DNA from: an uncultured Alphaproteobacteria bacterium
GTDB lineage: Bacteria > Pseudomonadota > Alphaproteobacteria > RF32 > CAG-239
Direction: 5' to 3'
Assembly (NCBI GenBank): GCA_944391405.1
Contig: CALXTN010000003.1
Coordinates: forward strand, 5,587-69,586
Length of the DNA stretch: 64,000 bases
Positions 1 to 64,000 of this stretch are shown here, piece by piece (position 1 is the stretch's first letter; each line of letters opens with the position of its first letter). Made by a program: the position numbers and the translations under genes. The notes below the pieces were generated by a model. That model did not search any database. It was given only the letters and a program-made list of their open reading frames with translations, and was not told the DNA's origin.

Positions 1-178
1 TTCCGGCACGATTTAATTCCACTAATTTTTTATACATTCCTTTTGGAGTATCACCCATAGGTAATCCTAATACAAATGGTTTAGTTGAGGTGGGGCGTGC
101 CCGTTTGATACGATAGGCTATATACGTTGCAGCCCAGTCGGTTACTTCTTCATAGTCGGCTTTTATGATGACACGCAT
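1..178 (-). CDS. nagB: Glucosamine-6-phosphate deaminase, N-terminal part (runs off the window)
   Basis: Not in the ORF track. Manual translation MRVIIKADYEEVTDWAATYIAYRIKRARPTSTKPFVLGLPMGDTPKGMYKKLVELNRAG aligns to the NagB N-terminus (..RPFVLGLPTGGTP..). AGGAG RBS upstream. Confidence 0.88.
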   Translation of the reverse strand, partial: MRVIIKADYEEVTDWAATYIAYRIKRARPTSTKPFVLGLPMGDTPKGMYKKLVELNRAG

Positions 179-251
179 GGCACTTCTCCTTTATATATTC
201 TTTTGTTTTATTGATATACTTTAATATATAGAAACATTAGTAAACTTTTTG

Positions 252-1751
252 CTAATGTTTGTCAACGTACTCGTAGCTTTTTGTTTGGACATTATAGCGG
301 CAATCATAACTTTGATATTCCGGTTTCAAGATATATAAATCATCTCGATTAAGAGGGGTATACATTTCTTGCAACATATGACTGCTAATCCAATGTATCG
401 GATGTACACCTATTTCTCCCCTATACTCCCGATAGGTGTCATAATAATTTTTTCCATAGATTATTTTTGGGCGGTACTTTCTGATTAAACTCTCTAAATC
501 TGATATTGGACGGATGCCTATTGTTGCTGCTATTACGTCTATTTGACCTTTCAAATTCCAGATAAAATCTATATCTTTATTGAATAAATTATATCCTATG
601 CGATAGCCGTTTACAACATAGTCGCATGGATTGGTTAACCTTAACACAAAACCTGATGCTCCGTATTTATAATCATCTCCCACAGTAATACGCTGTCTAT
701 ATATATTCGCATATATTCCGCCTAAAACTATAAAATAGCTCAATACTATATATGAGAACCATTGTTTCTTTTTAATTATCTCTGCAACGAACACTCCGGC
801 CAATGTTGATGCTAATGCATGCAATAATGCAAAATAGTACACAAACGGAGTAAAATAATACATACGTATCAAGTATTCCATAATAAATATTATTGCAAAG
901 GTTTTGACATATACATCCCCATCATAAACATTTTTTACCAAGGCATATATTGCCAATAATATTGGCACAGTCATTTCAAAACTTGGATGGATATAGCGTC
1001 TGGTATAAAAAACATCCGGTATATGTGAATTTAACTCAAAGTTTGCTTTGATGTACATTGTCAATATATCTTCGTAATATAAAAATGCCAAAAACGCTAC
1101 AAATATGAGCAGAGGAATGCTACCACTTATAATACAATCTTTCAATTGTATCTTTTTTTCTCTTATCAGCCATAGAATAATCAAACCTATTCCAATTAGG
1201 ATTAAGGCTGCTTTTTGCGTAAACATAAATGATGCAAAAAAAAGTATTAAGGAAACAAATAAAGATAGTACTCGTTTGTCTCGCATATAACAAAACAGAT
1301 AATATATACCGGCTATTATTGCTGTTGCCATAAAATTATCCGGCTTAAAATCTTTGTTATATAAACTTTCTTGCGGAAGAGCGCAAAATGCCGCTGCCAC
1401 TAAACCACCTATCTTATTTGATAAAAAATCTTTATGCAGGCGATATATATACCACAGCATTAGAAGAAAAACAGTTACAGTCAACATATTAACCGCATCA
1501 ACCGCACGCAAACTGTATTCATAATAACCAACTAAAGGTGCGCCCACATACCACAATAGCGGATTATGATGTTGAAAGAAATCTTTATACGGTAATTTTC
1601 CGTTCCAGACTAACCATGATGTATGTACGTGTTCTAACGTATCTCCATCTCCGGATCCGCTATAAATTATCGTCCAATACAGTAGCCCTCCGCAGAAAAT
1701 TAAATATAATCCTAAAATAGCTTTTATTATATTTTCTTTATTAAAAAGCAT
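252..1751 (-). CDS. Polytopic membrane protein, GT-C (ArnT/PMT-like) glycosyltransferase family
   Basis: Many TM segments, GDxxEHxHxxW..GKxPYxDFFQHHNPLLWY loop, DFKPD motif, soluble C-terminal domain. Start moved to the ATG at 1751 (MLFN), which overlaps the end of the upstream paralogue. Confidence 0.65.
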   Translation of the reverse strand: MLFNKENIIKAILGLYLIFCGGLLYWTIIYSGSGDGDTLEHVHTSWLVWNGKLPYKDFFQHHNPLLWYVGAPLVGYYEYSLRAVDAVNMLTVTVFLLMLWYIYRLHKDFLSNKIGGLVAAAFCALPQESLYNKDFKPDNFMATAIIAGIYYLFCYMRDKRVLSLFVSLILFFASFMFTQKAALILIGIGLIILWLIREKKIQLKDCIISGSIPLLIFVAFLAFLYYEDILTMYIKANFELNSHIPDVFYTRRYIHPSFEMTVPILLAIYALVKNVYDGDVYVKTFAIIFIMEYLIRMYYFTPFVYYFALLHALASTLAGVFVAEIIKKKQWFSYIVLSYFIVLGGIYANIYRQRITVGDDYKYGASGFVLRLTNPCDYVVNGYRIGYNLFNKDIDFIWNLKGQIDVIAATIGIRPISDLESLIRKYRPKIIYGKNYYDTYREYRGEIGVHPIHWISSHMLQEMYTPLNRDDLYILKPEYQSYDCRYNVQTKSYEYVDKH

Positions 1752-3282
1752 TATATATCGGTTCCTTATAAAAATATTCCCAAGTATCTGTCTTTGCATT
1801 ATATCGGCAACGACGTTTTACTTGATATTCCGGTTTTAGTATAAATATATTTACAAATGGTGATTGCATATAGTATCTATCCCTGATTGACGTATCTACC
1901 CAGTGAACTGGAACTTCTATATGTTTCTGCCGAAGTTTTTCATCCCAATATGGTCCGGTATAAATGATACGAGGAAAATCTTTTAGTACAGCTTTATTTA
2001 AATTTGGTAATGGTGCTAGTCCTATCTTATCACCTATTACATCAAGTTGTCCATTTAGGTTCCAATAATAGGTTATATCTTTTGTAAAAATGCCATAAGT
2101 CAGCCCGTATCCATTTAAAACTGAATCGCATCGGTTTGTTTGTTCTAACACATATTTGGGAGTTACATATCTGAAATAATTTGGTGGTAATTTTTTTTCT
2201 GCACAATATAAGCAAAATACATACACCCCCATCAACGACAAGGCTGCAAAAATATATGCTGTCCAATTCCAGCGATTGATAATCTTGCCTGCAAAACCAC
2301 CCACCATTATGCCATTTAAAATTTGCATTTGATAATAGTAATGTCTGTCTAGAGAAAAGTAGAAAAAGCGTTGTATAGCTTCTGCTAACCATAATAGACA
2401 TATTATTCTTGAGCAAGTATTACCTCGGTATAGAAAATATCCTAACGATATAAAAGATATGGCACTTACCACGTAAAATTCTATTTTTGTTTTTTCAACA
2501 TTTCCACCGTATACTTCAGGTATATATAAATTAAAAATATAATTAGAAAGCCAATATTGCTCAAATATATTGTGATAGAATAGCCAACAAAGAAAAATTA
2601 TACTTCCAGTTATAGGTAAAATAAGAGCCTTAACAAAATCTTTTTTTTCTATGTTTTTCGCATATAATTGATATATTAACACGGCCCCAACAAACACTAG
2701 CAGAAAAATCACTTTTTGCATAAATAAAAAAGAAATAAACAAACTTAAAAAAGATATAACCAAATTTTTTGTTTGTTTATTTTCCAAATACAGCAGAAGA
2801 TAATATACTCCCAGCATAAAGGTAAATACCATATAGTTATCTGGTCGAAAGTCTTCTCCACTAAAGGTGACATAAGATGGAAAAATTGATGCTACACCGA
2901 TTATGGCTGCATACCAATTATTTATCATAAAGCGACGAACCATTAATGCCACTATCCAGAGGCTACCAAACATTACTAATGTGGAAATGATTCTTACAAC
3001 ATCAAATAAAAATATATCATACGCCAAATATCCCACTAAGGGCGCAAATAAATACCATAATAACGGATTATGATGTTGAAAAAAATCCAGATACGGAACT
3101 TTCCCTATATAAATCAACCAAGTTGAATGCATATGCTCTATATCATCTCCTGTTTCAGGCTGATGATTATACAGCACCCAAAATGCCGCACCGACACCAA
3201 ATAAAATTTGTAGTATAAAATATATTTTCGGCAATATGCTTATTACCGTTTTTTGTGCTCTCTCCTCAGTCAGTTCAGACAT
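1741..3282 (-). CDS. GT-C (ArnT/PMT-like) glycosyltransferase, paralogue of 252..1751
   Basis: Same EHMHSTWL..PYLDFFQHHNPLLWY and DFRPD motifs. GGAGG RBS. Confidence 0.65.
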   Translation of the reverse strand: MSELTEERAQKTVISILPKIYFILQILFGVGAAFWVLYNHQPETGDDIEHMHSTWLIYIGKVPYLDFFQHHNPLLWYLFAPLVGYLAYDIFLFDVVRIISTLVMFGSLWIVALMVRRFMINNWYAAIIGVASIFPSYVTFSGEDFRPDNYMVFTFMLGVYYLLLYLENKQTKNLVISFLSLFISFLFMQKVIFLLVFVGAVLIYQLYAKNIEKKDFVKALILPITGSIIFLCWLFYHNIFEQYWLSNYIFNLYIPEVYGGNVEKTKIEFYVVSAISFISLGYFLYRGNTCSRIICLLWLAEAIQRFFYFSLDRHYYYQMQILNGIMVGGFAGKIINRWNWTAYIFAALSLMGVYVFCLYCAEKKLPPNYFRYVTPKYVLEQTNRCDSVLNGYGLTYGIFTKDITYYWNLNGQLDVIGDKIGLAPLPNLNKAVLKDFPRIIYTGPYWDEKLRQKHIEVPVHWVDTSIRDRYYMQSPFVNIFILKPEYQVKRRCRYNAKTDTWEYFYKEPIYNAF

Positions 3283-3322
3283 CCATCCTCCCTTGAGTTT
3301 ATTATTTTATAAAGAGTATATC

Positions 3323-4294
3323 TTATGCTTCTTCTGACGAAGTTCCGCTATTTGAAGGGTTATCTTCTGATGGAATTACATCCGGCAGCATACCAATTGC
3401 TTTTTTACGCTTCAATTTATTTACAAACTTAATAGAGCGTTGAGCATCCCACTTTTTCTTTCCTTCTTCTCTTTGGAAAATATGCTTATATATTTCTATT
3501 GCTTGATCAAATTCTGATAACTTAGTCAAACAAGATGCTAACCCGTCATAAAGTTTATGATGATAACGTCCATCTACTAAATTTTTAGCCTTATTATAGC
3601 ATTTTAGAGCATCTTTGAACTTAAACATTTTTTGATATACAAAACCAATACTAATCCATGCTTGGATTTCTGTACTGTCTATATTTAAAATTTTCGTAAA
3701 GCACTTCAGAGCCGAATCGTTATCCCCCATCAACTGATAGGTCACGCCGATACCGTTCCATGCTTTTACATTTGATTTATCTAACGCTAAAACTTTTTTG
3801 AAGTACCCGATAGCCCTTTCATATTGTTTTAATTTTTGTAAAGTAACCGCGATACTAAGTAATGTTTGCGGATGCTTCGGATCTACCTGGTAGGCTTGTT
3901 GTAAAACATCAAGAGCTTCTTTAAATAAGAACATGTGTTGTAAAGCAATAGCCTTACCATTCAAGGCTTCTAAAGATGTCGGATCATTTGCATAAGCTTC
4001 CTCAAAGCAAGTAATTGCTTCTTTGTAGCGCCCACGCATACTTAATGTTACCCCCTTATTGTTAAGTACTTCCACTGATTTCGGATTGATTGCTAAAGCC
4101 TTATCAAAGCATTCTACAGCTTCTGTGTATTTACTCATCTTCTGATAAGCAAAACCTTTTGAATTTATAGCTTTCCATGAATCGGGCTGTTGAGCCAAAA
4201 ACTCATCAAACTGAGCAATCGCTTCTCTACACATTCCTGAATCTAAAAGTTCCTGCCCTCTTTTATAGGCATTATTATCACTTAACTTAACCAT
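3323..4294 (-). CDS. Tetratricopeptide-repeat protein
   Basis: About eight 34-aa TPRs (e.g. AINSKGFAYQKMSKYTEAVECFDKALAINP). Confidence 0.9.
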   Translation of the reverse strand: MVKLSDNNAYKRGQELLDSGMCREAIAQFDEFLAQQPDSWKAINSKGFAYQKMSKYTEAVECFDKALAINPKSVEVLNNKGVTLSMRGRYKEAITCFEEAYANDPTSLEALNGKAIALQHMFLFKEALDVLQQAYQVDPKHPQTLLSIAVTLQKLKQYERAIGYFKKVLALDKSNVKAWNGIGVTYQLMGDNDSALKCFTKILNIDSTEIQAWISIGFVYQKMFKFKDALKCYNKAKNLVDGRYHHKLYDGLASCLTKLSEFDQAIEIYKHIFQREEGKKKWDAQRSIKFVNKLKRKKAIGMLPDVIPSEDNPSNSGTSSEEA

Positions 4295-4430
4295 ATTCTT
4301 TCTCTACATAGTTTTACAAAATAATTCATTGCGCATTATATGGTTACTTTTTTGTCTTTGTCAAGATAAAAAAACACATAACTTCTGTTCATTAGCCTAT
4401 TTTCACCTTAAGTTTTTTAAGCACCAACTG

Positions 4431-4509
4431 TTGACAAAAAATATTTTTGACAATATATTTTGCATCCTTATCATTAACTTTATGTTTCATTATTAAATTT
4501 TTTATCATT
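4431..4509 (+). promoter_or_regulatory. Sigma70-type promoter and conserved leader with mini-ORF MFHY* (4482..4496)
   Basis: TTGACA(4431)-17-TATATT, then ATG TTT CAT TAT TAA, 13 nt, main ATG. No SD. Confidence 0.7.
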
Positions 4510-6291
4510 ATGGAAAAAACAAACATTTGCAAACTTTCTTTTTGGAAGAAACATGCTCTGTTGCGTCAATTGAAAAAAAATCCAGCTTCCGTTCCTCTAC
4601 AGTATCAAGCAGCTTTATTGGATGCGGTATCAACAAAGACTTTTAAGAATTACTATTCTGATTTTTCTAAGTTCGCACCTGAAGCTTTTGATGTTCTTTT
4701 GGAACCGCGTAACAAAGAGAAATTTAAGTATTGTAAATTCTTGAACTTTGAGCCAACTCAACTTGCTCAAGAATTTGTTCAAAAAGGAACTGATGAACAG
4801 GTGCTTGATGTGTTGGAAACCCACTGTTGCACATTGGGGCATGTTCTTTTGGAGCGTTCTTCTGAATTGTTTGAAAGATATGTCCGCCGAATGGAAACCA
4901 TTCCTTTAAATTTATGGAAGGAAATCATCAAACAAAAACGGGAAGATTTGATTTTGATGTTTCTTAAATTCAGAAACCAAGATAATGTCTTATCCGAACA
5001 GTATGTGAATGCTCTTTTTGATTCTGCTTTGGAGAAGGGAATTCAGGCTTACTTGGAACAAAATTCTGTTTTTGGATTATCCAGAGTGAGCTTGTATATA
5101 TTGAAATCAGGCGATTTTACCCTTTGCAAAAAGTTGCTTGAAAATAATCCATTAACATCTGCTGCAGAATATAATCAGTTGTTTAAGCTTAATCAACCGG
5201 AGCTTATTTTGATACTAGTCCAAAAAATGCTTCAGGCTGATGAAGATATTGCTTATGAGGTTCCAGTTGATTTTGAGGTTGCTCTTATTGATAGCGGTGC
5301 CACAGAAGCCATTAAGCTTTATATGCAAAAAAATGAACTTGATTATGGAGCTACTTTCTGTCTCTTTGAAACCGGAAATGAGGAACTTATACGTTTCTAT
5401 TTGGAATCAGATCACTTTAAGGAGTGTCAAAAATTTCCAGTTGATGCGGCGGCTATGTGTCTTTTTTCCGGAAACAACACCAGTCTGCAATGGTGCTACA
5501 AAAGTAAATTCGGTCTGCCTTATCAGTTGGAACGTCAGTTGATAGTTTCTCAACAGGATGCTCTATCTGACTATATCTGCGCTTATGAGCTATATCCTTT
5601 GAATGCGGCACTGTTAATGGAAAAAGGACCTATTGACGATGCGATTGCATATTTCCAAAAGTATCCGTTACCGAGTATTGCAGAGGTTGCTTTGTTCAAA
5701 AACAGTAGCGACAATTTGCGCAAAGCGTACATTGATTTTTTGCTCGAAAAGCAAACTCTTGTTTGTGAAGCTGCGGAAAAGTATTTTGTTAAATTTGCTC
5801 CTCAAAAGAAATTGATGACTTATTTGCAAAATAATGCTCAATCTCCTCTTAAAAGTGTGGATGGTGAAATTGCTTTGTTAAAGCGAGAGGATGCTGAGTT
5901 GTGCCATTTTTATGTTAAAAAATTTGGTTTTAAAACTCAAGCGCTTGTTTCTTTCATTCAATGCGGTTCGGTTGATTTTATCAAATCTATTTTCGAAAAT
6001 TATCTGCTGCCAGACGAAGTTTTAAGCGCCTTGATTGACAGCGGCAGAAACTCTTTGATGATTAAATTCTTCAAAGAATCTGACTTGGATAAAGAACTAG
6101 AACTCAAACTAATCCATTCCGATTTTTCTAAAAACGAAAAGGCCGTTTGTTTCTATCTGGATAAGTATGATTTGCTTGATGATAATGAAGTTGAGTTAAT
6201 TAAACTCAACAACAAAAAAATGATTGAGGTATATTTGGCCAAACATTCTCTTTCAGAGAAAGCAACACAATTATATGCCTCTATGTATTAG
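4510..6291 (+). CDS. ~26-aa helical-repeat protein, family member 1
   Basis: Recurrent LSxxAExxL[FI]xxxNxELIxxYLxx[HY] repeats. Start at ATG 4510 chosen by analogy with the paralogue leaders. Confidence 0.8.
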   Translation: MEKTNICKLSFWKKHALLRQLKKNPASVPLQYQAALLDAVSTKTFKNYYSDFSKFAPEAFDVLLEPRNKEKFKYCKFLNFEPTQLAQEFVQKGTDEQVLDVLETHCCTLGHVLLERSSELFERYVRRMETIPLNLWKEIIKQKREDLILMFLKFRNQDNVLSEQYVNALFDSALEKGIQAYLEQNSVFGLSRVSLYILKSGDFTLCKKLLENNPLTSAAEYNQLFKLNQPELILILVQKMLQADEDIAYEVPVDFEVALIDSGATEAIKLYMQKNELDYGATFCLFETGNEELIRFYLESDHFKECQKFPVDAAAMCLFSGNNTSLQWCYKSKFGLPYQLERQLIVSQQDALSDYICAYELYPLNAALLMEKGPIDDAIAYFQKYPLPSIAEVALFKNSSDNLRKAYIDFLLEKQTLVCEAAEKYFVKFAPQKKLMTYLQNNAQSPLKSVDGEIALLKREDAELCHFYVKKFGFKTQALVSFIQCGSVDFIKSIFENYLLPDEVLSALIDSGRNSLMIKFFKESDLDKELELKLIHSDFSKNEKAVCFYLDKYDLLDDNEVELIKLNNKKMIEVYLAKHSLSEKATQLYASMY

Positions 6292-6307
6292 CCTTTGCAA
6301 CTTATTC

Positions 6308-6340
6308 AAACTGCTTCCGATTTTTCGGAGGCAGTTTTTT
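6308..6340 (+). terminator. Rho-independent terminator
   Basis: aaactgcttccga-tttt-tcggaggcagttt plus U-tract. Confidence 0.85.
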
Positions 6341-6341
6341 G

Positions 6342-6416
6342 TTGACTCAAATGTTTTTTGGTTTACGATTTGTTTAAATTATTAATTTTATGTCTTACTA
6401 TTAATTTTTATTTATT
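6342..6416 (+). promoter_or_regulatory. Sigma70-type promoter and leader with mini-ORF MSYY* (6390..6404)
   Basis: TTGACT-16-TACGAT, then ATG TCT TAC TAT TAA, 12 nt, main ATG. Confidence 0.7.
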
Positions 6417-8192
6417 ATGCGTACCAATCAATTAAAAACGCCTTCTCTCCTAGAAACTTGGAGACAGGTCTTGCTTTTTCTGATTTTTCACAAAGAAATT
6501 GCTCCTCAATATCATTCTCAAATGGTTTTGCTCCATGGTTGTTCAAAGAAATCTCTTTTTCTGTATGTGAAAAATTTTCCGCTAACGGATGAAGCTTTGA
6601 TGCTATTGTTTCAAAAAGCTGATAAAGGCTTTCTTCAAAAATTTTTATCTCATTATTTTTGGGATTTTCCACAAAATGGCGAACAAATTCTTTTAGACAG
6701 ATTTGGGCTCGATTTTCTGATAGACAATTTAAAATGGACGTTGTCTACAAAAACAGAGTTAAATTTACTGCAACTGGAAAATGCTGAGCTGATTGGAAAA
6801 TACACTAATCAATGTACTTTTACTCCTGAGGCAGAGTTGGAATTTTTTAAGAAACCTTTTCCTGATTTACAGAAAGCTTATGCCGAAAAAAATGATTTAT
6901 GTGATAAAACAGAGAATTTTTTACTTGAAACGAAAAACTTTGAATTGCTATCTATTCATCTTATTAAATTTGGTTTGAAGGATGATGTGGTTGAAACTTT
7001 TTATCGTAACGCTCCTGATGATTTGGTTTTGACATACTTAAGTGAAGTATCCAGTTATCCTTCCGATAAAGAGTTTAAAACTCTTTTATCCAGATCCATT
7101 ACAGATTTTATCAAACAAATTGTCTTAAGATTTGATGATATAAATTACCGTCATTTAAAGATGTTGTTAAAATCTAAACGCTCCAATTTAGTGAGAGCAT
7201 ATTTGGAACAAAAAGCTGAACAAAAATCTTCTCTATCCAATACGGTTTGGAGAAGTTTGTTTGATGTTCCTGATTTTGAGGTTCCCCTTCAATTTGCCTT
7301 AAAGCATTTTGATTTGCCTGAGGAATTTGAGGTCCGCTTATTTAAAGCGCAACTTTTGGATTTATTGGAATACTATACTCAAAATCATGCTTTTCAAAAT
7401 TGGGGATTTCCGATGTTGCTTGCTTTAGGTAAACGAGATCTTTTGTTGAACTATTTGACTTTTCATCAACTTTCTTGGGGAGATGAGTGCTTGTTAATTG
7501 AGCAAAATGACAAAGAACTAATTGATTGTTATCTTAAGAAACATTCCTTTAGTTCGTATGCTCAAGCGATTAGAATAAAAACTGCAGGCTTTTCAAATGC
7601 TCTGGCTATTGTCAAAACGCTTGATAAGTTTGACGACTTTATTCTTGATGCTTTATTTTATCATAATGAAGAAGAGTTGTGGGAAGTTTATCTCTCTCAT
7701 TGTAACTACCATTTTAGAGAAGATTTGTTAATTAAATTTTTTGAACGTGCCAATGTTGATGTGATTATCAACTACCTTTCTTATTATTTAATTGACGGAA
7801 AACTTTCTTTGAAATTGGCTAACAACAAATTAGAAGATGAACTCTATTTCACGTTGTACAAACGACAAAATGAAAAGATTACAGGCTTTTTGTTACAACA
7901 CTCATCTCTTATATCTATTCGTGATTGTTGGTTTATTCGTTATGCTTCTTATGATTTTATCAAGCAATTCTTAGAGAATTTGTTTGATAAGAATATTGAG
8001 CTTTCCGCTGAGGCTGAAAAAGAATTAATTTGCAGAAAATATGAAGATTTATTGCAGCTTTATTTCGCTCATTATTCTTTGTACCAAGAAAATCTTGTTT
8101 TTCTAGCGCATTTGCTTTCTCCGGAACTTATGAGAGATTATCTCTTAAGCCATAGAGAAGACAAAGACTTAATTCAAAAACTGTTATCTTAG
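6417..8192 (+). CDS. ~26-aa helical-repeat protein, family member 2
   Basis: Repeats such as LSAEAEKELICRKYEDLLQLYFAHYS. N-terminal LHGCSKKSL is shared with member 3. Confidence 0.8.
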   Translation: MRTNQLKTPSLLETWRQVLLFLIFHKEIAPQYHSQMVLLHGCSKKSLFLYVKNFPLTDEALMLLFQKADKGFLQKFLSHYFWDFPQNGEQILLDRFGLDFLIDNLKWTLSTKTELNLLQLENAELIGKYTNQCTFTPEAELEFFKKPFPDLQKAYAEKNDLCDKTENFLLETKNFELLSIHLIKFGLKDDVVETFYRNAPDDLVLTYLSEVSSYPSDKEFKTLLSRSITDFIKQIVLRFDDINYRHLKMLLKSKRSNLVRAYLEQKAEQKSSLSNTVWRSLFDVPDFEVPLQFALKHFDLPEEFEVRLFKAQLLDLLEYYTQNHAFQNWGFPMLLALGKRDLLLNYLTFHQLSWGDECLLIEQNDKELIDCYLKKHSFSSYAQAIRIKTAGFSNALAIVKTLDKFDDFILDALFYHNEEELWEVYLSHCNYHFREDLLIKFFERANVDVIINYLSYYLIDGKLSLKLANNKLEDELYFTLYKRQNEKITGFLLQHSSLISIRDCWFIRYASYDFIKQFLENLFDKNIELSAEAEKELICRKYEDLLQLYFAHYSLYQENLVFLAHLLSPELMRDYLLSHREDKDLIQKLLS

Positions 8193-8202
8193 TTTCTTAA
8201 CT

Positions 8203-8232
8203 GCCTTTCCTACTTTGAGGAAAGGCTTTTTT
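8203..8232 (+). terminator. Rho-independent terminator
   Basis: gcctttcct-actttg-aggaaaggc-tttttt. Confidence 0.85.
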
Positions 8233-8244
8233 ATTTTCCTTTTA

Positions 8245-8319
8245 TTGACAAAAAATTTTTTTTAGTTTAGGCTTACCGTACTTTTATAATTTTATGTTTC
8301 ACTATTAATTTTTATCATT
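8245..8319 (+). promoter_or_regulatory. Sigma70-type promoter and leader with mini-ORF MFHY* (8294..8308)
   Basis: TTGACA-17-TAGGCT, then ATG TTT CAC TAT TAA, 11 nt, main ATG. Confidence 0.7.
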
Positions 8320-10098
8320 ATGGGAAAAGAAGTTAAAAGGTCTTCTGTTTGGGCAACCAGACTTGAAGTATGGAAATTTTTGCGAATGTATCAAAAAGAT
8401 CAGTATTATGAAATTGATCCCAAACATCATTTGAATATGATGGAACTAAGAGGTTGTTCTAAAAAGGCACTCGCTCTGTATTTAGAATGTAATCATGCAA
8501 TCTCCGAGGATGTTATTCTGTTTTTATTGAAAAAGAAAAATACGGAGATGCTTCAATTCTGGGCTGAACATGCAAAAAATGTTTCTCTATCTCCAGAAAC
8601 TGAGAAAGCTGTTGTGGCAAAATTTGGTTTTGATGTATTGCTTAAAAACAATATTCATCTATCAGAGAAATCTACATTAAAATTTTTGCAGGGAAAGAAC
8701 TTGTCGCGTCTTCCTACGTCGTATTTACGTTGTTTGACATTTTCACCAAACACAGAAGAAACTCTGCTTACGTTGAAAAATTCAGAACTTGCTTGTTCCT
8801 ATCTTTGTGAGCACAAGGTTAATGACTGTAATCAGCATCTCATTCTTCTTTATGATGATCCTGATGTGTATAAAGCTTTTGCGCGACATAATTCCTTTGA
8901 AGATATATTGGAGGATATTATTAAGACAAAATCTTTGGAAATTTCCAAAATTGCTTTGTTGAATACACCGGATCTACCTGTTGAAATTGAGAAAATTTTG
9001 GTTGATACTAATAACTTACCTCTATTAGAGTTTTGTATTAATCATATTAAATTTTCTGATGAACTCATTGATTATTTAGCACAGCACGCATCTGATGAAG
9101 TTTTTGAAACTTATGCCAGACATGAAGATTTCTCTGATATAGACAGTCGTGATAGCGTTTATCAAAGGCTTTTTGAACCTAGGCATTTAGAACTTCTTAA
9201 AGAACATTTACAGGAATATAATGTTCCCGGTAAATTTGAAATTCGTTTGCTTGAAAGTGGCAATAAAGATTTGATTGATCTTTATTTTCAAGATAGTTTT
9301 GAACTCTCTCCTGAAGCAAAAGCTTGGCTTATGGAACACCAACAATCTGAGCATGCCGCAAAATTGCTTGATCATGTTGATAATTTGGGCTATTTAGGAG
9401 AAATTTCCTTATTTAAATCCGGTGATGATGTGAAAATCAAACATTACATTAATTCTCACTCTCTTAATATTATCTCTGATGCCGCTTTGTTTAAATTTGC
9501 TTCTTCTCAGCTATTAAAAGAGCATTTAAATTCGTGGGTTCCCAGTGATTTAGCTCAAATAGCTCTCATTAAGAGACATGATTTGGAACTTTTAAAACTT
9601 CTTTGGACTGATGACTTTGAGTTTGATGATGTTCCTTTGAGAATTTTCTTAAACGAAGCTGATGATGATACAATCTTGATGTATCTTCAATATTTGGCGG
9701 CTAACTATGAAGATTTTTCTCTTGGTTCTGATTCTGACGAGTCCGAGAATTCTTTGCCTCTAAGCGAAATTTTGCATCAAAGACACTTGGATAAATCCGC
9801 AATGTTCTTTGTTTCAAACACTTCTCTTACAGAAGCTGATGAATGTGCTTTGGCTGCTTATGGCTCAAAAGAAGTTATTCAAACTTATCTTAAGGAACAT
9901 GATTTGTGTTCAGAAGCTGAAAAATTATTGCTTTGTCGTGGAGATATAGAGCTTGTTCGGCAATATATTTCTGAGAACGAACTTTATAGCGATAATGAAC
10001 AATATCTATTTGTTTTTGATGATTGGGATTTGATAAACTTCTATCAGGAAAAACACAGTTTTTCTGACAGCGATGTTACTGAAGCTCTGGATAATTAA
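8320..10098 (+). CDS. ~26-aa helical-repeat protein, family member 3 (very acidic)
   Basis: Repeats such as LCSEAEKLLLCRGDIELVRQYISENE. LRGCSKKAL N-terminal motif. Confidence 0.8.
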   Translation: MGKEVKRSSVWATRLEVWKFLRMYQKDQYYEIDPKHHLNMMELRGCSKKALALYLECNHAISEDVILFLLKKKNTEMLQFWAEHAKNVSLSPETEKAVVAKFGFDVLLKNNIHLSEKSTLKFLQGKNLSRLPTSYLRCLTFSPNTEETLLTLKNSELACSYLCEHKVNDCNQHLILLYDDPDVYKAFARHNSFEDILEDIIKTKSLEISKIALLNTPDLPVEIEKILVDTNNLPLLEFCINHIKFSDELIDYLAQHASDEVFETYARHEDFSDIDSRDSVYQRLFEPRHLELLKEHLQEYNVPGKFEIRLLESGNKDLIDLYFQDSFELSPEAKAWLMEHQQSEHAAKLLDHVDNLGYLGEISLFKSGDDVKIKHYINSHSLNIISDAALFKFASSQLLKEHLNSWVPSDLAQIALIKRHDLELLKLLWTDDFEFDDVPLRIFLNEADDDTILMYLQYLAANYEDFSLGSDSDESENSLPLSEILHQRHLDKSAMFFVSNTSLTEADECALAAYGSKEVIQTYLKEHDLCSEAEKLLLCRGDIELVRQYISENELYSDNEQYLFVFDDWDLINFYQEKHSFSDSDVTEALDN

Positions 10099-10110
10099 AC
10101 TTCTTTTTTT

Positions 10111-10145
10111 AAAGACTCCCCCTTTATTGGTGGGAGTCTTTTTTT
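10111..10145 (+). terminator. Rho-independent terminator
   Basis: aaagactccc..gggagtcttt plus U-tract. Confidence 0.85.
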
Positions 10146-10220
10146 GACAATATTCCTTTTTCTCACTACTCTTTTGCGCAGTTAAGTAATTTTATGTTTC
10201 ATCATTAAAATTTTATATCT
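10144..10220 (+). promoter_or_regulatory. Sigma70-type promoter and leader with mini-ORF MFHH* (10194..10208)
   Basis: TTGACA-17-TACTCT, then ATG TTT CAT CAT TAA, 12 nt, ATG at 10221. Confidence 0.7.
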
Positions 10221-10600
10221 ATGGAAGAAAAAGTCTGTTCGGAAAGAACGTGGTTATTGAAAAAAGCTAAATGGGCTATTCGCAAATCTTATTGACTAAA
10301 TTCTCATTTGCCAGTTAAATATCATTTTATTTTAGTTAATCTGTAATGTTGCTCTTTACATTGTTATGTCTGCAAGATTGTTCATTATTTCCTGAAGCAG
10401 AGATGCTTTTGTATGATAAATAGCAAATATCTGCCCTGAATTTCTCAAAGAATACATTGGTACACATAGTGCTACAAATTTCCTATTGTTTAAGCAGATT
10501 CTGAGGATAAAGATTTGATCAAAATGCATTACTTAAAGTATGGTTTGAATGACGAGGTTATTGTTTTTCTGGCAAGTTTTAATTATTTAGGTATTTGAGA
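10221..10600 (+). pseudogene. Decayed, internally deleted member of the helical-repeat family
   Basis: MEEKVCSERTWLLKKAKWAIRKSY*LNSHLPVKYHFILVNL*CCS resembles IAPQYHSQMVLLHGCS of member 2. Later fragments LFPEAEMLL and DSEDKDLIKMHYLKYGLNDEV resemble ETKNFELLSIHLIKFGLKDDV. In-frame stops and a frame change. Confidence 0.75.
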
Positions 10601-10613
10601 TTTGGCAACTTTT

Positions 10614-10640
10614 AAAGCCCCGATTTCTCGGGGCTTTTTT
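10614..10640. terminator. Terminator between the pseudogene and the convergent gene
   Basis: aaagccccga-tttc-tcggggcttttt. Confidence 0.85.
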
Positions 10641-10656
10641 ATTGAGCTTTTTATAG

Positions 10657-11106
10657 CTATTGAAACGTTACAACGTAACAATTCAATTGCATATTATTAA
10701 TCTGTTCGACAATTCTTTCTCCGTCGACTTCAAAAATACCACTCATCGTAGCATTGTACCCGAATGGATGGTTTCCTTTGTTTCGGATATTGTTTAGTAT
10801 CCAATACAAATCTATGGATATAAAACCTCCATATATTGCAAATAGCATTTTGACAATTTGCTTACTTCCATGAAAGGCATATTTTCTTTTTTCCGGTTTT
10901 GTTGGATATTCAACTAATACTTGTATCTCTTCTGGATTAATTTTTGCCAAATATTTCGCACTTGCAATGTATGTTGCTGCGCCGTCGTACTCGTTGTTGC
11001 CAATATAACGAAAAAAGAAAATATCTTTTTTCTTAGATATTAATTGTACGTGCATATTTTTTTCTATATACGATAGAAAAATTTTTTCTTGTTCTTGTGT
11101 TATCAT
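10657..11106 (-). CDS. Hypothetical protein, opposite orientation within the repeat-gene array
   Basis: 149-aa ORF with its own TTGACA-16-TAAACT promoter (about 11151-11178). No recognised motif. Confidence 0.6.
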   Translation of the reverse strand: MITQEQEKIFLSYIEKNMHVQLISKKKDIFFFRYIGNNEYDGAATYIASAKYLAKINPEEIQVLVEYPTKPEKRKYAFHGSKQIVKMLFAIYGGFISIDLYWILNNIRNKGNHPFGYNATMSGIFEVDGERIVEQINNMQLNCYVVTFQ

Positions 11107-11187
11107 ATGTGTATATTTTTAATAGTTATAATAATTTATTTTCTAAATTAAGTTTACTCGCTTTCTGTTTTTTGTCAACAACCTTTC

Positions 11188-11268
11188 TTGACAAATTTAT
11201 TGACCTCTTTATAATGCTCGTATCAATTTAATTTTATGTTGTACTATTTTATCTTTTTACCATTATGA
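11188..11268 (+). promoter_or_regulatory. Sigma70-type promoter and leader with extended mini-ORF MLYYFIFLPL* (11236..11268)
   Basis: TTGACA-16-TATAAT, then ATG TTG TAC TAT.., whose TGA overlaps the main start (ATGA). Confidence 0.7.
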
Positions 11269-11873
11269 AAGCTATTGAAATTTGGGACAATTTCCTTGCT
11301 GATAAGCAACAGTTGTCTGAAAAAGATGAACTTATTTTTGTACGTAAGGGGCACGATGAATGGCTCTTAAAATATCTGCAAAAATTTTCTCTTGGTGAAA
11401 AAGCAGAACTCCTTCTCATCACTTATCGTTCTCATCAGGTTGTATTGGATTATATTTATTTCTCCAATGAACCTTTTTTTCTTCAGTCTGAAGAGGCCTT
11501 GTTGAAACGAAAAGATACCGAACTCATTTTGAGATACGCTCATAAATTCTGTTTTGTTCCTGAACTTCATGAACTTATGGTCAACATTTCTGATGAAGAG
11601 GTCTTGCTAGGATATTTTCTTGAGGAGCAGTTGTCTCCTGAGGGAGAAATAAAACTTATTGAGCGAAACTCCTATAAACTTTTTAGTGCGTATATCACAG
11701 AGTATGCTCTTAATGAAAAAGCAGAGCACTTTCTGATTGAACAGAAAAAATATAACTTGTTCAAAATCTATGTTTCTGAACACGATCGTATTGCTCAATC
11801 ATCTTTGGATTTGTTGGCTAATTCTCGTGACGAAGAAATGCTGGATATTTTCCGAGAATTCTGCTTACGCTAA
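11265..11873 (+). CDS. Short ~26-aa helical-repeat protein (about 7 repeats), family member 5
   Basis: LSEKDELIFV../LGEKAELLLI../LSPEGEIKLI../LNEKAEHFLI.. periodicity. Confidence 0.8.
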   Translation: MKAIEIWDNFLADKQQLSEKDELIFVRKGHDEWLLKYLQKFSLGEKAELLLITYRSHQVVLDYIYFSNEPFFLQSEEALLKRKDTELILRYAHKFCFVPELHELMVNISDEEVLLGYFLEEQLSPEGEIKLIERNSYKLFSAYITEYALNEKAEHFLIEQKKYNLFKIYVSEHDRIAQSSLDLLANSRDEEMLDIFREFCLR

Positions 11874-11886
11874 AAATTTATTAATG

Positions 11887-11923
11887 AAAAACTCTCTATC
11901 CTTTGTGGCTAGAGAGTTTTTTT
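11887..11923. terminator. Bidirectional terminator
   Basis: aaaaactctcta..tagagagttttttt between convergent genes. Confidence 0.8.
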
Positions 11924-11924
11924 A

Positions 11925-13313
11925 TTAGAATTCAGCGATTGCTTTTCCGCTTCGCCAGTTTTGTTCTATCTGCTCCAAAGAGCGCCCTTTCGTTTCCGGA
12001 ATGTATTTCCATGTGTAGAATAAACTAAAAATTCCGACCACTCCAAAAATACTAAAGGTTAATGCTTCGCCGATTGTTGCAAGCAATGTTGGAAAAATTA
12101 AAGCAACAATAAAGTTAAATACAAAGTTGGACATTGTTGCTATGCTCATTGCAGTTCCTCTTATTGCCAACGGCATGATTTCTGATATTAATATCCATGC
12201 AATCGGACCTAATGAAAAAGCGAAACTTGCAATAAATGTTATAATACTACCTACCGCTACCCATTTTGTATCGTAGCCATAATTACTGCTTAGCCAGAAT
12301 GAGACGGATAAAACAAACAAACTTACCGTAATACCGCTTAATCCCGCATATAATAATGGTTTACGTCCTAATCTGTCTGTAAAGAATATGGCCACAAATG
12401 TCATTGCAAAATTGACAACACCTACTCCGACAGATGCATATAAAGCTCCAATGTTATCTGTAAAACCAGCTGCTTTAAATATTGTTGCCGCATAGTAGAT
12501 AATTGTATTTATACCTGTGCAGATTTGAATGAACATTATAAAAATACCAACTAATACAGGACGCAACATCCAATTTTCAAAGACTTTTCCTTTTTTCTTT
12601 TCACTTACTTTTAATGTTGCTTGAATTTCTTTAACTTGTTTGTCAGCATCTTCTTCCGGTTCAATCTTTTTGAAAATTTCCTTTGCTTCACTATAACGAC
12701 GGCGACTTATTAACCAACGAGGTGTATCGCCCAAGAAACTAATACCTACAAGTAAAATAACTGCCGGTATCAATCCAGCTCCCAACATCCAGCGCCAGTT
12801 ATATTCCGATAATGCAAATACTCTGTTGATTAAGTATGAGAACAAAATTCCTGCCGTAATTGCTAATTGATACAAAGAAACCAACATTCCTCTAACTTTT
12901 TGCGGTGATAACTCTGATAAATACAACGGTATCACAAAGTTTACCATACCTATTGCCAATCCCAATATCATGCGACCACAAACCAACCATCCCACACTCG
13001 GGGCGAATCCGCAAATTACAGAACCTATCGCAAAAATTGTCGCCGTTGCTATGATGACTTTTTTACGGCCATACACATCTGCCAATACGCCATTTACCGC
13101 AGCACCAACAACGGCTCCGACTAATGCGGAACTTACGACCCAGCCTTGTTGTAATGTGCTTAGCGGCCAACTTTCATTAATGTAGAGTAACGCTCCTGAA
13201 ATTACTCCTGTATCAAATCCGGAAAGTAATCCTCCTAATGAGGCTATTCCTGCAATTACATATAGTAAAAAGTGCTTTATACGTCCTTTGTTTTGAATTG
13301 TTGTCGCATTCAT
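11925..13313 (-). CDS. MFS sugar porter (GalP/AraE/XylE family)
   Basis: GLLSGFDTGVISG, D..GRK, PLYLSE, TDRLGRK and PETKGRSLEQIE motifs. About 12 TM. Confidence 0.95.
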   Translation of the reverse strand: MNATTIQNKGRIKHFLLYVIAGIASLGGLLSGFDTGVISGALLYINESWPLSTLQQGWVVSSALVGAVVGAAVNGVLADVYGRKKVIIATATIFAIGSVICGFAPSVGWLVCGRMILGLAIGMVNFVIPLYLSELSPQKVRGMLVSLYQLAITAGILFSYLINRVFALSEYNWRWMLGAGLIPAVILLVGISFLGDTPRWLISRRRYSEAKEIFKKIEPEEDADKQVKEIQATLKVSEKKKGKVFENWMLRPVLVGIFIMFIQICTGINTIIYYAATIFKAAGFTDNIGALYASVGVGVVNFAMTFVAIFFTDRLGRKPLLYAGLSGITVSLFVLSVSFWLSSNYGYDTKWVAVGSIITFIASFAFSLGPIAWILISEIMPLAIRGTAMSIATMSNFVFNFIVALIFPTLLATIGEALTFSIFGVVGIFSLFYTWKYIPETKGRSLEQIEQNWRSGKAIAEF

Positions 13314-13459
13314 ATTGGAAATCCTTTCACTCTTTTGATGTTTTATTTAGTTTAGCATTAATAGTTTTAAAATTGTTTAAATTATTCCCTCTTTATCCTT
13401 GACAAAAATTGACAAACATTATATCTTGTTTTTTGATTAAATATAATTTAGTTACAGCT

Positions 13460-14017
13460 ATGAAAAGATTAATTATTTTTAGACACGGTAGTTACGATGA
13501 ATACAAAAATTTAACTGAGACTTGTGCTCAGGAACTTTTTTTGAAGGCTCGTCATATTCGAGAATTTATCGGTCAACCTGCTGCAATTTTTGCTTCTCCA
13601 ATCAAACGAGCTTGGCAAACAGCTAATGTTCTTAATTTTGCTTTTGGTAACGTTCCTTTGTTTCAAAAAGATGAATTAAGAGATTTTAACGCTCTTAGCA
13701 TTCTTTCTTTTGCTAAAAGATTTGCTGATGAAGCGCAACAAAATTTTGCAGATAAAGATGTGCTTGTTTGGGTTACACACGAACCTTCTGTGCACGAATT
13801 GATGGGAATCACGCTGGATACATCAGAATGGATTGTTCTTGAGGCACCCGAGTGGGAGAAAATTTTTGAACCGAAGTTCAGAAAAATTTATCACCCTTTG
13901 AATTTTATTTCATCCCAAGGATATTCCTCTCGTGAAGCTTTCCATAAATTGGTGGAATGGACGATGGATGAACTTTCTGATGAAGAAGCGCAAAAAATCA
14001 GTTCTCTTTTGAAATGA
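13460..14017 (+). CDS. Histidine phosphatase superfamily protein (SixA-like)
   Basis: LIIFRHG, SPIKRAWQTA and VTHEP motifs. Start at ATG 13460. Confidence 0.85.
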   Translation: MKRLIIFRHGSYDEYKNLTETCAQELFLKARHIREFIGQPAAIFASPIKRAWQTANVLNFAFGNVPLFQKDELRDFNALSILSFAKRFADEAQQNFADKDVLVWVTHEPSVHELMGITLDTSEWIVLEAPEWEKIFEPKFRKIYHPLNFISSQGYSSREAFHKLVEWTMDELSDEEAQKISSLLK

Positions 14018-14035
14018 TTTTTTTCCTTTGTTCTT

Positions 14036-14063
14036 AAAAACTCTCCATTTCGGAGAGTTTTTT
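14036..14063 (+). terminator. Rho-independent terminator
   Basis: aaaaactctcc-atttc-ggagagtttttt. Confidence 0.85.
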
Positions 14064-14128
14064 ATGTTTACTAATCTTTTTATTGCGATATTATAGTCTT
14101 TAGTTTCTTGTTTTTCAGGTTTTGTACA

Positions 14129-14707
14129 ATGGATTATTTAGCGCAATCTAAACTCAATACATCAATAGCTCAGAAAATTATTAGCGATAGCCGTATTATT
14201 CCTTTATGGCAATCCGTGGGAGCTCGTGTTAATCTGGTCGGTTCTCTTAGAATCGGAGTATTGGCTAAACACCTTGATATAGATTTTCATATTTACACTT
14301 CTGAACTTGATGTTTCTCAAAGTTTTGCCGTTATGGCGCAAATCGCTCTTAATCCCGCTGTTCAAAAAATTGAATTCATCAATCTGGCACAAACTGATGA
14401 ATGTTGCTTTGAGTGGCACGTTTGGTATGAAGACAATGATGGGAATTTGTGGCAGATGGATATTATTCAAATCAAAAGCGGTTCTCGTTATGATGGATAT
14501 TTTGAGCGTGTTGTTGAAACTATTAAATCGAAAATGTCTGAGGATATGAAGAAAACTATTCTTCAACTTAAATTCGAAACGCCAGATACTCTTAAAATTG
14601 TAAGTATTGAATATTATAAAGCAGTTATTCAAGACGGTATTACTAATTTTGATGATTTCTTAAAATGGCGTTCAGAACACCATTTTGAGGGGATTATTGA
14701 GTGGTAA
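14129..14707 (+). CDS. Putative Pol-beta-type nucleotidyltransferase-fold protein
   Basis: VNLVGS..HLDIDFHI (hGS-x9-DxD) signature and a later WQMDI acidic residue. Confidence 0.6.
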   Translation: MDYLAQSKLNTSIAQKIISDSRIIPLWQSVGARVNLVGSLRIGVLAKHLDIDFHIYTSELDVSQSFAVMAQIALNPAVQKIEFINLAQTDECCFEWHVWYEDNDGNLWQMDIIQIKSGSRYDGYFERVVETIKSKMSEDMKKTILQLKFETPDTLKIVSIEYYKAVIQDGITNFDDFLKWRSEHHFEGIIEW

Positions 14708-14714
14708 TTCTTTC

Positions 14715-15185
14715 TTATATTGCTTGTTTGCAAACATCTACCCATATTGAAGTCGGCGTATATTTTTTTAATTCTTCAGGTGTCACTTCTATTGCACTGT
14801 TAGAACTGCCACAGGCTGGATATACGCTTTGAAATCTTTTTAGTGACTCATCTAAATATATTGTAACATTTTCTGGTACACCAAATGGACAAACACCTCC
14901 TATAGCATGTCCTATACATTCAGTTACTTCTTCTGGTGTGAGCATTTTAGCTTTTACATGAAACAAAGCTTTGTACTTGGCGTTATCAATTTTGCAATCT
15001 CCTGCCATTACAATTAATATAGCTTTATCTTTTACTGCAAAAGACAACGTCTTAGCAATGCGACAAGGCTCGCATCCTAATGCTTGTGCAGCTAGTTCTA
15101 CTGTTGCACTTGATACCGGAAATTCTAAAATTCTATTTTCTGCACCAAATTGTTTTAGATATTCTCTCGCTTTTTCTATACTCAT
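14715..15185 (-). CDS. YbaK/EbsC family aminoacyl-tRNA deacylase
   Basis: IAKTL, GHAIGGVCPFG and PACGS motifs. Confidence 0.92.
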   Translation of the reverse strand: MSIEKAREYLKQFGAENRILEFPVSSATVELAAQALGCEPCRIAKTLSFAVKDKAILIVMAGDCKIDNAKYKALFHVKAKMLTPEEVTECIGHAIGGVCPFGVPENVTIYLDESLKRFQSVYPACGSSNSAIEVTPEELKKYTPTSIWVDVCKQAI

Positions 15186-15244
15186 TTAGAAAATCTCTTT
15201 CTTTTCATATTTTATCATGGCTCTTTTATGTTTGTCAGATAATT

Positions 15245-15275
15245 AAAAGAGGGTTGTAATTTCTTACAACCCTCT
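15245..15275 (-). terminator. rplM-rpsI terminator
   Basis: agagggttgtaa/ttacaaccctct stem with a U-tract on the minus strand. Confidence 0.8.
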
Positions 15276-15304
15276 GAAAATATTTGATATTTTCGTAATA
15301 CCAA

Positions 15305-15790
15305 TTAACGTTTAGAGAATTGGTAAGAACGACGTGCTTTAGCACGACCGTATTTCTTACGTTCTACAACACGATCATCACGTGTTAAGAAACCAGCTTG
15401 TTTCAAAACTGAACGAAGTTCTGGTTCATATTCATTCAAAGCTTTAGAAATACCGTGTTTGATTGCACCAGCTTGACCTGATAAACCACCGCCTTGTACT
15501 GTGCATACTACGTCAAATTCGTTTTCACGATTTGTGATTTCAAACGGTTGGTTAATGATCATTTTCAAAACCGGACGTGCAAAGTATGTATCAATCGGTT
15601 TTTCGTTAATTGTGATATTACCTTTACCAGGCATAATCCATACACGTGCGACAGCGTTCTTTCTTTTACCTGTAGCATAAGAACGACCTTGTTTGTCACG
15701 AGAAGGTTTACGTTTTGCTTCAACAGTTGCTGAGGAAGATGCAACAGCTTCTTTGATTTCTGTTAAAGATTCAATTTTTTTATTAGCCAT
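15305..15790 (-). CDS. rpsI: 30S ribosomal protein S9
   Basis: [23 protein letters not shown] and C-terminal QFSKR. Confidence 0.99.
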
Positions 15791-16257
15791 TACAGTTCAC
15801 TCCTTTTGTTCTTTTCATTCATTGACGCAATATCCAAAACTTCAGGATTTTGTGCTGCGTGTGGATGATTTTCACCTGCATATACCTTTAATTTTGTCAT
15901 TTGTTGACGTCCCATTGGATTACGGGAAATCATGCGTTCTACTGCTTTTTCAATTACTCTTTCAGGGAAACGGCTGTTCAAAATCTTGCCGGCTGTGGTT
16001 TCTTTAATTCCGCCAATCCAGCCAGTGTGTTTATAATATTTCTTATCAGTCAATTTCTTGCCTGTTAATTTTACTTTATCTGCGTTGATTACAACAACAT
16101 AGTCACCACAGTCCAAGTTCGGAGTGAAATAAGGTTTGTTTTTACCGCGAAGTAAAATTGCTACTTGTGCAGCCAAACGACCTAATACGACATCTGTTGC
16201 ATCAACAACATACCATTTTCTTTTAATATCAGATGGTTTTGTTGCATATGTATTCAT
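15790..16257 (-). CDS. rplM: 50S ribosomal protein L13
   Basis: [23 protein letters not shown] and HPHAAQNP. Confidence 0.99.
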
Positions 16258-16354
16258 TTTATGGTCTCTTTTCTAAAAAATTAAGTTAAATTCGTGTTTA
16301 ATATATGGATATTTACGCATTTGTCAATATAAAAATTTCATTTATTTTCAATCT

Positions 16355-16388
16355 GTTAATTTAAGGTATTATAATACCTTAAATTAAC
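16355..16388. repeat. Perfect 34-bp palindrome upstream of the rplM promoter
   Basis: gttaatttaaggtatta|taataccttaaattaac, with no loop and no mismatch. Confidence 0.9.
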
Positions 16389-16761
16389 CTTTTGTTTTTA
16401 CTGCTTTATCTCTTTTATGATATTCTTGGAATTATTTTTACTATAAAGGTAAAAAAGTTATGTTGATATAACTTTTATTTATGCCTGGCAGCTCTTTTAT
16501 TTATGCATGATAACTCTCTTTGTAGTTATGATTATCCAAACTCTGCAAAACGTTGATGAGCTTTGTGTCAATTTTAAAAGCAAAATGAGATGCGAATAAA
16601 AATAGCTAGTATTAATAGTTATTATTTTGATTTTTTATATGAAAATGGAATTTTTCGAAAAAAATCGCATTCAAAAAAAACGCTAATCATTTGTTTCTCA
16701 TTGATTTTTTCTTTAAATTATGATAGAATTATTTATAAGCTGTTTATCGTGGAGATGAATT

Positions 16762-17751
16762 ATGAGTGAACTAAATGATGCTAAAATTAATTATTTTGAA
16801 CAAAACAATAATATTAAGCAATCTCTTAAGTCGCAAAGCAACCTTAATAGTTTTCTTGCAGCTGTGTCTGCAAAATCAGCATCCTCTTTTACTTGTTCTC
16901 AGGATGATTTTGAAAAACTTATGACGTACCTTTCTGATCAACAGAAACAATCTCTTCAATTTACATCTACTAATGGCTTTGTTCATGTAAAGATTATTCC
17001 CTCTTCCCGCAACAAAGAGGATAATACTCAGAAAAAAACATCTTCCCCCAAAGAAGATAAATTTTCTCAAGAATCTGAGGAGAAGATGGATGATCAATTG
17101 GATAAAAAACGTAAAGAAAAGAAAAAAAACAATAAAAAAAACAAAAAAGCAGTTCAAAAGAAAACTGCAAAACTAAAAAATGAAGCTGCTGAAAGAGCTA
17201 ATAAAATGGATAAATTTCTTAATCGCTCCAAAAAATTATCTTCTTCCAAAGAAGCTCTTTCTCGTATTGGCAAAAAGAAAATTTTGTGTAAATCTTCTTC
17301 TAAAGTTTTAGCTAAAACTGCTGCAAAATCGGCAACAAAGGCTACATCAAAGATTTTAGGTAAAGCAGCCCTCAAATCCTTAATTAAGAAAATTCCTGTC
17401 GTTAGTTTAGCTGCGGGATGTGTTTTTGCTTATCAACGTATTAAAGACGGGGACTGGAAAGGTGCTATCGGTGAGGTTGCTTCCGGTGCTCTTGGATGTA
17501 TTCCCGGGGTTGGAACTGCTGCAAGTGTTGCTGTTGATGCAGGGCTTGCTACTAGAGATATTTATAATGAGCATCAAGTTTCTTCTGATAATATTAAGGA
17601 AGTGCAAACTCCACAAATTGTACCGCAACAACTTCGACATGATATAGATCAGAGAGGAATTGTTGAAAAAACTTCTGATAAAACGGTTCAAACTTCATTA
17701 TCTCTTAATAACTCTTCTTTATTACAAAAATTTTCAGAAAATTCTCGTTAA
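16762..17751 (+). CDS. Hypothetical Lys-rich protein with a hydrophobic Gly/Ala-rich module
   Basis: 329-aa ORF with GGAG RBS. Contains the KKIPVVSLAAG..GDWKGAIGEVASG..IPGVGTAASVAVD module. Confidence 0.75.
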   Translation: MSELNDAKINYFEQNNNIKQSLKSQSNLNSFLAAVSAKSASSFTCSQDDFEKLMTYLSDQQKQSLQFTSTNGFVHVKIIPSSRNKEDNTQKKTSSPKEDKFSQESEEKMDDQLDKKRKEKKKNNKKNKKAVQKKTAKLKNEAAERANKMDKFLNRSKKLSSSKEALSRIGKKKILCKSSSKVLAKTAAKSATKATSKILGKAALKSLIKKIPVVSLAAGCVFAYQRIKDGDWKGAIGEVASGALGCIPGVGTAASVAVDAGLATRDIYNEHQVSSDNIKEVQTPQIVPQQLRHDIDQRGIVEKTSDKTVQTSLSLNNSSLLQKFSENSR

Positions 17752-17916
17752 ATGAATACTAATCAGCTTATATAGAATCTAAGCTTCTAAAGTTCAGCTA
17801 TAACGGACATTCTTATGTATAATGAGATTTAATTATAAAAGAGTAGTTTGAGTTCTCTTTTTTAACTGCTTTCAATATATAGAACACTATTATAAATATG
17901 ATTAAGTATCTATTCC

Positions 17917-17957
17917 CATCAAAGAGAACAAGGATAGTAGCCTTGTTCTCTTTGATG
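17917..17957. terminator. 17-bp stem hairpin just downstream of tkt
   Basis: catcaaagagaacaagg-atagtag-ccttgttctctttgatg. Confidence 0.75.
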
Positions 17958-17963
17958 ACTCTT

Positions 17964-19928
17964 TTATGCTTTTTTTAGAAGTTGTTTAACTTCTTCCACT
18001 AAATTATCAGAAGTCAAACCGAAATGCTCATACAATTCATTAGCTGGACCTGATGCACCGAATGTATCAATTCCGATGGTTCTTTGTGCAAATCTATTCC
18101 ATCCGAATGTTGCAGCAGCTTCCATACTGATAACAGGTTTGTTTCCGAGAACATCCATTTGGTAGTGCATACTTTGCTCTTCAAATAATTCCATACAAGG
18201 CATTGATACTACAGCAACATCTATATTTTGTTCTAGCAATTTCTTTTGAGCTTCAACAGCGATTGAAACTTCTGAACCGGTAGCAATTATCGTTGCTTGT
18301 CTTTCTTTTTGAGCAAGAGAAATTATATATGCACCTTTAGCTGTTAAATTCTCTTCTGCAGACCGACGCAACAACGGCAAACCTTGGCGAGATAATGCCA
18401 AAATACTTGGACGATGTTCTTCTTCCAAAGCCAACTCCCATGCTTCTGCCGTTTCAACCACATCGCATGGTCTAAATGTTAAAATATTCGGCATTGCGCG
18501 ATATGATGCTAAATGCTCTATCGGTTGATGTGTAGGCCCGTCTTCACCCACACCGATAGAATCGTGTGTCAAAACATAAACCACTCTAATCCCCATTAAT
18601 GCTGCTAATCTCATGGACGGACGTAAATAATCCGAGAACACAAAGAATGTTCCACCATAAGGGATAGCTCCACCATGTAACGCCATTCCATTCATGATTG
18701 CACCCATCGCATGTTCTCTAATACCATACATTATATTGTTTCCATGATAGTCATTGGCTGTTACAGTTTTTAATCCTTCCACAAAAGTCAAGTTGGATGC
18801 GGCAAGGTCTGCTGAACCACCTACAATTTCAGGAACATGTGGCACAATAGCTTTCAGACACATTTCTGATGCTTTTCTGGTTGCCACTTTAGTTTTTTCC
18901 GCTATTGCTTGTTGCTTTACGGCATTCAAAGTATCATTCCAACCTTTAGGTAATTTATTCGCGATGAAATCGTGAAATTCTGTTCCTGCTTCTTGCGCAT
19001 CTTTTACCCATTGATTGTACTCTTCTTTATTTCTGTTTTGAGTTTGACGCCACATTTGTAAACTGTCTTCAGGCACTTCAAATGTCCCATATGACCAATT
19101 TAACTTTTTGCGCATTAATGCTGTTTCTTCTTCTCCAAGTGGAGAACCATGGCACTTTGATGTTCCTGCCTTATTTGGCGCACCAAAACCTATTGTTGTA
19201 CGGCATGCAATCAATGTCGGCTTATCAGATTTTTGAGCTTGTTCTATTGCCTGTCTGATTTCTTGATAATCATGACCATTAATGCTAATGGTATTCCATC
19301 CCATTGCTTCAAATCTCATTAACTGATTGGTAGAACTTGCTTTATCTACCGTACCGTCAATCGTGATATTGTTATTATCCCAGAATACGATTAGTTTGTT
19401 TAATTTTAAATGACCGGCCAATGACGCAGCCTCTTCCGATATCCCTTCCATCAAACAACCATCTCCGGCTATTACATAGGTATAGTGACTGCAAAGTTTA
19501 TCGCCATATTTTGCATTAATCATTCTTTCGGCCAGAGCCATTCCTACCGCTGATGAAATACCTTGTCCCAAAGGTCCGGTAGTCATGTCTATTCCTTCTA
19601 AATGTCCATATTCCGGATGGCCTGCTGTTTTAGAACCAAATTGTCTAAAATCTTTGATATCATCAATGGTTATATCTTTATATCCGGTTAGGTACAAAAG
19701 AGAATACAGCAACATTGATCCATGCCCCGCAGATAAAACAAATCTATCTCTATCAAACCACTTTGGTGCTTCTGGATTTAACTTTATATATTCTCCAAAC
19801 AGAACTGTTGCCACATCTGCCATTCCCAACGGCATTCCTGGGTGTCCCGAATTTGATTTATTTATGGTATCTGCCGCTAAAAAACGAATTGTATTTGCCA
19901 TTTTTTGAAGGACAGTTGTTTCTATCAT
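17964..19928 (-). CDS. tkt: Transketolase
   Basis: SGHPG, RDRFVLSAGHGS, TGPLGQG, GDGCLMEG, GIREH and THDSIGVGEDGPTHQP. Confidence 0.98.
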   Translation of the reverse strand: MIETTVLQKMANTIRFLAADTINKSNSGHPGMPLGMADVATVLFGEYIKLNPEAPKWFDRDRFVLSAGHGSMLLYSLLYLTGYKDITIDDIKDFRQFGSKTAGHPEYGHLEGIDMTTGPLGQGISSAVGMALAERMINAKYGDKLCSHYTYVIAGDGCLMEGISEEAASLAGHLKLNKLIVFWDNNNITIDGTVDKASSTNQLMRFEAMGWNTISINGHDYQEIRQAIEQAQKSDKPTLIACRTTIGFGAPNKAGTSKCHGSPLGEEETALMRKKLNWSYGTFEVPEDSLQMWRQTQNRNKEEYNQWVKDAQEAGTEFHDFIANKLPKGWNDTLNAVKQQAIAEKTKVATRKASEMCLKAIVPHVPEIVGGSADLAASNLTFVEGLKTVTANDYHGNNIMYGIREHAMGAIMNGMALHGGAIPYGGTFFVFSDYLRPSMRLAALMGIRVVYVLTHDSIGVGEDGPTHQPIEHLASYRAMPNILTFRPCDVVETAEAWELALEEEHRPSILALSRQGLPLLRRSAEENLTAKGAYIISLAQKERQATIIATGSEVSIAVEAQKKLLEQNIDVAVVSMPCMELFEEQSMHYQMDVLGNKPVISMEAAATFGWNRFAQRTIGIDTFGASGPANELYEHFGLTSDNLVEEVKQLLKKA

Positions 19929-19940
19929 TGTTTCAGCTCC

Positions 19941-21098
19941 TTAATTGTTTTCGTGATTAATTTCAAATAAAGCTATAAGTTCTTGGTGCGGTGAATATAC
20001 AAATTGATCAACCATCACAACTTTTTTAAACTCATAACCACTTTCTATCAATGTTGTTGCATCATACACAAACGTTTTGGGATTGCATGATACAAACACA
20101 ATTTTTTCTGGACGTTCTGATGAGGACAAAGCTGCAAGCACACGACATTGTTCATGAGCTCCTGCCCGAGGCGGATCTATCACCAATGCCTTTACTCCTT
20201 TCAAATCAGAAGCATCCATCGGATCTTTAAATAAATTGCGCTCAATAATTTTTACATTTTGAATTTGATTACGATTAAGTGCTTTTTGTAATCCTTGTAA
20301 TGAAGCCGACGAAGAATCGGATGAGATAATTTCATTTTCCTTATTCTGAGCCAATGGATAAGTAAATGTTCCAAGTCCACAAAACAAATCCGCAATTTTC
20401 CCTGTTGTATTTTCCATATACTCCATAACTTTATTTATCATAGCTGTTTCTGAGGCTTTAGATGCTTGTAAAAATACACCTTGAGGAATCGGTATTGAAA
20501 ATCCTGCAACACACAGTTCCGGAGACACTTTCTCCACTACCGTTTCTGCTGACATATTACCTACAACCCACGATAAACGCACTATATTTGAAATTTTATT
20601 TACAAATTCTCCCACCAACAATCTATGTTCCAGAGATGGTTCGGTGTTTAACTTTAAAAGAATATCCATGCCGTTGTCTGCATATAATATTTGTATTGAA
20701 CCTGATTTAATCGGCTCTTTTTGTTTGGCTTGTTTTTTCCTTTTTAACGGGAGATAACTTTGAGAAACAGAACAAAACTCTTGTAAAAAAGCTTTAATCT
20801 CCGGCAACAACTGATTGATTTCCGGTAACAACATCGGACAATTCTCTATATCTACCAAATTGTGCGTTTTACTCTCGTTAAACCCTAAGCATAATTTACC
20901 TTTGATTAGTTTGAAGTCCATCTCTGCTCGGCGACGATTTCCATCACCGATATATATTGTGTTTTCTATAACCGGATGTGCCCCTTTTATATTACCGATG
21001 GTTTGTTCAAAATCTTTTTGTTTACGTTGACGATATTCTTGTTCCCCTAATTCACGAAAAGGGCAACCGCCACATCTCTGACAAGTTTCATTTATCAT
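19941..21098 (-). CDS. TrmA/RlmD-family RNA m5U methyltransferase, no TRAM domain
   Basis: CxxCGGC, FLQ, DLFCGLG, IDPPRAGA, VSCNP and DQF motifs. Confidence 0.9.
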   Translation of the reverse strand: MINETCQRCGGCPFRELGEQEYRQRKQKDFEQTIGNIKGAHPVIENTIYIGDGNRRRAEMDFKLIKGKLCLGFNESKTHNLVDIENCPMLLPEINQLLPEIKAFLQEFCSVSQSYLPLKRKKQAKQKEPIKSGSIQILYADNGMDILLKLNTEPSLEHRLLVGEFVNKISNIVRLSWVVGNMSAETVVEKVSPELCVAGFSIPIPQGVFLQASKASETAMINKVMEYMENTTGKIADLFCGLGTFTYPLAQNKENEIISSDSSSASLQGLQKALNRNQIQNVKIIERNLFKDPMDASDLKGVKALVIDPPRAGAHEQCRVLAALSSSERPEKIVFVSCNPKTFVYDATTLIESGYEFKKVVMVDQFVYSPHQELIALFEINHENN

Positions 21099-21248
21099 TG
21101 TTCCTCTCTTTTTTTCTTTTCTACAAAAAAAATATCAGAAACACAAGCAATAGTTTTAAACATTTCTGCACCCAATCTAAAAAAAAGAGATGAATATTTT
21201 TTTTAATGGTATATAATATGTCTGTAATTCATTTTTAGGGAGCTTTTT

Positions 21249-22397
21249 ATGTTAGTACATATTCCTGATCATTTTAGTTCAAAGCTAAATTTTAATCTTC
21301 AAAAGACCCCCGTTTCTATTACGGATCGCTCATCGCTTTGGATGGTTATTTTCGGATGGTTTTTCGGAACATTACTTTTATGCTTGGGTGCTTTTGAAAT
21401 GTTCAGCTTTATTACTGCCGAAAAAGCTGAAGGGCAGTCATTCATTGTTGTTGAGATTTTCTCTTTCATTGTGATCATGATTGCTATTGGACTTATTGTT
21501 GCTTCCTTTTTCTCTTTTGTCAGATACAAAAAATTCTTCTTTGATGGAAAGAATTTTACAATTGTTTATCGCCCTGCTTTAGGGATTAAACATCAACTTA
21601 CCGAATCTGTTGAAAATTATATGGGCGTTCGTCTAAGAGTGCTTTTTGTGCAATCTGGACTTTTTAACCGCAGCCGTTATATTATTGATTTATATCATAA
21701 AGATTCAAATAAAATCGTCCCTCTTTATATTTCAATGAAAAATAAAAATATCCGTAAAATTTGGGAAAATTATGCAAAAATGTTTAATCTGCCGGCATTA
21801 AGCGTTAGTGACAGAGGACTTATTCAACGTGATTGTGGTGATTTAGATAAATCATTAAAAGAATTAGCTCAAGAGCAAAAGCTCCCCTTTATTGCCAGCG
21901 GAAAATTTCCGGCACCGGCTTCTGTTATTGTTGAAGAACAGCTAAAATCCACCTCTCTTGAGCCTCGTGGTATCTATTGGGATATTTTTAGCGCACTCTT
22001 TTTGTTAGTTGCTATTTTCTCCGTTCTTTTACTCATTGCTGGAGGTGTTTATTTAACAATCATAGGCACAACCATTCCTCTTAAATATTGGGCTTTTGGT
22101 GCTTTCTTATTGTTGGCTATCATCTATTATTCAATGAAACTTTTCAATTCATATAGACTTGTAATTGATAACAATTCTGTGCATGTAATTACAACACTAC
22201 TCGGCTCTCCTGTTTCTGAGCAAAGCATTGATGTTAAAAAAATTGAGAATGTTGAACTTGCATATAACCCAACTATTGATCGCTATAATTTGGCAATTAT
22301 CAGTGATGAAAAAATCATTAATTTCGGCAGTCGTCTTCCAGTTAATGATTTGATTTGGGTGCGCGATTTTGTTATCAAAAAATTAATTGGTAATTAA
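21249..22397 (+). CDS. Hypothetical membrane protein, two (2-TM + soluble domain) halves
   Basis: Hydrophobicity pattern. GGAG RBS. Confidence 0.7.
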   Translation: MLVHIPDHFSSKLNFNLQKTPVSITDRSSLWMVIFGWFFGTLLLCLGAFEMFSFITAEKAEGQSFIVVEIFSFIVIMIAIGLIVASFFSFVRYKKFFFDGKNFTIVYRPALGIKHQLTESVENYMGVRLRVLFVQSGLFNRSRYIIDLYHKDSNKIVPLYISMKNKNIRKIWENYAKMFNLPALSVSDRGLIQRDCGDLDKSLKELAQEQKLPFIASGKFPAPASVIVEEQLKSTSLEPRGIYWDIFSALFLLVAIFSVLLLIAGGVYLTIIGTTIPLKYWAFGAFLLLAIIYYSMKLFNSYRLVIDNNSVHVITTLLGSPVSEQSIDVKKIENVELAYNPTIDRYNLAIISDEKIINFGSRLPVNDLIWVRDFVIKKLIGN

Positions 22398-22469
22398 AAA
22401 CACTTTTTCGTTGCGCTTCAATTGTCGCTTTGGTACATTTATATAAATTATACATTTTAACTGAGGGAT

Positions 22470-23201
22470 ATGGTCATGGCAAAAGACATTAAACGTAATA
22501 GTGAAAAAAGCAAAAACGCTACTCAGGGTAGCAATCCTTATTTCAATTTGGATGCTGAAAAGGCTTTTTTTGAAGAAGTTGATGAAGAAGTCAGAAATGA
22601 AAAATTTAAAGAACTTATCAATAAGTATGGCGGCTATATTCTGACGTTTGTAATTTTGGTTTTGGCTTTTGCCGTTGGTTATGAAAAAATCGGCGAATGG
22701 CGCATTAGCAAAGCAGAACAGACCAATGCTCGTTATGTTCAAGCTGTTTCTGCATCTTCTGATTATGAGAGCAACATTGCAGAATTAGAGAGCATCGTGC
22801 AAACAGAAACTGGTTTATATAAAGATATTGCGCGCTTACAGATTGCAAATATTCTACTTGACAATAACCAAACAGATAAAGCGTTGACGGTTTTGTCTCA
22901 AATTAGCGATGATGCTTCTGCTAGCGAAAAAATTAGAGAAATAGCCGCAGTTAAATTAGCTACATATAAAATAGACTCGTCTTCATATAACGAAATTGAG
23001 AAAATTTTGACACCTATCGTTCAAAAAGGCGGGGCTTGGGCTCCTATGGCCAAGGAATTATTGGCTATGTCTGCCATCCAAAATAAAGATATGGCTAAAG
23101 CTAAGGCGATTTATGAAGAATTGCTAGCAAGTGGTAACATATCTGAGGAATTTAAGGCCAGAATTAATGATATGCTGGCATCTATTAATGAAGCTCAATA
23201 A
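22470..23201 (+). CDS. YfgM-like membrane-anchored TPR protein
   Basis: FFEEVDEEVR motif, single TM, position upstream of bamB-like and der. Confidence 0.8.
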   Translation: MVMAKDIKRNSEKSKNATQGSNPYFNLDAEKAFFEEVDEEVRNEKFKELINKYGGYILTFVILVLAFAVGYEKIGEWRISKAEQTNARYVQAVSASSDYESNIAELESIVQTETGLYKDIARLQIANILLDNNQTDKALTVLSQISDDASASEKIREIAAVKLATYKIDSSSYNEIEKILTPIVQKGGAWAPMAKELLAMSAIQNKDMAKAKAIYEELLASGNISEEFKARINDMLASINEAQ

Positions 23202-23321
23202 AATTATTGAGCTTTCTTCTTTTGGTATGTAGATGAAATGATTATATTAATGTGGTAAGTTTGGACTATTATATTTAATTTCTATAAGTTTTGTTATGTA
23301 ATATCATTTTAGGAGATCTCT

Positions 23322-24638
23322 ATGCGTTGGTTTAATAAAGGTTTTTGTGTCTGTAGCATGGCTCTTTGCTTAGTTGCATGCGCTCAAGATAAAAAATTGC
23401 CGGAAGGTATCAGAGTTTCTGTTCTGGATGATAATTCACCTGAACTGTCTCTTGATAACAAAAAAGTGAAATCTTTGCCAGCTCCCTATACTAACGCAAC
23501 TTGGAGCCAAACAGGCATTAATCCTCAGCATATTATCGGTAATCTTCAAGCAGGATTTACTCTTAAAGAAAAATGGGCGCAAAGCTTTGGTGAAGGTATT
23601 AATAAGCGTGACTTATTATTAGCAGCGCCTGTTGTGGGAAATAATTCTATTTTTGTAATGGACACTAAAGGCAAAGTTTCCGCATTCAATTTAGAAAACG
23701 GGAAAATGCTTTGGGAAAATAAGTTATCTGCAAATATTGGCGGATTTAAAGAAACAAAAAGTCGTGCGTCTGGTTTAGCATTTGATAATAATACATTATT
23801 TGCTACAACCGGTTTTGGCGGTGTATTTGCCATGAACGCTCAGACGGGAGCTCCTAAATGGCGCAAAGTTATGGAATCTCCTATTCGTATTGCCCCCACA
23901 GTCACATCTAATATGCTTCTTGTGCAAACTGTAGATAATAGACTTTACGCTTTAGATAAAACTAACGGACAAGAAATTTGGCGCTTTGGCGTTGCGCATG
24001 AAGACACTGTTATCGCAGGAGGTGCTGCTCCGGCGTATGATGCGGAAGACAATGTAGTTATTGCAGGCTTTTCAAACGGAGAAATTGTTGTGCTCAATGC
24101 AACTCTAGGTACGCCATTGTGGTCGCAAATGCTCGTTTCTAATAAGCAGGCTCGCTCTACAACAGAAATTAATACTATTGGTGCCTACCCGATTGTTGAG
24201 GATGGCGTTATCTATGCTATTAGCAATAGCGATGTAATGGCTTCATTTGATATGAGAACAGGTGATAAACTTTGGGAAAAAGAGATTGGCTCAATGCAAA
24301 ATATGCTGCTTGCCGGAGACTATATATTTATTATTTCTAACAAAAATATTTTATATGCATTAGAAAAGTATTCCGGAAACATCATTTGGGCTTTGGATGT
24401 TCGAGATTATTTAACAGATGAAGATACTAAGGCTGCAATTTATGCTGCGCCCCCTCTCATGCTTAACGGACAGATTTTACTAGCCTTTTCTAATGGGAAA
24501 ATTTTAAAAGTTGATGCAAATAATGGGATTGTTGTTGCTAAAACGGAGCTAGAAATTGATATCAGCAATGGTTTGATTGCAGCTAAGCAAAATGTTATTG
24601 CTGTATCAGACGATGCGGATATTATTATTTTTGAATAG
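23322..24638 (+). CDS. bamB: PQQ-type beta-propeller lipoprotein (BamB-like)
   Basis: LVAC lipobox, A.D..tG...W repeats, yfgM-bamB-der synteny. Confidence 0.8.
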   Translation: MRWFNKGFCVCSMALCLVACAQDKKLPEGIRVSVLDDNSPELSLDNKKVKSLPAPYTNATWSQTGINPQHIIGNLQAGFTLKEKWAQSFGEGINKRDLLLAAPVVGNNSIFVMDTKGKVSAFNLENGKMLWENKLSANIGGFKETKSRASGLAFDNNTLFATTGFGGVFAMNAQTGAPKWRKVMESPIRIAPTVTSNMLLVQTVDNRLYALDKTNGQEIWRFGVAHEDTVIAGGAAPAYDAEDNVVIAGFSNGEIVVLNATLGTPLWSQMLVSNKQARSTTEINTIGAYPIVEDGVIYAISNSDVMASFDMRTGDKLWEKEIGSMQNMLLAGDYIFIISNKNILYALEKYSGNIIWALDVRDYLTDEDTKAAIYAAPPLMLNGQILLAFSNGKILKVDANNGIVVAKTELEIDISNGLIAAKQNVIAVSDDADIIIFE

Positions 24639-24655
24639 AATGAACGGAGCTTATA

Positions 24656-25591
24656 ATGGTTAAAATTGTTGACGCCTCTACTGAAATCTATCATTTAGAT
24701 AGTTTGGATAATTTATGCACTCATATTGAAAGATGCGGTCGCACCTGTTATAAATCTGAAAATTTAATTACAAATGAAACGGCTATTCCCTTTATTTCAG
24801 GTATTTTGAAAAGTGGACACGAATCAGTTATTGAACATGCAAATGTTATCTTTTCTATGCCTAATATCGAAAAAAATCGCCATATTTTAACTATGAAAGA
24901 TGTTCGTGGTATGAACTTTTCTATTGAAAAAGATCCGCTCATAGATAAAGAGGTTATAGTTGTTTCTGGTAATATGCGCGCTTTTCGCGATATTGCCAGA
25001 CAATATGGGGTACATGACTTTTTGAATCTTATTGGTAATCCGTTATTTTATATTAATCCAGATGCTGAATCTCGTTTTGAAAATGTCAAAATCGAAAGTG
25101 TTCAAAGTTCCAGATTTTCGGAACTGCACAATTATATCACAACACATTCTGTTTGTGATTTGGGGGCTTATAAAGATATTACCAGACATCGTTTAGCTTC
25201 TTTTTCTATTGAATCTACCAGATACTGCAACTATTCAAAAGGTAAATTTGGTAGTGAATTAACAGTTATTGAGCCTTGTAATATAGAGAAAAACTCTCCA
25301 ATGTATGAAGAGTGGTTAAAGTGTATGAATATGATTGAAGCTTCCTATATGAAGATGGCTGAAATGGGTGGTAAAGGCGACCAACTTAGAATGCTACTTC
25401 CCCACTCTATTAAAGCAGATATGATTATGTCTTCTAACATAACTGAATGGCGTCATATATTTTCCTTGCGTTGTCATTCTGCGGCTCATCCTTCTGTGCG
25501 CTTGGTTATGAAGATGATGTTAGAGAAATTTTATCAGATGTTTCCGAACTTCTTTGTTGACCAATATGAGACTTTTATAAAAAATCAGTAA
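24656..25591 (+). CDS. thyX: FAD-dependent thymidylate synthase
   Basis: GRTCYKS, GHESVIEH, RHRLASFSIESTRY and EWRH...LR...AAHP. Confidence 0.93.
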   Translation: MVKIVDASTEIYHLDSLDNLCTHIERCGRTCYKSENLITNETAIPFISGILKSGHESVIEHANVIFSMPNIEKNRHILTMKDVRGMNFSIEKDPLIDKEVIVVSGNMRAFRDIARQYGVHDFLNLIGNPLFYINPDAESRFENVKIESVQSSRFSELHNYITTHSVCDLGAYKDITRHRLASFSIESTRYCNYSKGKFGSELTVIEPCNIEKNSPMYEEWLKCMNMIEASYMKMAEMGGKGDQLRMLLPHSIKADMIMSSNITEWRHIFSLRCHSAAHPSVRLVMKMMLEKFYQMFPNFFVDQYETFIKNQ

Positions 25592-25718
25592 TTTTAATAG
25601 CGTATTTGTATTTCATAAAAACCGATTATAGGCCCTTTTATTTAGCGCTTGAAAAATTAGCTCATTTATGTTATATACTTGAGCTAGTGTTTATTTGATT
25701 TAGCTAAAAGGATAAAAA

Positions 25719-27140
25719 ATGGCGCTTAAAGTTGCAATTGTCGGGAGACCTAATGTTGGTAAATCCACTCTTTTTAACCGCTTGGTTGGCAAAAAATTAG
25801 CCCTTGTGCACGACTTACCAGGTGTTACTCGTGATAGAAAAGAAGCTGTTGCAAAACTGAAAGATTTAGAATTGGTTGTTATTGACACAGCCGGTTATGA
25901 AGAAGCTCCTGAGGGACAAATGGAGCAACGCATGTGGCAACAAACTAAGCGCGCCATTGATGAATCTGATGTTGTATTCTTCTTATTTGATGCTCGTGCC
26001 GGAATGCAAGCATATGATGAGCATTTTGCTGATTTAGTGCGCAGAAGTAAAAAACCAGTATTGCTTTTAGCTAATAAATGTGAAGGAAAGACACACGAAC
26101 AAGGAATTTATGAAGCCTATAAATTAGGACTTGGCGACCCTATAATCTTTTCTGCTGAACATAATATTGGTTTTGATGAGCTTTATCTTCAGCTAAAGGA
26201 TTTCGATGAGCAACTAAATGTCTCTGATACTGAAAAAAGTACACTAGAAGCAGCACAAGCAGATAACTCTTTGCCTGACAACATTTCAGAAGAAGATGAG
26301 AAAAATTATATTGAAAATTTGAAAACACGTCCGATACAAATTGCCGTAGTCGGGCGTCCTAATGTTGGTAAATCAACGCTTGTTAACGCTCTTCTTAATG
26401 ATGAGCGCATGCTGACTGGCCCAGAAGCAGGACTAACTCGCGATGCCATTACTACTCGTTGGGAATGGAAAGGCTGGACTATTAACCTTGTTGATACAGC
26501 TGGTCTTAGAAAGCAAGCTAAAGTTTCCGGCGCTATTGAAAAAATGTCGGTGGAAAGCACACTTTACGCTGCAAATATGGCTCAAGTTGTTATTTTGGTT
26601 TTAGATGCGGATGGAGTTCTTGATAAGCAAGATTTAACTATTGCGCGCAAAGTTCTTGATGAAGGACGCGCCTTAGTAATAGCTGTCAATAAATGGGACA
26701 TTGCTGATAAAAAAGAGGCTTTACAAAAATTAAATGACAAACTGCAAACATCTCTTACTCAGGCAGAAGGTGTTCCAACTGTTACAATTTCCGCTCTAAA
26801 GAAAAAAGGATTAGATAAACTTTTAAGCGCGGTAATTAAAGTTTATGAGCGCTGGAATGTTCGTATTCCTACCGCTCCACTTAATAAATGGTTCAAAGAC
26901 GTTCAAGAACAAAATCCAGCACCGTTAGGTAAAAATAAGCGTCGTATTAAGCTTCGCTACATCACACAAGCTAAAACGAGACCTCCGGCATTTTTTATTT
27001 TCTCAAGTAATCCTGAAGGGCTCCCTGATTCTTATCTGAGATATTTAATAAATCAGTTGCGTGAGACTTTTAATCTTCGTGGTGTTCCGATTAGAATAAC
27101 TGTTCGGAAATCTGATAATCCTTATGCTGATAAAGACTAA
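25719..27140 (+). CDS. der: Ribosome biogenesis GTPase Der
   Basis: Two GRPNVGKS/DTAG G-domains and a KH-like C-terminus. Confidence 0.98.
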   Translation: MALKVAIVGRPNVGKSTLFNRLVGKKLALVHDLPGVTRDRKEAVAKLKDLELVVIDTAGYEEAPEGQMEQRMWQQTKRAIDESDVVFFLFDARAGMQAYDEHFADLVRRSKKPVLLLANKCEGKTHEQGIYEAYKLGLGDPIIFSAEHNIGFDELYLQLKDFDEQLNVSDTEKSTLEAAQADNSLPDNISEEDEKNYIENLKTRPIQIAVVGRPNVGKSTLVNALLNDERMLTGPEAGLTRDAITTRWEWKGWTINLVDTAGLRKQAKVSGAIEKMSVESTLYAANMAQVVILVLDADGVLDKQDLTIARKVLDEGRALVIAVNKWDIADKKEALQKLNDKLQTSLTQAEGVPTVTISALKKKGLDKLLSAVIKVYERWNVRIPTAPLNKWFKDVQEQNPAPLGKNKRRIKLRYITQAKTRPPAFFIFSSNPEGLPDSYLRYLINQLRETFNLRGVPIRITVRKSDNPYADKD

Positions 27141-27169
27141 AAAAAGAGCGTTAGAAAGACGCTCTTTTT
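27141..27169 (+). terminator. der terminator
   Basis: aaaaagagcgt..acgctcttttt. Confidence 0.8.
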
Positions 27170-27203
27170 ATTTTAATATCTCTTTACTGCTTATATTTCA
27201 CAT

Positions 27204-27232
27204 AAAAAAAGAGGTGCCGGCAGACACCTCTT
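27204..27232 (-). terminator. Pilin gene terminator
   Basis: aagaggtg/cacctctt stem with a U-tract on the minus strand. Confidence 0.75.
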
Positions 27233-27255
27233 CTTTTTCTTTAACAAGAAGTGGC

Positions 27256-27912
27256 TTAGAAGTACTTCCAAACTACACCGTTCAAGCTTTGTGCGCAAGC
27301 AGCATTTGCATCAACGATGCTATATGGTAAACCATGATCTGTGTCTCCAGGAAGGTGTATATTTGTATTTGCTGTATAGCTAGATGTCGGTCCTGAGATG
27401 TTATCAATATTCCCTTCTGCAGAACCTGAAGCACCAGCACCAATCCACATAGCAGCTAAACCAGAACCTGCGTCTCCACCCCAGTCAGTTGTTGCGATTG
27501 ATACGCAAGCGCTCTGAGGAATCTGGTCAAAGCTGAGCGCAAATGCCATTTCATCTCCATCATCGGACTGGTCAACAGCCTGAATAACTACTTCACCACC
27601 AAATGCATTAACTATTCTCAATTCTGCAGAAACACTTCCGCTAGCGGATGCGGATACTGTTTCGTACATTTCAGTAGGAATCAAGCCTGCTTGAACTGCC
27701 ATACCGTTTGTCAAACCAGAATATGTTCTTTGTGAAGAGAACAATGTTCTAATATTGGTAGAAATCATCTGTACTTGATCACTTACTTTATTGGTCTTAA
27801 ACTTGTTCATAGCTTTTGAATAACCAGCAATACCACCAACTGACAATACGCCAACGATAGCCAAAACGCCGAGCATTTCAATCATTGAACGACCTTGTTC
27901 ATTAACTCTCAT
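27256..27912 (-). CDS. Type IV pilin-like protein (PilS/type IVb-like head)
   Basis: Class III signal EQG|RSMIEMLGVLAIVGVL with Glu at +5. NAFGG..V and IPQSACVSIA motifs. Cys pair. Strong RBS. Confidence 0.85.
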   Translation of the reverse strand: MRVNEQGRSMIEMLGVLAIVGVLSVGGIAGYSKAMNKFKTNKVSDQVQMISTNIRTLFSSQRTYSGLTNGMAVQAGLIPTEMYETVSASASGSVSAELRIVNAFGGEVVIQAVDQSDDGDEMAFALSFDQIPQSACVSIATTDWGGDAGSGLAAMWIGAGASGSAEGNIDNISGPTSSYTANTNIHLPGDTDHGLPYSIVDANAACAQSLNGVVWKYF

Positions 27913-28126
27913 ATTAATTCTCCTAAAATATATAAACCTTAGACATTGTTTACTTTACATCAAAAAATATTTTTTACAATTATGTAAATAGTCATATCAT
28001 CTAACTAAAGTAATAGGCAAGGTTGTTACCTCTAAGTTTATTCCCACAAGCAGTCCTAAACTTAATTTGGAGTTTAGCGAAAAAAACTTAATATTTTCCT
28101 AATAATATAAACATTTTCTCTTAATT

Positions 28127-28468
28127 TTATCCAAAAGTTCTACCTCCACACCCAATTTGCGATGCAGGGGTATTATTTAAGGAGATGTTTATATTATTTA
28201 TATCTTCTATATCAAGCTCAGCTTCTAGTAGATTAGTGAGTGCTTCGACTAATTTATCTTTGTTGCTTAATCCGATAGAAACCAGTTCTATCAAAGCACC
28301 TTTATTTGCACTGCTACCACCAAACGCCATATTGGAGTTCTGCATAATATTGACCACAACATAAGATATCGGTTTCCCTAATATATCTGCTGCTAATTCA
28401 GATACTTTCTCTGCTAACTTTTTACCATCTTTGATTTCTGCATTAGTATAAACTGTTAGAAATGGCAT
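28127..28468 (-). CDS. MIF/phenylpyruvate tautomerase-like protein
   Basis: N-terminal Pro (MPFLTVYTN), LGKP.SYV, MAFGGS, SIG and C-terminal G.GG.TF. 113 aa. Confidence 0.85.
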   Translation of the reverse strand: MPFLTVYTNAEIKDGKKLAEKVSELAADILGKPISYVVVNIMQNSNMAFGGSSANKGALIELVSIGLSNKDKLVEALTNLLEAELDIEDINNINISLNNTPASQIGCGGRTFG

Positions 28469-28483
28469 TGTTTTCTCCTTTAA

Positions 28484-30265
28484 TTAACGAAGTTGGGTAC
28501 GATAGAGTGATGCGTAAATTCCATTTGGTTTAGCTATCAGTTCATCATGCGTTCCGATTTCTGCAATTTTACCATAATTTACTACAACAATTTTATCGGC
28601 ATTCCTGACGGTTGATAAACGATGTGCAATTATAAACACTGTTCTATCCGCCATTAAATTTTCAATCGCTTGCTGCACAATTGCTTCTGATTTGTTATCT
28701 AAAGCTGAGGTTGCTTCATCTAAAATTACTATTGGGGCATTTTTGATAAATGCACGCGCGATAGCTATACGTTGCTTTTGACCTCCGGATAACATTACGC
28801 CACGTTCTCCGATTTCTGTGTCCAATCCTTTGTCAAGGGTTGAAATAAATTCATCTAAGCATGCACATTTAACCGCTTTTGCAATTTCTTCTTCTGTTGC
28901 GTTTTCTTTTCCTAAAATAATATTATCGCGTATTGTTCCACAAAATAAGAAATTATCTTGAAAAACAATTGCTATTTTATCACGCAGAGAATCTATATCC
29001 AGCTCTCGTATATCAACACCATCTATCGTTAACTTACCACCTGTTACATCATAAAAACGTGGTAATAAATTAACCAATGTTGTCTTTCCGCCTCCAGAAT
29101 TACCAACAAATGCTATTGTTTCTCCTATCCTGATTTTTAAATTGATATGATCAAGAACTTGTTTTCCTTTAATGTATGAAAAACAAACATCTTTATATTC
29201 AATACAATCTTTTGGTGTTGATAGTTTCTTTGGGTTTTCACAATTTATAATATCAGGTGTTCGTTCTAGCGCTCCAAACACACGCTCCATCGCCATTAGA
29301 GCCATTTGTACGCTATTGAAGTTGTTACCAATGCTCTTTATTGGATTATATAGCATAATAAGCGCTGCAATAAATGACACAAAACTACCAGCTGTTATTT
29401 GATGGGTTACAATCAAATATGACCCTAACCAAATTACTGCTGCAACACCAAATGACACAATAAAGTGCATAAGCGGTGATAACATTCCTGTTCTTTGTAT
29501 CATTTTCATACCAATTTTAAACACGCTATCCAATGTATTACAAAAACGAGCATTTTGATAGTCATATAAATTGTATGAAGCAATAATACGATTACCACTA
29601 TAAGTTTCATTAAAATGTGTCATTACAGCAGAACCCGAAAATACCGACTTATCCATTAATGATTTTATGCGCTTACGAACTCTGGTTAATGGAAATAAAG
29701 CTCCTAATAACACTATTGTTGCCACGATTGCTAATTGCCATGAATTATAAAATAATACGCAAATTAATGATATTGATGAAAATAGACGAGTTGTAAATAA
29801 TTTCATATTATTCAATAAACCACTACATGCAGAATCTACATCATTATTAAACCTAAAAATAATATCTCCTGAAGTATTTTTATCAAAAAAAGCGGCATTA
29901 TAGCGCATTAATTTTCCAAAAAGTTTTTTCTTAACATCCATGGCTATACGCTGTCCCACCCATGTATTTAAATATGTTGCGCTATATGTCAGCAAACTCT
30001 GCAATAAACTAAACACTACAATTAATAATGGGATCAAAAATGTTGTTGTTCCTAGCGTACTTTTTTCAACCATTACAACATCCATATACGGCTTTAATGC
30101 CCACGCTATTACAGCGTCCATACCCCCGATCGGAATAGTTATTAAAACAGCGGTTAGTGCACGCCATTTATAAGGCATTACATATGGTAATATTTTGCGA
30201 TAATTTACAACTAAATTTAGACTTAAAAATTTTTCTTTCAATTTTCGGAACATAGACTTTTCCAT
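28484..30265 (-). CDS. msbA: MsbA-like ABC exporter (fused TMD-NBD)
   Basis: GNSGGGKT, LSGGQKQR and LDEATSALD. N-terminal TM domain. Confidence 0.8.
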   Translation of the reverse strand: MEKSMFRKLKEKFLSLNLVVNYRKILPYVMPYKWRALTAVLITIPIGGMDAVIAWALKPYMDVVMVEKSTLGTTTFLIPLLIVVFSLLQSLLTYSATYLNTWVGQRIAMDVKKKLFGKLMRYNAAFFDKNTSGDIIFRFNNDVDSACSGLLNNMKLFTTRLFSSISLICVLFYNSWQLAIVATIVLLGALFPLTRVRKRIKSLMDKSVFSGSAVMTHFNETYSGNRIIASYNLYDYQNARFCNTLDSVFKIGMKMIQRTGMLSPLMHFIVSFGVAAVIWLGSYLIVTHQITAGSFVSFIAALIMLYNPIKSIGNNFNSVQMALMAMERVFGALERTPDIINCENPKKLSTPKDCIEYKDVCFSYIKGKQVLDHINLKIRIGETIAFVGNSGGGKTTLVNLLPRFYDVTGGKLTIDGVDIRELDIDSLRDKIAIVFQDNFLFCGTIRDNIILGKENATEEEIAKAVKCACLDEFISTLDKGLDTEIGERGVMLSGGQKQRIAIARAFIKNAPIVILDEATSALDNKSEAIVQQAIENLMADRTVFIIAHRLSTVRNADKIVVVNYGKIAEIGTHDELIAKPNGIYASLYRTQLR

Positions 30266-30396
30266 ATATATTTATAATTACTCACACTAAAATGTCCACT
30301 TTATTAGCAGATCCGTATTTTCTCTAACAGCTTTTTTATTAGATGTAAATATTAAAGCGCATTTTATGCCTACATTCATATTTTCACTTTATAAGC

Positions 30397-30423
30397 AAAA
30401 AGCCATCATTTTGATGGCTTTTT
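30397..30423 (-). terminator. Cold-shock gene terminator
   Basis: aaaaagccatca-tt-ttgatggcttttt hairpin. Confidence 0.8.
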
Positions 30424-30444
30424 GTTTATAACTTTTGTTCTGAA

Positions 30445-30648
30445 CTATAATATTTCTATGGAACCAGCAGCGGTACGACCTCTGTCGTCATAAATTTCAT
30501 AGCTTACACGTTGACCTTCATATAATTTTCTTAGTCCTTTCTCCTCTAATTTGGTTATATGCACAAATACGTCTTTTCCTCCATTTTCAGGCTGTATAAA
30601 TCCATATCCTTTGCGTGAATTAAACCACTTAACTGTTCCAGTTGTCAT
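30445..30648 (-). CDS. cspA: Cold-shock protein
   Basis: GTVKWFN..KGYGFI..DVFVH. Confidence 0.95.
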   Translation of the reverse strand: MTTGTVKWFNSRKGYGFIQPENGGKDVFVHITKLEEKGLRKLYEGQRVSYEIYDDRGRTAAGSIEIL

Positions 30649-30747
30649 TTTGTCTCCTATCTTTAATAGTTACACCTACTCCGTTAGAATAACCTAACGG
30701 ATATGGTTTATAATACTATTTATTCTAGAGTCAATAAAAAAAATCTT

Positions 30748-31119
30748 TTATAGGTTGTTTTTTGATAAAATATTTTGTATTTGTGTTTTTATATATTCTC
30801 TAAATTCAGGATTTATACCCTTCTCATTACCTTTTTTTTCTAATATTTCTAATATTTCTGGCTGATATTTGGGTTTATTTATAGCTATTTTAGCTAAATA
30901 CCAAACACTCCCCTCAAAAATTTGCGCATCCTCACTATCTAGTCCCTTTGTAATACTTTCATATGTTGGAGAAAAACGCTTTTTTATTTCTGTATTATTT
31001 AATACGTATGATGCTTTTTGAATTCTATGTGCTTCTGCGGGGGTAATATCTCCTGTTTTTTTCCCAATCAAGAAATCTTTTATCTTCTTGAACATTGATG
31101 CACTGACACCTTCTGTCAT
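30748..31119 (-). CDS. Hypothetical protein
   Basis: ORF with GGGAG RBS before ATG 31119 (MTEGV). Confidence 0.6.
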   Translation of the reverse strand: MTEGVSASMFKKIKDFLIGKKTGDITPAEAHRIQKASYVLNNTEIKKRFSPTYESITKGLDSEDAQIFEGSVWYLAKIAINKPKYQPEILEILEKKGNEKGINPEFREYIKTQIQNILSKNNL

Positions 31120-31262
31120 CTTTATATCTCCCTTATTTTTATATCCCTCGTCAGAATTTAAAATAAGCAGACTTTTTTCTTTTTGCAACCATTTTTCTGT
31201 TGAAGATGTGAAAAATGATTGACTCTTATTTTTATTTATACTATTTATCGCTTTTGTTAGAT

Positions 31263-31336
31263 TGCTTCATCGTCTAATGGTAGGACAGCGGACTCTGACT
31301 CCGTTAATCTTGGTTCGAATCCAGGTGAAGCAGCCA
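31263..31336 (+). tRNA. tRNA-Gln(CUG)
   Basis: TGCTTCA/TGAAGCA acceptor stem, gcgga-ctCTGac-tccgt anticodon arm, GGTTCGAATCC, encoded CCA. Confidence 0.96.
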
Positions 31337-31533
31337 AGATGACTACGGAGGAAAATTTTGCGTTTATCCTCTTTTTTATGCATTTTTTCTATTTGAATAG
31401 CTTAATTTTAATATTTAGATTTTAATGATATATAGAAATATTTTACTATTCTTGCACACAAATAAGTTCTGTATTAAATTTATCTTTCTTACTTTTTAAA
31501 GCGAACAATAGGATATTGTATATAGATAGTTTT

Positions 31534-32544
31534 TTATTTCTCTTTAATTACTTTTTTCATGAGCGTTGATAGTGGATACTTTGACAATTCCTCTTTAGGT
31601 ACAAAAAAACCATCTGGTACCAATGGCGTATCACAAATTATTTTATATATATTCAGCGTTAATTTAATATGCGTGAAAACATGAGTAATATGCCTCTGAG
31701 TATCTTCTGCTTTTGTCCATATTATCCCTTCTTCTTTCCATGGGAATTCGTAAAGACCATTTAAGAGACCTTTTTCTGTTCTTTTGCGGAGTAGATATGC
31801 CCCCTCACTGTTTTGTATCAGGTATACACTTCCTTGCTTTTCTTTTTTCTCAAGTTTCCGGCGAATCGGTATTTGTTCTAAATCTACTTTATCTTTGGAT
31901 TGGCATATATCTTTTAACGGGCATAATAAACATTGAGGATTTTTCGGTGTACATATCATTGCGCCTAAATCCATAATTGCAGAAGCATAATCCGCTGCAT
32001 GCTCTCTACTTGTAAGCTTCTCAGCCTTTTTTCGTATAGTTTCTTTAATATCATCCAGAGTTTCCGTTAGATGGTACAACCGACAAATAATACGCATTAC
32101 ATTACCGTCAACTACTGTTTCTGGCTGGTTATACGCTAGTGCTAAAAAGCTTGCAACCGTATATTCTCCTATCCCTTTTAATTTTAGTACTTCTGCTCTG
32201 GATTGCGGAAACTTTCCGCCATATTCATTAACTATAATCTGAGCTGTTGTATGCAATGACCGTGCTCTTGTATAATACCCCAATCCCTGCCACATTGCAT
32301 ATACTTCTTCTTGCGTGGCTTTTGCTAAACTTTCTACTGTCGGAAACATTTCCATAAATCTTTTAAAATAAGGTATAACCGTTTTTACAGTTGTTTGCTG
32401 AAGCATAAACTCTGATACCAAAATCACATATGGATTAGGATGCGCTCCTCCCTTTACTCGCCAGGGAAGTTCTCGTCCGTGTTTTTGGTACCATACTAAA
32501 ATTTTTTGAGATATTTCTTGCTTATCTGACATATTCTTTCTCAT
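31534..32544 (-). CDS. mutY: A/G-specific adenine glycosylase
   Basis: LPWR, VSEFMLQQT, WQGLGYY.RAR, HhH, VDGNV and the C-x6-C-x2-C-x5-C cluster. Start at 32544 or 32532; the ORF-track extension runs into the tRNA. Confidence 0.95.
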   Translation of the reverse strand: MRKNMSDKQEISQKILVWYQKHGRELPWRVKGGAHPNPYVILVSEFMLQQTTVKTVIPYFKRFMEMFPTVESLAKATQEEVYAMWQGLGYYTRARSLHTTAQIIVNEYGGKFPQSRAEVLKLKGIGEYTVASFLALAYNQPETVVDGNVMRIICRLYHLTETLDDIKETIRKKAEKLTSREHAADYASAIMDLGAMICTPKNPQCLLCPLKDICQSKDKVDLEQIPIRRKLEKKEKQGSVYLIQNSEGAYLLRKRTEKGLLNGLYEFPWKEEGIIWTKAEDTQRHITHVFTHIKLTLNIYKIICDTPLVPDGFFVPKEELSKYPLSTLMKKVIKEK

Positions 32545-32546
32545 AC

Positions 32547-32572
32547 AAAAAAGCCTCCTTACGGAGGTTTTT
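32547..32572 (-). terminator. Terminator after tRNA-Leu, overlapping the putative mutY SD
   Basis: aaaacctcc-gtaa-ggaggcttttttg on the minus strand. Confidence 0.75.
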
Positions 32573-32573
32573 A

Positions 32574-32659
32574 TGGTGCTCTGGAGAAGACTTGAACTTC
32601 CACTGCCTGAGGCAACATGCACCTGAAGCATGCGCGTCTACCAATTTCGCCACCAGAGC
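32574..32659 (-). tRNA. tRNA-Leu(CAG)
   Basis: GCTCTGG/CCAGAGC acceptor, CATGC-ttCAGgt-GCATG, long variable arm, GTTCAAGT, CCA. Confidence 0.96.
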
Positions 32660-32725
32660 AATGTTTTTTTATTACTTACTTTTTTTATATTAGTCAATAC
32701 TTTTTATCTTTTTTTATTAGGGCTT

Positions 32726-33532
32726 TTACCAGATGTTATATGCATCAAACAACAAACATATTCCTAAAATCACACGATAAATCACAAAAGGTAAATATGT
32801 TGCATAACGCAACCATTGCATCATCAAAAATATTGCTAAAAAGGAAAAGATAAATGAGCCTCCTATAGCTTGGTATGCCATCATTATTTGGCTCATTTCT
32901 CCGCCTTTGTATATTTCAATCATTGCTAAGATACCTGCCGCTAAAATTGCAGGAACAGACAATAACATGGAAAATTTTGCAACTTCACTTCTGTTATAAC
33001 CTAAAAAACGCCCTACTGTGATTGTTACACCTGAGCGGCTTGTTCCCGGTAAAAATGCTAAACATTGTGCAAAACCAATCCACAAAGCATCACTTAACTT
33101 CATTTCTTTTAATGTTTTTTCTGTGCTAAATTTCGTATCAGCATACCATAAAACGATAGAATAAACAATCAATAACCAGCCGATTAATTTGGTACTTCTA
33201 ACCCAATCCATCCCAATATATTTTAATGCGCCGCCAATTACGATTGCAGGTATTGTGGCGCATACGATATAATACGCCAAACGAACACCGTCTACTTCAA
33301 AATTTGGCCTAAATTTCTCTTTTATTAAATCCACCAGCATTTCTTTAAAAGTTCGCCAGAAATACAGTACAACCGCAATTAATGAACCGATATGCAAAGC
33401 AATATCTATTACTTGCCCTTGATCTACTGCAGACATATATTTTGAAAACAAAATTAAATGCCCTGAAGAGCTTACCGGCAAAAACTCTGTTAGTCCTTGT
33501 ATGAGTGACAACCAAAACACTTGCATATCCAT
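32726..33532 (-). CDS. uppP: Undecaprenyl-diphosphatase
   Basis: QGLTEFLPVSSSGH and PGTSRSG. Confidence 0.96.
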   Translation of the reverse strand: MDMQVFWLSLIQGLTEFLPVSSSGHLILFSKYMSAVDQGQVIDIALHIGSLIAVVLYFWRTFKEMLVDLIKEKFRPNFEVDGVRLAYYIVCATIPAIVIGGALKYIGMDWVRSTKLIGWLLIVYSIVLWYADTKFSTEKTLKEMKLSDALWIGFAQCLAFLPGTSRSGVTITVGRFLGYNRSEVAKFSMLLSVPAILAAGILAMIEIYKGGEMSQIMMAYQAIGGSFIFSFLAIFLMMQWLRYATYLPFVIYRVILGICLLFDAYNIW

Positions 33533-33576
33533 CTTTTTATCCTCTCTTTATTTTTGTGAAGTATAAGGGGGATTTA

Positions 33577-34998
33577 TTAAAAATCAAACAAACTTTCTTG
33601 TTTATTTTCAGCTTGCTTATCTAACTTTTTCTTTTTAATAGGTTTTATTGTATTATTTGGAGGTTCTTTTTCTGTTAACACTTGCGGGAAAAGGTAACTC
33701 GTTATTTCGCCATCAGCAAAATGGATTATCAATTCCGTTTCCTGCTCTGCTGAAGCTTTTCCATAAATTGTTTGACCTTGTTTACCTTTAATCCATGCAA
33801 AACCGCGTCTTAATACAGATTCAACCGACACTCCTTCCAATCTGTGACCTAGTCCTTGTAATCTTTCGGTATATTTTTCAACCATTGTATTGATATATAC
33901 CGGTTTTATTTCCGCTAAGGCCAACGCATTTTTTTTCTGCGTCAAAACATTCTTAACCGCATTTAGTAATCTTTCCCAGCGGTAATCTAACTTCTGAATA
34001 CTTTCATTTAGAATTTGTTGTAAATTTGGAATACCTCGCCCCAATCCTTCTATTTTATTTTTATATTCTTCAAGACTGCGACGCATTGCATTTTTCATGC
34101 GGTTATCCAGAATATTCATATTCATTACTAATTCACTTTTGACGGGAACAGCAAATTCTGCCGCACCAGTTGGTGTCGGCGCTCTTTTATCAGACACATA
34201 ATCTATTAACATGGTATCCGTTTCGTGCCCTACCGCTGAAATTATCGGTATATCAGAATCGTAAACAGCCCTTATCACAATCTCTTCGTTAAACGGCCAT
34301 AAATCTTCCAAGCTGCCACCGCCTCTGGCAACAATGATAACATCCGGTCTTCTGATCTCCCCACCTTTAGGCAATGCGTTGAAACCTTTTATTGCCGCTG
34401 CTACTTTTTCTGCTGCACCTTCCCCTTGTACAGGTGTTGGCCAGAGTAAGATATAACTTGGAAATCTATCGCGAATACGGTGAATGATATCTCTGATTAC
34501 AGCACCTGAAGCACTGGATACAACACCGATGGTTTCCGGCAAAAAAGGTATGGGCTTTTTGTGCGCAACATCAAATAATCCTTCTTTGATAAATTGTTGC
34601 TTGCGTTCTTCCAATAATTTCAGCAGTGCGCCTTGTCCGGCCGGTTCTAAACTTTCTATAACAAGCTGATAAGATGATTTGCCGGAAAATGTTGTAATTT
34701 TTCCGGTTGCAATTACCTCTAATCCGTCCTCTATTTTGACTTTTAGTGAAGATGCTACACCTCGCCAGCATACAGCCGATAATACCGCATTTTCATCTTT
34801 TAACGATAAATACCAATGCCCCGAATCTGCTCTTTTAGCACCAAAAATTTCACCTCTGACCAAAACATGATTAAAATTACCTTCCACATATCTTTTTATC
34901 TCGTTAGATAATTCCGTAACACTTTTTGCTTGCGGTTGTGTTTCGGTTGTTTCTTTTTCCGGTGTTTTTTCTTCAAAATCAAAACTTAAATCCATCAT
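33577..34998 (-). CDS. xseA: Exodeoxyribonuclease VII large subunit
   Basis: [24 protein letters not shown] and APTPTGAAE. Confidence 0.97.
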
Positions 34999-35909
34999 AA
35001 ATCTAATAATCCTTTTGCAAATTCATCTGCCTTAAAAGTATCCATATCGTCAACTTGCTCACCTACCCCTACATAATAAACAGGAATAGAAGTTTCTGAT
35101 GCAATAGCTATTAATATCCCACCTCGTGATGAACCGTCTAATTTGGTCACAACCACCCCATTTACATCTACCAAATCTTTAAATGTTTTTACTTGATCCA
35201 ATCCATTTTGTCCGGTTGTTGCGTCTATGGTTATTAATGTTTTATGCGGCGCGTCCGGAATTACTTTTTTTATCACACGGACGATTTTTTGTAACTCTTC
35301 CATCAAGCCTTTTTTATTTTGTAATCGACCCGCCGTATCTATAAAAACTATATCGTCCCCTTTTTTTATGGCTTTTACCAAACCATCATAACACAAACCG
35401 GCACTATCACATCCCGTTTCTCCTGAAAATACACGAATGCTGTTGCGAGCTCCCCATATCTCTAATTGTTCCACAGCTGCTGCTCTAAATGTATCTCCGG
35501 CAATAAATGAAACTTGATATCCTGCTTTTGCAAATTTTTTACCTAATTTTCCGATAGTTGTTGTTTTGCCTGCGCCATTTACGCCCACCATTAAAATAAC
35601 AAACGGCTTTTTAGTTGTATCTATAACAAATTCCTGCTCAGATTTTTTTAATATTGCAGTTATGTCTTTGCATAACTCTTGTTTGATTGTCGTAATATCA
35701 CTCCCTTTTTCAAATTTCTTGGAGGAAAAATTCCCGACTATCTCTGATGAGGCTTTTACCCCCACATCTGCACTGTAAAGCAATTCTTCCAAATCCGTTA
35801 TCACATCCTCCGACAGGCTTTCTTTAGTGAAAATATCACTTATGCCTTGACTTAAATTTTTAGATGTTTTCTTTAATCCCAGACCTAGTTTTTGAAAAAA
35901 ATTACTCAT
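34995..35909 (-). CDS. ftsY: SRP receptor FtsY (NG domain only)
   Basis: [21 protein letters not shown] and TKLDG. Confidence 0.97.
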
Positions 35910-36940
35910 TTTTCCTCCTTTCGTAGGTTTCTTAATCTTTCTGCTCGTTCTCTTCTAATATTAACCGGCACTTGAGGCATTCTTGCGGCAGGTGTTCCGG
36001 GACGTTCTGAATACGGAAACACATGTAACTTTTCTATATCTGCTTCTTCTACCAATTTCATCGTATTGGCAAAATTTTCTTCCGTTTCTGTCGGAAATCC
36101 GCAAATAAAATCTGCGCCAAATACACTTTCAGGGCGAACATCTCTTAACTTTTTACATAAATTTATCACATCTTCTCTACTATGACGGCGTCCCATTCTT
36201 TTTAATATCAAATTATCTCCTGATTGTATTGAAAAATGAAAATGAGGATGGATATTTGAATATTTTTTAACTAAATCAATAAAATGTTCATCAATAGCTG
36301 CTGGATCTAGAGAACCAAACTGTAACGATGGTAAATCCGGAAATTCTTGCAAAATGTCTGCCACTAACTCACTAAAACTTGGCTCATAGGAACATGCATC
36401 AATTCCGGTTAAGCAAATCTCCTTAAATCCTTGTTGCAATAAAATTCGTATCTGTTCAATTATTTTTTCCTTTTTTACCGAACGATTTGCCCCTCTGGCA
36501 TATGGAACTATGCAATATGTACAACGATGGTTGCACCCTTGTTGAATTTCTACAAAAGCTCTTTCTCTACCTTCAAAACCTGTTATCATATAAGCATCAT
36601 AACCGGCAAACGAAAAAATATCTCCGACGATTTTCTTTTCTTGTGAAACCAAATATTTTTCTATTTCGGTCTTTTCTTTATTACCCAAAACCAAATCAAC
36701 TTCCGGCATAGCGGCAAATCTTTCAGCGCTCACTTGCGCTGCGCATCCGGTTACAACTATTTTGGCCTCTGGATTTTCTTTTTTCATTTTGCGAATTGTC
36801 TGCCGGCATTGTCTTTCTGCTTCTGCCGTAACAGCACATGTATTTACCACGACTAAGTTATCGTAATTTTTTAATTTCTCTTTGAATATTTCACTTTCAT
36901 AGCTGTTTATGCGACATCCGAATGTTATTACTTTTACCAT
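35906..36940 (-). CDS. mtaB: tRNA methylthiotransferase MtaB-like (radical SAM), no C-terminal TRAM
   Basis: TFGCRIN, NTCAVT, VTGC, CNHRCTYC and PYSERPGT. Adjacent to ftsY. Confidence 0.88.
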   Translation of the reverse strand: MVKVITFGCRINSYESEIFKEKLKNYDNLVVVNTCAVTAEAERQCRQTIRKMKKENPEAKIVVTGCAAQVSAERFAAMPEVDLVLGNKEKTEIEKYLVSQEKKIVGDIFSFAGYDAYMITGFEGRERAFVEIQQGCNHRCTYCIVPYARGANRSVKKEKIIEQIRILLQQGFKEICLTGIDACSYEPSFSELVADILQEFPDLPSLQFGSLDPAAIDEHFIDLVKKYSNIHPHFHFSIQSGDNLILKRMGRRHSREDVINLCKKLRDVRPESVFGADFICGFPTETEENFANTMKLVEEADIEKLHVFPYSERPGTPAARMPQVPVNIRRERAERLRNLRKEEK

Positions 36941-37004
36941 GCGTTATTTCCCTTTTATATATTATTCGGATGATATTCGCTATTTCTGATTTGTGCAAGA
37001 CAAA

Positions 37005-37931
37005 TTAAAGCATCTGCTGATATTTTATCGGGATTTCTTTTGTATAACTATACCACAATGGTTTTAAATAGGAATGCGTGAACCAAGGTGTCCATGGCTT
37101 GTGACCGGCAAAATGAAGAATTATCGCTCTGTCATACACTTCTCGCGATGTTTGCGGAACACTTTCTTGGAAGAAATTACTCAAAAAATCAGCGTCTTTT
37201 TCTTCAAAAAACACACTATTGCAGTTATACTTATATGACAGTGGTTTTACATCTTGACCAAACACGACATTTAGAACATCTTGGTCACCAAATACTTCAT
37301 TATGTGTGTTAAAATATATAACTGCACTACGAATAATATCATCTTGCCTTATTTTATCTAAATTCAACAGCATAACACCACTATTAAAATAAAAATCTTG
37401 CTCTGTCAGATTTATTTCTTTTATATGTTCAGGAAATTGATACATCAAACCGTCTTTTACCGCTGCCGCATATTTATCTGATATATCCGTTTCATACACC
37501 TCACTCAAATCACCTTGCACCAAAGTATCTGCATCCAAATACAAAACTTTGTCCAAATATGGCAAATACTCTGCCAGAAATATTTTTTGCAATGACACCT
37601 TAAACGACTCGAAACGCCCCAAGCGTTTATAATCTAAGTCTAATTCTCGGCTCGGATAGACGTCTATGCTAACATTTGGGGTTTCCAAGGATTTCAGGTT
37701 TGCGATATCTTCAGCATCCAAATTTTTCCCTACAACATGAATGCGATACTTACTTTTCGGCAATTTGTTTTTTATAACAGAATTCAAAGAAACCATCATG
37801 TACGGCAAATATTTAGTATCTGTCATATACACTAAATTAACGGCTTTGGGTCTTAAACCGAACACAGCGATGATTGATATAACGAATAGACTTATTATCC
37901 CGTAAAATAAATATTTAACTTTTGGCGTCAT
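37005..37931 (-). CDS. Glycosyltransferase family 8 with N-terminal TM anchor
   Basis: KVLYLDAD, YFNSGVML, DQDVLN and HFAG.KPW. Confidence 0.92.
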   Translation of the reverse strand: MTPKVKYLFYGIISLFVISIIAVFGLRPKAVNLVYMTDTKYLPYMMVSLNSVIKNKLPKSKYRIHVVGKNLDAEDIANLKSLETPNVSIDVYPSRELDLDYKRLGRFESFKVSLQKIFLAEYLPYLDKVLYLDADTLVQGDLSEVYETDISDKYAAAVKDGLMYQFPEHIKEINLTEQDFYFNSGVMLLNLDKIRQDDIIRSAVIYFNTHNEVFGDQDVLNVVFGQDVKPLSYKYNCNSVFFEEKDADFLSNFFQESVPQTSREVYDRAIILHFAGHKPWTPWFTHSYLKPLWYSYTKEIPIKYQQML

Positions 37932-38953
37932 TGGAACCTCATCATCTCGTTATAAAATCTAAACCATAACTCTTTTAAAAATTCAGGACGATAATTTTCT
38001 TGCCATGGTTTATCTCCTGCGTAGTGAATTATAGTTGAGTTTTCATATATATTGAAGGTCTGTGAAGGTAGATTTTCACCAAAGTATTTACTTAAAAAAT
38101 TCAAATCATCTTCTTCAAAAAAAGTACTTATGCAATTGTATCGATAAGACATTAATTTTAGTTTATCCCCGAATACTACATTAAGCACATCTTGATCTCC
38201 AAAAAAATCTTCATGCGTTTTAACGTATGTTTCTAACTCTTTAACAATGTTATCTTCTCGCTGTTTTTTGAGGTTATACAACATAACGCCGCTATTAAAA
38301 TAAAATCCTCTTTTATCTAATCCGATTTCTGCCATTTCCTTCGGAAAACGGTAAAATATACCATCTTTTGCCACGGCTGCGTATACTTGTGAAACGTCGA
38401 TATCGTACAACTCTCTTAAGTCTTTTAAAACAATGGTATCTCCATCCATGTAAATTACTTTATCTACATCTTTGAGTGTTTGCGGTAAATAAATTTTATG
38501 CATTCCAACTTTATATTGCATAAAGCGTTGCATATTTTCATAAGGAATATCCAATTCTTGTTGCGGAATGATTTTTACCCGTACTGTTTCCGGCGCTAAT
38601 TTTTCTAAACTGCGTAACATATTTTCATCTTGTTCGGTTATATTTTCCGCAATGATATAGAAGTTATATATTGTCGTATTGCATTTCGTTTTTATCGCTG
38701 AATACATTGAAGTACTCGTTGGTGGCGTATAGCGAGAATCGGTTATTAAAACGATATTCACTTCCTTTTTTTCATCGAAACACTTGTTTGATTGTAGCTT
38801 AATTTTTTGAGGTTGGGTTGGCTCACTCTTATTTATAAGCAATTGTTCTTCCTTTATTTTTTGTTCTGTTTCTGATTTTAGCATTTGCGATAACACTACA
38901 CATATTGCCCCAACTAAAACCGCCACCGCTATATAAAAAAACTTTTTAGACAT
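37928..38953 (-). CDS. Glycosyltransferase family 8 with N-terminal TM anchor (paralogue)
   Basis: KVIYMDGD, YFNSGVML, DQDVLN and HYAG.KPW. Confidence 0.92.
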   Translation of the reverse strand: MSKKFFYIAVAVLVGAICVVLSQMLKSETEQKIKEEQLLINKSEPTQPQKIKLQSNKCFDEKKEVNIVLITDSRYTPPTSTSMYSAIKTKCNTTIYNFYIIAENITEQDENMLRSLEKLAPETVRVKIIPQQELDIPYENMQRFMQYKVGMHKIYLPQTLKDVDKVIYMDGDTIVLKDLRELYDIDVSQVYAAVAKDGIFYRFPKEMAEIGLDKRGFYFNSGVMLYNLKKQREDNIVKELETYVKTHEDFFGDQDVLNVVFGDKLKLMSYRYNCISTFFEEDDLNFLSKYFGENLPSQTFNIYENSTIIHYAGDKPWQENYRPEFLKELWFRFYNEMMRFQ

Positions 38954-39082
38954 ATCTTATCTCCTTGATATTTTTTATCATGAAATTGTTAATTATTCGT
39001 GGATAATTTTTTTTCTGACTATAAATTCGCAGAATAACTTTATAGATTGATGATGTAGGTTTTATTTTGCAGAGGTTGTGTC

Positions 39083-39577
39083 ATGAATAAAAAATTAGCT
39101 TATGTTATTGCCACTTATTTTGGACTTGGACTATCTAAGTTTGCTCCGGGAACCATGGGATCACTTGGCACTCTGCCTCTTGCCTACGTCCTCATCTATT
39201 TTGGTGGGTTTCATGCTCTAATCGCAACAGCTGTTCTTATTTTTATTATCGGTGTCTTTGCAACAGATGCTGTTATTAAAGATTGCGGAGATAAAGATCC
39301 TTCTAAAGTAGTTATTGATGAAACTGTGGGACAACTCGTTACTTTTTCTTTTGTGGCTTATATGGCTCCCGAATATCTAACGGGCTGGATTTCCGCCATT
39401 TACTATGTTTCCGGATTTGTCTTTTTTAGATTTTTTGATATTCTCAAAATGGGACCGGTAAAATATGCCGACTCTAAAATTAAAAACGCTTATGGTGTTA
39501 TGCTAGATGATGTTTTTGCTGGAATTTTTGCTTCTATCGCACTTCTTGGTGTTTTATGCTTTATGGTTAATCTTTAG
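39083..39577 (+). CDS. pgpA: Phosphatidylglycerophosphatase A
   Basis: APGTMGS, DPSKVVIDE..G, FRFFDILK and GVMLDDV.AG. Confidence 0.95.
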   Translation: MNKKLAYVIATYFGLGLSKFAPGTMGSLGTLPLAYVLIYFGGFHALIATAVLIFIIGVFATDAVIKDCGDKDPSKVVIDETVGQLVTFSFVAYMAPEYLTGWISAIYYVSGFVFFRFFDILKMGPVKYADSKIKNAYGVMLDDVFAGIFASIALLGVLCFMVNL

Positions 39578-39585
39578 TTTTTTAA

Positions 39586-39887
39586 AAGTTAAGCTACTGC
39601 GCTTGGTTTCATTTGTTTAAATTCTAATTTTTAATTAGTATTTATTTTCTTTTTGCTTGCTTTAATGCTCTGAACACATAGTTTCTCTCAAAATCAAACA
39701 ATCCCTGCCGCACCAGATGTTTTGAACTTTGGGTATGCGGATATTTGCTTAAATCATATAATAACTCTAAAAATAAACGGTTTGTGTATTTTATATCAGA
39801 CAATTCAGAACTGAGCTTTGCCTGAGGAATCTTTTCTTTTTTTATCATTTTTCTTTCCTTTAGCTAAAAAGCGCAGTTGCTTAACTT
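39586..39887. repeat. ~300-bp unit bounded by 19-bp inverted repeats (39586-39604 and 39869-39887)
   Basis: aagttaagctactgcgctt versus the reverse complement aagttaagcaactgcgctt, 18/19 identical. Confidence 0.85.
39642..39848 (-). CDS. Small basic hypothetical protein (68 aa) inside the inverted-repeat unit
   Basis: AAAGGA RBS, TATAAT at 39894-39899 on the minus strand. Confidence 0.55.
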   Translation of the reverse strand: MIKKEKIPQAKLSSELSDIKYTNRLFLELLYDLSKYPHTQSSKHLVRQGLFDFERNYVFRALKQAKRK

Positions 39888-39915
39888 ATCTGCATTATAT
39901 CGTTTTTAAATAGTT

Positions 39916-41739
39916 TCACTGATTTTTTTGCATTTCCAACTCAAGCCATTTATTTTCTTTTTCTTCACACGATGTCCTTAATGTCTCTAATTTTTGACTT
40001 AATTCGTAGAACTTCTTTTCATTTTCCGCATACAATGATGGATTGGAGAGTTCTCCCTCTATCTCTCTTATCTCTTGTTCTATTTGCGCAATTTCATCCG
40101 GCAACACTTCATACAATCTTTGGTCTTTATAGCTCAGACGGACTTTTTTTGTTTCTATATTTTTTTCTGATTGTTCGCGTTCATTATTTTTTTTGCTGCC
40201 ATCTTGCACACTTTTCTTTTTTTCATCTTTTTGATATGGTTCTATGTATTTTTTATACAGTTCCTCATAATTTCCTACATGCTCAATTACACTTCCATCG
40301 CCACGCATATACAGCATAGAAGTTGTGATTTTATTTAAGAAATCTCTATCGTGACTAACTAACAAAATTGTTCCTTGATATTCATCTAAAACTTCTTGCA
40401 GTAAGTCTAACGTATCCATATCCAAATCATTTGTAGGCTCATCCAAAACCAAAAAATTTGATTCTTTTGCTAAAGACAACGCCAACATTAAACGATTTTT
40501 TTCACCACCAGACAGGCAAGATACCGGACTTTGCGCTTGCTCGGGCGTAAATAAAAAATCTTTCAAATAGGCTATCACATGGCGATAATGACCGCGAACA
40601 TATATATGATCACCCTCTCCACATAATGTTCTCCATAGAGTTTTATTCGGATCCAGCATAGTTCTGTTTTGATCAAAATAAGCCATTTCCAAATTTTTTC
40701 CCATACGAACAAAACCGTTATCCGGATTGAGATGCTGCGTCAATAACTTAATTAATGTTGTTTTTCCGGAACCATTGGGCCCGACTATACCTATTCTATT
40801 ACCTTTTAACACGCGCAAAGAGAAATCTTTAACTATTTCACGCTCTCCAAAACTTTTGGAAATATGTTTCGCTTCTATAACTAATTTGGATTGTATTGCC
40901 GCCTCTTTTATTTCTAAATCTATATTTCCGGTCTTTTTAATTTGATCGCGGCGTTCTTGACGTAATTGTTGCAACTTTCTTAGTCGCCCTTGGTTTCGGC
41001 GCCTTCTGGCGGTGACTCCTTTATGAAGCCACTCAGTTTCTTCTTCTATTTTCTTGTTTAAATTTTTTTCCTTTATAATTTCTTGATTGATAATTTCGTC
41101 TTGCCATTCTTCAAACGCCGTAAATCCTTTATCGTTTGAATAAACCACGCCTCTATCTAACCAAAGTGTTTTATTAGAAATATGTGTCAGAAACGACCTA
41201 TCGTGACTAATAACAACAACCGCCCCTTGAAAATCTTTTACAATTTCTTCAAGCTTTTCAATTGTTGTGATGTCTAAATGGTTTGTCGGCTCATCTAACA
41301 ATAAAATATCCGGTTCTGATATCAAAGCTCTGGCTAAAGCTGCTTTTTTCAATTCTCCGCCGGATGCTGTTTGTGGCGATACTTGTTTCTTTATTTCAAA
41401 GCGGTCTGCCCATATATCGGCTTTATACTTCTGGTTTTCTCTTTCCTCTTCTTCTAACCCTGACAAGATAACATCCAAAAGAGTGGCATATGCTGAAAAA
41501 TCGCCATTTTGCTCCATATAACTTATCTTTGTACCGGGTTGCACAAATACTTCTCCGTTATCGGGAGCTTGCACGCCAGATATGACTTTTAGTAAGGTCG
41601 ATTTTCCACTACCATTGCGCCCAACTAGGCATATTTTATCACCTCTTCCAATATTTAGACTAACAGATGTAAATAGAGGATGAACACCAAAAGTTAAACT
41701 GATTTCTCTTAAAGTATATATTGGGGCTTCTTTTACCAT
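39916..41739 (-). CDS. uup: ABC-F ATPase Uup
   Basis: Two NBDs, EWLHKGVTARRRRNQGR linker, LSYKDQR C-terminal coiled coil. Confidence 0.93.
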   Translation of the reverse strand: MVKEAPIYTLREISLTFGVHPLFTSVSLNIGRGDKICLVGRNGSGKSTLLKVISGVQAPDNGEVFVQPGTKISYMEQNGDFSAYATLLDVILSGLEEEERENQKYKADIWADRFEIKKQVSPQTASGGELKKAALARALISEPDILLLDEPTNHLDITTIEKLEEIVKDFQGAVVVISHDRSFLTHISNKTLWLDRGVVYSNDKGFTAFEEWQDEIINQEIIKEKNLNKKIEEETEWLHKGVTARRRRNQGRLRKLQQLRQERRDQIKKTGNIDLEIKEAAIQSKLVIEAKHISKSFGEREIVKDFSLRVLKGNRIGIVGPNGSGKTTLIKLLTQHLNPDNGFVRMGKNLEMAYFDQNRTMLDPNKTLWRTLCGEGDHIYVRGHYRHVIAYLKDFLFTPEQAQSPVSCLSGGEKNRLMLALSLAKESNFLVLDEPTNDLDMDTLDLLQEVLDEYQGTILLVSHDRDFLNKITTSMLYMRGDGSVIEHVGNYEELYKKYIEPYQKDEKKKSVQDGSKKNNEREQSEKNIETKKVRLSYKDQRLYEVLPDEIAQIEQEIREIEGELSNPSLYAENEKKFYELSQKLETLRTSCEEKENKWLELEMQKNQ

Positions 41740-41867
41740 TTTTTTAACAGGATATCTTGTGTTTTAGAATTTACAATCTGTTCTTTATACTTTATTTTTT
41801 GTTGAAAGCAATATTTTTTTGCTATATCTTGCTGTTTGGTTGATATTTGTCTGAGGGATGAAATTTT

Positions 41868-42983
41868 ATGAAAAAGTTTAGTCTTGTTTTCTGTTGTTTG
41901 TATCTTTGTTCTGCATCTAATATTTATGCACAAGCACATAATTCTTCAGAGGTTTCTTCTGTCATTGATATTCAGCAAGTTTCATCAACCGATAAAATTA
42001 CAAAAACAACAACAAGTAAAGTTACTTCCACCTCGGGGGACAATTTTGAAGCATTTGAAAAAAATACTTCTTTTAATGATGATAAAAGTTTAACTTTAGA
42101 GGAATTAAGACAAAACGCCATCAATGGAGATACTGAAGCTCAACTTGATTTGGGCTATATGTACTTATATGGCGTCAAAGGAGTTAAGGTTGATTATTCT
42201 CAAGCTCTTTATTTTTATCAATTGGCTGCGGAAAAAAATAATGCTGTCGCTCTTAATAATTTAGGTAGTTTGTATTTCAACGGTTTGGGTACTAAAGTTG
42301 ATTATGAAAAAGCTATGAAATATTTTGAACAAGCTGCTCATTTGGGAAGTAATGATGCTGCTGTTAATCTTGCCATTATTTATTTGGGGGCAGATTTTCC
42401 AAATAAATCCAAGCAAGATTTTGATAAAGTTTTCTATCTTTTGAATCAGGCTCAAAAAACAAATAATTCTGCAAAATTTTTATTAGGCTATGCATATTAT
42501 ACTGGTTTTTTTGTTGAACGTGATTATATTAATGCATTCAAGCTTATTAAGAATGCTGCTGATGCTCAGTACGATGAGGCTCAGTTGGTTTTAGCTGACT
42601 TTTATATTGATGGGCTAGGCACTCCTAAAAACTATAATCGAGCTATTCAATATCTTGAATATGCAGCTAAACAGGGAAATTCTGAAGCTCTTATGCGACT
42701 GGCTGATATTTATGCTGCAGGTGAATTATATACTAAAGACATCAAAAAAGCATATATGCTTTATAATGTTGCGTCAGTTCTAGGGGTTGATGATGCTGCT
42801 GATAATCGCGATGATTTAGAGAAGAATCTTGGAATTAATGATTTGTTACAAGTTCAAAATGATGCGGAGAATTATAAATTTCAACCTTCTGATTTAACAG
42901 CTTTTATCAGAAAAACTTTTGGAAAAAGTTTACGCGTTTATATTGATTCAAATCAACATTTTGTTTCAAATATCAATAAATAA
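41868..42983 (+). CDS. Exported Sel1-repeat protein
   Basis: Signal peptide, repeats AQLDLGYMYLYG..GV and ALNNLGSLYFNGLGT. Confidence 0.9.
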   Translation: MKKFSLVFCCLYLCSASNIYAQAHNSSEVSSVIDIQQVSSTDKITKTTTSKVTSTSGDNFEAFEKNTSFNDDKSLTLEELRQNAINGDTEAQLDLGYMYLYGVKGVKVDYSQALYFYQLAAEKNNAVALNNLGSLYFNGLGTKVDYEKAMKYFEQAAHLGSNDAAVNLAIIYLGADFPNKSKQDFDKVFYLLNQAQKTNNSAKFLLGYAYYTGFFVERDYINAFKLIKNAADAQYDEAQLVLADFYIDGLGTPKNYNRAIQYLEYAAKQGNSEALMRLADIYAAGELYTKDIKKAYMLYNVASVLGVDDAADNRDDLEKNLGINDLLQVQNDAENYKFQPSDLTAFIRKTFGKSLRVYIDSNQHFVSNINK

Positions 42984-42992
42984 TATGGGAGT

Positions 42993-43955
42993 TTGACAGT
43001 GAATATTTCGACAATTTTAAATAAACTTGTTTCTTGGCTCGGTTTATTCTTTTTTGCACTTGCTGCTTATATGATTTATCGACAATTGTCAAAGTATTCA
43101 TTAGATGAATTAAAAACAGCTCTGTTGAGCATTCCTTTAGATAATTTATTATATGCTCTGACTGCTTCCTTTGTCGGATATGTTGCTTTATCTACTTATG
43201 ATTACTTGGCACTGAAATATATCAAAAAAAAATTAGCTGCTTGGAAATGGATTTTAACTGGTTTTGTTGGATTTTCTATTAGTAATAATGCCGGACATGC
43301 TATTGTTTCTGGCGGAACAGTTCGTTACCGTTTTTACTCTCGCTGGGGAATTTCTCCTGGAGATATTGTTAAGATGGTAACTTTTTCCGGATTTACTTAT
43401 CTTGTCGCTTGTTTCTTCTTAATCATTGTTGGATATGTTTTAACACCTGAACATGCTTTTGGTGGAAATGATTCTACTAAAATGTCTACATTAATTACAA
43501 TGATACTTTCCGTTATTGGTTTAGCTATCTATTTATGGGCTAGTGTCTACTATAAAAAGGATTTGGTTATAAAGGGGATTGATTTCAAGATGCCTAATCT
43601 TAAATTAGCTTTAGAACAAGTCTTTATTGGCAGTATTGATATTGTGATGGCTTCTTTGGTACTTTATTCTGTTTTAATCTGCTTTGTTGAAATTGATTTT
43701 GTAACTTTTATGGGAGCTTTTATTATTGCTCAGGTTTTAGGTGTATACAGCCAAGTCCCTGGCGGATTGGGTGTTTTTGAATTAGTTTTCTCAAATATAC
43801 TTCCAGGACAAGATAACCAAGCTATTTTATTTGGTGCTCTTATCGCTTATCGTATCATTTATTATCTTTTACCGCTTATCTTATCTGGTATTGTTCTTCT
43901 GCTATATGAATTCTTTCGCAAAGATATAGATGATATAAATATTCAGCAAAAGTAA
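42993..43955 (+). CDS. Lysylphosphatidylglycerol-synthase TM-domain protein (MprF N-terminal-like)
   Basis: YDYLAL, SGGTVRYRFYSRWG, VPGGLGVFE and AYRIIYYLLP. Confidence 0.85.
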   Translation: MTVNISTILNKLVSWLGLFFFALAAYMIYRQLSKYSLDELKTALLSIPLDNLLYALTASFVGYVALSTYDYLALKYIKKKLAAWKWILTGFVGFSISNNAGHAIVSGGTVRYRFYSRWGISPGDIVKMVTFSGFTYLVACFFLIIVGYVLTPEHAFGGNDSTKMSTLITMILSVIGLAIYLWASVYYKKDLVIKGIDFKMPNLKLALEQVFIGSIDIVMASLVLYSVLICFVEIDFVTFMGAFIIAQVLGVYSQVPGGLGVFELVFSNILPGQDNQAILFGALIAYRIIYYLLPLILSGIVLLLYEFFRKDIDDINIQQK

Positions 43956-44068
43956 TTTTACTAGTTGCGACTATTATACTGAGGTAAAGTACATAGTTAG
44001 AAGCTGTTTTAGGCTAATTTCTCTGTGGAAAGTCCTATTATTATATTTAGTATTCTCATTTCTTTTTA

Positions 44069-44488
44069 TTATAATTCAGACGTACAGTGAGGACAGCGTT
44101 TTGCTTTAATTGGGATTTCCGAACAACAATATGGGCACTCTTTCATTTTTGGTTCAGCTGATTTTTCTTCCTTTATCATTTTTTCCTGCAACTTGTTTAT
44201 GCCTTTTATCAAGATGAAGACAGCAAACGCAACAATTAAAAAGCTAATTAGCGCATTGATGAATAATCCATAATTTATCGTAATAGGATTTTCTCCCGTT
44301 GTTAAATTTAGTTTTAAATCTGAAAAATCAACTTTACCCATCAGTAATCCAATCGGTGGCATTAAAATATCTTTCACAAGAGAATCTACTATTTTCCCAA
44401 ATGATGCACCGATAATAATACCTACCGCCATATCTATAACATTGCCACGCATAGCAAATTTTTTAAATTCAATTATGAAACTTTTCAT
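44069..44488 (-). CDS. mscL: Large-conductance mechanosensitive channel with C-terminal CxxC..CxxC
   Basis: [21 protein letters not shown] and INYGLFI. Start at the second Met after AGGAG. Confidence 0.95.
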
Positions 44489-44503
44489 CTTTTCTCCTTT
44501 CAT

Positions 44504-44537
44504 AAAAAATCCCCACCTTTATAAGATGGGGGATTTT
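44504..44537 (-). terminator. Terminator after rbfA
   Basis: aaaatcccc..ggggatttt stem with a U-tract on the minus strand. Confidence 0.75.
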
Positions 44538-44538
44538 C

Positions 44539-44937
44539 TTATTCATCCGCTTCAGATTTTAAATCCTTAGCAACTTTAGGATCTCTTAATAGTTGCTCAA
44601 TCTTATCTACTTCTTCAAAAGACGTATCTATTCTGAAATTTAAATCCGGTGTATAGCGAAGCTTTAATTTTGATGCAATAAGCTTTTTCATACCCCACGT
44701 TTCAGCATTTAAGTCATCTTCTATTTGACCTAAATTTTGACCATTTAAAGTCATGAAGTAAATTGTGCAATATTTCAAATCTGGTGAAATATCTACATCT
44801 GTTATCGTTACAAGATTATCCAAAATCAAAGGATTTCTTACCATTCCTTTTTCTAAGGCACCGGCAATGATCTTTTTTATCTCTTGGGCTATTCGTAACT
44901 GACGTTGAGATGGTTCTTTACTTCCGCGTATTACCAT
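44539..44937 (-). CDS. rbfA: Ribosome-binding factor A
   Basis: SQRQLR, ITDVDISPDL and LRYTPDLNF..D. Confidence 0.95.
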   Translation of the reverse strand: MVIRGSKEPSQRQLRIAQEIKKIIAGALEKGMVRNPLILDNLVTITDVDISPDLKYCTIYFMTLNGQNLGQIEDDLNAETWGMKKLIASKLKLRYTPDLNFRIDTSFEEVDKIEQLLRDPKVAKDLKSEADE

Positions 44938-44951
44938 TGCTTTATCTCCTA

Positions 44952-47462
44952 TCAGAGTTTAGCAGCAATTGTTTCAAGTTCATAACATTCAATGTAGTCA
45001 CCTACCTGAATATCATTATAATTCTCAAAACTCATACCACATTCATAACCTTCTTTAACTTCCTTAACATCTTCTTTAAAGCGCTTCAACTGAGCTAAGT
45101 TACCATCATGGATAACAACGTTATCTCTTAATAATCTTACTTTAGCACCACGTTTTACAAGACCTTCGGTTACCATACAACCACCAACTTTACCTACTCC
45201 AGTGATATTAAACACGTTACGAATTTCAGCATATCCCAAGAACTTCTCGCGGATTTCTGGAGACAGTAAACCTTCAAGACCTTTCTTTACATCATCTGCG
45301 ACATCATAAATGATAGAGTAGTATCTGATATCAATACCATCTCGGCGTGCCATATCTCTTGCTTGTGGAATTGCACGAACGTTAAATCCGATAATGAACG
45401 CATTTGACGCTTTAGCTAAGGTTACATCTGATTCAGAAATAGGACCAACAGCTGAGTGTAATACATGCACAGAAACTTCATTTGTTGATAATTTATTGAT
45501 TGTTCCTTCAATTGCTTCAATAGAACCTTGAACATCAGCTTTAATAATCACTGATAATTGTTTTGATTCACCTGATTTAATCTTATCAAGCATTTGTTCC
45601 ATAGCCGATTTTGCACTTTTAACCAACTTTGCATCACGCTCTTTACGAATACGGTAGTTTGTTACTTCGCGAGCCTGATTTTCATCTTTTACTACGATGA
45701 AATCATCACCGGCAGATGGAGTTCCTTGCAACCCTAGCACTTCAACAGGTGTTGCCGGAGTTGCTTCAAACACTTTCTTTCCGTTTTCATTAAACATAGC
45801 ACGAACGTGTCCCCACTCTTTACCTGCTATGCAAACATCTCCAACCTTCAGCGTACCATTCTGAACAAGTACAGTTACTACGTTACCGCGACCTTTTTCC
45901 ATTTTGGCTTCAATCACAGCACCTTCTGCCGCACGGTTTGGATTTGCTTTCAAATCCAAAATTTCTGCTTGTAATAAAATAGCTTCCACCAATTTGTCGA
46001 TATTTATTCTCTTCTTTGCAGAAACTTCTGCGCATAAACTTTCACCTCCCATCTCTTCAACAGCAATACCATGTTGCAAGAGTTCGGTTTTAACTTTCAT
46101 TGGATCCGCACCTGGTAAGTCAATTTTATTAATTGCTACAACGATTGGCACATTTGCTGCTTGCGCGTGGCGTATAGCCTCTACTGTTTGCGGTTTAATA
46201 CCATCATTTGCTGCAACAACCAATACAACAATATCCGTTACTTTGGCTCCTCTGGCACGCATTTCTGAAAAAGCCTCATGTCCAGGTGTATCAATAAATG
46301 TAATTTTTTGACCGTTTTGTAAAGTTATTTGATATGCACCGATATGTTGAGTAATACCACCAGCTTCCCTTGCTGCCACGTTAGTTTCTCTTAGAGCATC
46401 CAATAATGAAGTCTTACCATGGTCAACGTGTCCCATCACAGTTACTACCGGAGGACGTGGCAATAAATCTTCCTCGGCGTCTTTCGGACCTGTCAATCCC
46501 TCTTCTACATCACTTTCTGCTACACGTTTAAATTTATGTCCCATTTCTTCAACAACAATTTGTGCTGTATCGGCATCAATAACTTGATTTATGGTTGCCA
46601 TTACACCTAAAGACATCAATTTTTTAATAACATCCGCGCTTTTCTCAGCCATACGGTTTGCCAAATCTTGAACAGTAATGATTTCCGGAATAATTACTTC
46701 TTTGATGATTTTCTCTTGTGGTGCTTGTTGCTGAGCTTGAGGTTTGGGTGTCTTTTTCTTATAACGACGTCGAGGTGCACCGTACCCATAATCGTCCTCC
46801 TCCTCATCATCTCCAAACATGTATGAGTTTACATTTATTTTTGTATTGCGTTTTGGGGTTTCAAAGCTACGTTTTTGTATTTTTTTTCTTTCTTGTTCAA
46901 ACGTTTCTTCTTTACTCATTGGTCTACTTGATTCTGATGATGTTTTTTTGCTTTTTTTATTATAATACTCTTCTTCATCTTCATCATCACTATAATCTTC
47001 TTTCTTATGCTTGTAGTTATGAGGCTTTTCTTCATTTTCTTCATAATCATTTATCTTATTGTTTTGATATTTTTTTTCTTTTACAGTTTGCTCTGCTCTT
47101 TTTTGTTCTTCTTCTGCTTGCTCTGTTGCTTTTTTTTCGGCCTCAGCTTTTTCTGCTGCTATTCTAGCCTCTTCTTCCTCTTTTTGCTTTTGTCTTAACA
47201 ATGCTTTCTCTGCTTCTTCTTGCTTCTTCTGAGCTTCATGCTCTTTACCTTTGTTAATTAATTCTATTTTTTGAGCCAAAACCTCATCTATCTCAACTTT
47301 AGGTTCAGCCTTAGCTTGAGTATTTGTACTTACAAATCTTTTTTTTCTCACTTCTACCTGTACAATCTTTTTGCCTTCTGGCTTTAATGTTGTATTCGGC
47401 TTTTTTAGTGTGAGGGTTGATTTTCCGGATAATGTTAGTTTTTTGCCATTATCTTCTGTCAT
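44952..47462 (-). CDS. infB: Translation initiation factor IF-2
   Basis: [26 protein letters not shown] and DTPGHEAF. Confidence 0.99.
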
Positions 47463-48043
47463 TCGTTATTCTCTCCGTTATATAAAAAGTTTTGATACTT
47501 CTTTAAATTGTTATACACACTGCGAGACATATTGCTTTTTAGTACAGCTATATGTACCGTATTCTCCTTCTTTAAAGCTCTATCTAATTCATCTATACTA
47601 AATAAATTAAATTTTTCAAGATTTTTAGCAAAAACTGCTATTTTTTCCTTGCCATCATTGCCTGCATCTCGTGCTTCTATGATAAAATCTACTTTGTTTT
47701 TTTGAATTACCTCTTTAACTTTTTCAAAACCGCAAACAAGCACTCCGGCTTTTCTTGCCATATTCAAACTTGTTAGTGCTTTTTCTTTTATTAAATTCTC
47801 CACAATCTCAATAAAATTTTCCGAAATTCTTAAATTATGGCGACTTACTTTATGGAAAATCTTCTTTTCTATTGCTTTTATAACAGAGAGCCGATTACAG
47901 CTTACATACATGCCTTTTCCGGGGAGTTTTTTGTTAAAATCCGGTAAAAGTTCATTGTTTAGCTCAACAAACCGTAGCAACTCGTTACCAGGTTTGCTTA
48001 CGCCTTCTACTATGCATTTACGCTCAATCAGCTCTCTTGACAT
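47459..48043 (-). CDS. DUF448 (YlxR)-L7Ae-like fusion RNA-binding protein
   Basis: ERKCIV, LLRFV, KLPGKG and ARKAG..VCGFEKV. Lies between nusA and infB. Confidence 0.85.
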
Positions 48044-48054
48044 ATTTTCCTCGC

Positions 48055-49572
48055 TTATTGCTTATCTTCATCGGCAAACCAGTGTTCACGGGCTGCCATG
48101 ATGATACGATTTGCTTCAACTTCGGTAATGACTCCATCACCTAAAATTTCAATCAATTCGTCTGCGGCTAGATCTGCTAAGTCATCCAATGTCTTTACGC
48201 CATTTTCAGCTAAGCTTATTATCATATCTTGATCAAGACCAGATATTGTCTTTAAGCTGTCATCAACACCCAAGGTCTTGCTCTTTTCAACAAATTCTTC
48301 ATTACGCTTTTTAACGAATTCTTTTGCTCTGCTTTGTAACTCAGCAGCTAAATCTTCATCAAAACCATCGATTGATGCCAATTCAGAAACATCTACCATC
48401 GCAATTTCATCAACTGTTGAAAATCCTTCTGAAATCAGAACGTGCGCAATCATTTCATCTACATCTAATGCAGAAACAAAACGCTCTGATTTGATTCTAT
48501 TTTCATTTGCGCGTCTTTCATGTTCTTGCTCTTCTGTTAAAATATCAATATCTGCACCTACTAATTGAGATGCTAATTTAACATTTTGTCCGCGACGTCC
48601 AATTGCCACAGAATATTGGTCTTCGGTTACAACAACTTCTATTCTGTTGTTTTCCTCATCCAAAACAACCTTGCTTACTTCTGCAGGAGCTAGCGCACTT
48701 ACGATAAATTGAGCTTTATCTGCGGAGTATGGTACGATATCAATTTTTTCACCTTGTAATTCGGTTACAACTGCTTGAACACGAATACCTCTTAAACCAA
48801 CGCATGCTCCTACTGGATCAATTGATGAATCTTTTGCTTTTACAGCAATTTTAGCTTTTGAACCAGGATCTCTGGCTACACCCATGATTTCAACTAAACC
48901 ATCATAAATTTCAGGTACTTCTGATGTAAATAATTTAGCCATAAATTCTGGGCATGTTCTTGATAAGAAAATTTGCGGACCGCGGGTTTCACGACGTACA
49001 TCCAAAACATAAGCTCTTACTCTGTCGCCATTTTTAAAATTTTCTCTCGGAATTAATTCATCTCTGCGTAAAATGGCTTCTGTTTTGCCCATATCTACAA
49101 TAACATTACCAAATTCCAGTCTTTTTACTGTACCATTGATAATGGTACCAATCTTTTCTTTATATTCTTCATATTGCTTATTACGTTCTGCTTCGCGGAC
49201 CTTTTGCATAATGACCTGCTTTGCTGTTTGAGCTGCAATACGACCAAAATCAATTGGTGGAAGCGGATCTATAATATATTCTCCGACTTTTACATCTGGA
49301 TTTATTCTCTTTGCTTCTTCCAATGTTAACTCTGTTGTTTCATTTTCAATCTCATCAACAACAGCTCTATAGCGAGCCAATGTAATAGCTCCGGTTTTAC
49401 GGTTTATGTTCACGCGAATATCATGTTCAAATCCGTATTTAGAACGTCCGGCTTTTTGAATAGCCTCTTCCATGGCTTTGAATACATCTTCGCGGTCTAT
49501 ATTTTTCTCTCTGGCAACAGTATCTGCCACCATTAGAATTTCTGGTCTGGGCATGTTTACTATATTTTCCAT
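48055..49572 (-). CDS. nusA: Transcription termination factor NusA
   Basis: FGRIAAQTAKQVI, ARDPGSKAK, DPVGACVG and AIGRRGQNV. Confidence 0.99.
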   Translation of the reverse strand: MENIVNMPRPEILMVADTVAREKNIDREDVFKAMEEAIQKAGRSKYGFEHDIRVNINRKTGAITLARYRAVVDEIENETTELTLEEAKRINPDVKVGEYIIDPLPPIDFGRIAAQTAKQVIMQKVREAERNKQYEEYKEKIGTIINGTVKRLEFGNVIVDMGKTEAILRRDELIPRENFKNGDRVRAYVLDVRRETRGPQIFLSRTCPEFMAKLFTSEVPEIYDGLVEIMGVARDPGSKAKIAVKAKDSSIDPVGACVGLRGIRVQAVVTELQGEKIDIVPYSADKAQFIVSALAPAEVSKVVLDEENNRIEVVVTEDQYSVAIGRRGQNVKLASQLVGADIDILTEEQEHERRANENRIKSERFVSALDVDEMIAHVLISEGFSTVDEIAMVDVSELASIDGFDEDLAAELQSRAKEFVKKRNEEFVEKSKTLGVDDSLKTISGLDQDMIISLAENGVKTLDDLADLAADELIEILGDGVITEVEANRIIMAAREHWFADEDKQ

Positions 49573-49610
49573 AGTGTTCCTCTTTTATTGGGTTACGTCA
49601 TATAATAAAA

Positions 49611-50114
49611 TTAGGCTTTTGATGTTTTATGAGATTTCAAATATCTTTCCCATAATTCATCGGTTAATATTATTTTTGCTTTTATTATCTGGGAGAACGG
49701 CACTTTATAGATGTTTTCTCCTTCTTCTAAGATAATTTCATCTTCTGCAGTTACTTCTTTGATTATCCCTTTGAAACGCTTCCTCTTTTCTATCAATTCA
49801 CTCGTTTCAGCTTTAATCATTTCACCTTGGTAACGTTTAAAATGTTCTAGCTTTGTCAACGGTCTATCCAATCCGGGAGAGCTAACCTCCAAAGTATATT
49901 TATTCTCTATCGGATCCTTTTCATCCAGTACCGCAGAGATAGCGCGACTAACTGTTGCACAATCATCTACTGTTAACTCTTCTTCATAATTTTTATGCTC
50001 AATCATAATTTGTAGTGTTGGATTGTTTTCACCGATAGTAGTTATTCTTACAATCTCATAACCTAAGTTTTCAACTATCGGTTCAATCATATCTGCCAAA
50101 TAATGCTTTTGCAT
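49611..50114 (-). CDS. rimP: Ribosome maturation factor RimP
   Basis: LEVSSPGLDRPL. Start MQKHY after AAGGAG. Confidence 0.96.
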   Translation of the reverse strand: MQKHYLADMIEPIVENLGYEIVRITTIGENNPTLQIMIEHKNYEEELTVDDCATVSRAISAVLDEKDPIENKYTLEVSSPGLDRPLTKLEHFKRYQGEMIKAETSELIEKRKRFKGIIKEVTAEDEIILEEGENIYKVPFSQIIKAKIILTDELWERYLKSHKTSKA

Positions 50115-50138
50115 CCGTTTCTCCTTATTTATATTAAC

Positions 50139-50165
50139 AAAAAAGCGGGGCTTTAACCCCACTTT
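50139..50165 (-). promoter_or_regulatory. rimP leader hairpin/attenuator
   Basis: aaagtgggg-ttaaag-ccccgc-tttttt about 25 nt before the rimP start, matching the known rimP-leader pattern. Confidence 0.75.
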
Positions 50166-50280
50166 CAAGTTTTATGAAAGATTATGTGTTTTATATACCA
50201 TAAAAAAATTTAAAATAAAGCTTTTTTTACCTTTTTTCATAACTTTTTTATCTAACACTCTGTTATCTCTTTGTTTTATT

Positions 50281-53200
50281 TTAAAATTTATATTTCAACC
50301 CAACATCTACTTTTATTGGATATTCTTTTTCAAGATATTGCATTAATTCTCCATAAACAGAAATATCTTTATAATCATAGTTTAATCTTGCTGAAATTAT
50401 TCCTCTATCTCGTGAATCGGAATGTTCTATGTCGCGTAATTTATATGACCCGATTGTATCATTTATATGTGCATCTAAGCCTCGATACGGATCCGCAAAT
50501 TCATGGTAGTAACCGGCGCCAAATCTAACATTTAATTTATGTCCTGGTGAAAACTCTATGTCTTTATCTATATATAAACCTAATGCACTTTCTACAGATA
50601 GTATATGAGAAGATGCTATTTGCAATGCCATTTTTTCTTTACCTTCATCAATTGAATCTTGATACCACCCTATTGCATTTAATCCTATAAACGGCGTCAA
50701 ATTGACTATGCCTAAATCCATTTTATATTGCAATTCGTTTAACCACCCATAAGTAATTTCTGTTGTATCAGCATCAAATGTTTGCTGATAACCTCTTCTG
50801 CTGTAGTCTCCGTCTGCGAATCCTAGTCTTGCCATGGATACTGCTGTGAATCCATTTTTATTATATGTTAAAGGAACATATCCTTGAACCATAAAACTCT
50901 TACGACTTGAATCATTATTGTAATCCGTATTTGTATGCGTGAAACTCATACCCAAACCCAGACGATAATTATTGTTTATTTTCTTATCATACAGCGCATA
51001 CATGCTTTGTGACGTAATTTCATATCCGCTCAATGTTCCTCTATCATCTCGCCCAATATATAAAGCATCTGCCCCAACCATTTTTCTTACATCCCCTCCT
51101 TCTTTGAAAAGTTCGGACATAATGGTTGAGTCTAAACTTCTTTGAACTTTCAAATTCTCTTGAGCCATATTAGGTATGATTGAAGTTCCAAATATATCTG
51201 CTTCTCTTTGTTCATATTCTCTAGCTGATGATGTTGTTTTTAATGCATTAAACAAATCATTGTTTTTTTGATTATTGTAATTTGTTTCTAAATATGTCGC
51301 CTTATCTGAATCTGTTACTGAATCAAAATCTTTTATCTCCATTACAACATCATATTTACCTTCTTCGTTTTTGGTTATCCCCGCATTATATAAATATGAG
51401 TTCGAGCTCAAATTAATATCACTGATATCTTCTGCTGACAATGCATTTTCAACCATGGAAGTTGTATCAAAAGTATTAGTTACAACATTTGATGAAACTT
51501 TTAAATCTCCACTTATACTTTCTTCTGCTTCAAATTTTCCGCCTTTATTTAAAACAACATTCCCTCCAAAATCATTTAAATTCATGTTGTCTATACTGGT
51601 TATTGTCCCACTGTTATCAATTGTCGCACCATTTTCTAATTTAATTGCAGCTCCATTATTACAATCTCCACCGCTACAACCTTCTCCGTTTATATTAATT
51701 GTACCATTATTGCTTACAACTGCTGTTGCTCCTGTTGCATATATACCTGTGTTGTTGCCATTTCCATTAACATTAATTGTTCCATTATTTATCACAACAG
51801 CCTTACCTGCTTCTGTACCGTCTGATTTAGCGTATATGCCGTAATTGTTACCATTACCATTAACATTAATCTCTCCATTTTCGCCATTAACGACATAACC
51901 TTTATCTAAATATATACCATATGCATTTGCACCTTTTGTTGTTTCTACAGTGATGTTTGCATCATTAGTTATAGACGCCATCTCTCCTTTCATACCATAT
52001 GCATCGGCTTTTCCTGAGGATTTTACATATATTGAGGAATTTTTTCCTGAATTATTTAATGTTGCATCTTTTCCATACATCCCTACTGCAATTCCCCCAT
52101 TTGTACCACCAACTACATCTACATTTATTTTTCCTATGACAGAGGCATCAGCATTTGTACTGTATGCGTTATAAGCTGTTCCATCTTGAATATAAATACC
52201 ATAGTATTCTGCATCCGAGTTCATTGAGACCGATTTTGCAGTTACATTAATTATTCCTGTAACATTTCCTTCAGAAATATCACTACTATTTTCATAATAA
52301 GCATTGTATACTGTTTTTGGTTGAGCATTTTCAGAGCTCTCACCCGTACTATAACTTGTTGCATAAATACCATACATTTTATTGGCTGCTCGAGATCCTG
52401 TTGATTCCAAATTTATATTCCCTTCTACAGTACTTCTATCATTTACTAGTGCTGCATTATATATACGGCTTCCTTTGGTATTTATTGAATCGCTATAAAT
52501 TCCAGCTACGGTTGATACGTCATTTTTGGTGCCGTTAATATTGACAGATATATTTCCGATAGATTTTGTTGCTGTATTTTTATTTATTCCGGTGCTATAT
52601 GCGTTAGCAATTGTTCCGCCATTACTTTGTATTCCAATTGCGTTTACTCTTCCCGTTGTACTATTATCTGTGATTCTAATATTTCCAACTGTTAATAATT
52701 CTACATCAGAGCCAGAATTGGTATATGAATTATATGCATTGCCTGCTGCGTATATTCCTATAATTTGAGAATTCATAGAACTATAGCCTTCTATTATTAC
52801 ATCAATATTACCCTCAGCTATTCCATTTCCATAAATTGCCGACGAACGAAAGGCATTATAGGTATTATTAAAAAGTAGTTCACTTTCACCTTCCTCATTT
52901 TGTCCAGCGTAAGTTTGTCTGGCTGAATATATACCATAAGCGCTTCCCCCCGCTGTATTCATTACTTTGATATTACCTGTACTGTTATACCCTTTTGCAT
53001 TATATACACTTGTTTTGGTATTTGGAGAACCTTCAGCATATATTCCATACGCTTGCCCTGCTTCACTATTTGCTGTTACGGTTATATTGCCTACAGAACT
53101 AAAGTTTTGTATAATATTATAATTTTTTTCAAATTGCGTTTCACTATTACTAATTGTATTATTACTATATATACCATATACGTTGCTATTACCGCTTACT

Positions 53201-55770
53201 GTAATATTTCCTTCCGCAACAGAATCGGATACGGCTGAATTTAAATATGCATAAGAATTATATGTCTTTCCTTTACTATTAGTTCCTTTTATTCCAATAG
53301 CATCTCCGGAACCTTCATGGGTTATATTAATATTTCCAACTGTGTGTACATTTGCATTAATACCATCACTTGTATATGCATAGCTATTATAAAGATTATT
53401 TCCGCCTTGCATGCCGACAATTGTACCTTTACTAGTTTCCTTTTTAATTATTTCTATATTTCCTTCAGCGTTATTATGACTACCCTCTAAGTCTGATCCT
53501 GTTCCATATGCAAAGCTATTATATATATCGTTTTCTGAACTGTTATACATACCATATATGGTTGATAAGGTATCTTCATCTTTGATTGTTATTGTTCCGT
53601 ATGCAACATTATTGCATCCACCACCACAATTGTTGCCATTATTTATAACAGCAGAATTATATATGTCTGATTGCGAATATATTCCATATACAAAGTTACC
53701 CCCTGTATATTGGTTTGTAATGTTTATCGTGCCACTTACTGTACCAGCAGATGATAATGCATTGTATACACTACTAAAATAGGTTACATTCCCCTCTTCA
53801 TCTATACTTTGTATTGGTCTCATTCCATATACGTCGCGTAGAACCTCACTGTTTTCAACCGTTATAGTACTATTATTAATGTTAGAGTTATATGCACCGA
53901 CTAAATCACCTTCTACTTTCTCACAAAATCCTCCAGGTCCCATGCGCCATCCTTTATCAGTATCACAGCGACAAATACCCGTTTCAGGATCTTTGATATA
54001 TCCTTCTGTTCCTGATGCACATTCTGTTGTTACGCATGTATTATCTATTTGACTAAACTCATAGCCATCTGCGCAGCTTGAGCATTCTGGATTGACAGAG
54101 ATTGGTGCTCTATTGTCTGCACACTCATATCCACAATGCTTTCCAGCAGAATCTATAGTTATTTTATATTGTGATGGACATATATCACAATCTGGTCCTG
54201 TCCATTCTTCTGCACATAAATACTCTGATAATACGCAGGTATCTGTTGCGGTATCCAATGTGTATCCTGGCAAACATTGCTCACAATTTTCATCAAAATT
54301 AGGCTTACATATACACTCGTTTCCATGTTGCATATGATGGGGTTGTTCACATTTAATTTGCTTAATACATGTCATTTTATCATTTTCATAAAATTCAATA
54401 TACCCATTTTCTATATCGCAAACACATACATTATTTTGTTGTATAAGATGAGGGTCTTTTGTTTCACACTGTAAATCAGGAAAACACAATCCACTAAATT
54501 TAAGATAATTTGGCGCACACTCTGAGCAATCTGCTCCCGTATATCCGGTATAACAATACTCGCATTGTTTGGTTTCTATATCATATTTTCCATGAGAATT
54601 ACAATATAACTCATTATAATTGTTCCATTCTTCAATATCTTCTTCTCCTTCCTGATATTCACCATCATCAGCTGTTTGAGAACACCCTCCATTATACGGA
54701 TCTCCGGTATAACCTCGCGCTGCGTTACATATACATGTTGTTCCTTTATTTGTTGGTACGGAATTGGGATATGCTGCACACATATTTTCTTGGTAGCACA
54801 TGTTCATTTCTGGATCTTCCCATGTGTTATAGGGATAAGTACATTTTTTACATTTTTCTTGTACTTGATTTTCGCAATGTTCAATTGTTTTATAACACTG
54901 GCTATCATTTCCATATGTACCGTATCCTGCATCACATTCTTGGCATATATCCATATATTGGGTTCTGCAATTTGGTATATTTAAATAACACCGGCTTCCA
55001 TCTCCTCCATGTATTCCATATCCTGCCTCACATTTGGTGCATTTATCCCCTTTTTGAGATGTACAATGCTCTATTTGGCGATAACATACATTGCTTTGAA
55101 GATTGTATCCGTCTTTGCATTTTTCACATTTATCTTTAGTCTGATTGCTACAGTTTGCAACAGTTGCATAACACTTTGATGAATCTCCATAATTTCCATA
55201 CCCATTATCACATTTACAAATTCCATCACTTTCATGACTATTGGGCGGGCAATTTACTCCTGGATTATCTGGATCTTCTGGATCCCCACCCTCTCCCTCG
55301 CTTCCACTATCGCTACTTGTATCACCTCTAAATATATATGCGGCAGCGACAGCTCCTGCTGCTAACGCTGCTGTTCCGATTAAATAGGGCGAATCTGAGA
55401 TATAACTCTTTACAGCTGTTTGCTTCGGCGATATTCCAAAAAAGCGTCTGTAAGCACTGTCCGGGATTTTCTCTAAACACTGAGGATGTTCATTAGCTCC
55501 ATATGAAGATAGTACTTTATACGCCTTATGATTTTGGCGAATAACCGAAAGACAGATTGCATTATACCCTCTTTCATCTATACTTTCCAGTGAGTATCCT
55601 TTTTGTATTAGATTTTCAATTTTTTGTGTATTGTTTCTTCCAGCAAGCTCATAAAATGCGCGCGCCACACTTATTTTTCCACCTGCTGCTCCGGCAAGCA
55701 AGGGGATACCAAAAATCAAAACCATTAAAATGGTATATATTTTTTTATTTATTTTCATATATTTACTCAC
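50281..55770 (-). CDS. Large autotransporter: signal peptide, ankyrin-like, hydrophobic segment, Cys-rich repeats, beta-helix, beta-barrel
   Basis: C-terminal amphipathic strands ending in VGLKYKF, G.I.V..YGIY passenger repeats, CxxCxxGY repeats. Confidence 0.85.
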   Translation of the reverse strand: MSKYMKINKKIYTILMVLIFGIPLLAGAAGGKISVARAFYELAGRNNTQKIENLIQKGYSLESIDERGYNAICLSVIRQNHKAYKVLSSYGANEHPQCLEKIPDSAYRRFFGISPKQTAVKSYISDSPYLIGTAALAAGAVAAAYIFRGDTSSDSGSEGEGGDPEDPDNPGVNCPPNSHESDGICKCDNGYGNYGDSSKCYATVANCSNQTKDKCEKCKDGYNLQSNVCYRQIEHCTSQKGDKCTKCEAGYGIHGGDGSRCYLNIPNCRTQYMDICQECDAGYGTYGNDSQCYKTIEHCENQVQEKCKKCTYPYNTWEDPEMNMCYQENMCAAYPNSVPTNKGTTCICNAARGYTGDPYNGGCSQTADDGEYQEGEEDIEEWNNYNELYCNSHGKYDIETKQCEYCYTGYTGADCSECAPNYLKFSGLCFPDLQCETKDPHLIQQNNVCVCDIENGYIEFYENDKMTCIKQIKCEQPHHMQHGNECICKPNFDENCEQCLPGYTLDTATDTCVLSEYLCAEEWTGPDCDICPSQYKITIDSAGKHCGYECADNRAPISVNPECSSCADGYEFSQIDNTCVTTECASGTEGYIKDPETGICRCDTDKGWRMGPGGFCEKVEGDLVGAYNSNINNSTITVENSEVLRDVYGMRPIQSIDEEGNVTYFSSVYNALSSAGTVSGTINITNQYTGGNFVYGIYSQSDIYNSAVINNGNNCGGGCNNVAYGTITIKDEDTLSTIYGMYNSSENDIYNSFAYGTGSDLEGSHNNAEGNIEIIKKETSKGTIVGMQGGNNLYNSYAYTSDGINANVHTVGNINITHEGSGDAIGIKGTNSKGKTYNSYAYLNSAVSDSVAEGNITVSGNSNVYGIYSNNTISNSETQFEKNYNIIQNFSSVGNITVTANSEAGQAYGIYAEGSPNTKTSVYNAKGYNSTGNIKVMNTAGGSAYGIYSARQTYAGQNEEGESELLFNNTYNAFRSSAIYGNGIAEGNIDVIIEGYSSMNSQIIGIYAAGNAYNSYTNSGSDVELLTVGNIRITDNSTTGRVNAIGIQSNGGTIANAYSTGINKNTATKSIGNISVNINGTKNDVSTVAGIYSDSINTKGSRIYNAALVNDRSTVEGNINLESTGSRAANKMYGIYATSYSTGESSENAQPKTVYNAYYENSSDISEGNVTGIINVTAKSVSMNSDAEYYGIYIQDGTAYNAYSTNADASVIGKINVDVVGGTNGGIAVGMYGKDATLNNSGKNSSIYVKSSGKADAYGMKGEMASITNDANITVETTKGANAYGIYLDKGYVVNGENGEINVNGNGNNYGIYAKSDGTEAGKAVVINNGTINVNGNGNNTGIYATGATAVVSNNGTININGEGCSGGDCNNGAAIKLENGATIDNSGTITSIDNMNLNDFGGNVVLNKGGKFEAEESISGDLKVSSNVVTNTFDTTSMVENALSAEDISDINLSSNSYLYNAGITKNEEGKYDVVMEIKDFDSVTDSDKATYLETNYNNQKNNDLFNALKTTSSAREYEQREADIFGTSIIPNMAQENLKVQRSLDSTIMSELFKEGGDVRKMVGADALYIGRDDRGTLSGYEITSQSMYALYDKKINNNYRLGLGMSFTHTNTDYNNDSSRKSFMVQGYVPLTYNKNGFTAVSMARLGFADGDYSRRGYQQTFDADTTEITYGWLNELQYKMDLGIVNLTPFIGLNAIGWYQDSIDEGKEKMALQIASSHILSVESALGLYIDKDIEFSPGHKLNVRFGAGYYHEFADPYRGLDAHINDTIGSYKLRDIEHSDSRDRGIISARLNYDYKDISVYGELMQYLEKEYPIKVDVGLKYKF

Positions 55771-55937
55771 AAAGTAAGCTAATATCCATGGTTACACATA
55801 CTTTCTTTGTGTCTATTTTACCTGAAAATGTTTAAAAATTCGGTTAAGATTCATTGCCTTTTTTAAATTTGGCTTGATTTTGTGCGTTTTTATAGATAAA
55901 GTATGCTGAGTTTGTATTTTTAAGGATTTTTTTAGAA

Positions 55938-58900
55938 ATGACTGAGAAGAGAAAATATTACCCCGAATTGAATGCTAAAATCAATTTTCCCGAAATGGAA
56001 AAAAATATTTTGAACTTCTGGGAAGAGGATAAAACTTTTGAAAAGTCTGTACACAATCGTGACGGTGCAGCTGAGTTTGTTTTTTATGATGGACCTCCTT
56101 TTGCAAATGGAACTCCTCACTATGGACATATGATGGTTTCTTATGTTAAAGATGCTGTTGCTCGTTTTCAGACGATGGGCGGGAAAAAAGTTGAGCGTCG
56201 CTTGGGTTGGGACTGCCATGGTCTGCCTGCCGAGATGTCTGCAGAAAAACAACTTGGTGTTTCTGGTCGTAAACAAATTGAAGCCTACGGTGTTGAGAAG
56301 TTTAATGACTTTTGCCGCAAAGATGTTTTGAAATATTCAAATATTTGGGTTGATATGTTCAAACGTATCGGTCGTTGGGTTGATTTCAACCATGATTATA
56401 AAACGATGAACTTGCCTTTTATGGAAAGTGTTATTCATAACTTTAAAGAATTGTATGACAAAGGTTTGGTTTATGAAGATTATCGCGTGCTTCCTTATTC
56501 TTGGGCTGCGGAAACTCCTCTTTCAAACTTTGAAGTAAACCTTGGTTATCGTGATAAAACTGATAATGCTATTACTGTAATGTTTACTTTGGAAAACGGT
56601 CAGAAAATCTTGGTCTGGACAACAACGCCTTGGACGCTTCCTTCTAACTTGATGTTAGCTGTTGGAAAGGATATTGATTACGTTGTTATGAACGAAAACG
56701 GACAAGATTATATTTTGGCTGAAGCAAGATTAAGCAGTTATAAAAAACAACTTGAAAATGCAACAGTGATTAAGAAAATTAAAGGTTCTGATTTGGTTGG
56801 TATGAATTATACTCCTATGTTCCCTTATTTCTCTCATTTCAAAGATAAAGGTGCTTTTAAGGTTTTGAGCGGTGAGTTTGTTTCTACTGAAGATGGTACG
56901 GGTGTTGTTCATATCGCCCCAGGCTTTGGACAAGATGACTTCGATGTTTGCCGAGCTTATGATGAAAACTTCCCTGTTGCATGCCCTGTTGATGAAGCTG
57001 GTAAATTTACGGCAGAAGTTCCTGATTATGAAGGAAAGCAAGTTTTTGAAACTAATGAATCAATTATGCAGTGGCTGAAATCGAACGGTCTTTTGGTAAA
57101 AAAAGAGCAATATACTCATACTTATCCATATTGCTGGAGAACAGATACTCCTTTAATTTATAAAGCTATGTCTTCTTGGTTTGTTAAAGTTACGGATTTC
57201 CGTGATGATATGGTTAAAAATAACCAACAAATTAATTGGCTCCCTTCTCATATTAAAGATGGGCGTTTCGGAAAATGGTTAGAAGGTGCTCGTGATTGGT
57301 CTATTTCTCGTAACCGTTTTTGGGGTACACCTATTCCAGTTTGGAAATCTGATAATCCCAAATTCCCGAGAGTTGATGTTTTGGGTTCTATTGCTGAAAT
57401 TAAAGAAAAAACAGGTTTTGATGTAGACAATCTTCACAAACCTTATATTGATGATGTTGTTTATCCTAACCCAGATGATCCATCCGGAAAAACAATGATG
57501 CGTCGTGTTTCTGACGTATTTGACTGCTGGTTTGAGAGTGGTTCTATGCCTTACGCTCAGGTGCATTATCCGTTTGAAAATAAAGAATGGTTTGAAAATC
57601 ACTTCCCGGCTGACTTTATTGTGGAAGCTATTGACCAAACTCGTGGTTGGTTCTACACGTTGACAGTTCTTTCCACCGCTCTTCACAATAAACCAGCTTT
57701 CAAAAACTGTATTTGCACAGGGTTATTGATGGCTGAGGGTGGACAAAAACTTTCTAAACGATTGAAGAACTATCCTGACCCGAATGATATTCTTGAAACA
57801 ATTGGTTCTGATGCTTTGCGTTGGTTCTTAATTTCTTCTCCAGTTCTTAAAGGCGGTAACGTTGCCGTTGATAAAGAAGGTAAAGAAATTGCCAAAGCTG
57901 CTCGTAAAGCTCTTATTCCGTTCTGGAACGCTTATTACTTCTTTACTTTATATGCTAATGCTGAAGGAATTGAAGCTAAAGAAATTTCTCAATCTGGTGA
58001 TGTGTTAGACAGTTATATCTTGGCTAAATTAAAGGCGCTGTCTGATATTGTTCGCAAAGATATGAACGAATATGAAATCGCCAGAGCTTGTGCACAAATT
58101 GAAGATTTCTTGGAGATTTTGAATAACTGGTATATTCGTCGTTCTCGTGCTCGTTTCTGGAGTGGTGATGATTTGAGCGCTTTCAATACGCTTTATACCG
58201 TTTTGGTTAATGTGGCCAAGATTGCTGCTCCGTTAATGCCATTTATGAGTGAGTTCGTGTATAAAGGATTAACCGGAAAAGAATCTGTTCACTTGGAAGA
58301 TTTACCCAACTTATCTGCTATCACCGATAACGCTCAATTAATTGAACAAATGGATATGGTCAGAGCAATTTCTTCTGTTGCAAAAGCTATTCGTGAAGAA
58401 CATAAATTGCGTAACCGTTTGCCATTACGTTCAATGACTATTGCCGGTGATAATACTGTAACGCTTAAAGATTTTGCTGATGCTTTAAAAGATGAAGTTA
58501 ATGTCAAGGAAATCTGCTTAAAATCTGATATTGCTGATGTTGCAGGCCGTTTCCTCTATCTTAAAACTCCGCTTATCGGTAAGAGATTAGGCGCACATAT
58601 GAAAGACATTATGGCTAAATCAAAAACGAATGATTGGTCACAAAATGAAGATGGCACTCTTTCTATTGCGGGGCAGACTTTGTTTGCCGAAGAATATGAG
58701 TTGCGCTTGGTTATTAAAGATGGTATGAGCGGACAGGCTTTGCCTGATAATACAGCTGTGGTTATCTTGGATACCGAAGTTGATGAAAATCTTGAAAAAG
58801 AAGGTATCGCCCGTGACTTTGTTCGTATGATTCAAGCTCTGCGCAAAACGAAGGACTTTGATATTTCCGATCGTATCAAATTGGCTTACTCTTCTAATGA

Positions 58901-59054
58901 TTCCACAGTTAAAGCGGCTATTACCGAATATGCCGACTACATTAAAGAGCAAGTCTTAGCGCTTGAGATTGCGGAAAATGCAAACCTATCAGCTCCAACT
59001 GTTGATGAACTTGGTGGTTCTGAAGTTAAGTTTGATGTTATCAAAGCAGCTTAA
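55938..59054 (+). CDS. ileS: Isoleucyl-tRNA synthetase, type 2
   Basis: DGPPFANG.PHYGH, WTTTPWTLP, DWSISRNRFWG, KLSKR and a long C-terminus without the type-1 zinc finger. Confidence 0.97.
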   Translation: MTEKRKYYPELNAKINFPEMEKNILNFWEEDKTFEKSVHNRDGAAEFVFYDGPPFANGTPHYGHMMVSYVKDAVARFQTMGGKKVERRLGWDCHGLPAEMSAEKQLGVSGRKQIEAYGVEKFNDFCRKDVLKYSNIWVDMFKRIGRWVDFNHDYKTMNLPFMESVIHNFKELYDKGLVYEDYRVLPYSWAAETPLSNFEVNLGYRDKTDNAITVMFTLENGQKILVWTTTPWTLPSNLMLAVGKDIDYVVMNENGQDYILAEARLSSYKKQLENATVIKKIKGSDLVGMNYTPMFPYFSHFKDKGAFKVLSGEFVSTEDGTGVVHIAPGFGQDDFDVCRAYDENFPVACPVDEAGKFTAEVPDYEGKQVFETNESIMQWLKSNGLLVKKEQYTHTYPYCWRTDTPLIYKAMSSWFVKVTDFRDDMVKNNQQINWLPSHIKDGRFGKWLEGARDWSISRNRFWGTPIPVWKSDNPKFPRVDVLGSIAEIKEKTGFDVDNLHKPYIDDVVYPNPDDPSGKTMMRRVSDVFDCWFESGSMPYAQVHYPFENKEWFENHFPADFIVEAIDQTRGWFYTLTVLSTALHNKPAFKNCICTGLLMAEGGQKLSKRLKNYPDPNDILETIGSDALRWFLISSPVLKGGNVAVDKEGKEIAKAARKALIPFWNAYYFFTLYANAEGIEAKEISQSGDVLDSYILAKLKALSDIVRKDMNEYEIARACAQIEDFLEILNNWYIRRSRARFWSGDDLSAFNTLYTVLVNVAKIAAPLMPFMSEFVYKGLTGKESVHLEDLPNLSAITDNAQLIEQMDMVRAISSVAKAIREEHKLRNRLPLRSMTIAGDNTVTLKDFADALKDEVNVKEICLKSDIADVAGRFLYLKTPLIGKRLGAHMKDIMAKSKTNDWSQNEDGTLSIAGQTLFAEEYELRLVIKDGMSGQALPDNTAVVILDTEVDENLEKEGIARDFVRMIQALRKTKDFDISDRIKLAYSSNDSTVKAAITEYADYIKEQVLALEIAENANLSAPTVDELGGSEVKFDVIKAA

Positions 59055-59084
59055 ACTTGGTTATATCAGATCTTGCATAAAATG

Positions 59085-59112
59085 GAGGGAGCAATTGGCT
59101 CCCTTTATTTTT
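59085..59112 (+). terminator. ileS terminator
   Basis: gagggagc-aattg-gctccctt plus U-rich tail. Confidence 0.8.
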
Positions 59113-59517
59113 GTGTTAATTGATTAAAAAATAGATCGCAATCTGTTCTCACATATGGGGTTATTCCTTTCATTATTGCTTCTGTACTATGTGTACAGCT
59201 AGCAATAGAACAGTTACTTCAATATTAATACTTTTAAATACTTCATCTAATTTTCCTTTCAACAGCAAAAAAGCTACTTGATGAGAGCGATCGGAAGTTG
59301 AAACCATTTGAGTGAAATGTACAGTTTATTTGGTATATAATACCTTATTGACTGCCTTCCGGGCTTCATACACAAAAGCAGTTTTTCTCCCCTTTTACAG
59401 TGCAACACTCAAGATGGTTCAAACCTCGCACAAATTATCATCTTATGCAGTGTTATGGTATTTTAGAATTTTATAGTTGTGAAATAAAAATATATTTGTT
59501 TTATAAACAGATATTTA

Positions 59518-60792
59518 TCACCTATCGGCGACTCTACTTTTTTGTTGAATAGCTTGCATTACGGTTTCTTGCAAGGTGTCTGCTTCGGCATCTTCTTTCT
59601 CTTTTATGGCAAGAAAATTTTCTATTTCTTTAGTGGCCGACCATTTTTCTGGAATATCATAAGCAATGCTGTCTTGATTTTCTCTAATATTCATTTCTTC
59701 GAGAATTTCCGGTGGTAAATCTTTAAAACCTCTTACAACTTGAGCTATTCCTAAATATGGTGTTTTATGATGCTCAAAAGTCACACTTTTTCCGTTATGT
59801 GTGGTTTTATATGGTATACCTAACGTGTCTTCAATATATGGATATAGTTTCAAGCTGTTTCGTTCCGAATATTGGTTAACAAGGTTTCGATATGTATATT
59901 CCATCATCCACCCCATTATATTCGCGTGTTTCTCCACAGGTTGTTTACGATACCCTTCAAACGCTTCACATTGATATTTTTTCTGTTCATTCTGCTCTAA
60001 AGAAGAAATATCTTTTTGACTTTCTGAATTGAGATAATATTCCGAATTCATTCTTAAAAGTTTTGAAAAATCATAAGGTATATCTTTTGCTGTTACACCT
60101 TGCTCCAATAGTTTTCGCATCCATTGTGCCGTTGTTTGAAAATAATAATGTGTTCCCTCATGTCCCATCGTTTTTAAGCTACTGTCATAAACACTGCCCT
60201 CTATCTCAATTCCTTGCGCACTGCTGGAACTTACATTTTGTTTATTTGTAATTGTTATTTGAGCTAATAACTGTTCAAATTCTTCCTGTTTATCTATATC
60301 ATAAGCTTCTTTTAGCATCAAAACATTTATTGTTTCCATCGCTTCTTCACGAGCTCTCAAGTCAAATGCAACGGCTGAACAATCTATATCTCCTATTTGA
60401 GCTAAGTGTTGCCCGATTTCTTTGCCTTTTTTAATTATTGCAGAATAGTGTTTTGGTGGCATTCGATAATTTTTATAAAGTTTAATAAATTCTTCTTCAC
60501 ATTCATTTACAAATTCATTGCGCAGAAAATTTTTACTATCTATTTTGGCATTTATTTTCTGAAATTCTTCTATACTGATTTGGTTTTTCTTTAATTTTTC
60601 ATTATACTTTTCCCATGTTAACCCTTGATGCAACATACTATTTTGGATGCAATCTTCTATTTGCTCATACATTTGTAACCAATCTTGTGTTGTCCATGAT
60701 TGGATTGATTTTTCATCTATGTTTTTCATCCATTTCTTAAAATTATCTGTATGTAAAATCTTAGGACAAGGATTTTCTTGGTAATTACTCAT
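59518..60792 (-). CDS. Hypothetical protein with HExxH zinc-peptidase-like motif
   Basis: TMGHEGTHYYFQ with downstream YRKQPVEKHA. Confidence 0.65.
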   Translation of the reverse strand: MSNYQENPCPKILHTDNFKKWMKNIDEKSIQSWTTQDWLQMYEQIEDCIQNSMLHQGLTWEKYNEKLKKNQISIEEFQKINAKIDSKNFLRNEFVNECEEEFIKLYKNYRMPPKHYSAIIKKGKEIGQHLAQIGDIDCSAVAFDLRAREEAMETINVLMLKEAYDIDKQEEFEQLLAQITITNKQNVSSSSAQGIEIEGSVYDSSLKTMGHEGTHYYFQTTAQWMRKLLEQGVTAKDIPYDFSKLLRMNSEYYLNSESQKDISSLEQNEQKKYQCEAFEGYRKQPVEKHANIMGWMMEYTYRNLVNQYSERNSLKLYPYIEDTLGIPYKTTHNGKSVTFEHHKTPYLGIAQVVRGFKDLPPEILEEMNIRENQDSIAYDIPEKWSATKEIENFLAIKEKEDAEADTLQETVMQAIQQKSRVADR

Positions 60793-60809
60793 TTTATCTT
60801 CTTATCTTT

Positions 60810-61280
60810 TTATATTCTGTACTTTTTCTTTTTTATGATTATTCCCATGTTAGCTGCTTTTTGTGATTTTTTTATATTTTCCAACTTAGCTTTGTTTTCT
60901 TTATCATCTTTTTCTGTACCACCAATAACAATTGTTCTATCCCTTTGAGATGTATCTACTATCTTAATATTTTGGGCCGCTATTTGTTTTTTTATTTGTT
61001 GTATTCTTATTTGATTTTTTATTACTTCGGTGGAATTCCTTGCATCTAACGTGATTGGTTCTGCTTTCCTTGTCTGTTTCTTAGTCTGCTCTTCAAGTTG
61101 TTTTGTCCATGTGTCATATTTTAATTTGAAATTTTCGTCATTCTCGAGCAAATTTAATACGTTTTGACTAAATGCTTGTTGTTGTTCTGATGACCAATTT
61201 TTTATATTTTTGCCCTCTCTTTTAATAAAATCTTGAAATTCCTCAAAATTTTCAAACATACTATTTTCTTGATTACTCAT
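60810..61280 (-). CDS. Hypothetical protein
   Basis: AAGGAG RBS and a TTGCAG-17-TATACT promoter. Co-oriented with 59518..60792. Confidence 0.7.
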   Translation of the reverse strand: MSNQENSMFENFEEFQDFIKREGKNIKNWSSEQQQAFSQNVLNLLENDENFKLKYDTWTKQLEEQTKKQTRKAEPITLDARNSTEVIKNQIRIQQIKKQIAAQNIKIVDTSQRDRTIVIGGTEKDDKENKAKLENIKKSQKAANMGIIIKKKKYRI

Positions 61281-61347
61281 ATTTATTTCTCCTTTTCTTA
61301 TAATTTATGAGTAAGTATATCATATAAACAAATTTTCTGCAATTCTT

Positions 61348-61806
61348 TTATACATATTTGATTGCATCAAGAGCTCCTTGTAAAATATAGGACGCTGCAG
61401 TCGCATCTAATACTTTTGCTCGTTTTTTACGTGACAAATCAACTTCTTTAATTAAAAAATTTTCCACTGCTGATGACGATAATCTTTCATCCCATAATAA
61501 AATAGGCAACCCTATTTTTTCTTCTAATACTTCTGCAAATTTACGAACTTCTGTGGCAATTTCTCCCTCTGTTCCATTCATTTGCAACGGCAACCCCATC
61601 ACAATACCGCCAATTTCTTTTTCTTTAATAATTTGGTTTAGTTCTGCTAAATCTTTATCTATATTTTTGCGGTAAATAATTTTATATGATGTTGCAATTG
61701 TACAAGACAAATCTGATACAGCTATGCCCATTCTCTTGCTGCCGTAATCTATTCCCAATATTGCTTTACGAGCCGGTAGTTTGTTCTTAAATTCTTTGGT
61801 ATCCAT
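61348..61806 (-). CDS. yqgF: YqgF/RuvX family nuclease
   Basis: LGIDYGSKRMGIAVSD, VMGLP, DERLSS and D..AA.YILQ. Confidence 0.95.
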   Translation of the reverse strand: MDTKEFKNKLPARKAILGIDYGSKRMGIAVSDLSCTIATSYKIIYRKNIDKDLAELNQIIKEKEIGGIVMGLPLQMNGTEGEIATEVRKFAEVLEEKIGLPILLWDERLSSSAVENFLIKEVDLSRKKRAKVLDATAASYILQGALDAIKYV

Positions 61807-61928
61807 TGTTTCTCCTTTTTTATTTTTATAACATAAAAATTTTTTTCTGTAAACTATTGAATGTTAGGATAAAATAAAGATATTATATCTTATCGTTTAT
61901 TACATTTATTTTATGAAAGCGAACTTGT

Positions 61929-63224
61929 ATGTGGAAAAAAGCGTTATCCTTTCTTTGTTTCTCTTGTTTTGTTTGTCATGCAGCTTTTGCCGGAATTAAA
62001 AGTATTGAAGAACAACGTAAAGAGTGGAATGAATGGCTTAATCAGCTTAAACAAGAAATGATAGATAAAGGTATCTCTAAAAAAACAATTGAAGAAGCCT
62101 ATAAAAATGATTATTTTCATGAAGTTAAGCAAGTTGAAATTCAAGACAAGAAACAAGCTGAATTTATTTTGACTTCCGATAAATATATTAATAAATTGGT
62201 TACCGCCAATAAAGTTAAAAGAGCTCGTGAACTATATAAAGAACTCAAACCTAAATATCAAAAAGTCAGTGAGCAATATGGTGTCCCTCTCAATTATCTT
62301 ATCGCATTTTGGGCCGTAGAGACGCATTTTGGTTATAATAAAGGGAAATATCATCTTATTGATGGACTTACTAATTTAAGCTATAAGAATCGCCGTGCAA
62401 ATTTTTTCAGACGTGAACTTTATCATGTTTTGCTTATTATGGATGAATATGAGCTAAGTGATGATAAAATGATGGGTTCGTGGGCCGGTGCCATGGGGCA
62501 TTTTCAGTTTATGCCTTCCACATATAATGCCTATGCTGTAGATTATGACGGTGATGGAGTGGCTGACATTTGGGATAGTTTTGATGACGCAATCGCTTCT
62601 GCGGCTAACTATCTCTCTAAGCTCGGATGGAAAGCTAATGAACCTTGGGGGCAAGAAATTAAACTTCCTTGGAATTTTGATTACAGCCTTATTGGAGCAA
62701 AAAAATTTAAAACCGTTAAAGAATGGAAAAAAATTGGGGTATTTAGTGCAAATGGAAAAGGCATTAAACTTCCAGATAATGCTCCGGCAAACGTTATTCT
62801 ACCTGATGGTCGGCGTGGTCGCGCTTATTTGGTTCTTAGCAACTTTCGCAGAATTATGATATGGAATCGCTCTACTAACTATGCTTTAGCTATTGTTATG
62901 CTTGCTGATTATATTGGAACTAATACCCCCTATCACGTACTTAATGAAAATCCTTATTATAAATTAACTAATGAAGATATTTTGACAGTTCAACACTTTG
63001 CTAACCGCGTTTTAAAATCAAATCTTAAAGAAGATGGAAGATTTGGTGCGAAAACAGCTAAAGAAGTCAAAAAGCTCCAAAAAAAATGGAAACTACCTCA
63101 AGATGGTATGCCTGACTATACTCTTTTAAATAAAATCAAAAACTATAAATCTTATACTGATTTTATGATTCCGCCGCAACCTAAGAAACCTCATTTAGCA
63201 AAAAAAGATCAGATAAAAAAATAA
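61929..63224 (+). CDS. MltB-family lytic murein transglycosylase with C-terminal peptidoglycan-binding domain
   Basis: WAVETHFG, GSWAGAMGHFQFMPS, DYDGDG, SAANYL, WN.S..YA and DG.FG.KT. Confidence 0.93.
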   Translation: MWKKALSFLCFSCFVCHAAFAGIKSIEEQRKEWNEWLNQLKQEMIDKGISKKTIEEAYKNDYFHEVKQVEIQDKKQAEFILTSDKYINKLVTANKVKRARELYKELKPKYQKVSEQYGVPLNYLIAFWAVETHFGYNKGKYHLIDGLTNLSYKNRRANFFRRELYHVLLIMDEYELSDDKMMGSWAGAMGHFQFMPSTYNAYAVDYDGDGVADIWDSFDDAIASAANYLSKLGWKANEPWGQEIKLPWNFDYSLIGAKKFKTVKEWKKIGVFSANGKGIKLPDNAPANVILPDGRRGRAYLVLSNFRRIMIWNRSTNYALAIVMLADYIGTNTPYHVLNENPYYKLTNEDILTVQHFANRVLKSNLKEDGRFGAKTAKEVKKLQKKWKLPQDGMPDYTLLNKIKNYKSYTDFMIPPQPKKPHLAKKDQIKK

Positions 63225-63260
63225 AGCCGTAAACAGCTTTTATATATTGAGTTTACGGCT
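63225..63260. terminator. Hairpin between convergent genes
   Basis: agccgtaaac..gtttacggct. Confidence 0.7.
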
Positions 63261-63281
63261 CTTCTTCTTTAAAAAAATTGT

Positions 63282-64000
63282 TTATGCTATTTTTTGCAAA
63301 ATTATTGGAGATTGAATTGGTGCTTCTGCGGATATTTTTATTGCTTTTCGCACAACTTCAGATATTGGCAAGATTGAATCTTTCTCTTCCGCATGAATAT
63401 AGCATAATGGTGTTTTAGAATTTACTTTATCGCCTATTTGGCAGAAATCTGTAAAACCTGTTGTATAGTTAATTTGTTGTTCCGGACGAGTTCTGCCTCC
63501 ACCCAACATAATTACCCCTAAACCAATCTCTCTGGTGTCTATACTTTCTACATAACCAGATGTTTCTGGATAAATTGCTTCAACATATGGGGCATGTGGC
63601 TTCTTTTGTTCATAGTTATCTAAAATATCCATATCTGCACCCAACATCTCTGCCATTTTACAGAAATGCTCATATGCCGAACCGGTTGAAATACTTTGTC
63701 TTAATTTTACTTCTGCTTCTAATTCGTCTTTAGCTATTCCGCTATTGATTAGCAACTCTTTGCACAGAGCCATCGTCACCGTATCTAACCGTTCATCAGC
63801 TTTTTTACCTTGCAGATATTCTATTGCTTCTGTTAATTCCAGAGCGTTTCCTACTGTTTTTCCCAATACGCTATTCATATCTGTTAGCAGGGCCGATGTT
63901 TTTGTACCGGCGCCGTTAGCCACTTCCACAATGGAATATGCTAATTCGGATGCTCTTTGCATATTTTCCATAAATGCACCATTGCCGCATTTTATGTCCA
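63282..64000 (-). CDS. deoA: Thymidine phosphorylase, C-terminal part (continues beyond the window)
   Basis: The frame stays open to the edge: DIKCGNGAFM, TDMN..LG..VGNALE and LGGGR. Confidence 0.93.
   Translation of the reverse strand, partial: DIKCGNGAFMENMQRASELAYSIVEVANGAGTKTSALLTDMNSVLGKTVGNALELTEAIEYLQGKKADERLDTVTMALCKELLINSGIAKDELEAEVKLRQSISTGSAYEHFCKMAEMLGADMDILDNYEQKKPHAPYVEAIYPETSGYVESIDTREIGLGVIMLGGGRTRPEQQINYTTGFTDFCQIGDKVNSKTPLCYIHAEEKDSILPISEVVRKAIKISAEAPIQSPIILQKIA

Follow-up and report, generated by a model that had tools for sequence, protein, structure and literature searches.

The DNA analyzed here is a stretch of 64,000 nucleotides from an uncultured alphaproteobacterium (the window), in which five gene leaders share a short motif, each copy containing a mini-ORF. 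The motif is best read, tentatively, as a signal for initiation or control that acts on the mRNA and does not require a Shine-Dalgarno (SD) site, with the five mini-ORFs as its local spelling. Judged from its distribution among genomes, the module to which the motif belongs is an expression signal used throughout the bacterial family for a class of stand-alone genes.

Five leaders in the window

Exact matches to TTTATGTYNYAYYAT start at window positions 4479, 6387, 8291, 10191, and 11233, and no further match was found in the window with one mismatch allowed; the expectation from shuffling was 1.32, and 5 matches were reached in 1 of 100 shuffles. The mini-ATGs lie at 4482, 6390, 8294, 10194, and 11236, and the main ATGs lie 26 to 29 nt 3' of them, at 4510, 6417, 8320, 10221, and 11265. 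As read off the sequence, the mini-ATG follows a TAnnnT hexamer at 20 to 22 nt in each of the five copies, and a spacer of 16 to 17 nt separates this hexamer from TTGAC(A/T). The exact matches place all five mini-ORFs and their spacings as a first-pass annotation of this DNA had described them. Four of the five stop at TAA after 4 codons, whereas the frame of the fifth stays open for 10 codons until a TGA lying across the main ATG.

All five modules are on the forward strand, and their promoters were read off the sequence. The promoter of module 1 (4431 to 4459) consists of TTGACA (4431 to 4436), a 17-nt spacer, and TATATT (4454 to 4459). Its boxes (4482 to 4497) are box A, ATGTTTCAT (4482 to 4490), and box B, TTAAA (4493 to 4497), which together hold the mini-ORF ATG TTT CAT TAT TAA (4482 to 4496). 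Gene 1 (4510 to 6291) encodes an alpha-solenoid paralog of 593 amino acids (aa) and has neither an SD site nor a Pfam family. The promoter of module 2 (6342 to 6369) stands directly 3' of a terminator-like hairpin with a T run and comprises TTGACT (6342 to 6347), a 16-nt spacer, and TACGAT (6364 to 6369); box A ATGTCTTAC and the mini-ORF ATG TCT TAC TAT TAA (6390 to 6404) precede gene 2 (6417 to 8192; 591 aa), which AlphaFold2 models as an all-helical solenoid (pLDDT, 89.3). Foldseek matched this model only to generic HEAT/ARM-type solenoids (best E value, 1.5e-3; TM score, ≤0.22), and a protein atlas search returned only hypothetical clusters. Module 3, with TTGACA (8245 to 8250), a 17-nt spacer, and TAGGCT (8268 to 8273) in its promoter (8245 to 8273), carries box A ATGTTTCAC and the mini-ORF ATG TTT CAC TAT TAA (8294 to 8308; PWM score, 19.1) ahead of gene 3 (8320 to 10098), a paralog of 592 aa that is 24% identical to gene 2.

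The promoter of module 4 (10144 to 10172) has TTGACA (10144 to 10149), a 17-nt spacer, and TACTCT (10167 to 10172), and its box A is again ATGTTTCAT, with the mini-ORF ATG TTT CAT CAT TAA (10194 to 10208). This fourth leader heads a mere 24-codon remnant of a decayed gene (gene 4; forward strand, 10221 to 10600). The remnant is followed by gene pieces, and the pieces correspond to residues 1 to 48, 51 to 69 (in another frame), and 238 to 298 of the 307-aa gene of relatives. Module 5, with TTGACA (11188 to 11193), a 16-nt spacer, and TATAAT (11210 to 11215) in its promoter (11188 to 11215), has a variant box A, ATGTTGTAC, and the 10-codon frame to the TGA over the main ATG at 11265 (11236 to 11268). 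Gene 5 (forward strand, 11265 to 11873; 202 aa) is a short member of the same paralog superfamily. A sixth module lies on the reverse strand (11107 to 11178) and heads the ORF at 10657 to 11106. It has TTGACA (11178 to 11173) and TTAAAAA, lacks an SD site, and carries TAT in place of the TGT of the other modules.

Protein identity among the window paralogs is 18% to 24%. Mean pairwise identity over the five copies is 0.80 in the box region and 0.78 from box to ATG, vs 0.43 in the 20 nt upstream, 0.43 in the promoter region, and 0.47 in the first 300 coding nucleotides, which bears out the earlier statement that the leader is far better conserved than the coding DNA.

A module across the genome and the bacterial family

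The complete module spans about 75 to 80 nt and combines a sigma-70-type promoter (TTGACA-17-TAnnnT), a leader with a length of about 40 nt as predicted from that promoter, and a start context of ATT or TTT before the ATG followed by an A-rich second codon. Box A (WTGTnTMAY) has its G 21 to 28 nt before the start codon (standard deviation, 1.7 nt), and box B (TTAAA) lies about 16 nt before it (mean, 15.7 nt; standard deviation, 1.6 nt). By eye, about 19 of 27 modules have a second TAnnnT 2 to 4 nt 5' of the TG, which in such A/T-rich DNA is weak evidence for a sigma-70-dependent pause element with a -10-like hexamer in the initially transcribed region.

The genome scan that the first-pass annotation had called for was run with an anchored PWM; a flat-background EM search was diluted into the A/T content, and nhmmer was too weak for so short and A/T-rich a sequence. 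TTATGT is enriched 27 to 29 nt before the ATGs of long ORFs (18, 15, and 13 occurrences vs mostly 1 to 9 elsewhere). With the mini-ATG triplet masked, the PWM found 34 leaders in the genome vs 4 in the control window, and the strict module pattern gave 23 matches vs 1 for a reversed core. Among 47 high-scoring PWM matches, 32 were on the sense strand just upstream of an ORF start. Of 32 modules, 30 have a TTG-type -35 hexamer of their own; in 24 of 27, the hexamer starts 48 to 55 nt before the box-A G. Leave-one-out counts on the strict module show a near-invariant TGT (T, 23/23; G, 23/31; T, 23/25). By eye, most of the 65 leaders of a broader class carry the boxes, and a small number of genes, the TPR gene at 3323 to 4294 among them, combine looser box-A-like sequences with purine-rich SD-like stretches.

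The module occurs genome-wide and heads mostly orphan genes. The window's carriers all belong to one 23-member paralog superfamily of alpha-solenoids, for which the earlier description of a family-wide element holds; for the class as a whole that description is too narrow because most carriers are unrelated orphan genes, 11 of the 34 falling inside the superfamily and 23 outside. Tandem arrays are common among the carriers. A Pfam family was assigned to 2 of 24 module-headed genes vs 19 of 24 neighbors, a control from which the ORF at 10657 to 11106 (no family) was left out because its leader is class-like. Neither a signal peptide nor a conserved N terminus was found in the carriers. Foreign origin was also considered, and G+C content gave no signal of it (37.5% in class genes vs 36.7% in the rest).

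All 24 genomes of the same genus carry the module. In the bacterial family, the strict module was found in 73 of 80 genomes, distributed over 23 of 23 genera, with 0 to 4 matches per genome for the built-in control. Among 16 genomes of other families, 12 had no match and 4 had 1 to 3.

The absence of SD sites is equally regular. GGAG, GAGG, or AGGA occurs at -18 to -5 of 755 of 1,411 rough ORF starts vs 63 of 1,411 in a control window, so that the contrast drawn earlier between SD-less leaders and neighbors with an SD site was confirmed, and the 16S rRNA of a close relative ends in a normal CCTCC anti-SD sequence. Of the promoter-plus-box-A sites with an ORF, 19 of 19 lack an SD purine run (-20 to -4), and 18 of 19 lie 16 to 32 nt from the ATG. 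On the sense strand the leaders are 53.5% T, 32.8% A, and about 7% G, with G at 4.3% in positions -20 to -1. Their minimum free energy is -2.6 kcal/mol vs -5.0 kcal/mol for genes with an SD site. RNAalifold gave no consensus fold for the leaders (mean z-score, +0.70), on which ground a riboswitch or thermometer was rejected, and a search of window positions 4300 to 11400 against Rfam 15 gave nothing at gathering score, the weak matches sitting on terminators. With regard to leaderless mRNA, the conserved promoter predicts a leader of about 40 nt; a TAnnnT-like box B 9 to 16 nt before the ATG could in principle yield one of about 3 nt.

Three RNA-labeled runs proved to be relatives' contigs (88% to 95% identity), sharing 7% to 8% of words. 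Over window positions 4300 to 12000, the RNA-labeled contigs cover parts of genes and are uninformative on transcript start, strand, and level. One contig piece matches solely positions 6376 to 6409, the leader, with unlike flanks. Gaps in this coverage were given no weight.

Possible modes of action

Read as an mRNA-level signal, the leader would act on the transcript, where 30S subunits may bind to an open, U-rich start region with no need for anti-SD pairing; ribosomal protein S1 would be the usual candidate for such loading. Boxes A and B would form the sequence-specific part. Their putative reader, conserved in the family, may be a ribosome-associated protein, a regulator that binds RNA, or a small RNA, and through the shared leader all genes of the class would come under the same translational setting or control. 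Several observations argue for this reading: the motif is genome-wide, conserved in the family, orientation-specific, and coupled to both SD absence and the start codon, T exceeds A, no fold is predicted, and the organism otherwise uses SD pairing. PMC5397173 describes genes without an SD site as dependent on reduced structure around the start. The data thus favor the alternative that the first-pass annotation had named beside its uORF, a shared binding site or an A/U-rich SD-independent signal, the reader of which is putative.

Other observations count against an action on the mRNA. The promoter-to-box distance is also tight (24/27 within an 8-nt range), so that a role at the DNA level or linked to RNA polymerase fits it equally well. 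A pure translation signal might also be expected at internal operon genes, and the modules have their own promoters (30/32), with none seen at such a gene. Looser box-A-like sequences stand alongside SD-like stretches in a few genes. Pairing with 16S rRNA was rejected: in a comparison of 27 boxes with the 16S rRNA of one relative, 22 of 27 had 7-nt complementarity (G-U allowed) in one bin, no better than shuffled boxes (20 to 25). A crude look at intergenic high-scoring matches on both strands found no promoter-plus-terminator unit with a box complement as a candidate small-RNA partner.

The strongest competing explanation, which we regard as unlikely but well worth weighing, places the function in DNA. 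Here box A, alone or together with box B, would serve as the operator of a family-conserved repressor or activator, or as a promoter-proximal pause signal for RNA polymerase still carrying sigma-70. Either would lie between about +13 and +30 relative to a strong, constitutive promoter, and SD absence would be a separate matter. The fixed distance from the -35 hexamer, the presence of an own TTG-type -35 in nearly all modules, and the second TAnnnT upstream of the TG agree with it, the near-invariant TGT is as expected of a protein contact, and any regulation of genes with a perfect TTGACA would call for a repressor. However, no dyad or direct-repeat symmetry is seen by eye, the orientation is strict, and the spacing to the ATG varies as little as that to the promoter, which an operator has no need of. 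SD absence at 19 of 19 sites and the excess of T over A on the sense strand also speak against it, as does the search for a specialized elongation-factor paralog, which found a single NusG and no such paralog.

The first-pass annotation had proposed a conserved, translated mini-ORF with re-initiation. As an explanation for the class, an upstream WTG start, a mini-ORF of 3 to 4 codons, TAA, and re-initiation at the main ATG 10 to 13 nt on is improbable; in this scheme the NAY codon (Asn, His, or Tyr) might serve as a sensor of tRNA state. Re-initiation works without an SD site, A or T before the almost invariant TG both give usable bacterial starts, and the fifth copy is an ATGA overlap. The third triplet is AAY, CAY, or TAY throughout the class, and the 590-aa subfamily retains the 4-codon ORF in 4 of 5 copies in the window; among the leaders of 578- to 594-aa genes read in related loci, 8 of 9 have it as well. 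However, the triplet at the mini-ATG site is ATG in only 15 of 34 leaders found with the masked PWM (TTG, 12; other, 7), and its first base in leave-one-out counts for the strict module is T in 13, A in 10, and G in 1 (ATG in 10/24). In relatives, where the pattern was restricted to W and 4 of 80 loci were dropped because they had no main start by the rule used, A occurred 54 times and T 22 times. In this genome, 9 of 15 ATG copies and 2 of 12 TTG copies have a stop before the main ATG (11/27). Among relatives, 35 of 54 ATG frames have one, no more commonly than the other two frames (22/54 and 46/54), and 13 of the 54 cross the main start out of frame. Moreover, the mini-ORF itself lacks an SD site, base changes in it fall on first and second codon positions, and indels between the boxes (spacings of 6, 7, 9, and 10 nt) shift its frame.

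Copies that keep the motif while losing the ATG or the frame were named by the first-pass annotation as evidence against its uORF; such copies were found and tell against that reading on its own terms. The rule of His or Tyr (YAY) at codons 3 and 4 stands in the window subfamily and fails elsewhere, where the third triplet is mostly AAY. An in-frame N-terminal extension from the TTG, which in 6 of 12 TTG copies continues without a stop to the main ORF, was not read as coding because two of the six are near-identical duplicates and a 2-nt indel in a close paralog breaks the frame. WTG is part of box A, and in some registers the TAA comes from box B; the ATG...TAA reading is, on this comparative evidence, a by-product of a noncoding motif.

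It is more improbable still that box A, as a divergent counterpart of BoxA or ops, recruits Nus factors or another elongation factor to the nascent RNA, by which poorly translated genes without an SD site would escape Rho. An early transcribed leader in sense orientation and genes without an SD site would suit such antitermination, NusA is encoded at 48055 to 49572 of the window, a Rho-like ORF was seen, and the TTTAAC part of box A presumably resembles BoxA in part. According to PMC5725501, BoxA elements lie upstream of many protein genes. However, the consensus given there, GYTCTTTAANA, is matched with ≤1 mismatch in 0 of 34 leaders and with ≤2 mismatches in 4 of 34 vs 114 of 1,411 genes overall, and the rRNA leaders of three relatives have no box-A-like block at the expected place; BoxA as a NusB/NusE site was rejected on these grounds. 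An ops/RfaH-type site was rejected as well, since PF02357 matches one gene only, the sole NusG-family gene. A parS/ParB half-site was dismissed because the window contains only chance-level matches, at three mismatches, to a full 16-bp parS palindrome, of which box A would amount to half at best; the genome has a single ParB gene and one further subthreshold match. CACTAT has some likeness to the promoters of phage-type single-subunit RNA polymerases, a possibility that stayed unsupported; a search with PF00940 (T7-like RNA polymerase) gave no match, but the control genomes also gave none.

It is hardly credible that the boxes are functionless and alike only through duplication of one ancestral gene with its leader, a view to which the tandem arrays and the 11 of 34 class members (with all window genes) in one superfamily lend themselves, since boxes about 80% identical stand beside promoter spacers, upstream 20-nt segments, and coding DNA down to 43% to 47%, 23 of 34 carriers lie outside the superfamily, and the module persists in 23 genera.

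Meaning and comparison with known systems

The mRNA-level reading has a bolder form, which we consider doubtful: the boxes, at their fixed distances from the start, might constitute a second, sequence-defined code for ribosome recruitment beside SD pairing, with a dedicated family-conserved factor as its reader, for the expression or coregulation of a rapidly evolving set of orphan genes that includes the expanded alpha-solenoid family. A specific initiation or control signal, if true, would be a rare defined non-SD ribosome-binding signal in an SD-reliant bacterium, common to dozens of genes per genome in at least 23 genera. Because class membership can be read from the DNA, the module would give a handle on a large block of genes of unknown function in uncultured small-genome Alphaproteobacteria. 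It would also improve start-site calling in these genomes and offer a clean system for start-site choice without SD pairing. The mini-ORFs illustrate that a neat-looking reading frame can be a by-product of a noncoding motif.

The 30S subunit covers about 35 nt upstream of the start, a reach within which the module leader lies, as A/U-rich enhancers do, and the A-rich second codon is likewise shared with them. The S1-dependent enhancers of SD-free leaders resemble the present leader also in being U/A-rich and G-poor, without an SD site, and unfolded (by prediction for the present leader), an unstructured start region being what genes without the site rely on (PMC5397173). However, known A/U-rich enhancers are loose and defined by composition, whereas WTGTnTMAY and TTAAA occupy fixed positions here in 23 genera, keep a set distance from the promoter, and go with one particular class of orphan genes. 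With regulatory uORFs and leader peptides the window subfamily shares a short ATG...TAA frame 10 to 13 nt before the main start, but over the whole class start, stop, and frame are not conserved, the frame lacks its own ribosome-binding site, and the conservation is not codon-like. BoxA and other Nus-factor sites (PMC5725501) are also short sense-strand elements in the early leaders of many genes, from which box A differs in missing GYTCTTTAANA and in being unlike the rRNA leaders of its own genus. Leader or operator motifs of fast-evolving paralog families likewise occur in tandem divergent paralogs, each with a promoter, a conserved leader, and a terminator; in contrast, the present module shows no evidence of switching and heads many unrelated genes.

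Leaders in the window and the promoter-leader module

The 15-nt pattern proposed in the first-pass annotation has five exact matches in the 64-kb window (positions 4479, 6387, 8291, 10191, and 11233) and no further match even at one mismatch; shuffled sequences give an expectation of 1.32, and five were reached in 1 of 100 shuffles. The layout was confirmed as claimed, with TTGAC(A/T), 16 to 17 nt, TAnnnT, 20 to 22 nt, and TTT-ATG, the last being 26 to 29 nt from the main ATG in each leader, and a purine-rich Shine-Dalgarno site is absent from all five. As also claimed, the leader is kept far better than its surroundings, with mean identities of 0.80 in the box region and 0.78 from the box to the ATG, compared with 0.43 in the 20 nt upstream, 0.43 in the promoter region, and 0.47 in the first 300 coding nt; the proteins behind the leaders share 18 to 24% identity. 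The fourth gene (10221 to 10600) is a pseudogene remnant with a frameshift, an early stop, and an internal deletion, in which 24 codons are followed by out-of-frame pieces of a protein that has 307 aa in relatives, and the promoter and leader ahead of it are intact.

The genome (1.72 Mb, 68 contigs, 36% G+C, no 16S rRNA assembled) uses ordinary Shine-Dalgarno sites. GGAG, GAGG, or AGGA occurs at positions -18 to -5 in 755 of 1,411 rough ORF starts versus 63 in a control window, and a close relative's 16S rRNA has the normal CCTCC end. Genome-wide, TTATGT is enriched at 27 to 29 nt upstream of long-ORF ATGs (18, 15, and 13 occurrences versus mostly 1 to 9 elsewhere), and the top positional words in the 314 starts without a Shine-Dalgarno site are TTAAA at -17 (46 occurrences), TATGT at -28 (18 occurrences), TAACT at -23, and TTGAC at -77. 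The same architecture recurs repeatedly among 65 genes listed solely for having no Shine-Dalgarno site and a TTG-type hexamer 60 to 80 nt upstream, often with ATTATTGT or ATTATTAT in place of the TTTATGT of the window. From the word counts and this listing, a module was derived that consists of TTGACA-17-TAnnnT, about 12 variable nt, an A-rich/TT stretch, box A (WTGTnTMAY), 1 to 4 nt, box B (TTAAA), a U-rich stretch, ATT or TTT, and the ATG followed by GAA or AAA.

Several related arrangements were observed. A divergent module (11107 to 11196, minus strand) heads an ORF of 149 aa with no Pfam family (10657 to 11106); it is class-like, with TAT replacing TGT, and its TTGACA (11178 to 11173) lies back to back with that of the fifth leader (11188 to 11193), forming a divergent promoter pair. 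Upstream of the TPR gene at 3323 to 4294 (4295 to 4385, minus strand), TTGACA-17-TATAAT is followed by the looser box-A-like ATTATTTTGTAAAAC, with a purine-rich GAGAAAG between it and the ATG, which indicates that a box-like sequence can coexist with a weak Shine-Dalgarno-like stretch. The -35/-10 spacers of many modules, including those of relatives, open with 7 to 14 consecutive A or T immediately downstream of TTGACA, for example at 8251 to 8263; in other bacteria, changes in the length of such tracts can switch promoters. Outside the window, a second paralog family (MFVDI... start, 355 to 590 aa; contigs C17, C20, C24, C41, and C46) has a conserved upstream region of its own, in which a TTGCGCAA palindrome and a -10 element resembling TATTCT occur together with TTATGTTAGGTTA, located exactly where transcription is predicted to begin, and with GGGAGAG as a strong Shine-Dalgarno site.

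Genes headed by the module and its spread in the family

All starts were scored by means of a weight matrix that masked the supposed start codon of the mini-ORF at its three positions. At a cutoff score of 7, with the G 20 to 30 nt before the ATG, 34 leaders pass versus 4 in a control window, and these leaders define the class. Nearly all class genes have their own promoter (TTG-type -35 in 30 of 32), and their G+C content is ordinary (37.5% versus 36.7%). A Pfam family above the cutoff was found in only 2 of 24 scanned class proteins (Band_7 and Peptidase_M16_C), compared with 19 of 24 other ORFs of the window, a set that leaves out one class-like ORF. No Pfam family was found in the three proteins of about 590 aa or in the 202-aa protein behind the leaders of the window. 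For the 591-aa protein, AlphaFold2 predicts with confidence (pLDDT 89.3) an all-helical solenoid made up of about 20 helix pairs, whose only structural resemblance is to generic HEAT/ARM-type repeats (best E value, 1.5e-3; TM score at most 0.22). Iterated profile searches collected 23 paralogs in the genome, including the 202-aa gene; this solenoid superfamily accounts for 11 of the 34 class members, and 23 lie outside it. The module is a family-wide promoter-leader unit for a class made up mostly of orphan genes.

Other ORFs of the window include a 218-aa type IVb pilin-like protein matching the PilS N-terminal and Bundlin families (27256 to 27912, minus strand), whose gene has a normal AGGAG site; an isoleucine-tRNA ligase of the long type (55938 to 59054) with high but below-cutoff scores against MupA/MupB models; and two adjacent overlapping ORFs of 513 to 515 aa (252 to 3282, minus strand), each with a weak PMT_2 match (glycosyltransferase family 39-like).

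The strict pattern TTGAC-N41-47-WTGTNTMAY-N14-22-ATG has 23 matches in this genome versus 1 for the reversed core. Within the genus it occurs in 24 of 24 genomes (2 to 21 matches each; built-in control, 0 to 2), and among 16 genomes from other families of the Alphaproteobacteria it gives no match in 12 and 1 to 3 in four, with 0 to 2 matches for the reversed-core control in every genome. Across the family, 73 of 80 genomes and all 23 sampled genera contain it (control, 0 to 4 per genome). The module is an old feature that the family has maintained.

Probable mode of action of the leader

The boxes are orientation specific, with 32 of 47 high-scoring matches in the sense direction just upstream of a start. 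Box B lies 15.7 nt from the ATG (SD, 1.6), and the distance from the box A G to the ATG has an SD of 1.7, as tight as expected of a Shine-Dalgarno site. An ORF follows 19 promoter-plus-box-A sites; 18 of these have no Shine-Dalgarno site and lie close to the ATG, and a Shine-Dalgarno site is seen at none of the 19. On its sense strand, the leader contains 53.5% T and 32.8% A, with G and C at about 7% each. Its folding is weaker than that of shuffled sequences (z = +0.70) and, at -2.6 kcal/mol versus -5.0 kcal/mol, than that of leaders whose genes have a Shine-Dalgarno site; the leaders yielded neither a consensus structure nor an Rfam match. Orientation, distance to the ATG, lack of a Shine-Dalgarno site, and a T-rich open leader are together characteristic of an mRNA-level start region, and the module leader most likely works as one without Shine-Dalgarno pairing.

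A DNA-level operator or polymerase pause site at the boxes stays a serious rival, since the promoter-to-box distance is narrow too (within 8 nt in 24 of 27 cases). The RNA runs compared are contigs of relatives, which cannot place the transcript start. Also against an mRNA-level reading, searches for a pairing partner of the boxes in a relative's 16S rRNA, for a small-RNA partner, and for a second NusG in the genome found none, and the leaders do not match the BoxA consensus of PMC5725501.

The first-pass annotation proposed, as the first of its options, a translated mini-ORF with reinitiation at the main ATG, an interpretation not supported outside the 590-aa subfamily. The triplet masked in the matrix is ATG in 15 of the 34 leaders, TTG in 12, and another triplet in 7. 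In leave-one-out counts on the strict module, the base before TGT is T in 13 cases, A in 10, and G in 1; the T before the G is T in 23 of 23; the G position has G in 23, T in 5, and C in 3; and the base after it is T in 23 of 25. TGT, not ATG, is therefore the conserved element. In this genome, the frame reaches a stop ahead of the main ATG in 9 of the 15 ATG copies and in 2 of the 12 TTG copies. Nine further genomes in the genus supplied 80 module sites, of which 76 have an unambiguous main start; 54 of the 76 are ATG type. Their ATG frame stops before the main start in 35 cases, runs across it out of frame in 13, is in frame in 6, and stays open to the limit of the retrieved sequence in none; the respective counts are 22, 22, 10, and 0 in the +1 control frame and 46, 4, 3, and 1 in the +2 frame, which indicates that the stops are what TAA-rich sequence yields in any frame. 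The distance between boxes A and B is 6, 7, 9, or 10 nt, so the register shifts between copies, and copies vary at first and second codon positions (TTT, TCT, and TAT; CAY, AAY, and TAY). Motif copies thus lose the ATG or the frame, the outcome that the annotation itself had named as refuting. The mini-ORF looked convincing in the window because the four-codon frame is mostly kept within the 590-aa subfamily: ATG-NNN-YAY-YAT-TAA is read in four of the five leaders, the fifth having a ten-codon frame that ends in a TGA overlapping the main ATG, and the frame is present in 8 of 9 leaders read from related loci with genes of 578 to 594 aa. The annotation's fallback, a shared site or a Shine-Dalgarno-independent initiation signal, is the part that is favored.

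In the rRNA leaders of three relatives, no match to the gammaproteobacterial BoxA consensus was evident. All three have a conserved TTCAC block at most a few nt downstream of the 16S promoter (TTGAC-17-TATA..). For a start region acting in the mRNA, 30S loading would depend on the open U-rich leader, and the boxes would be read by a conserved, putative factor. An open start region is the published view of genes that lack a Shine-Dalgarno site (PMC5397173).
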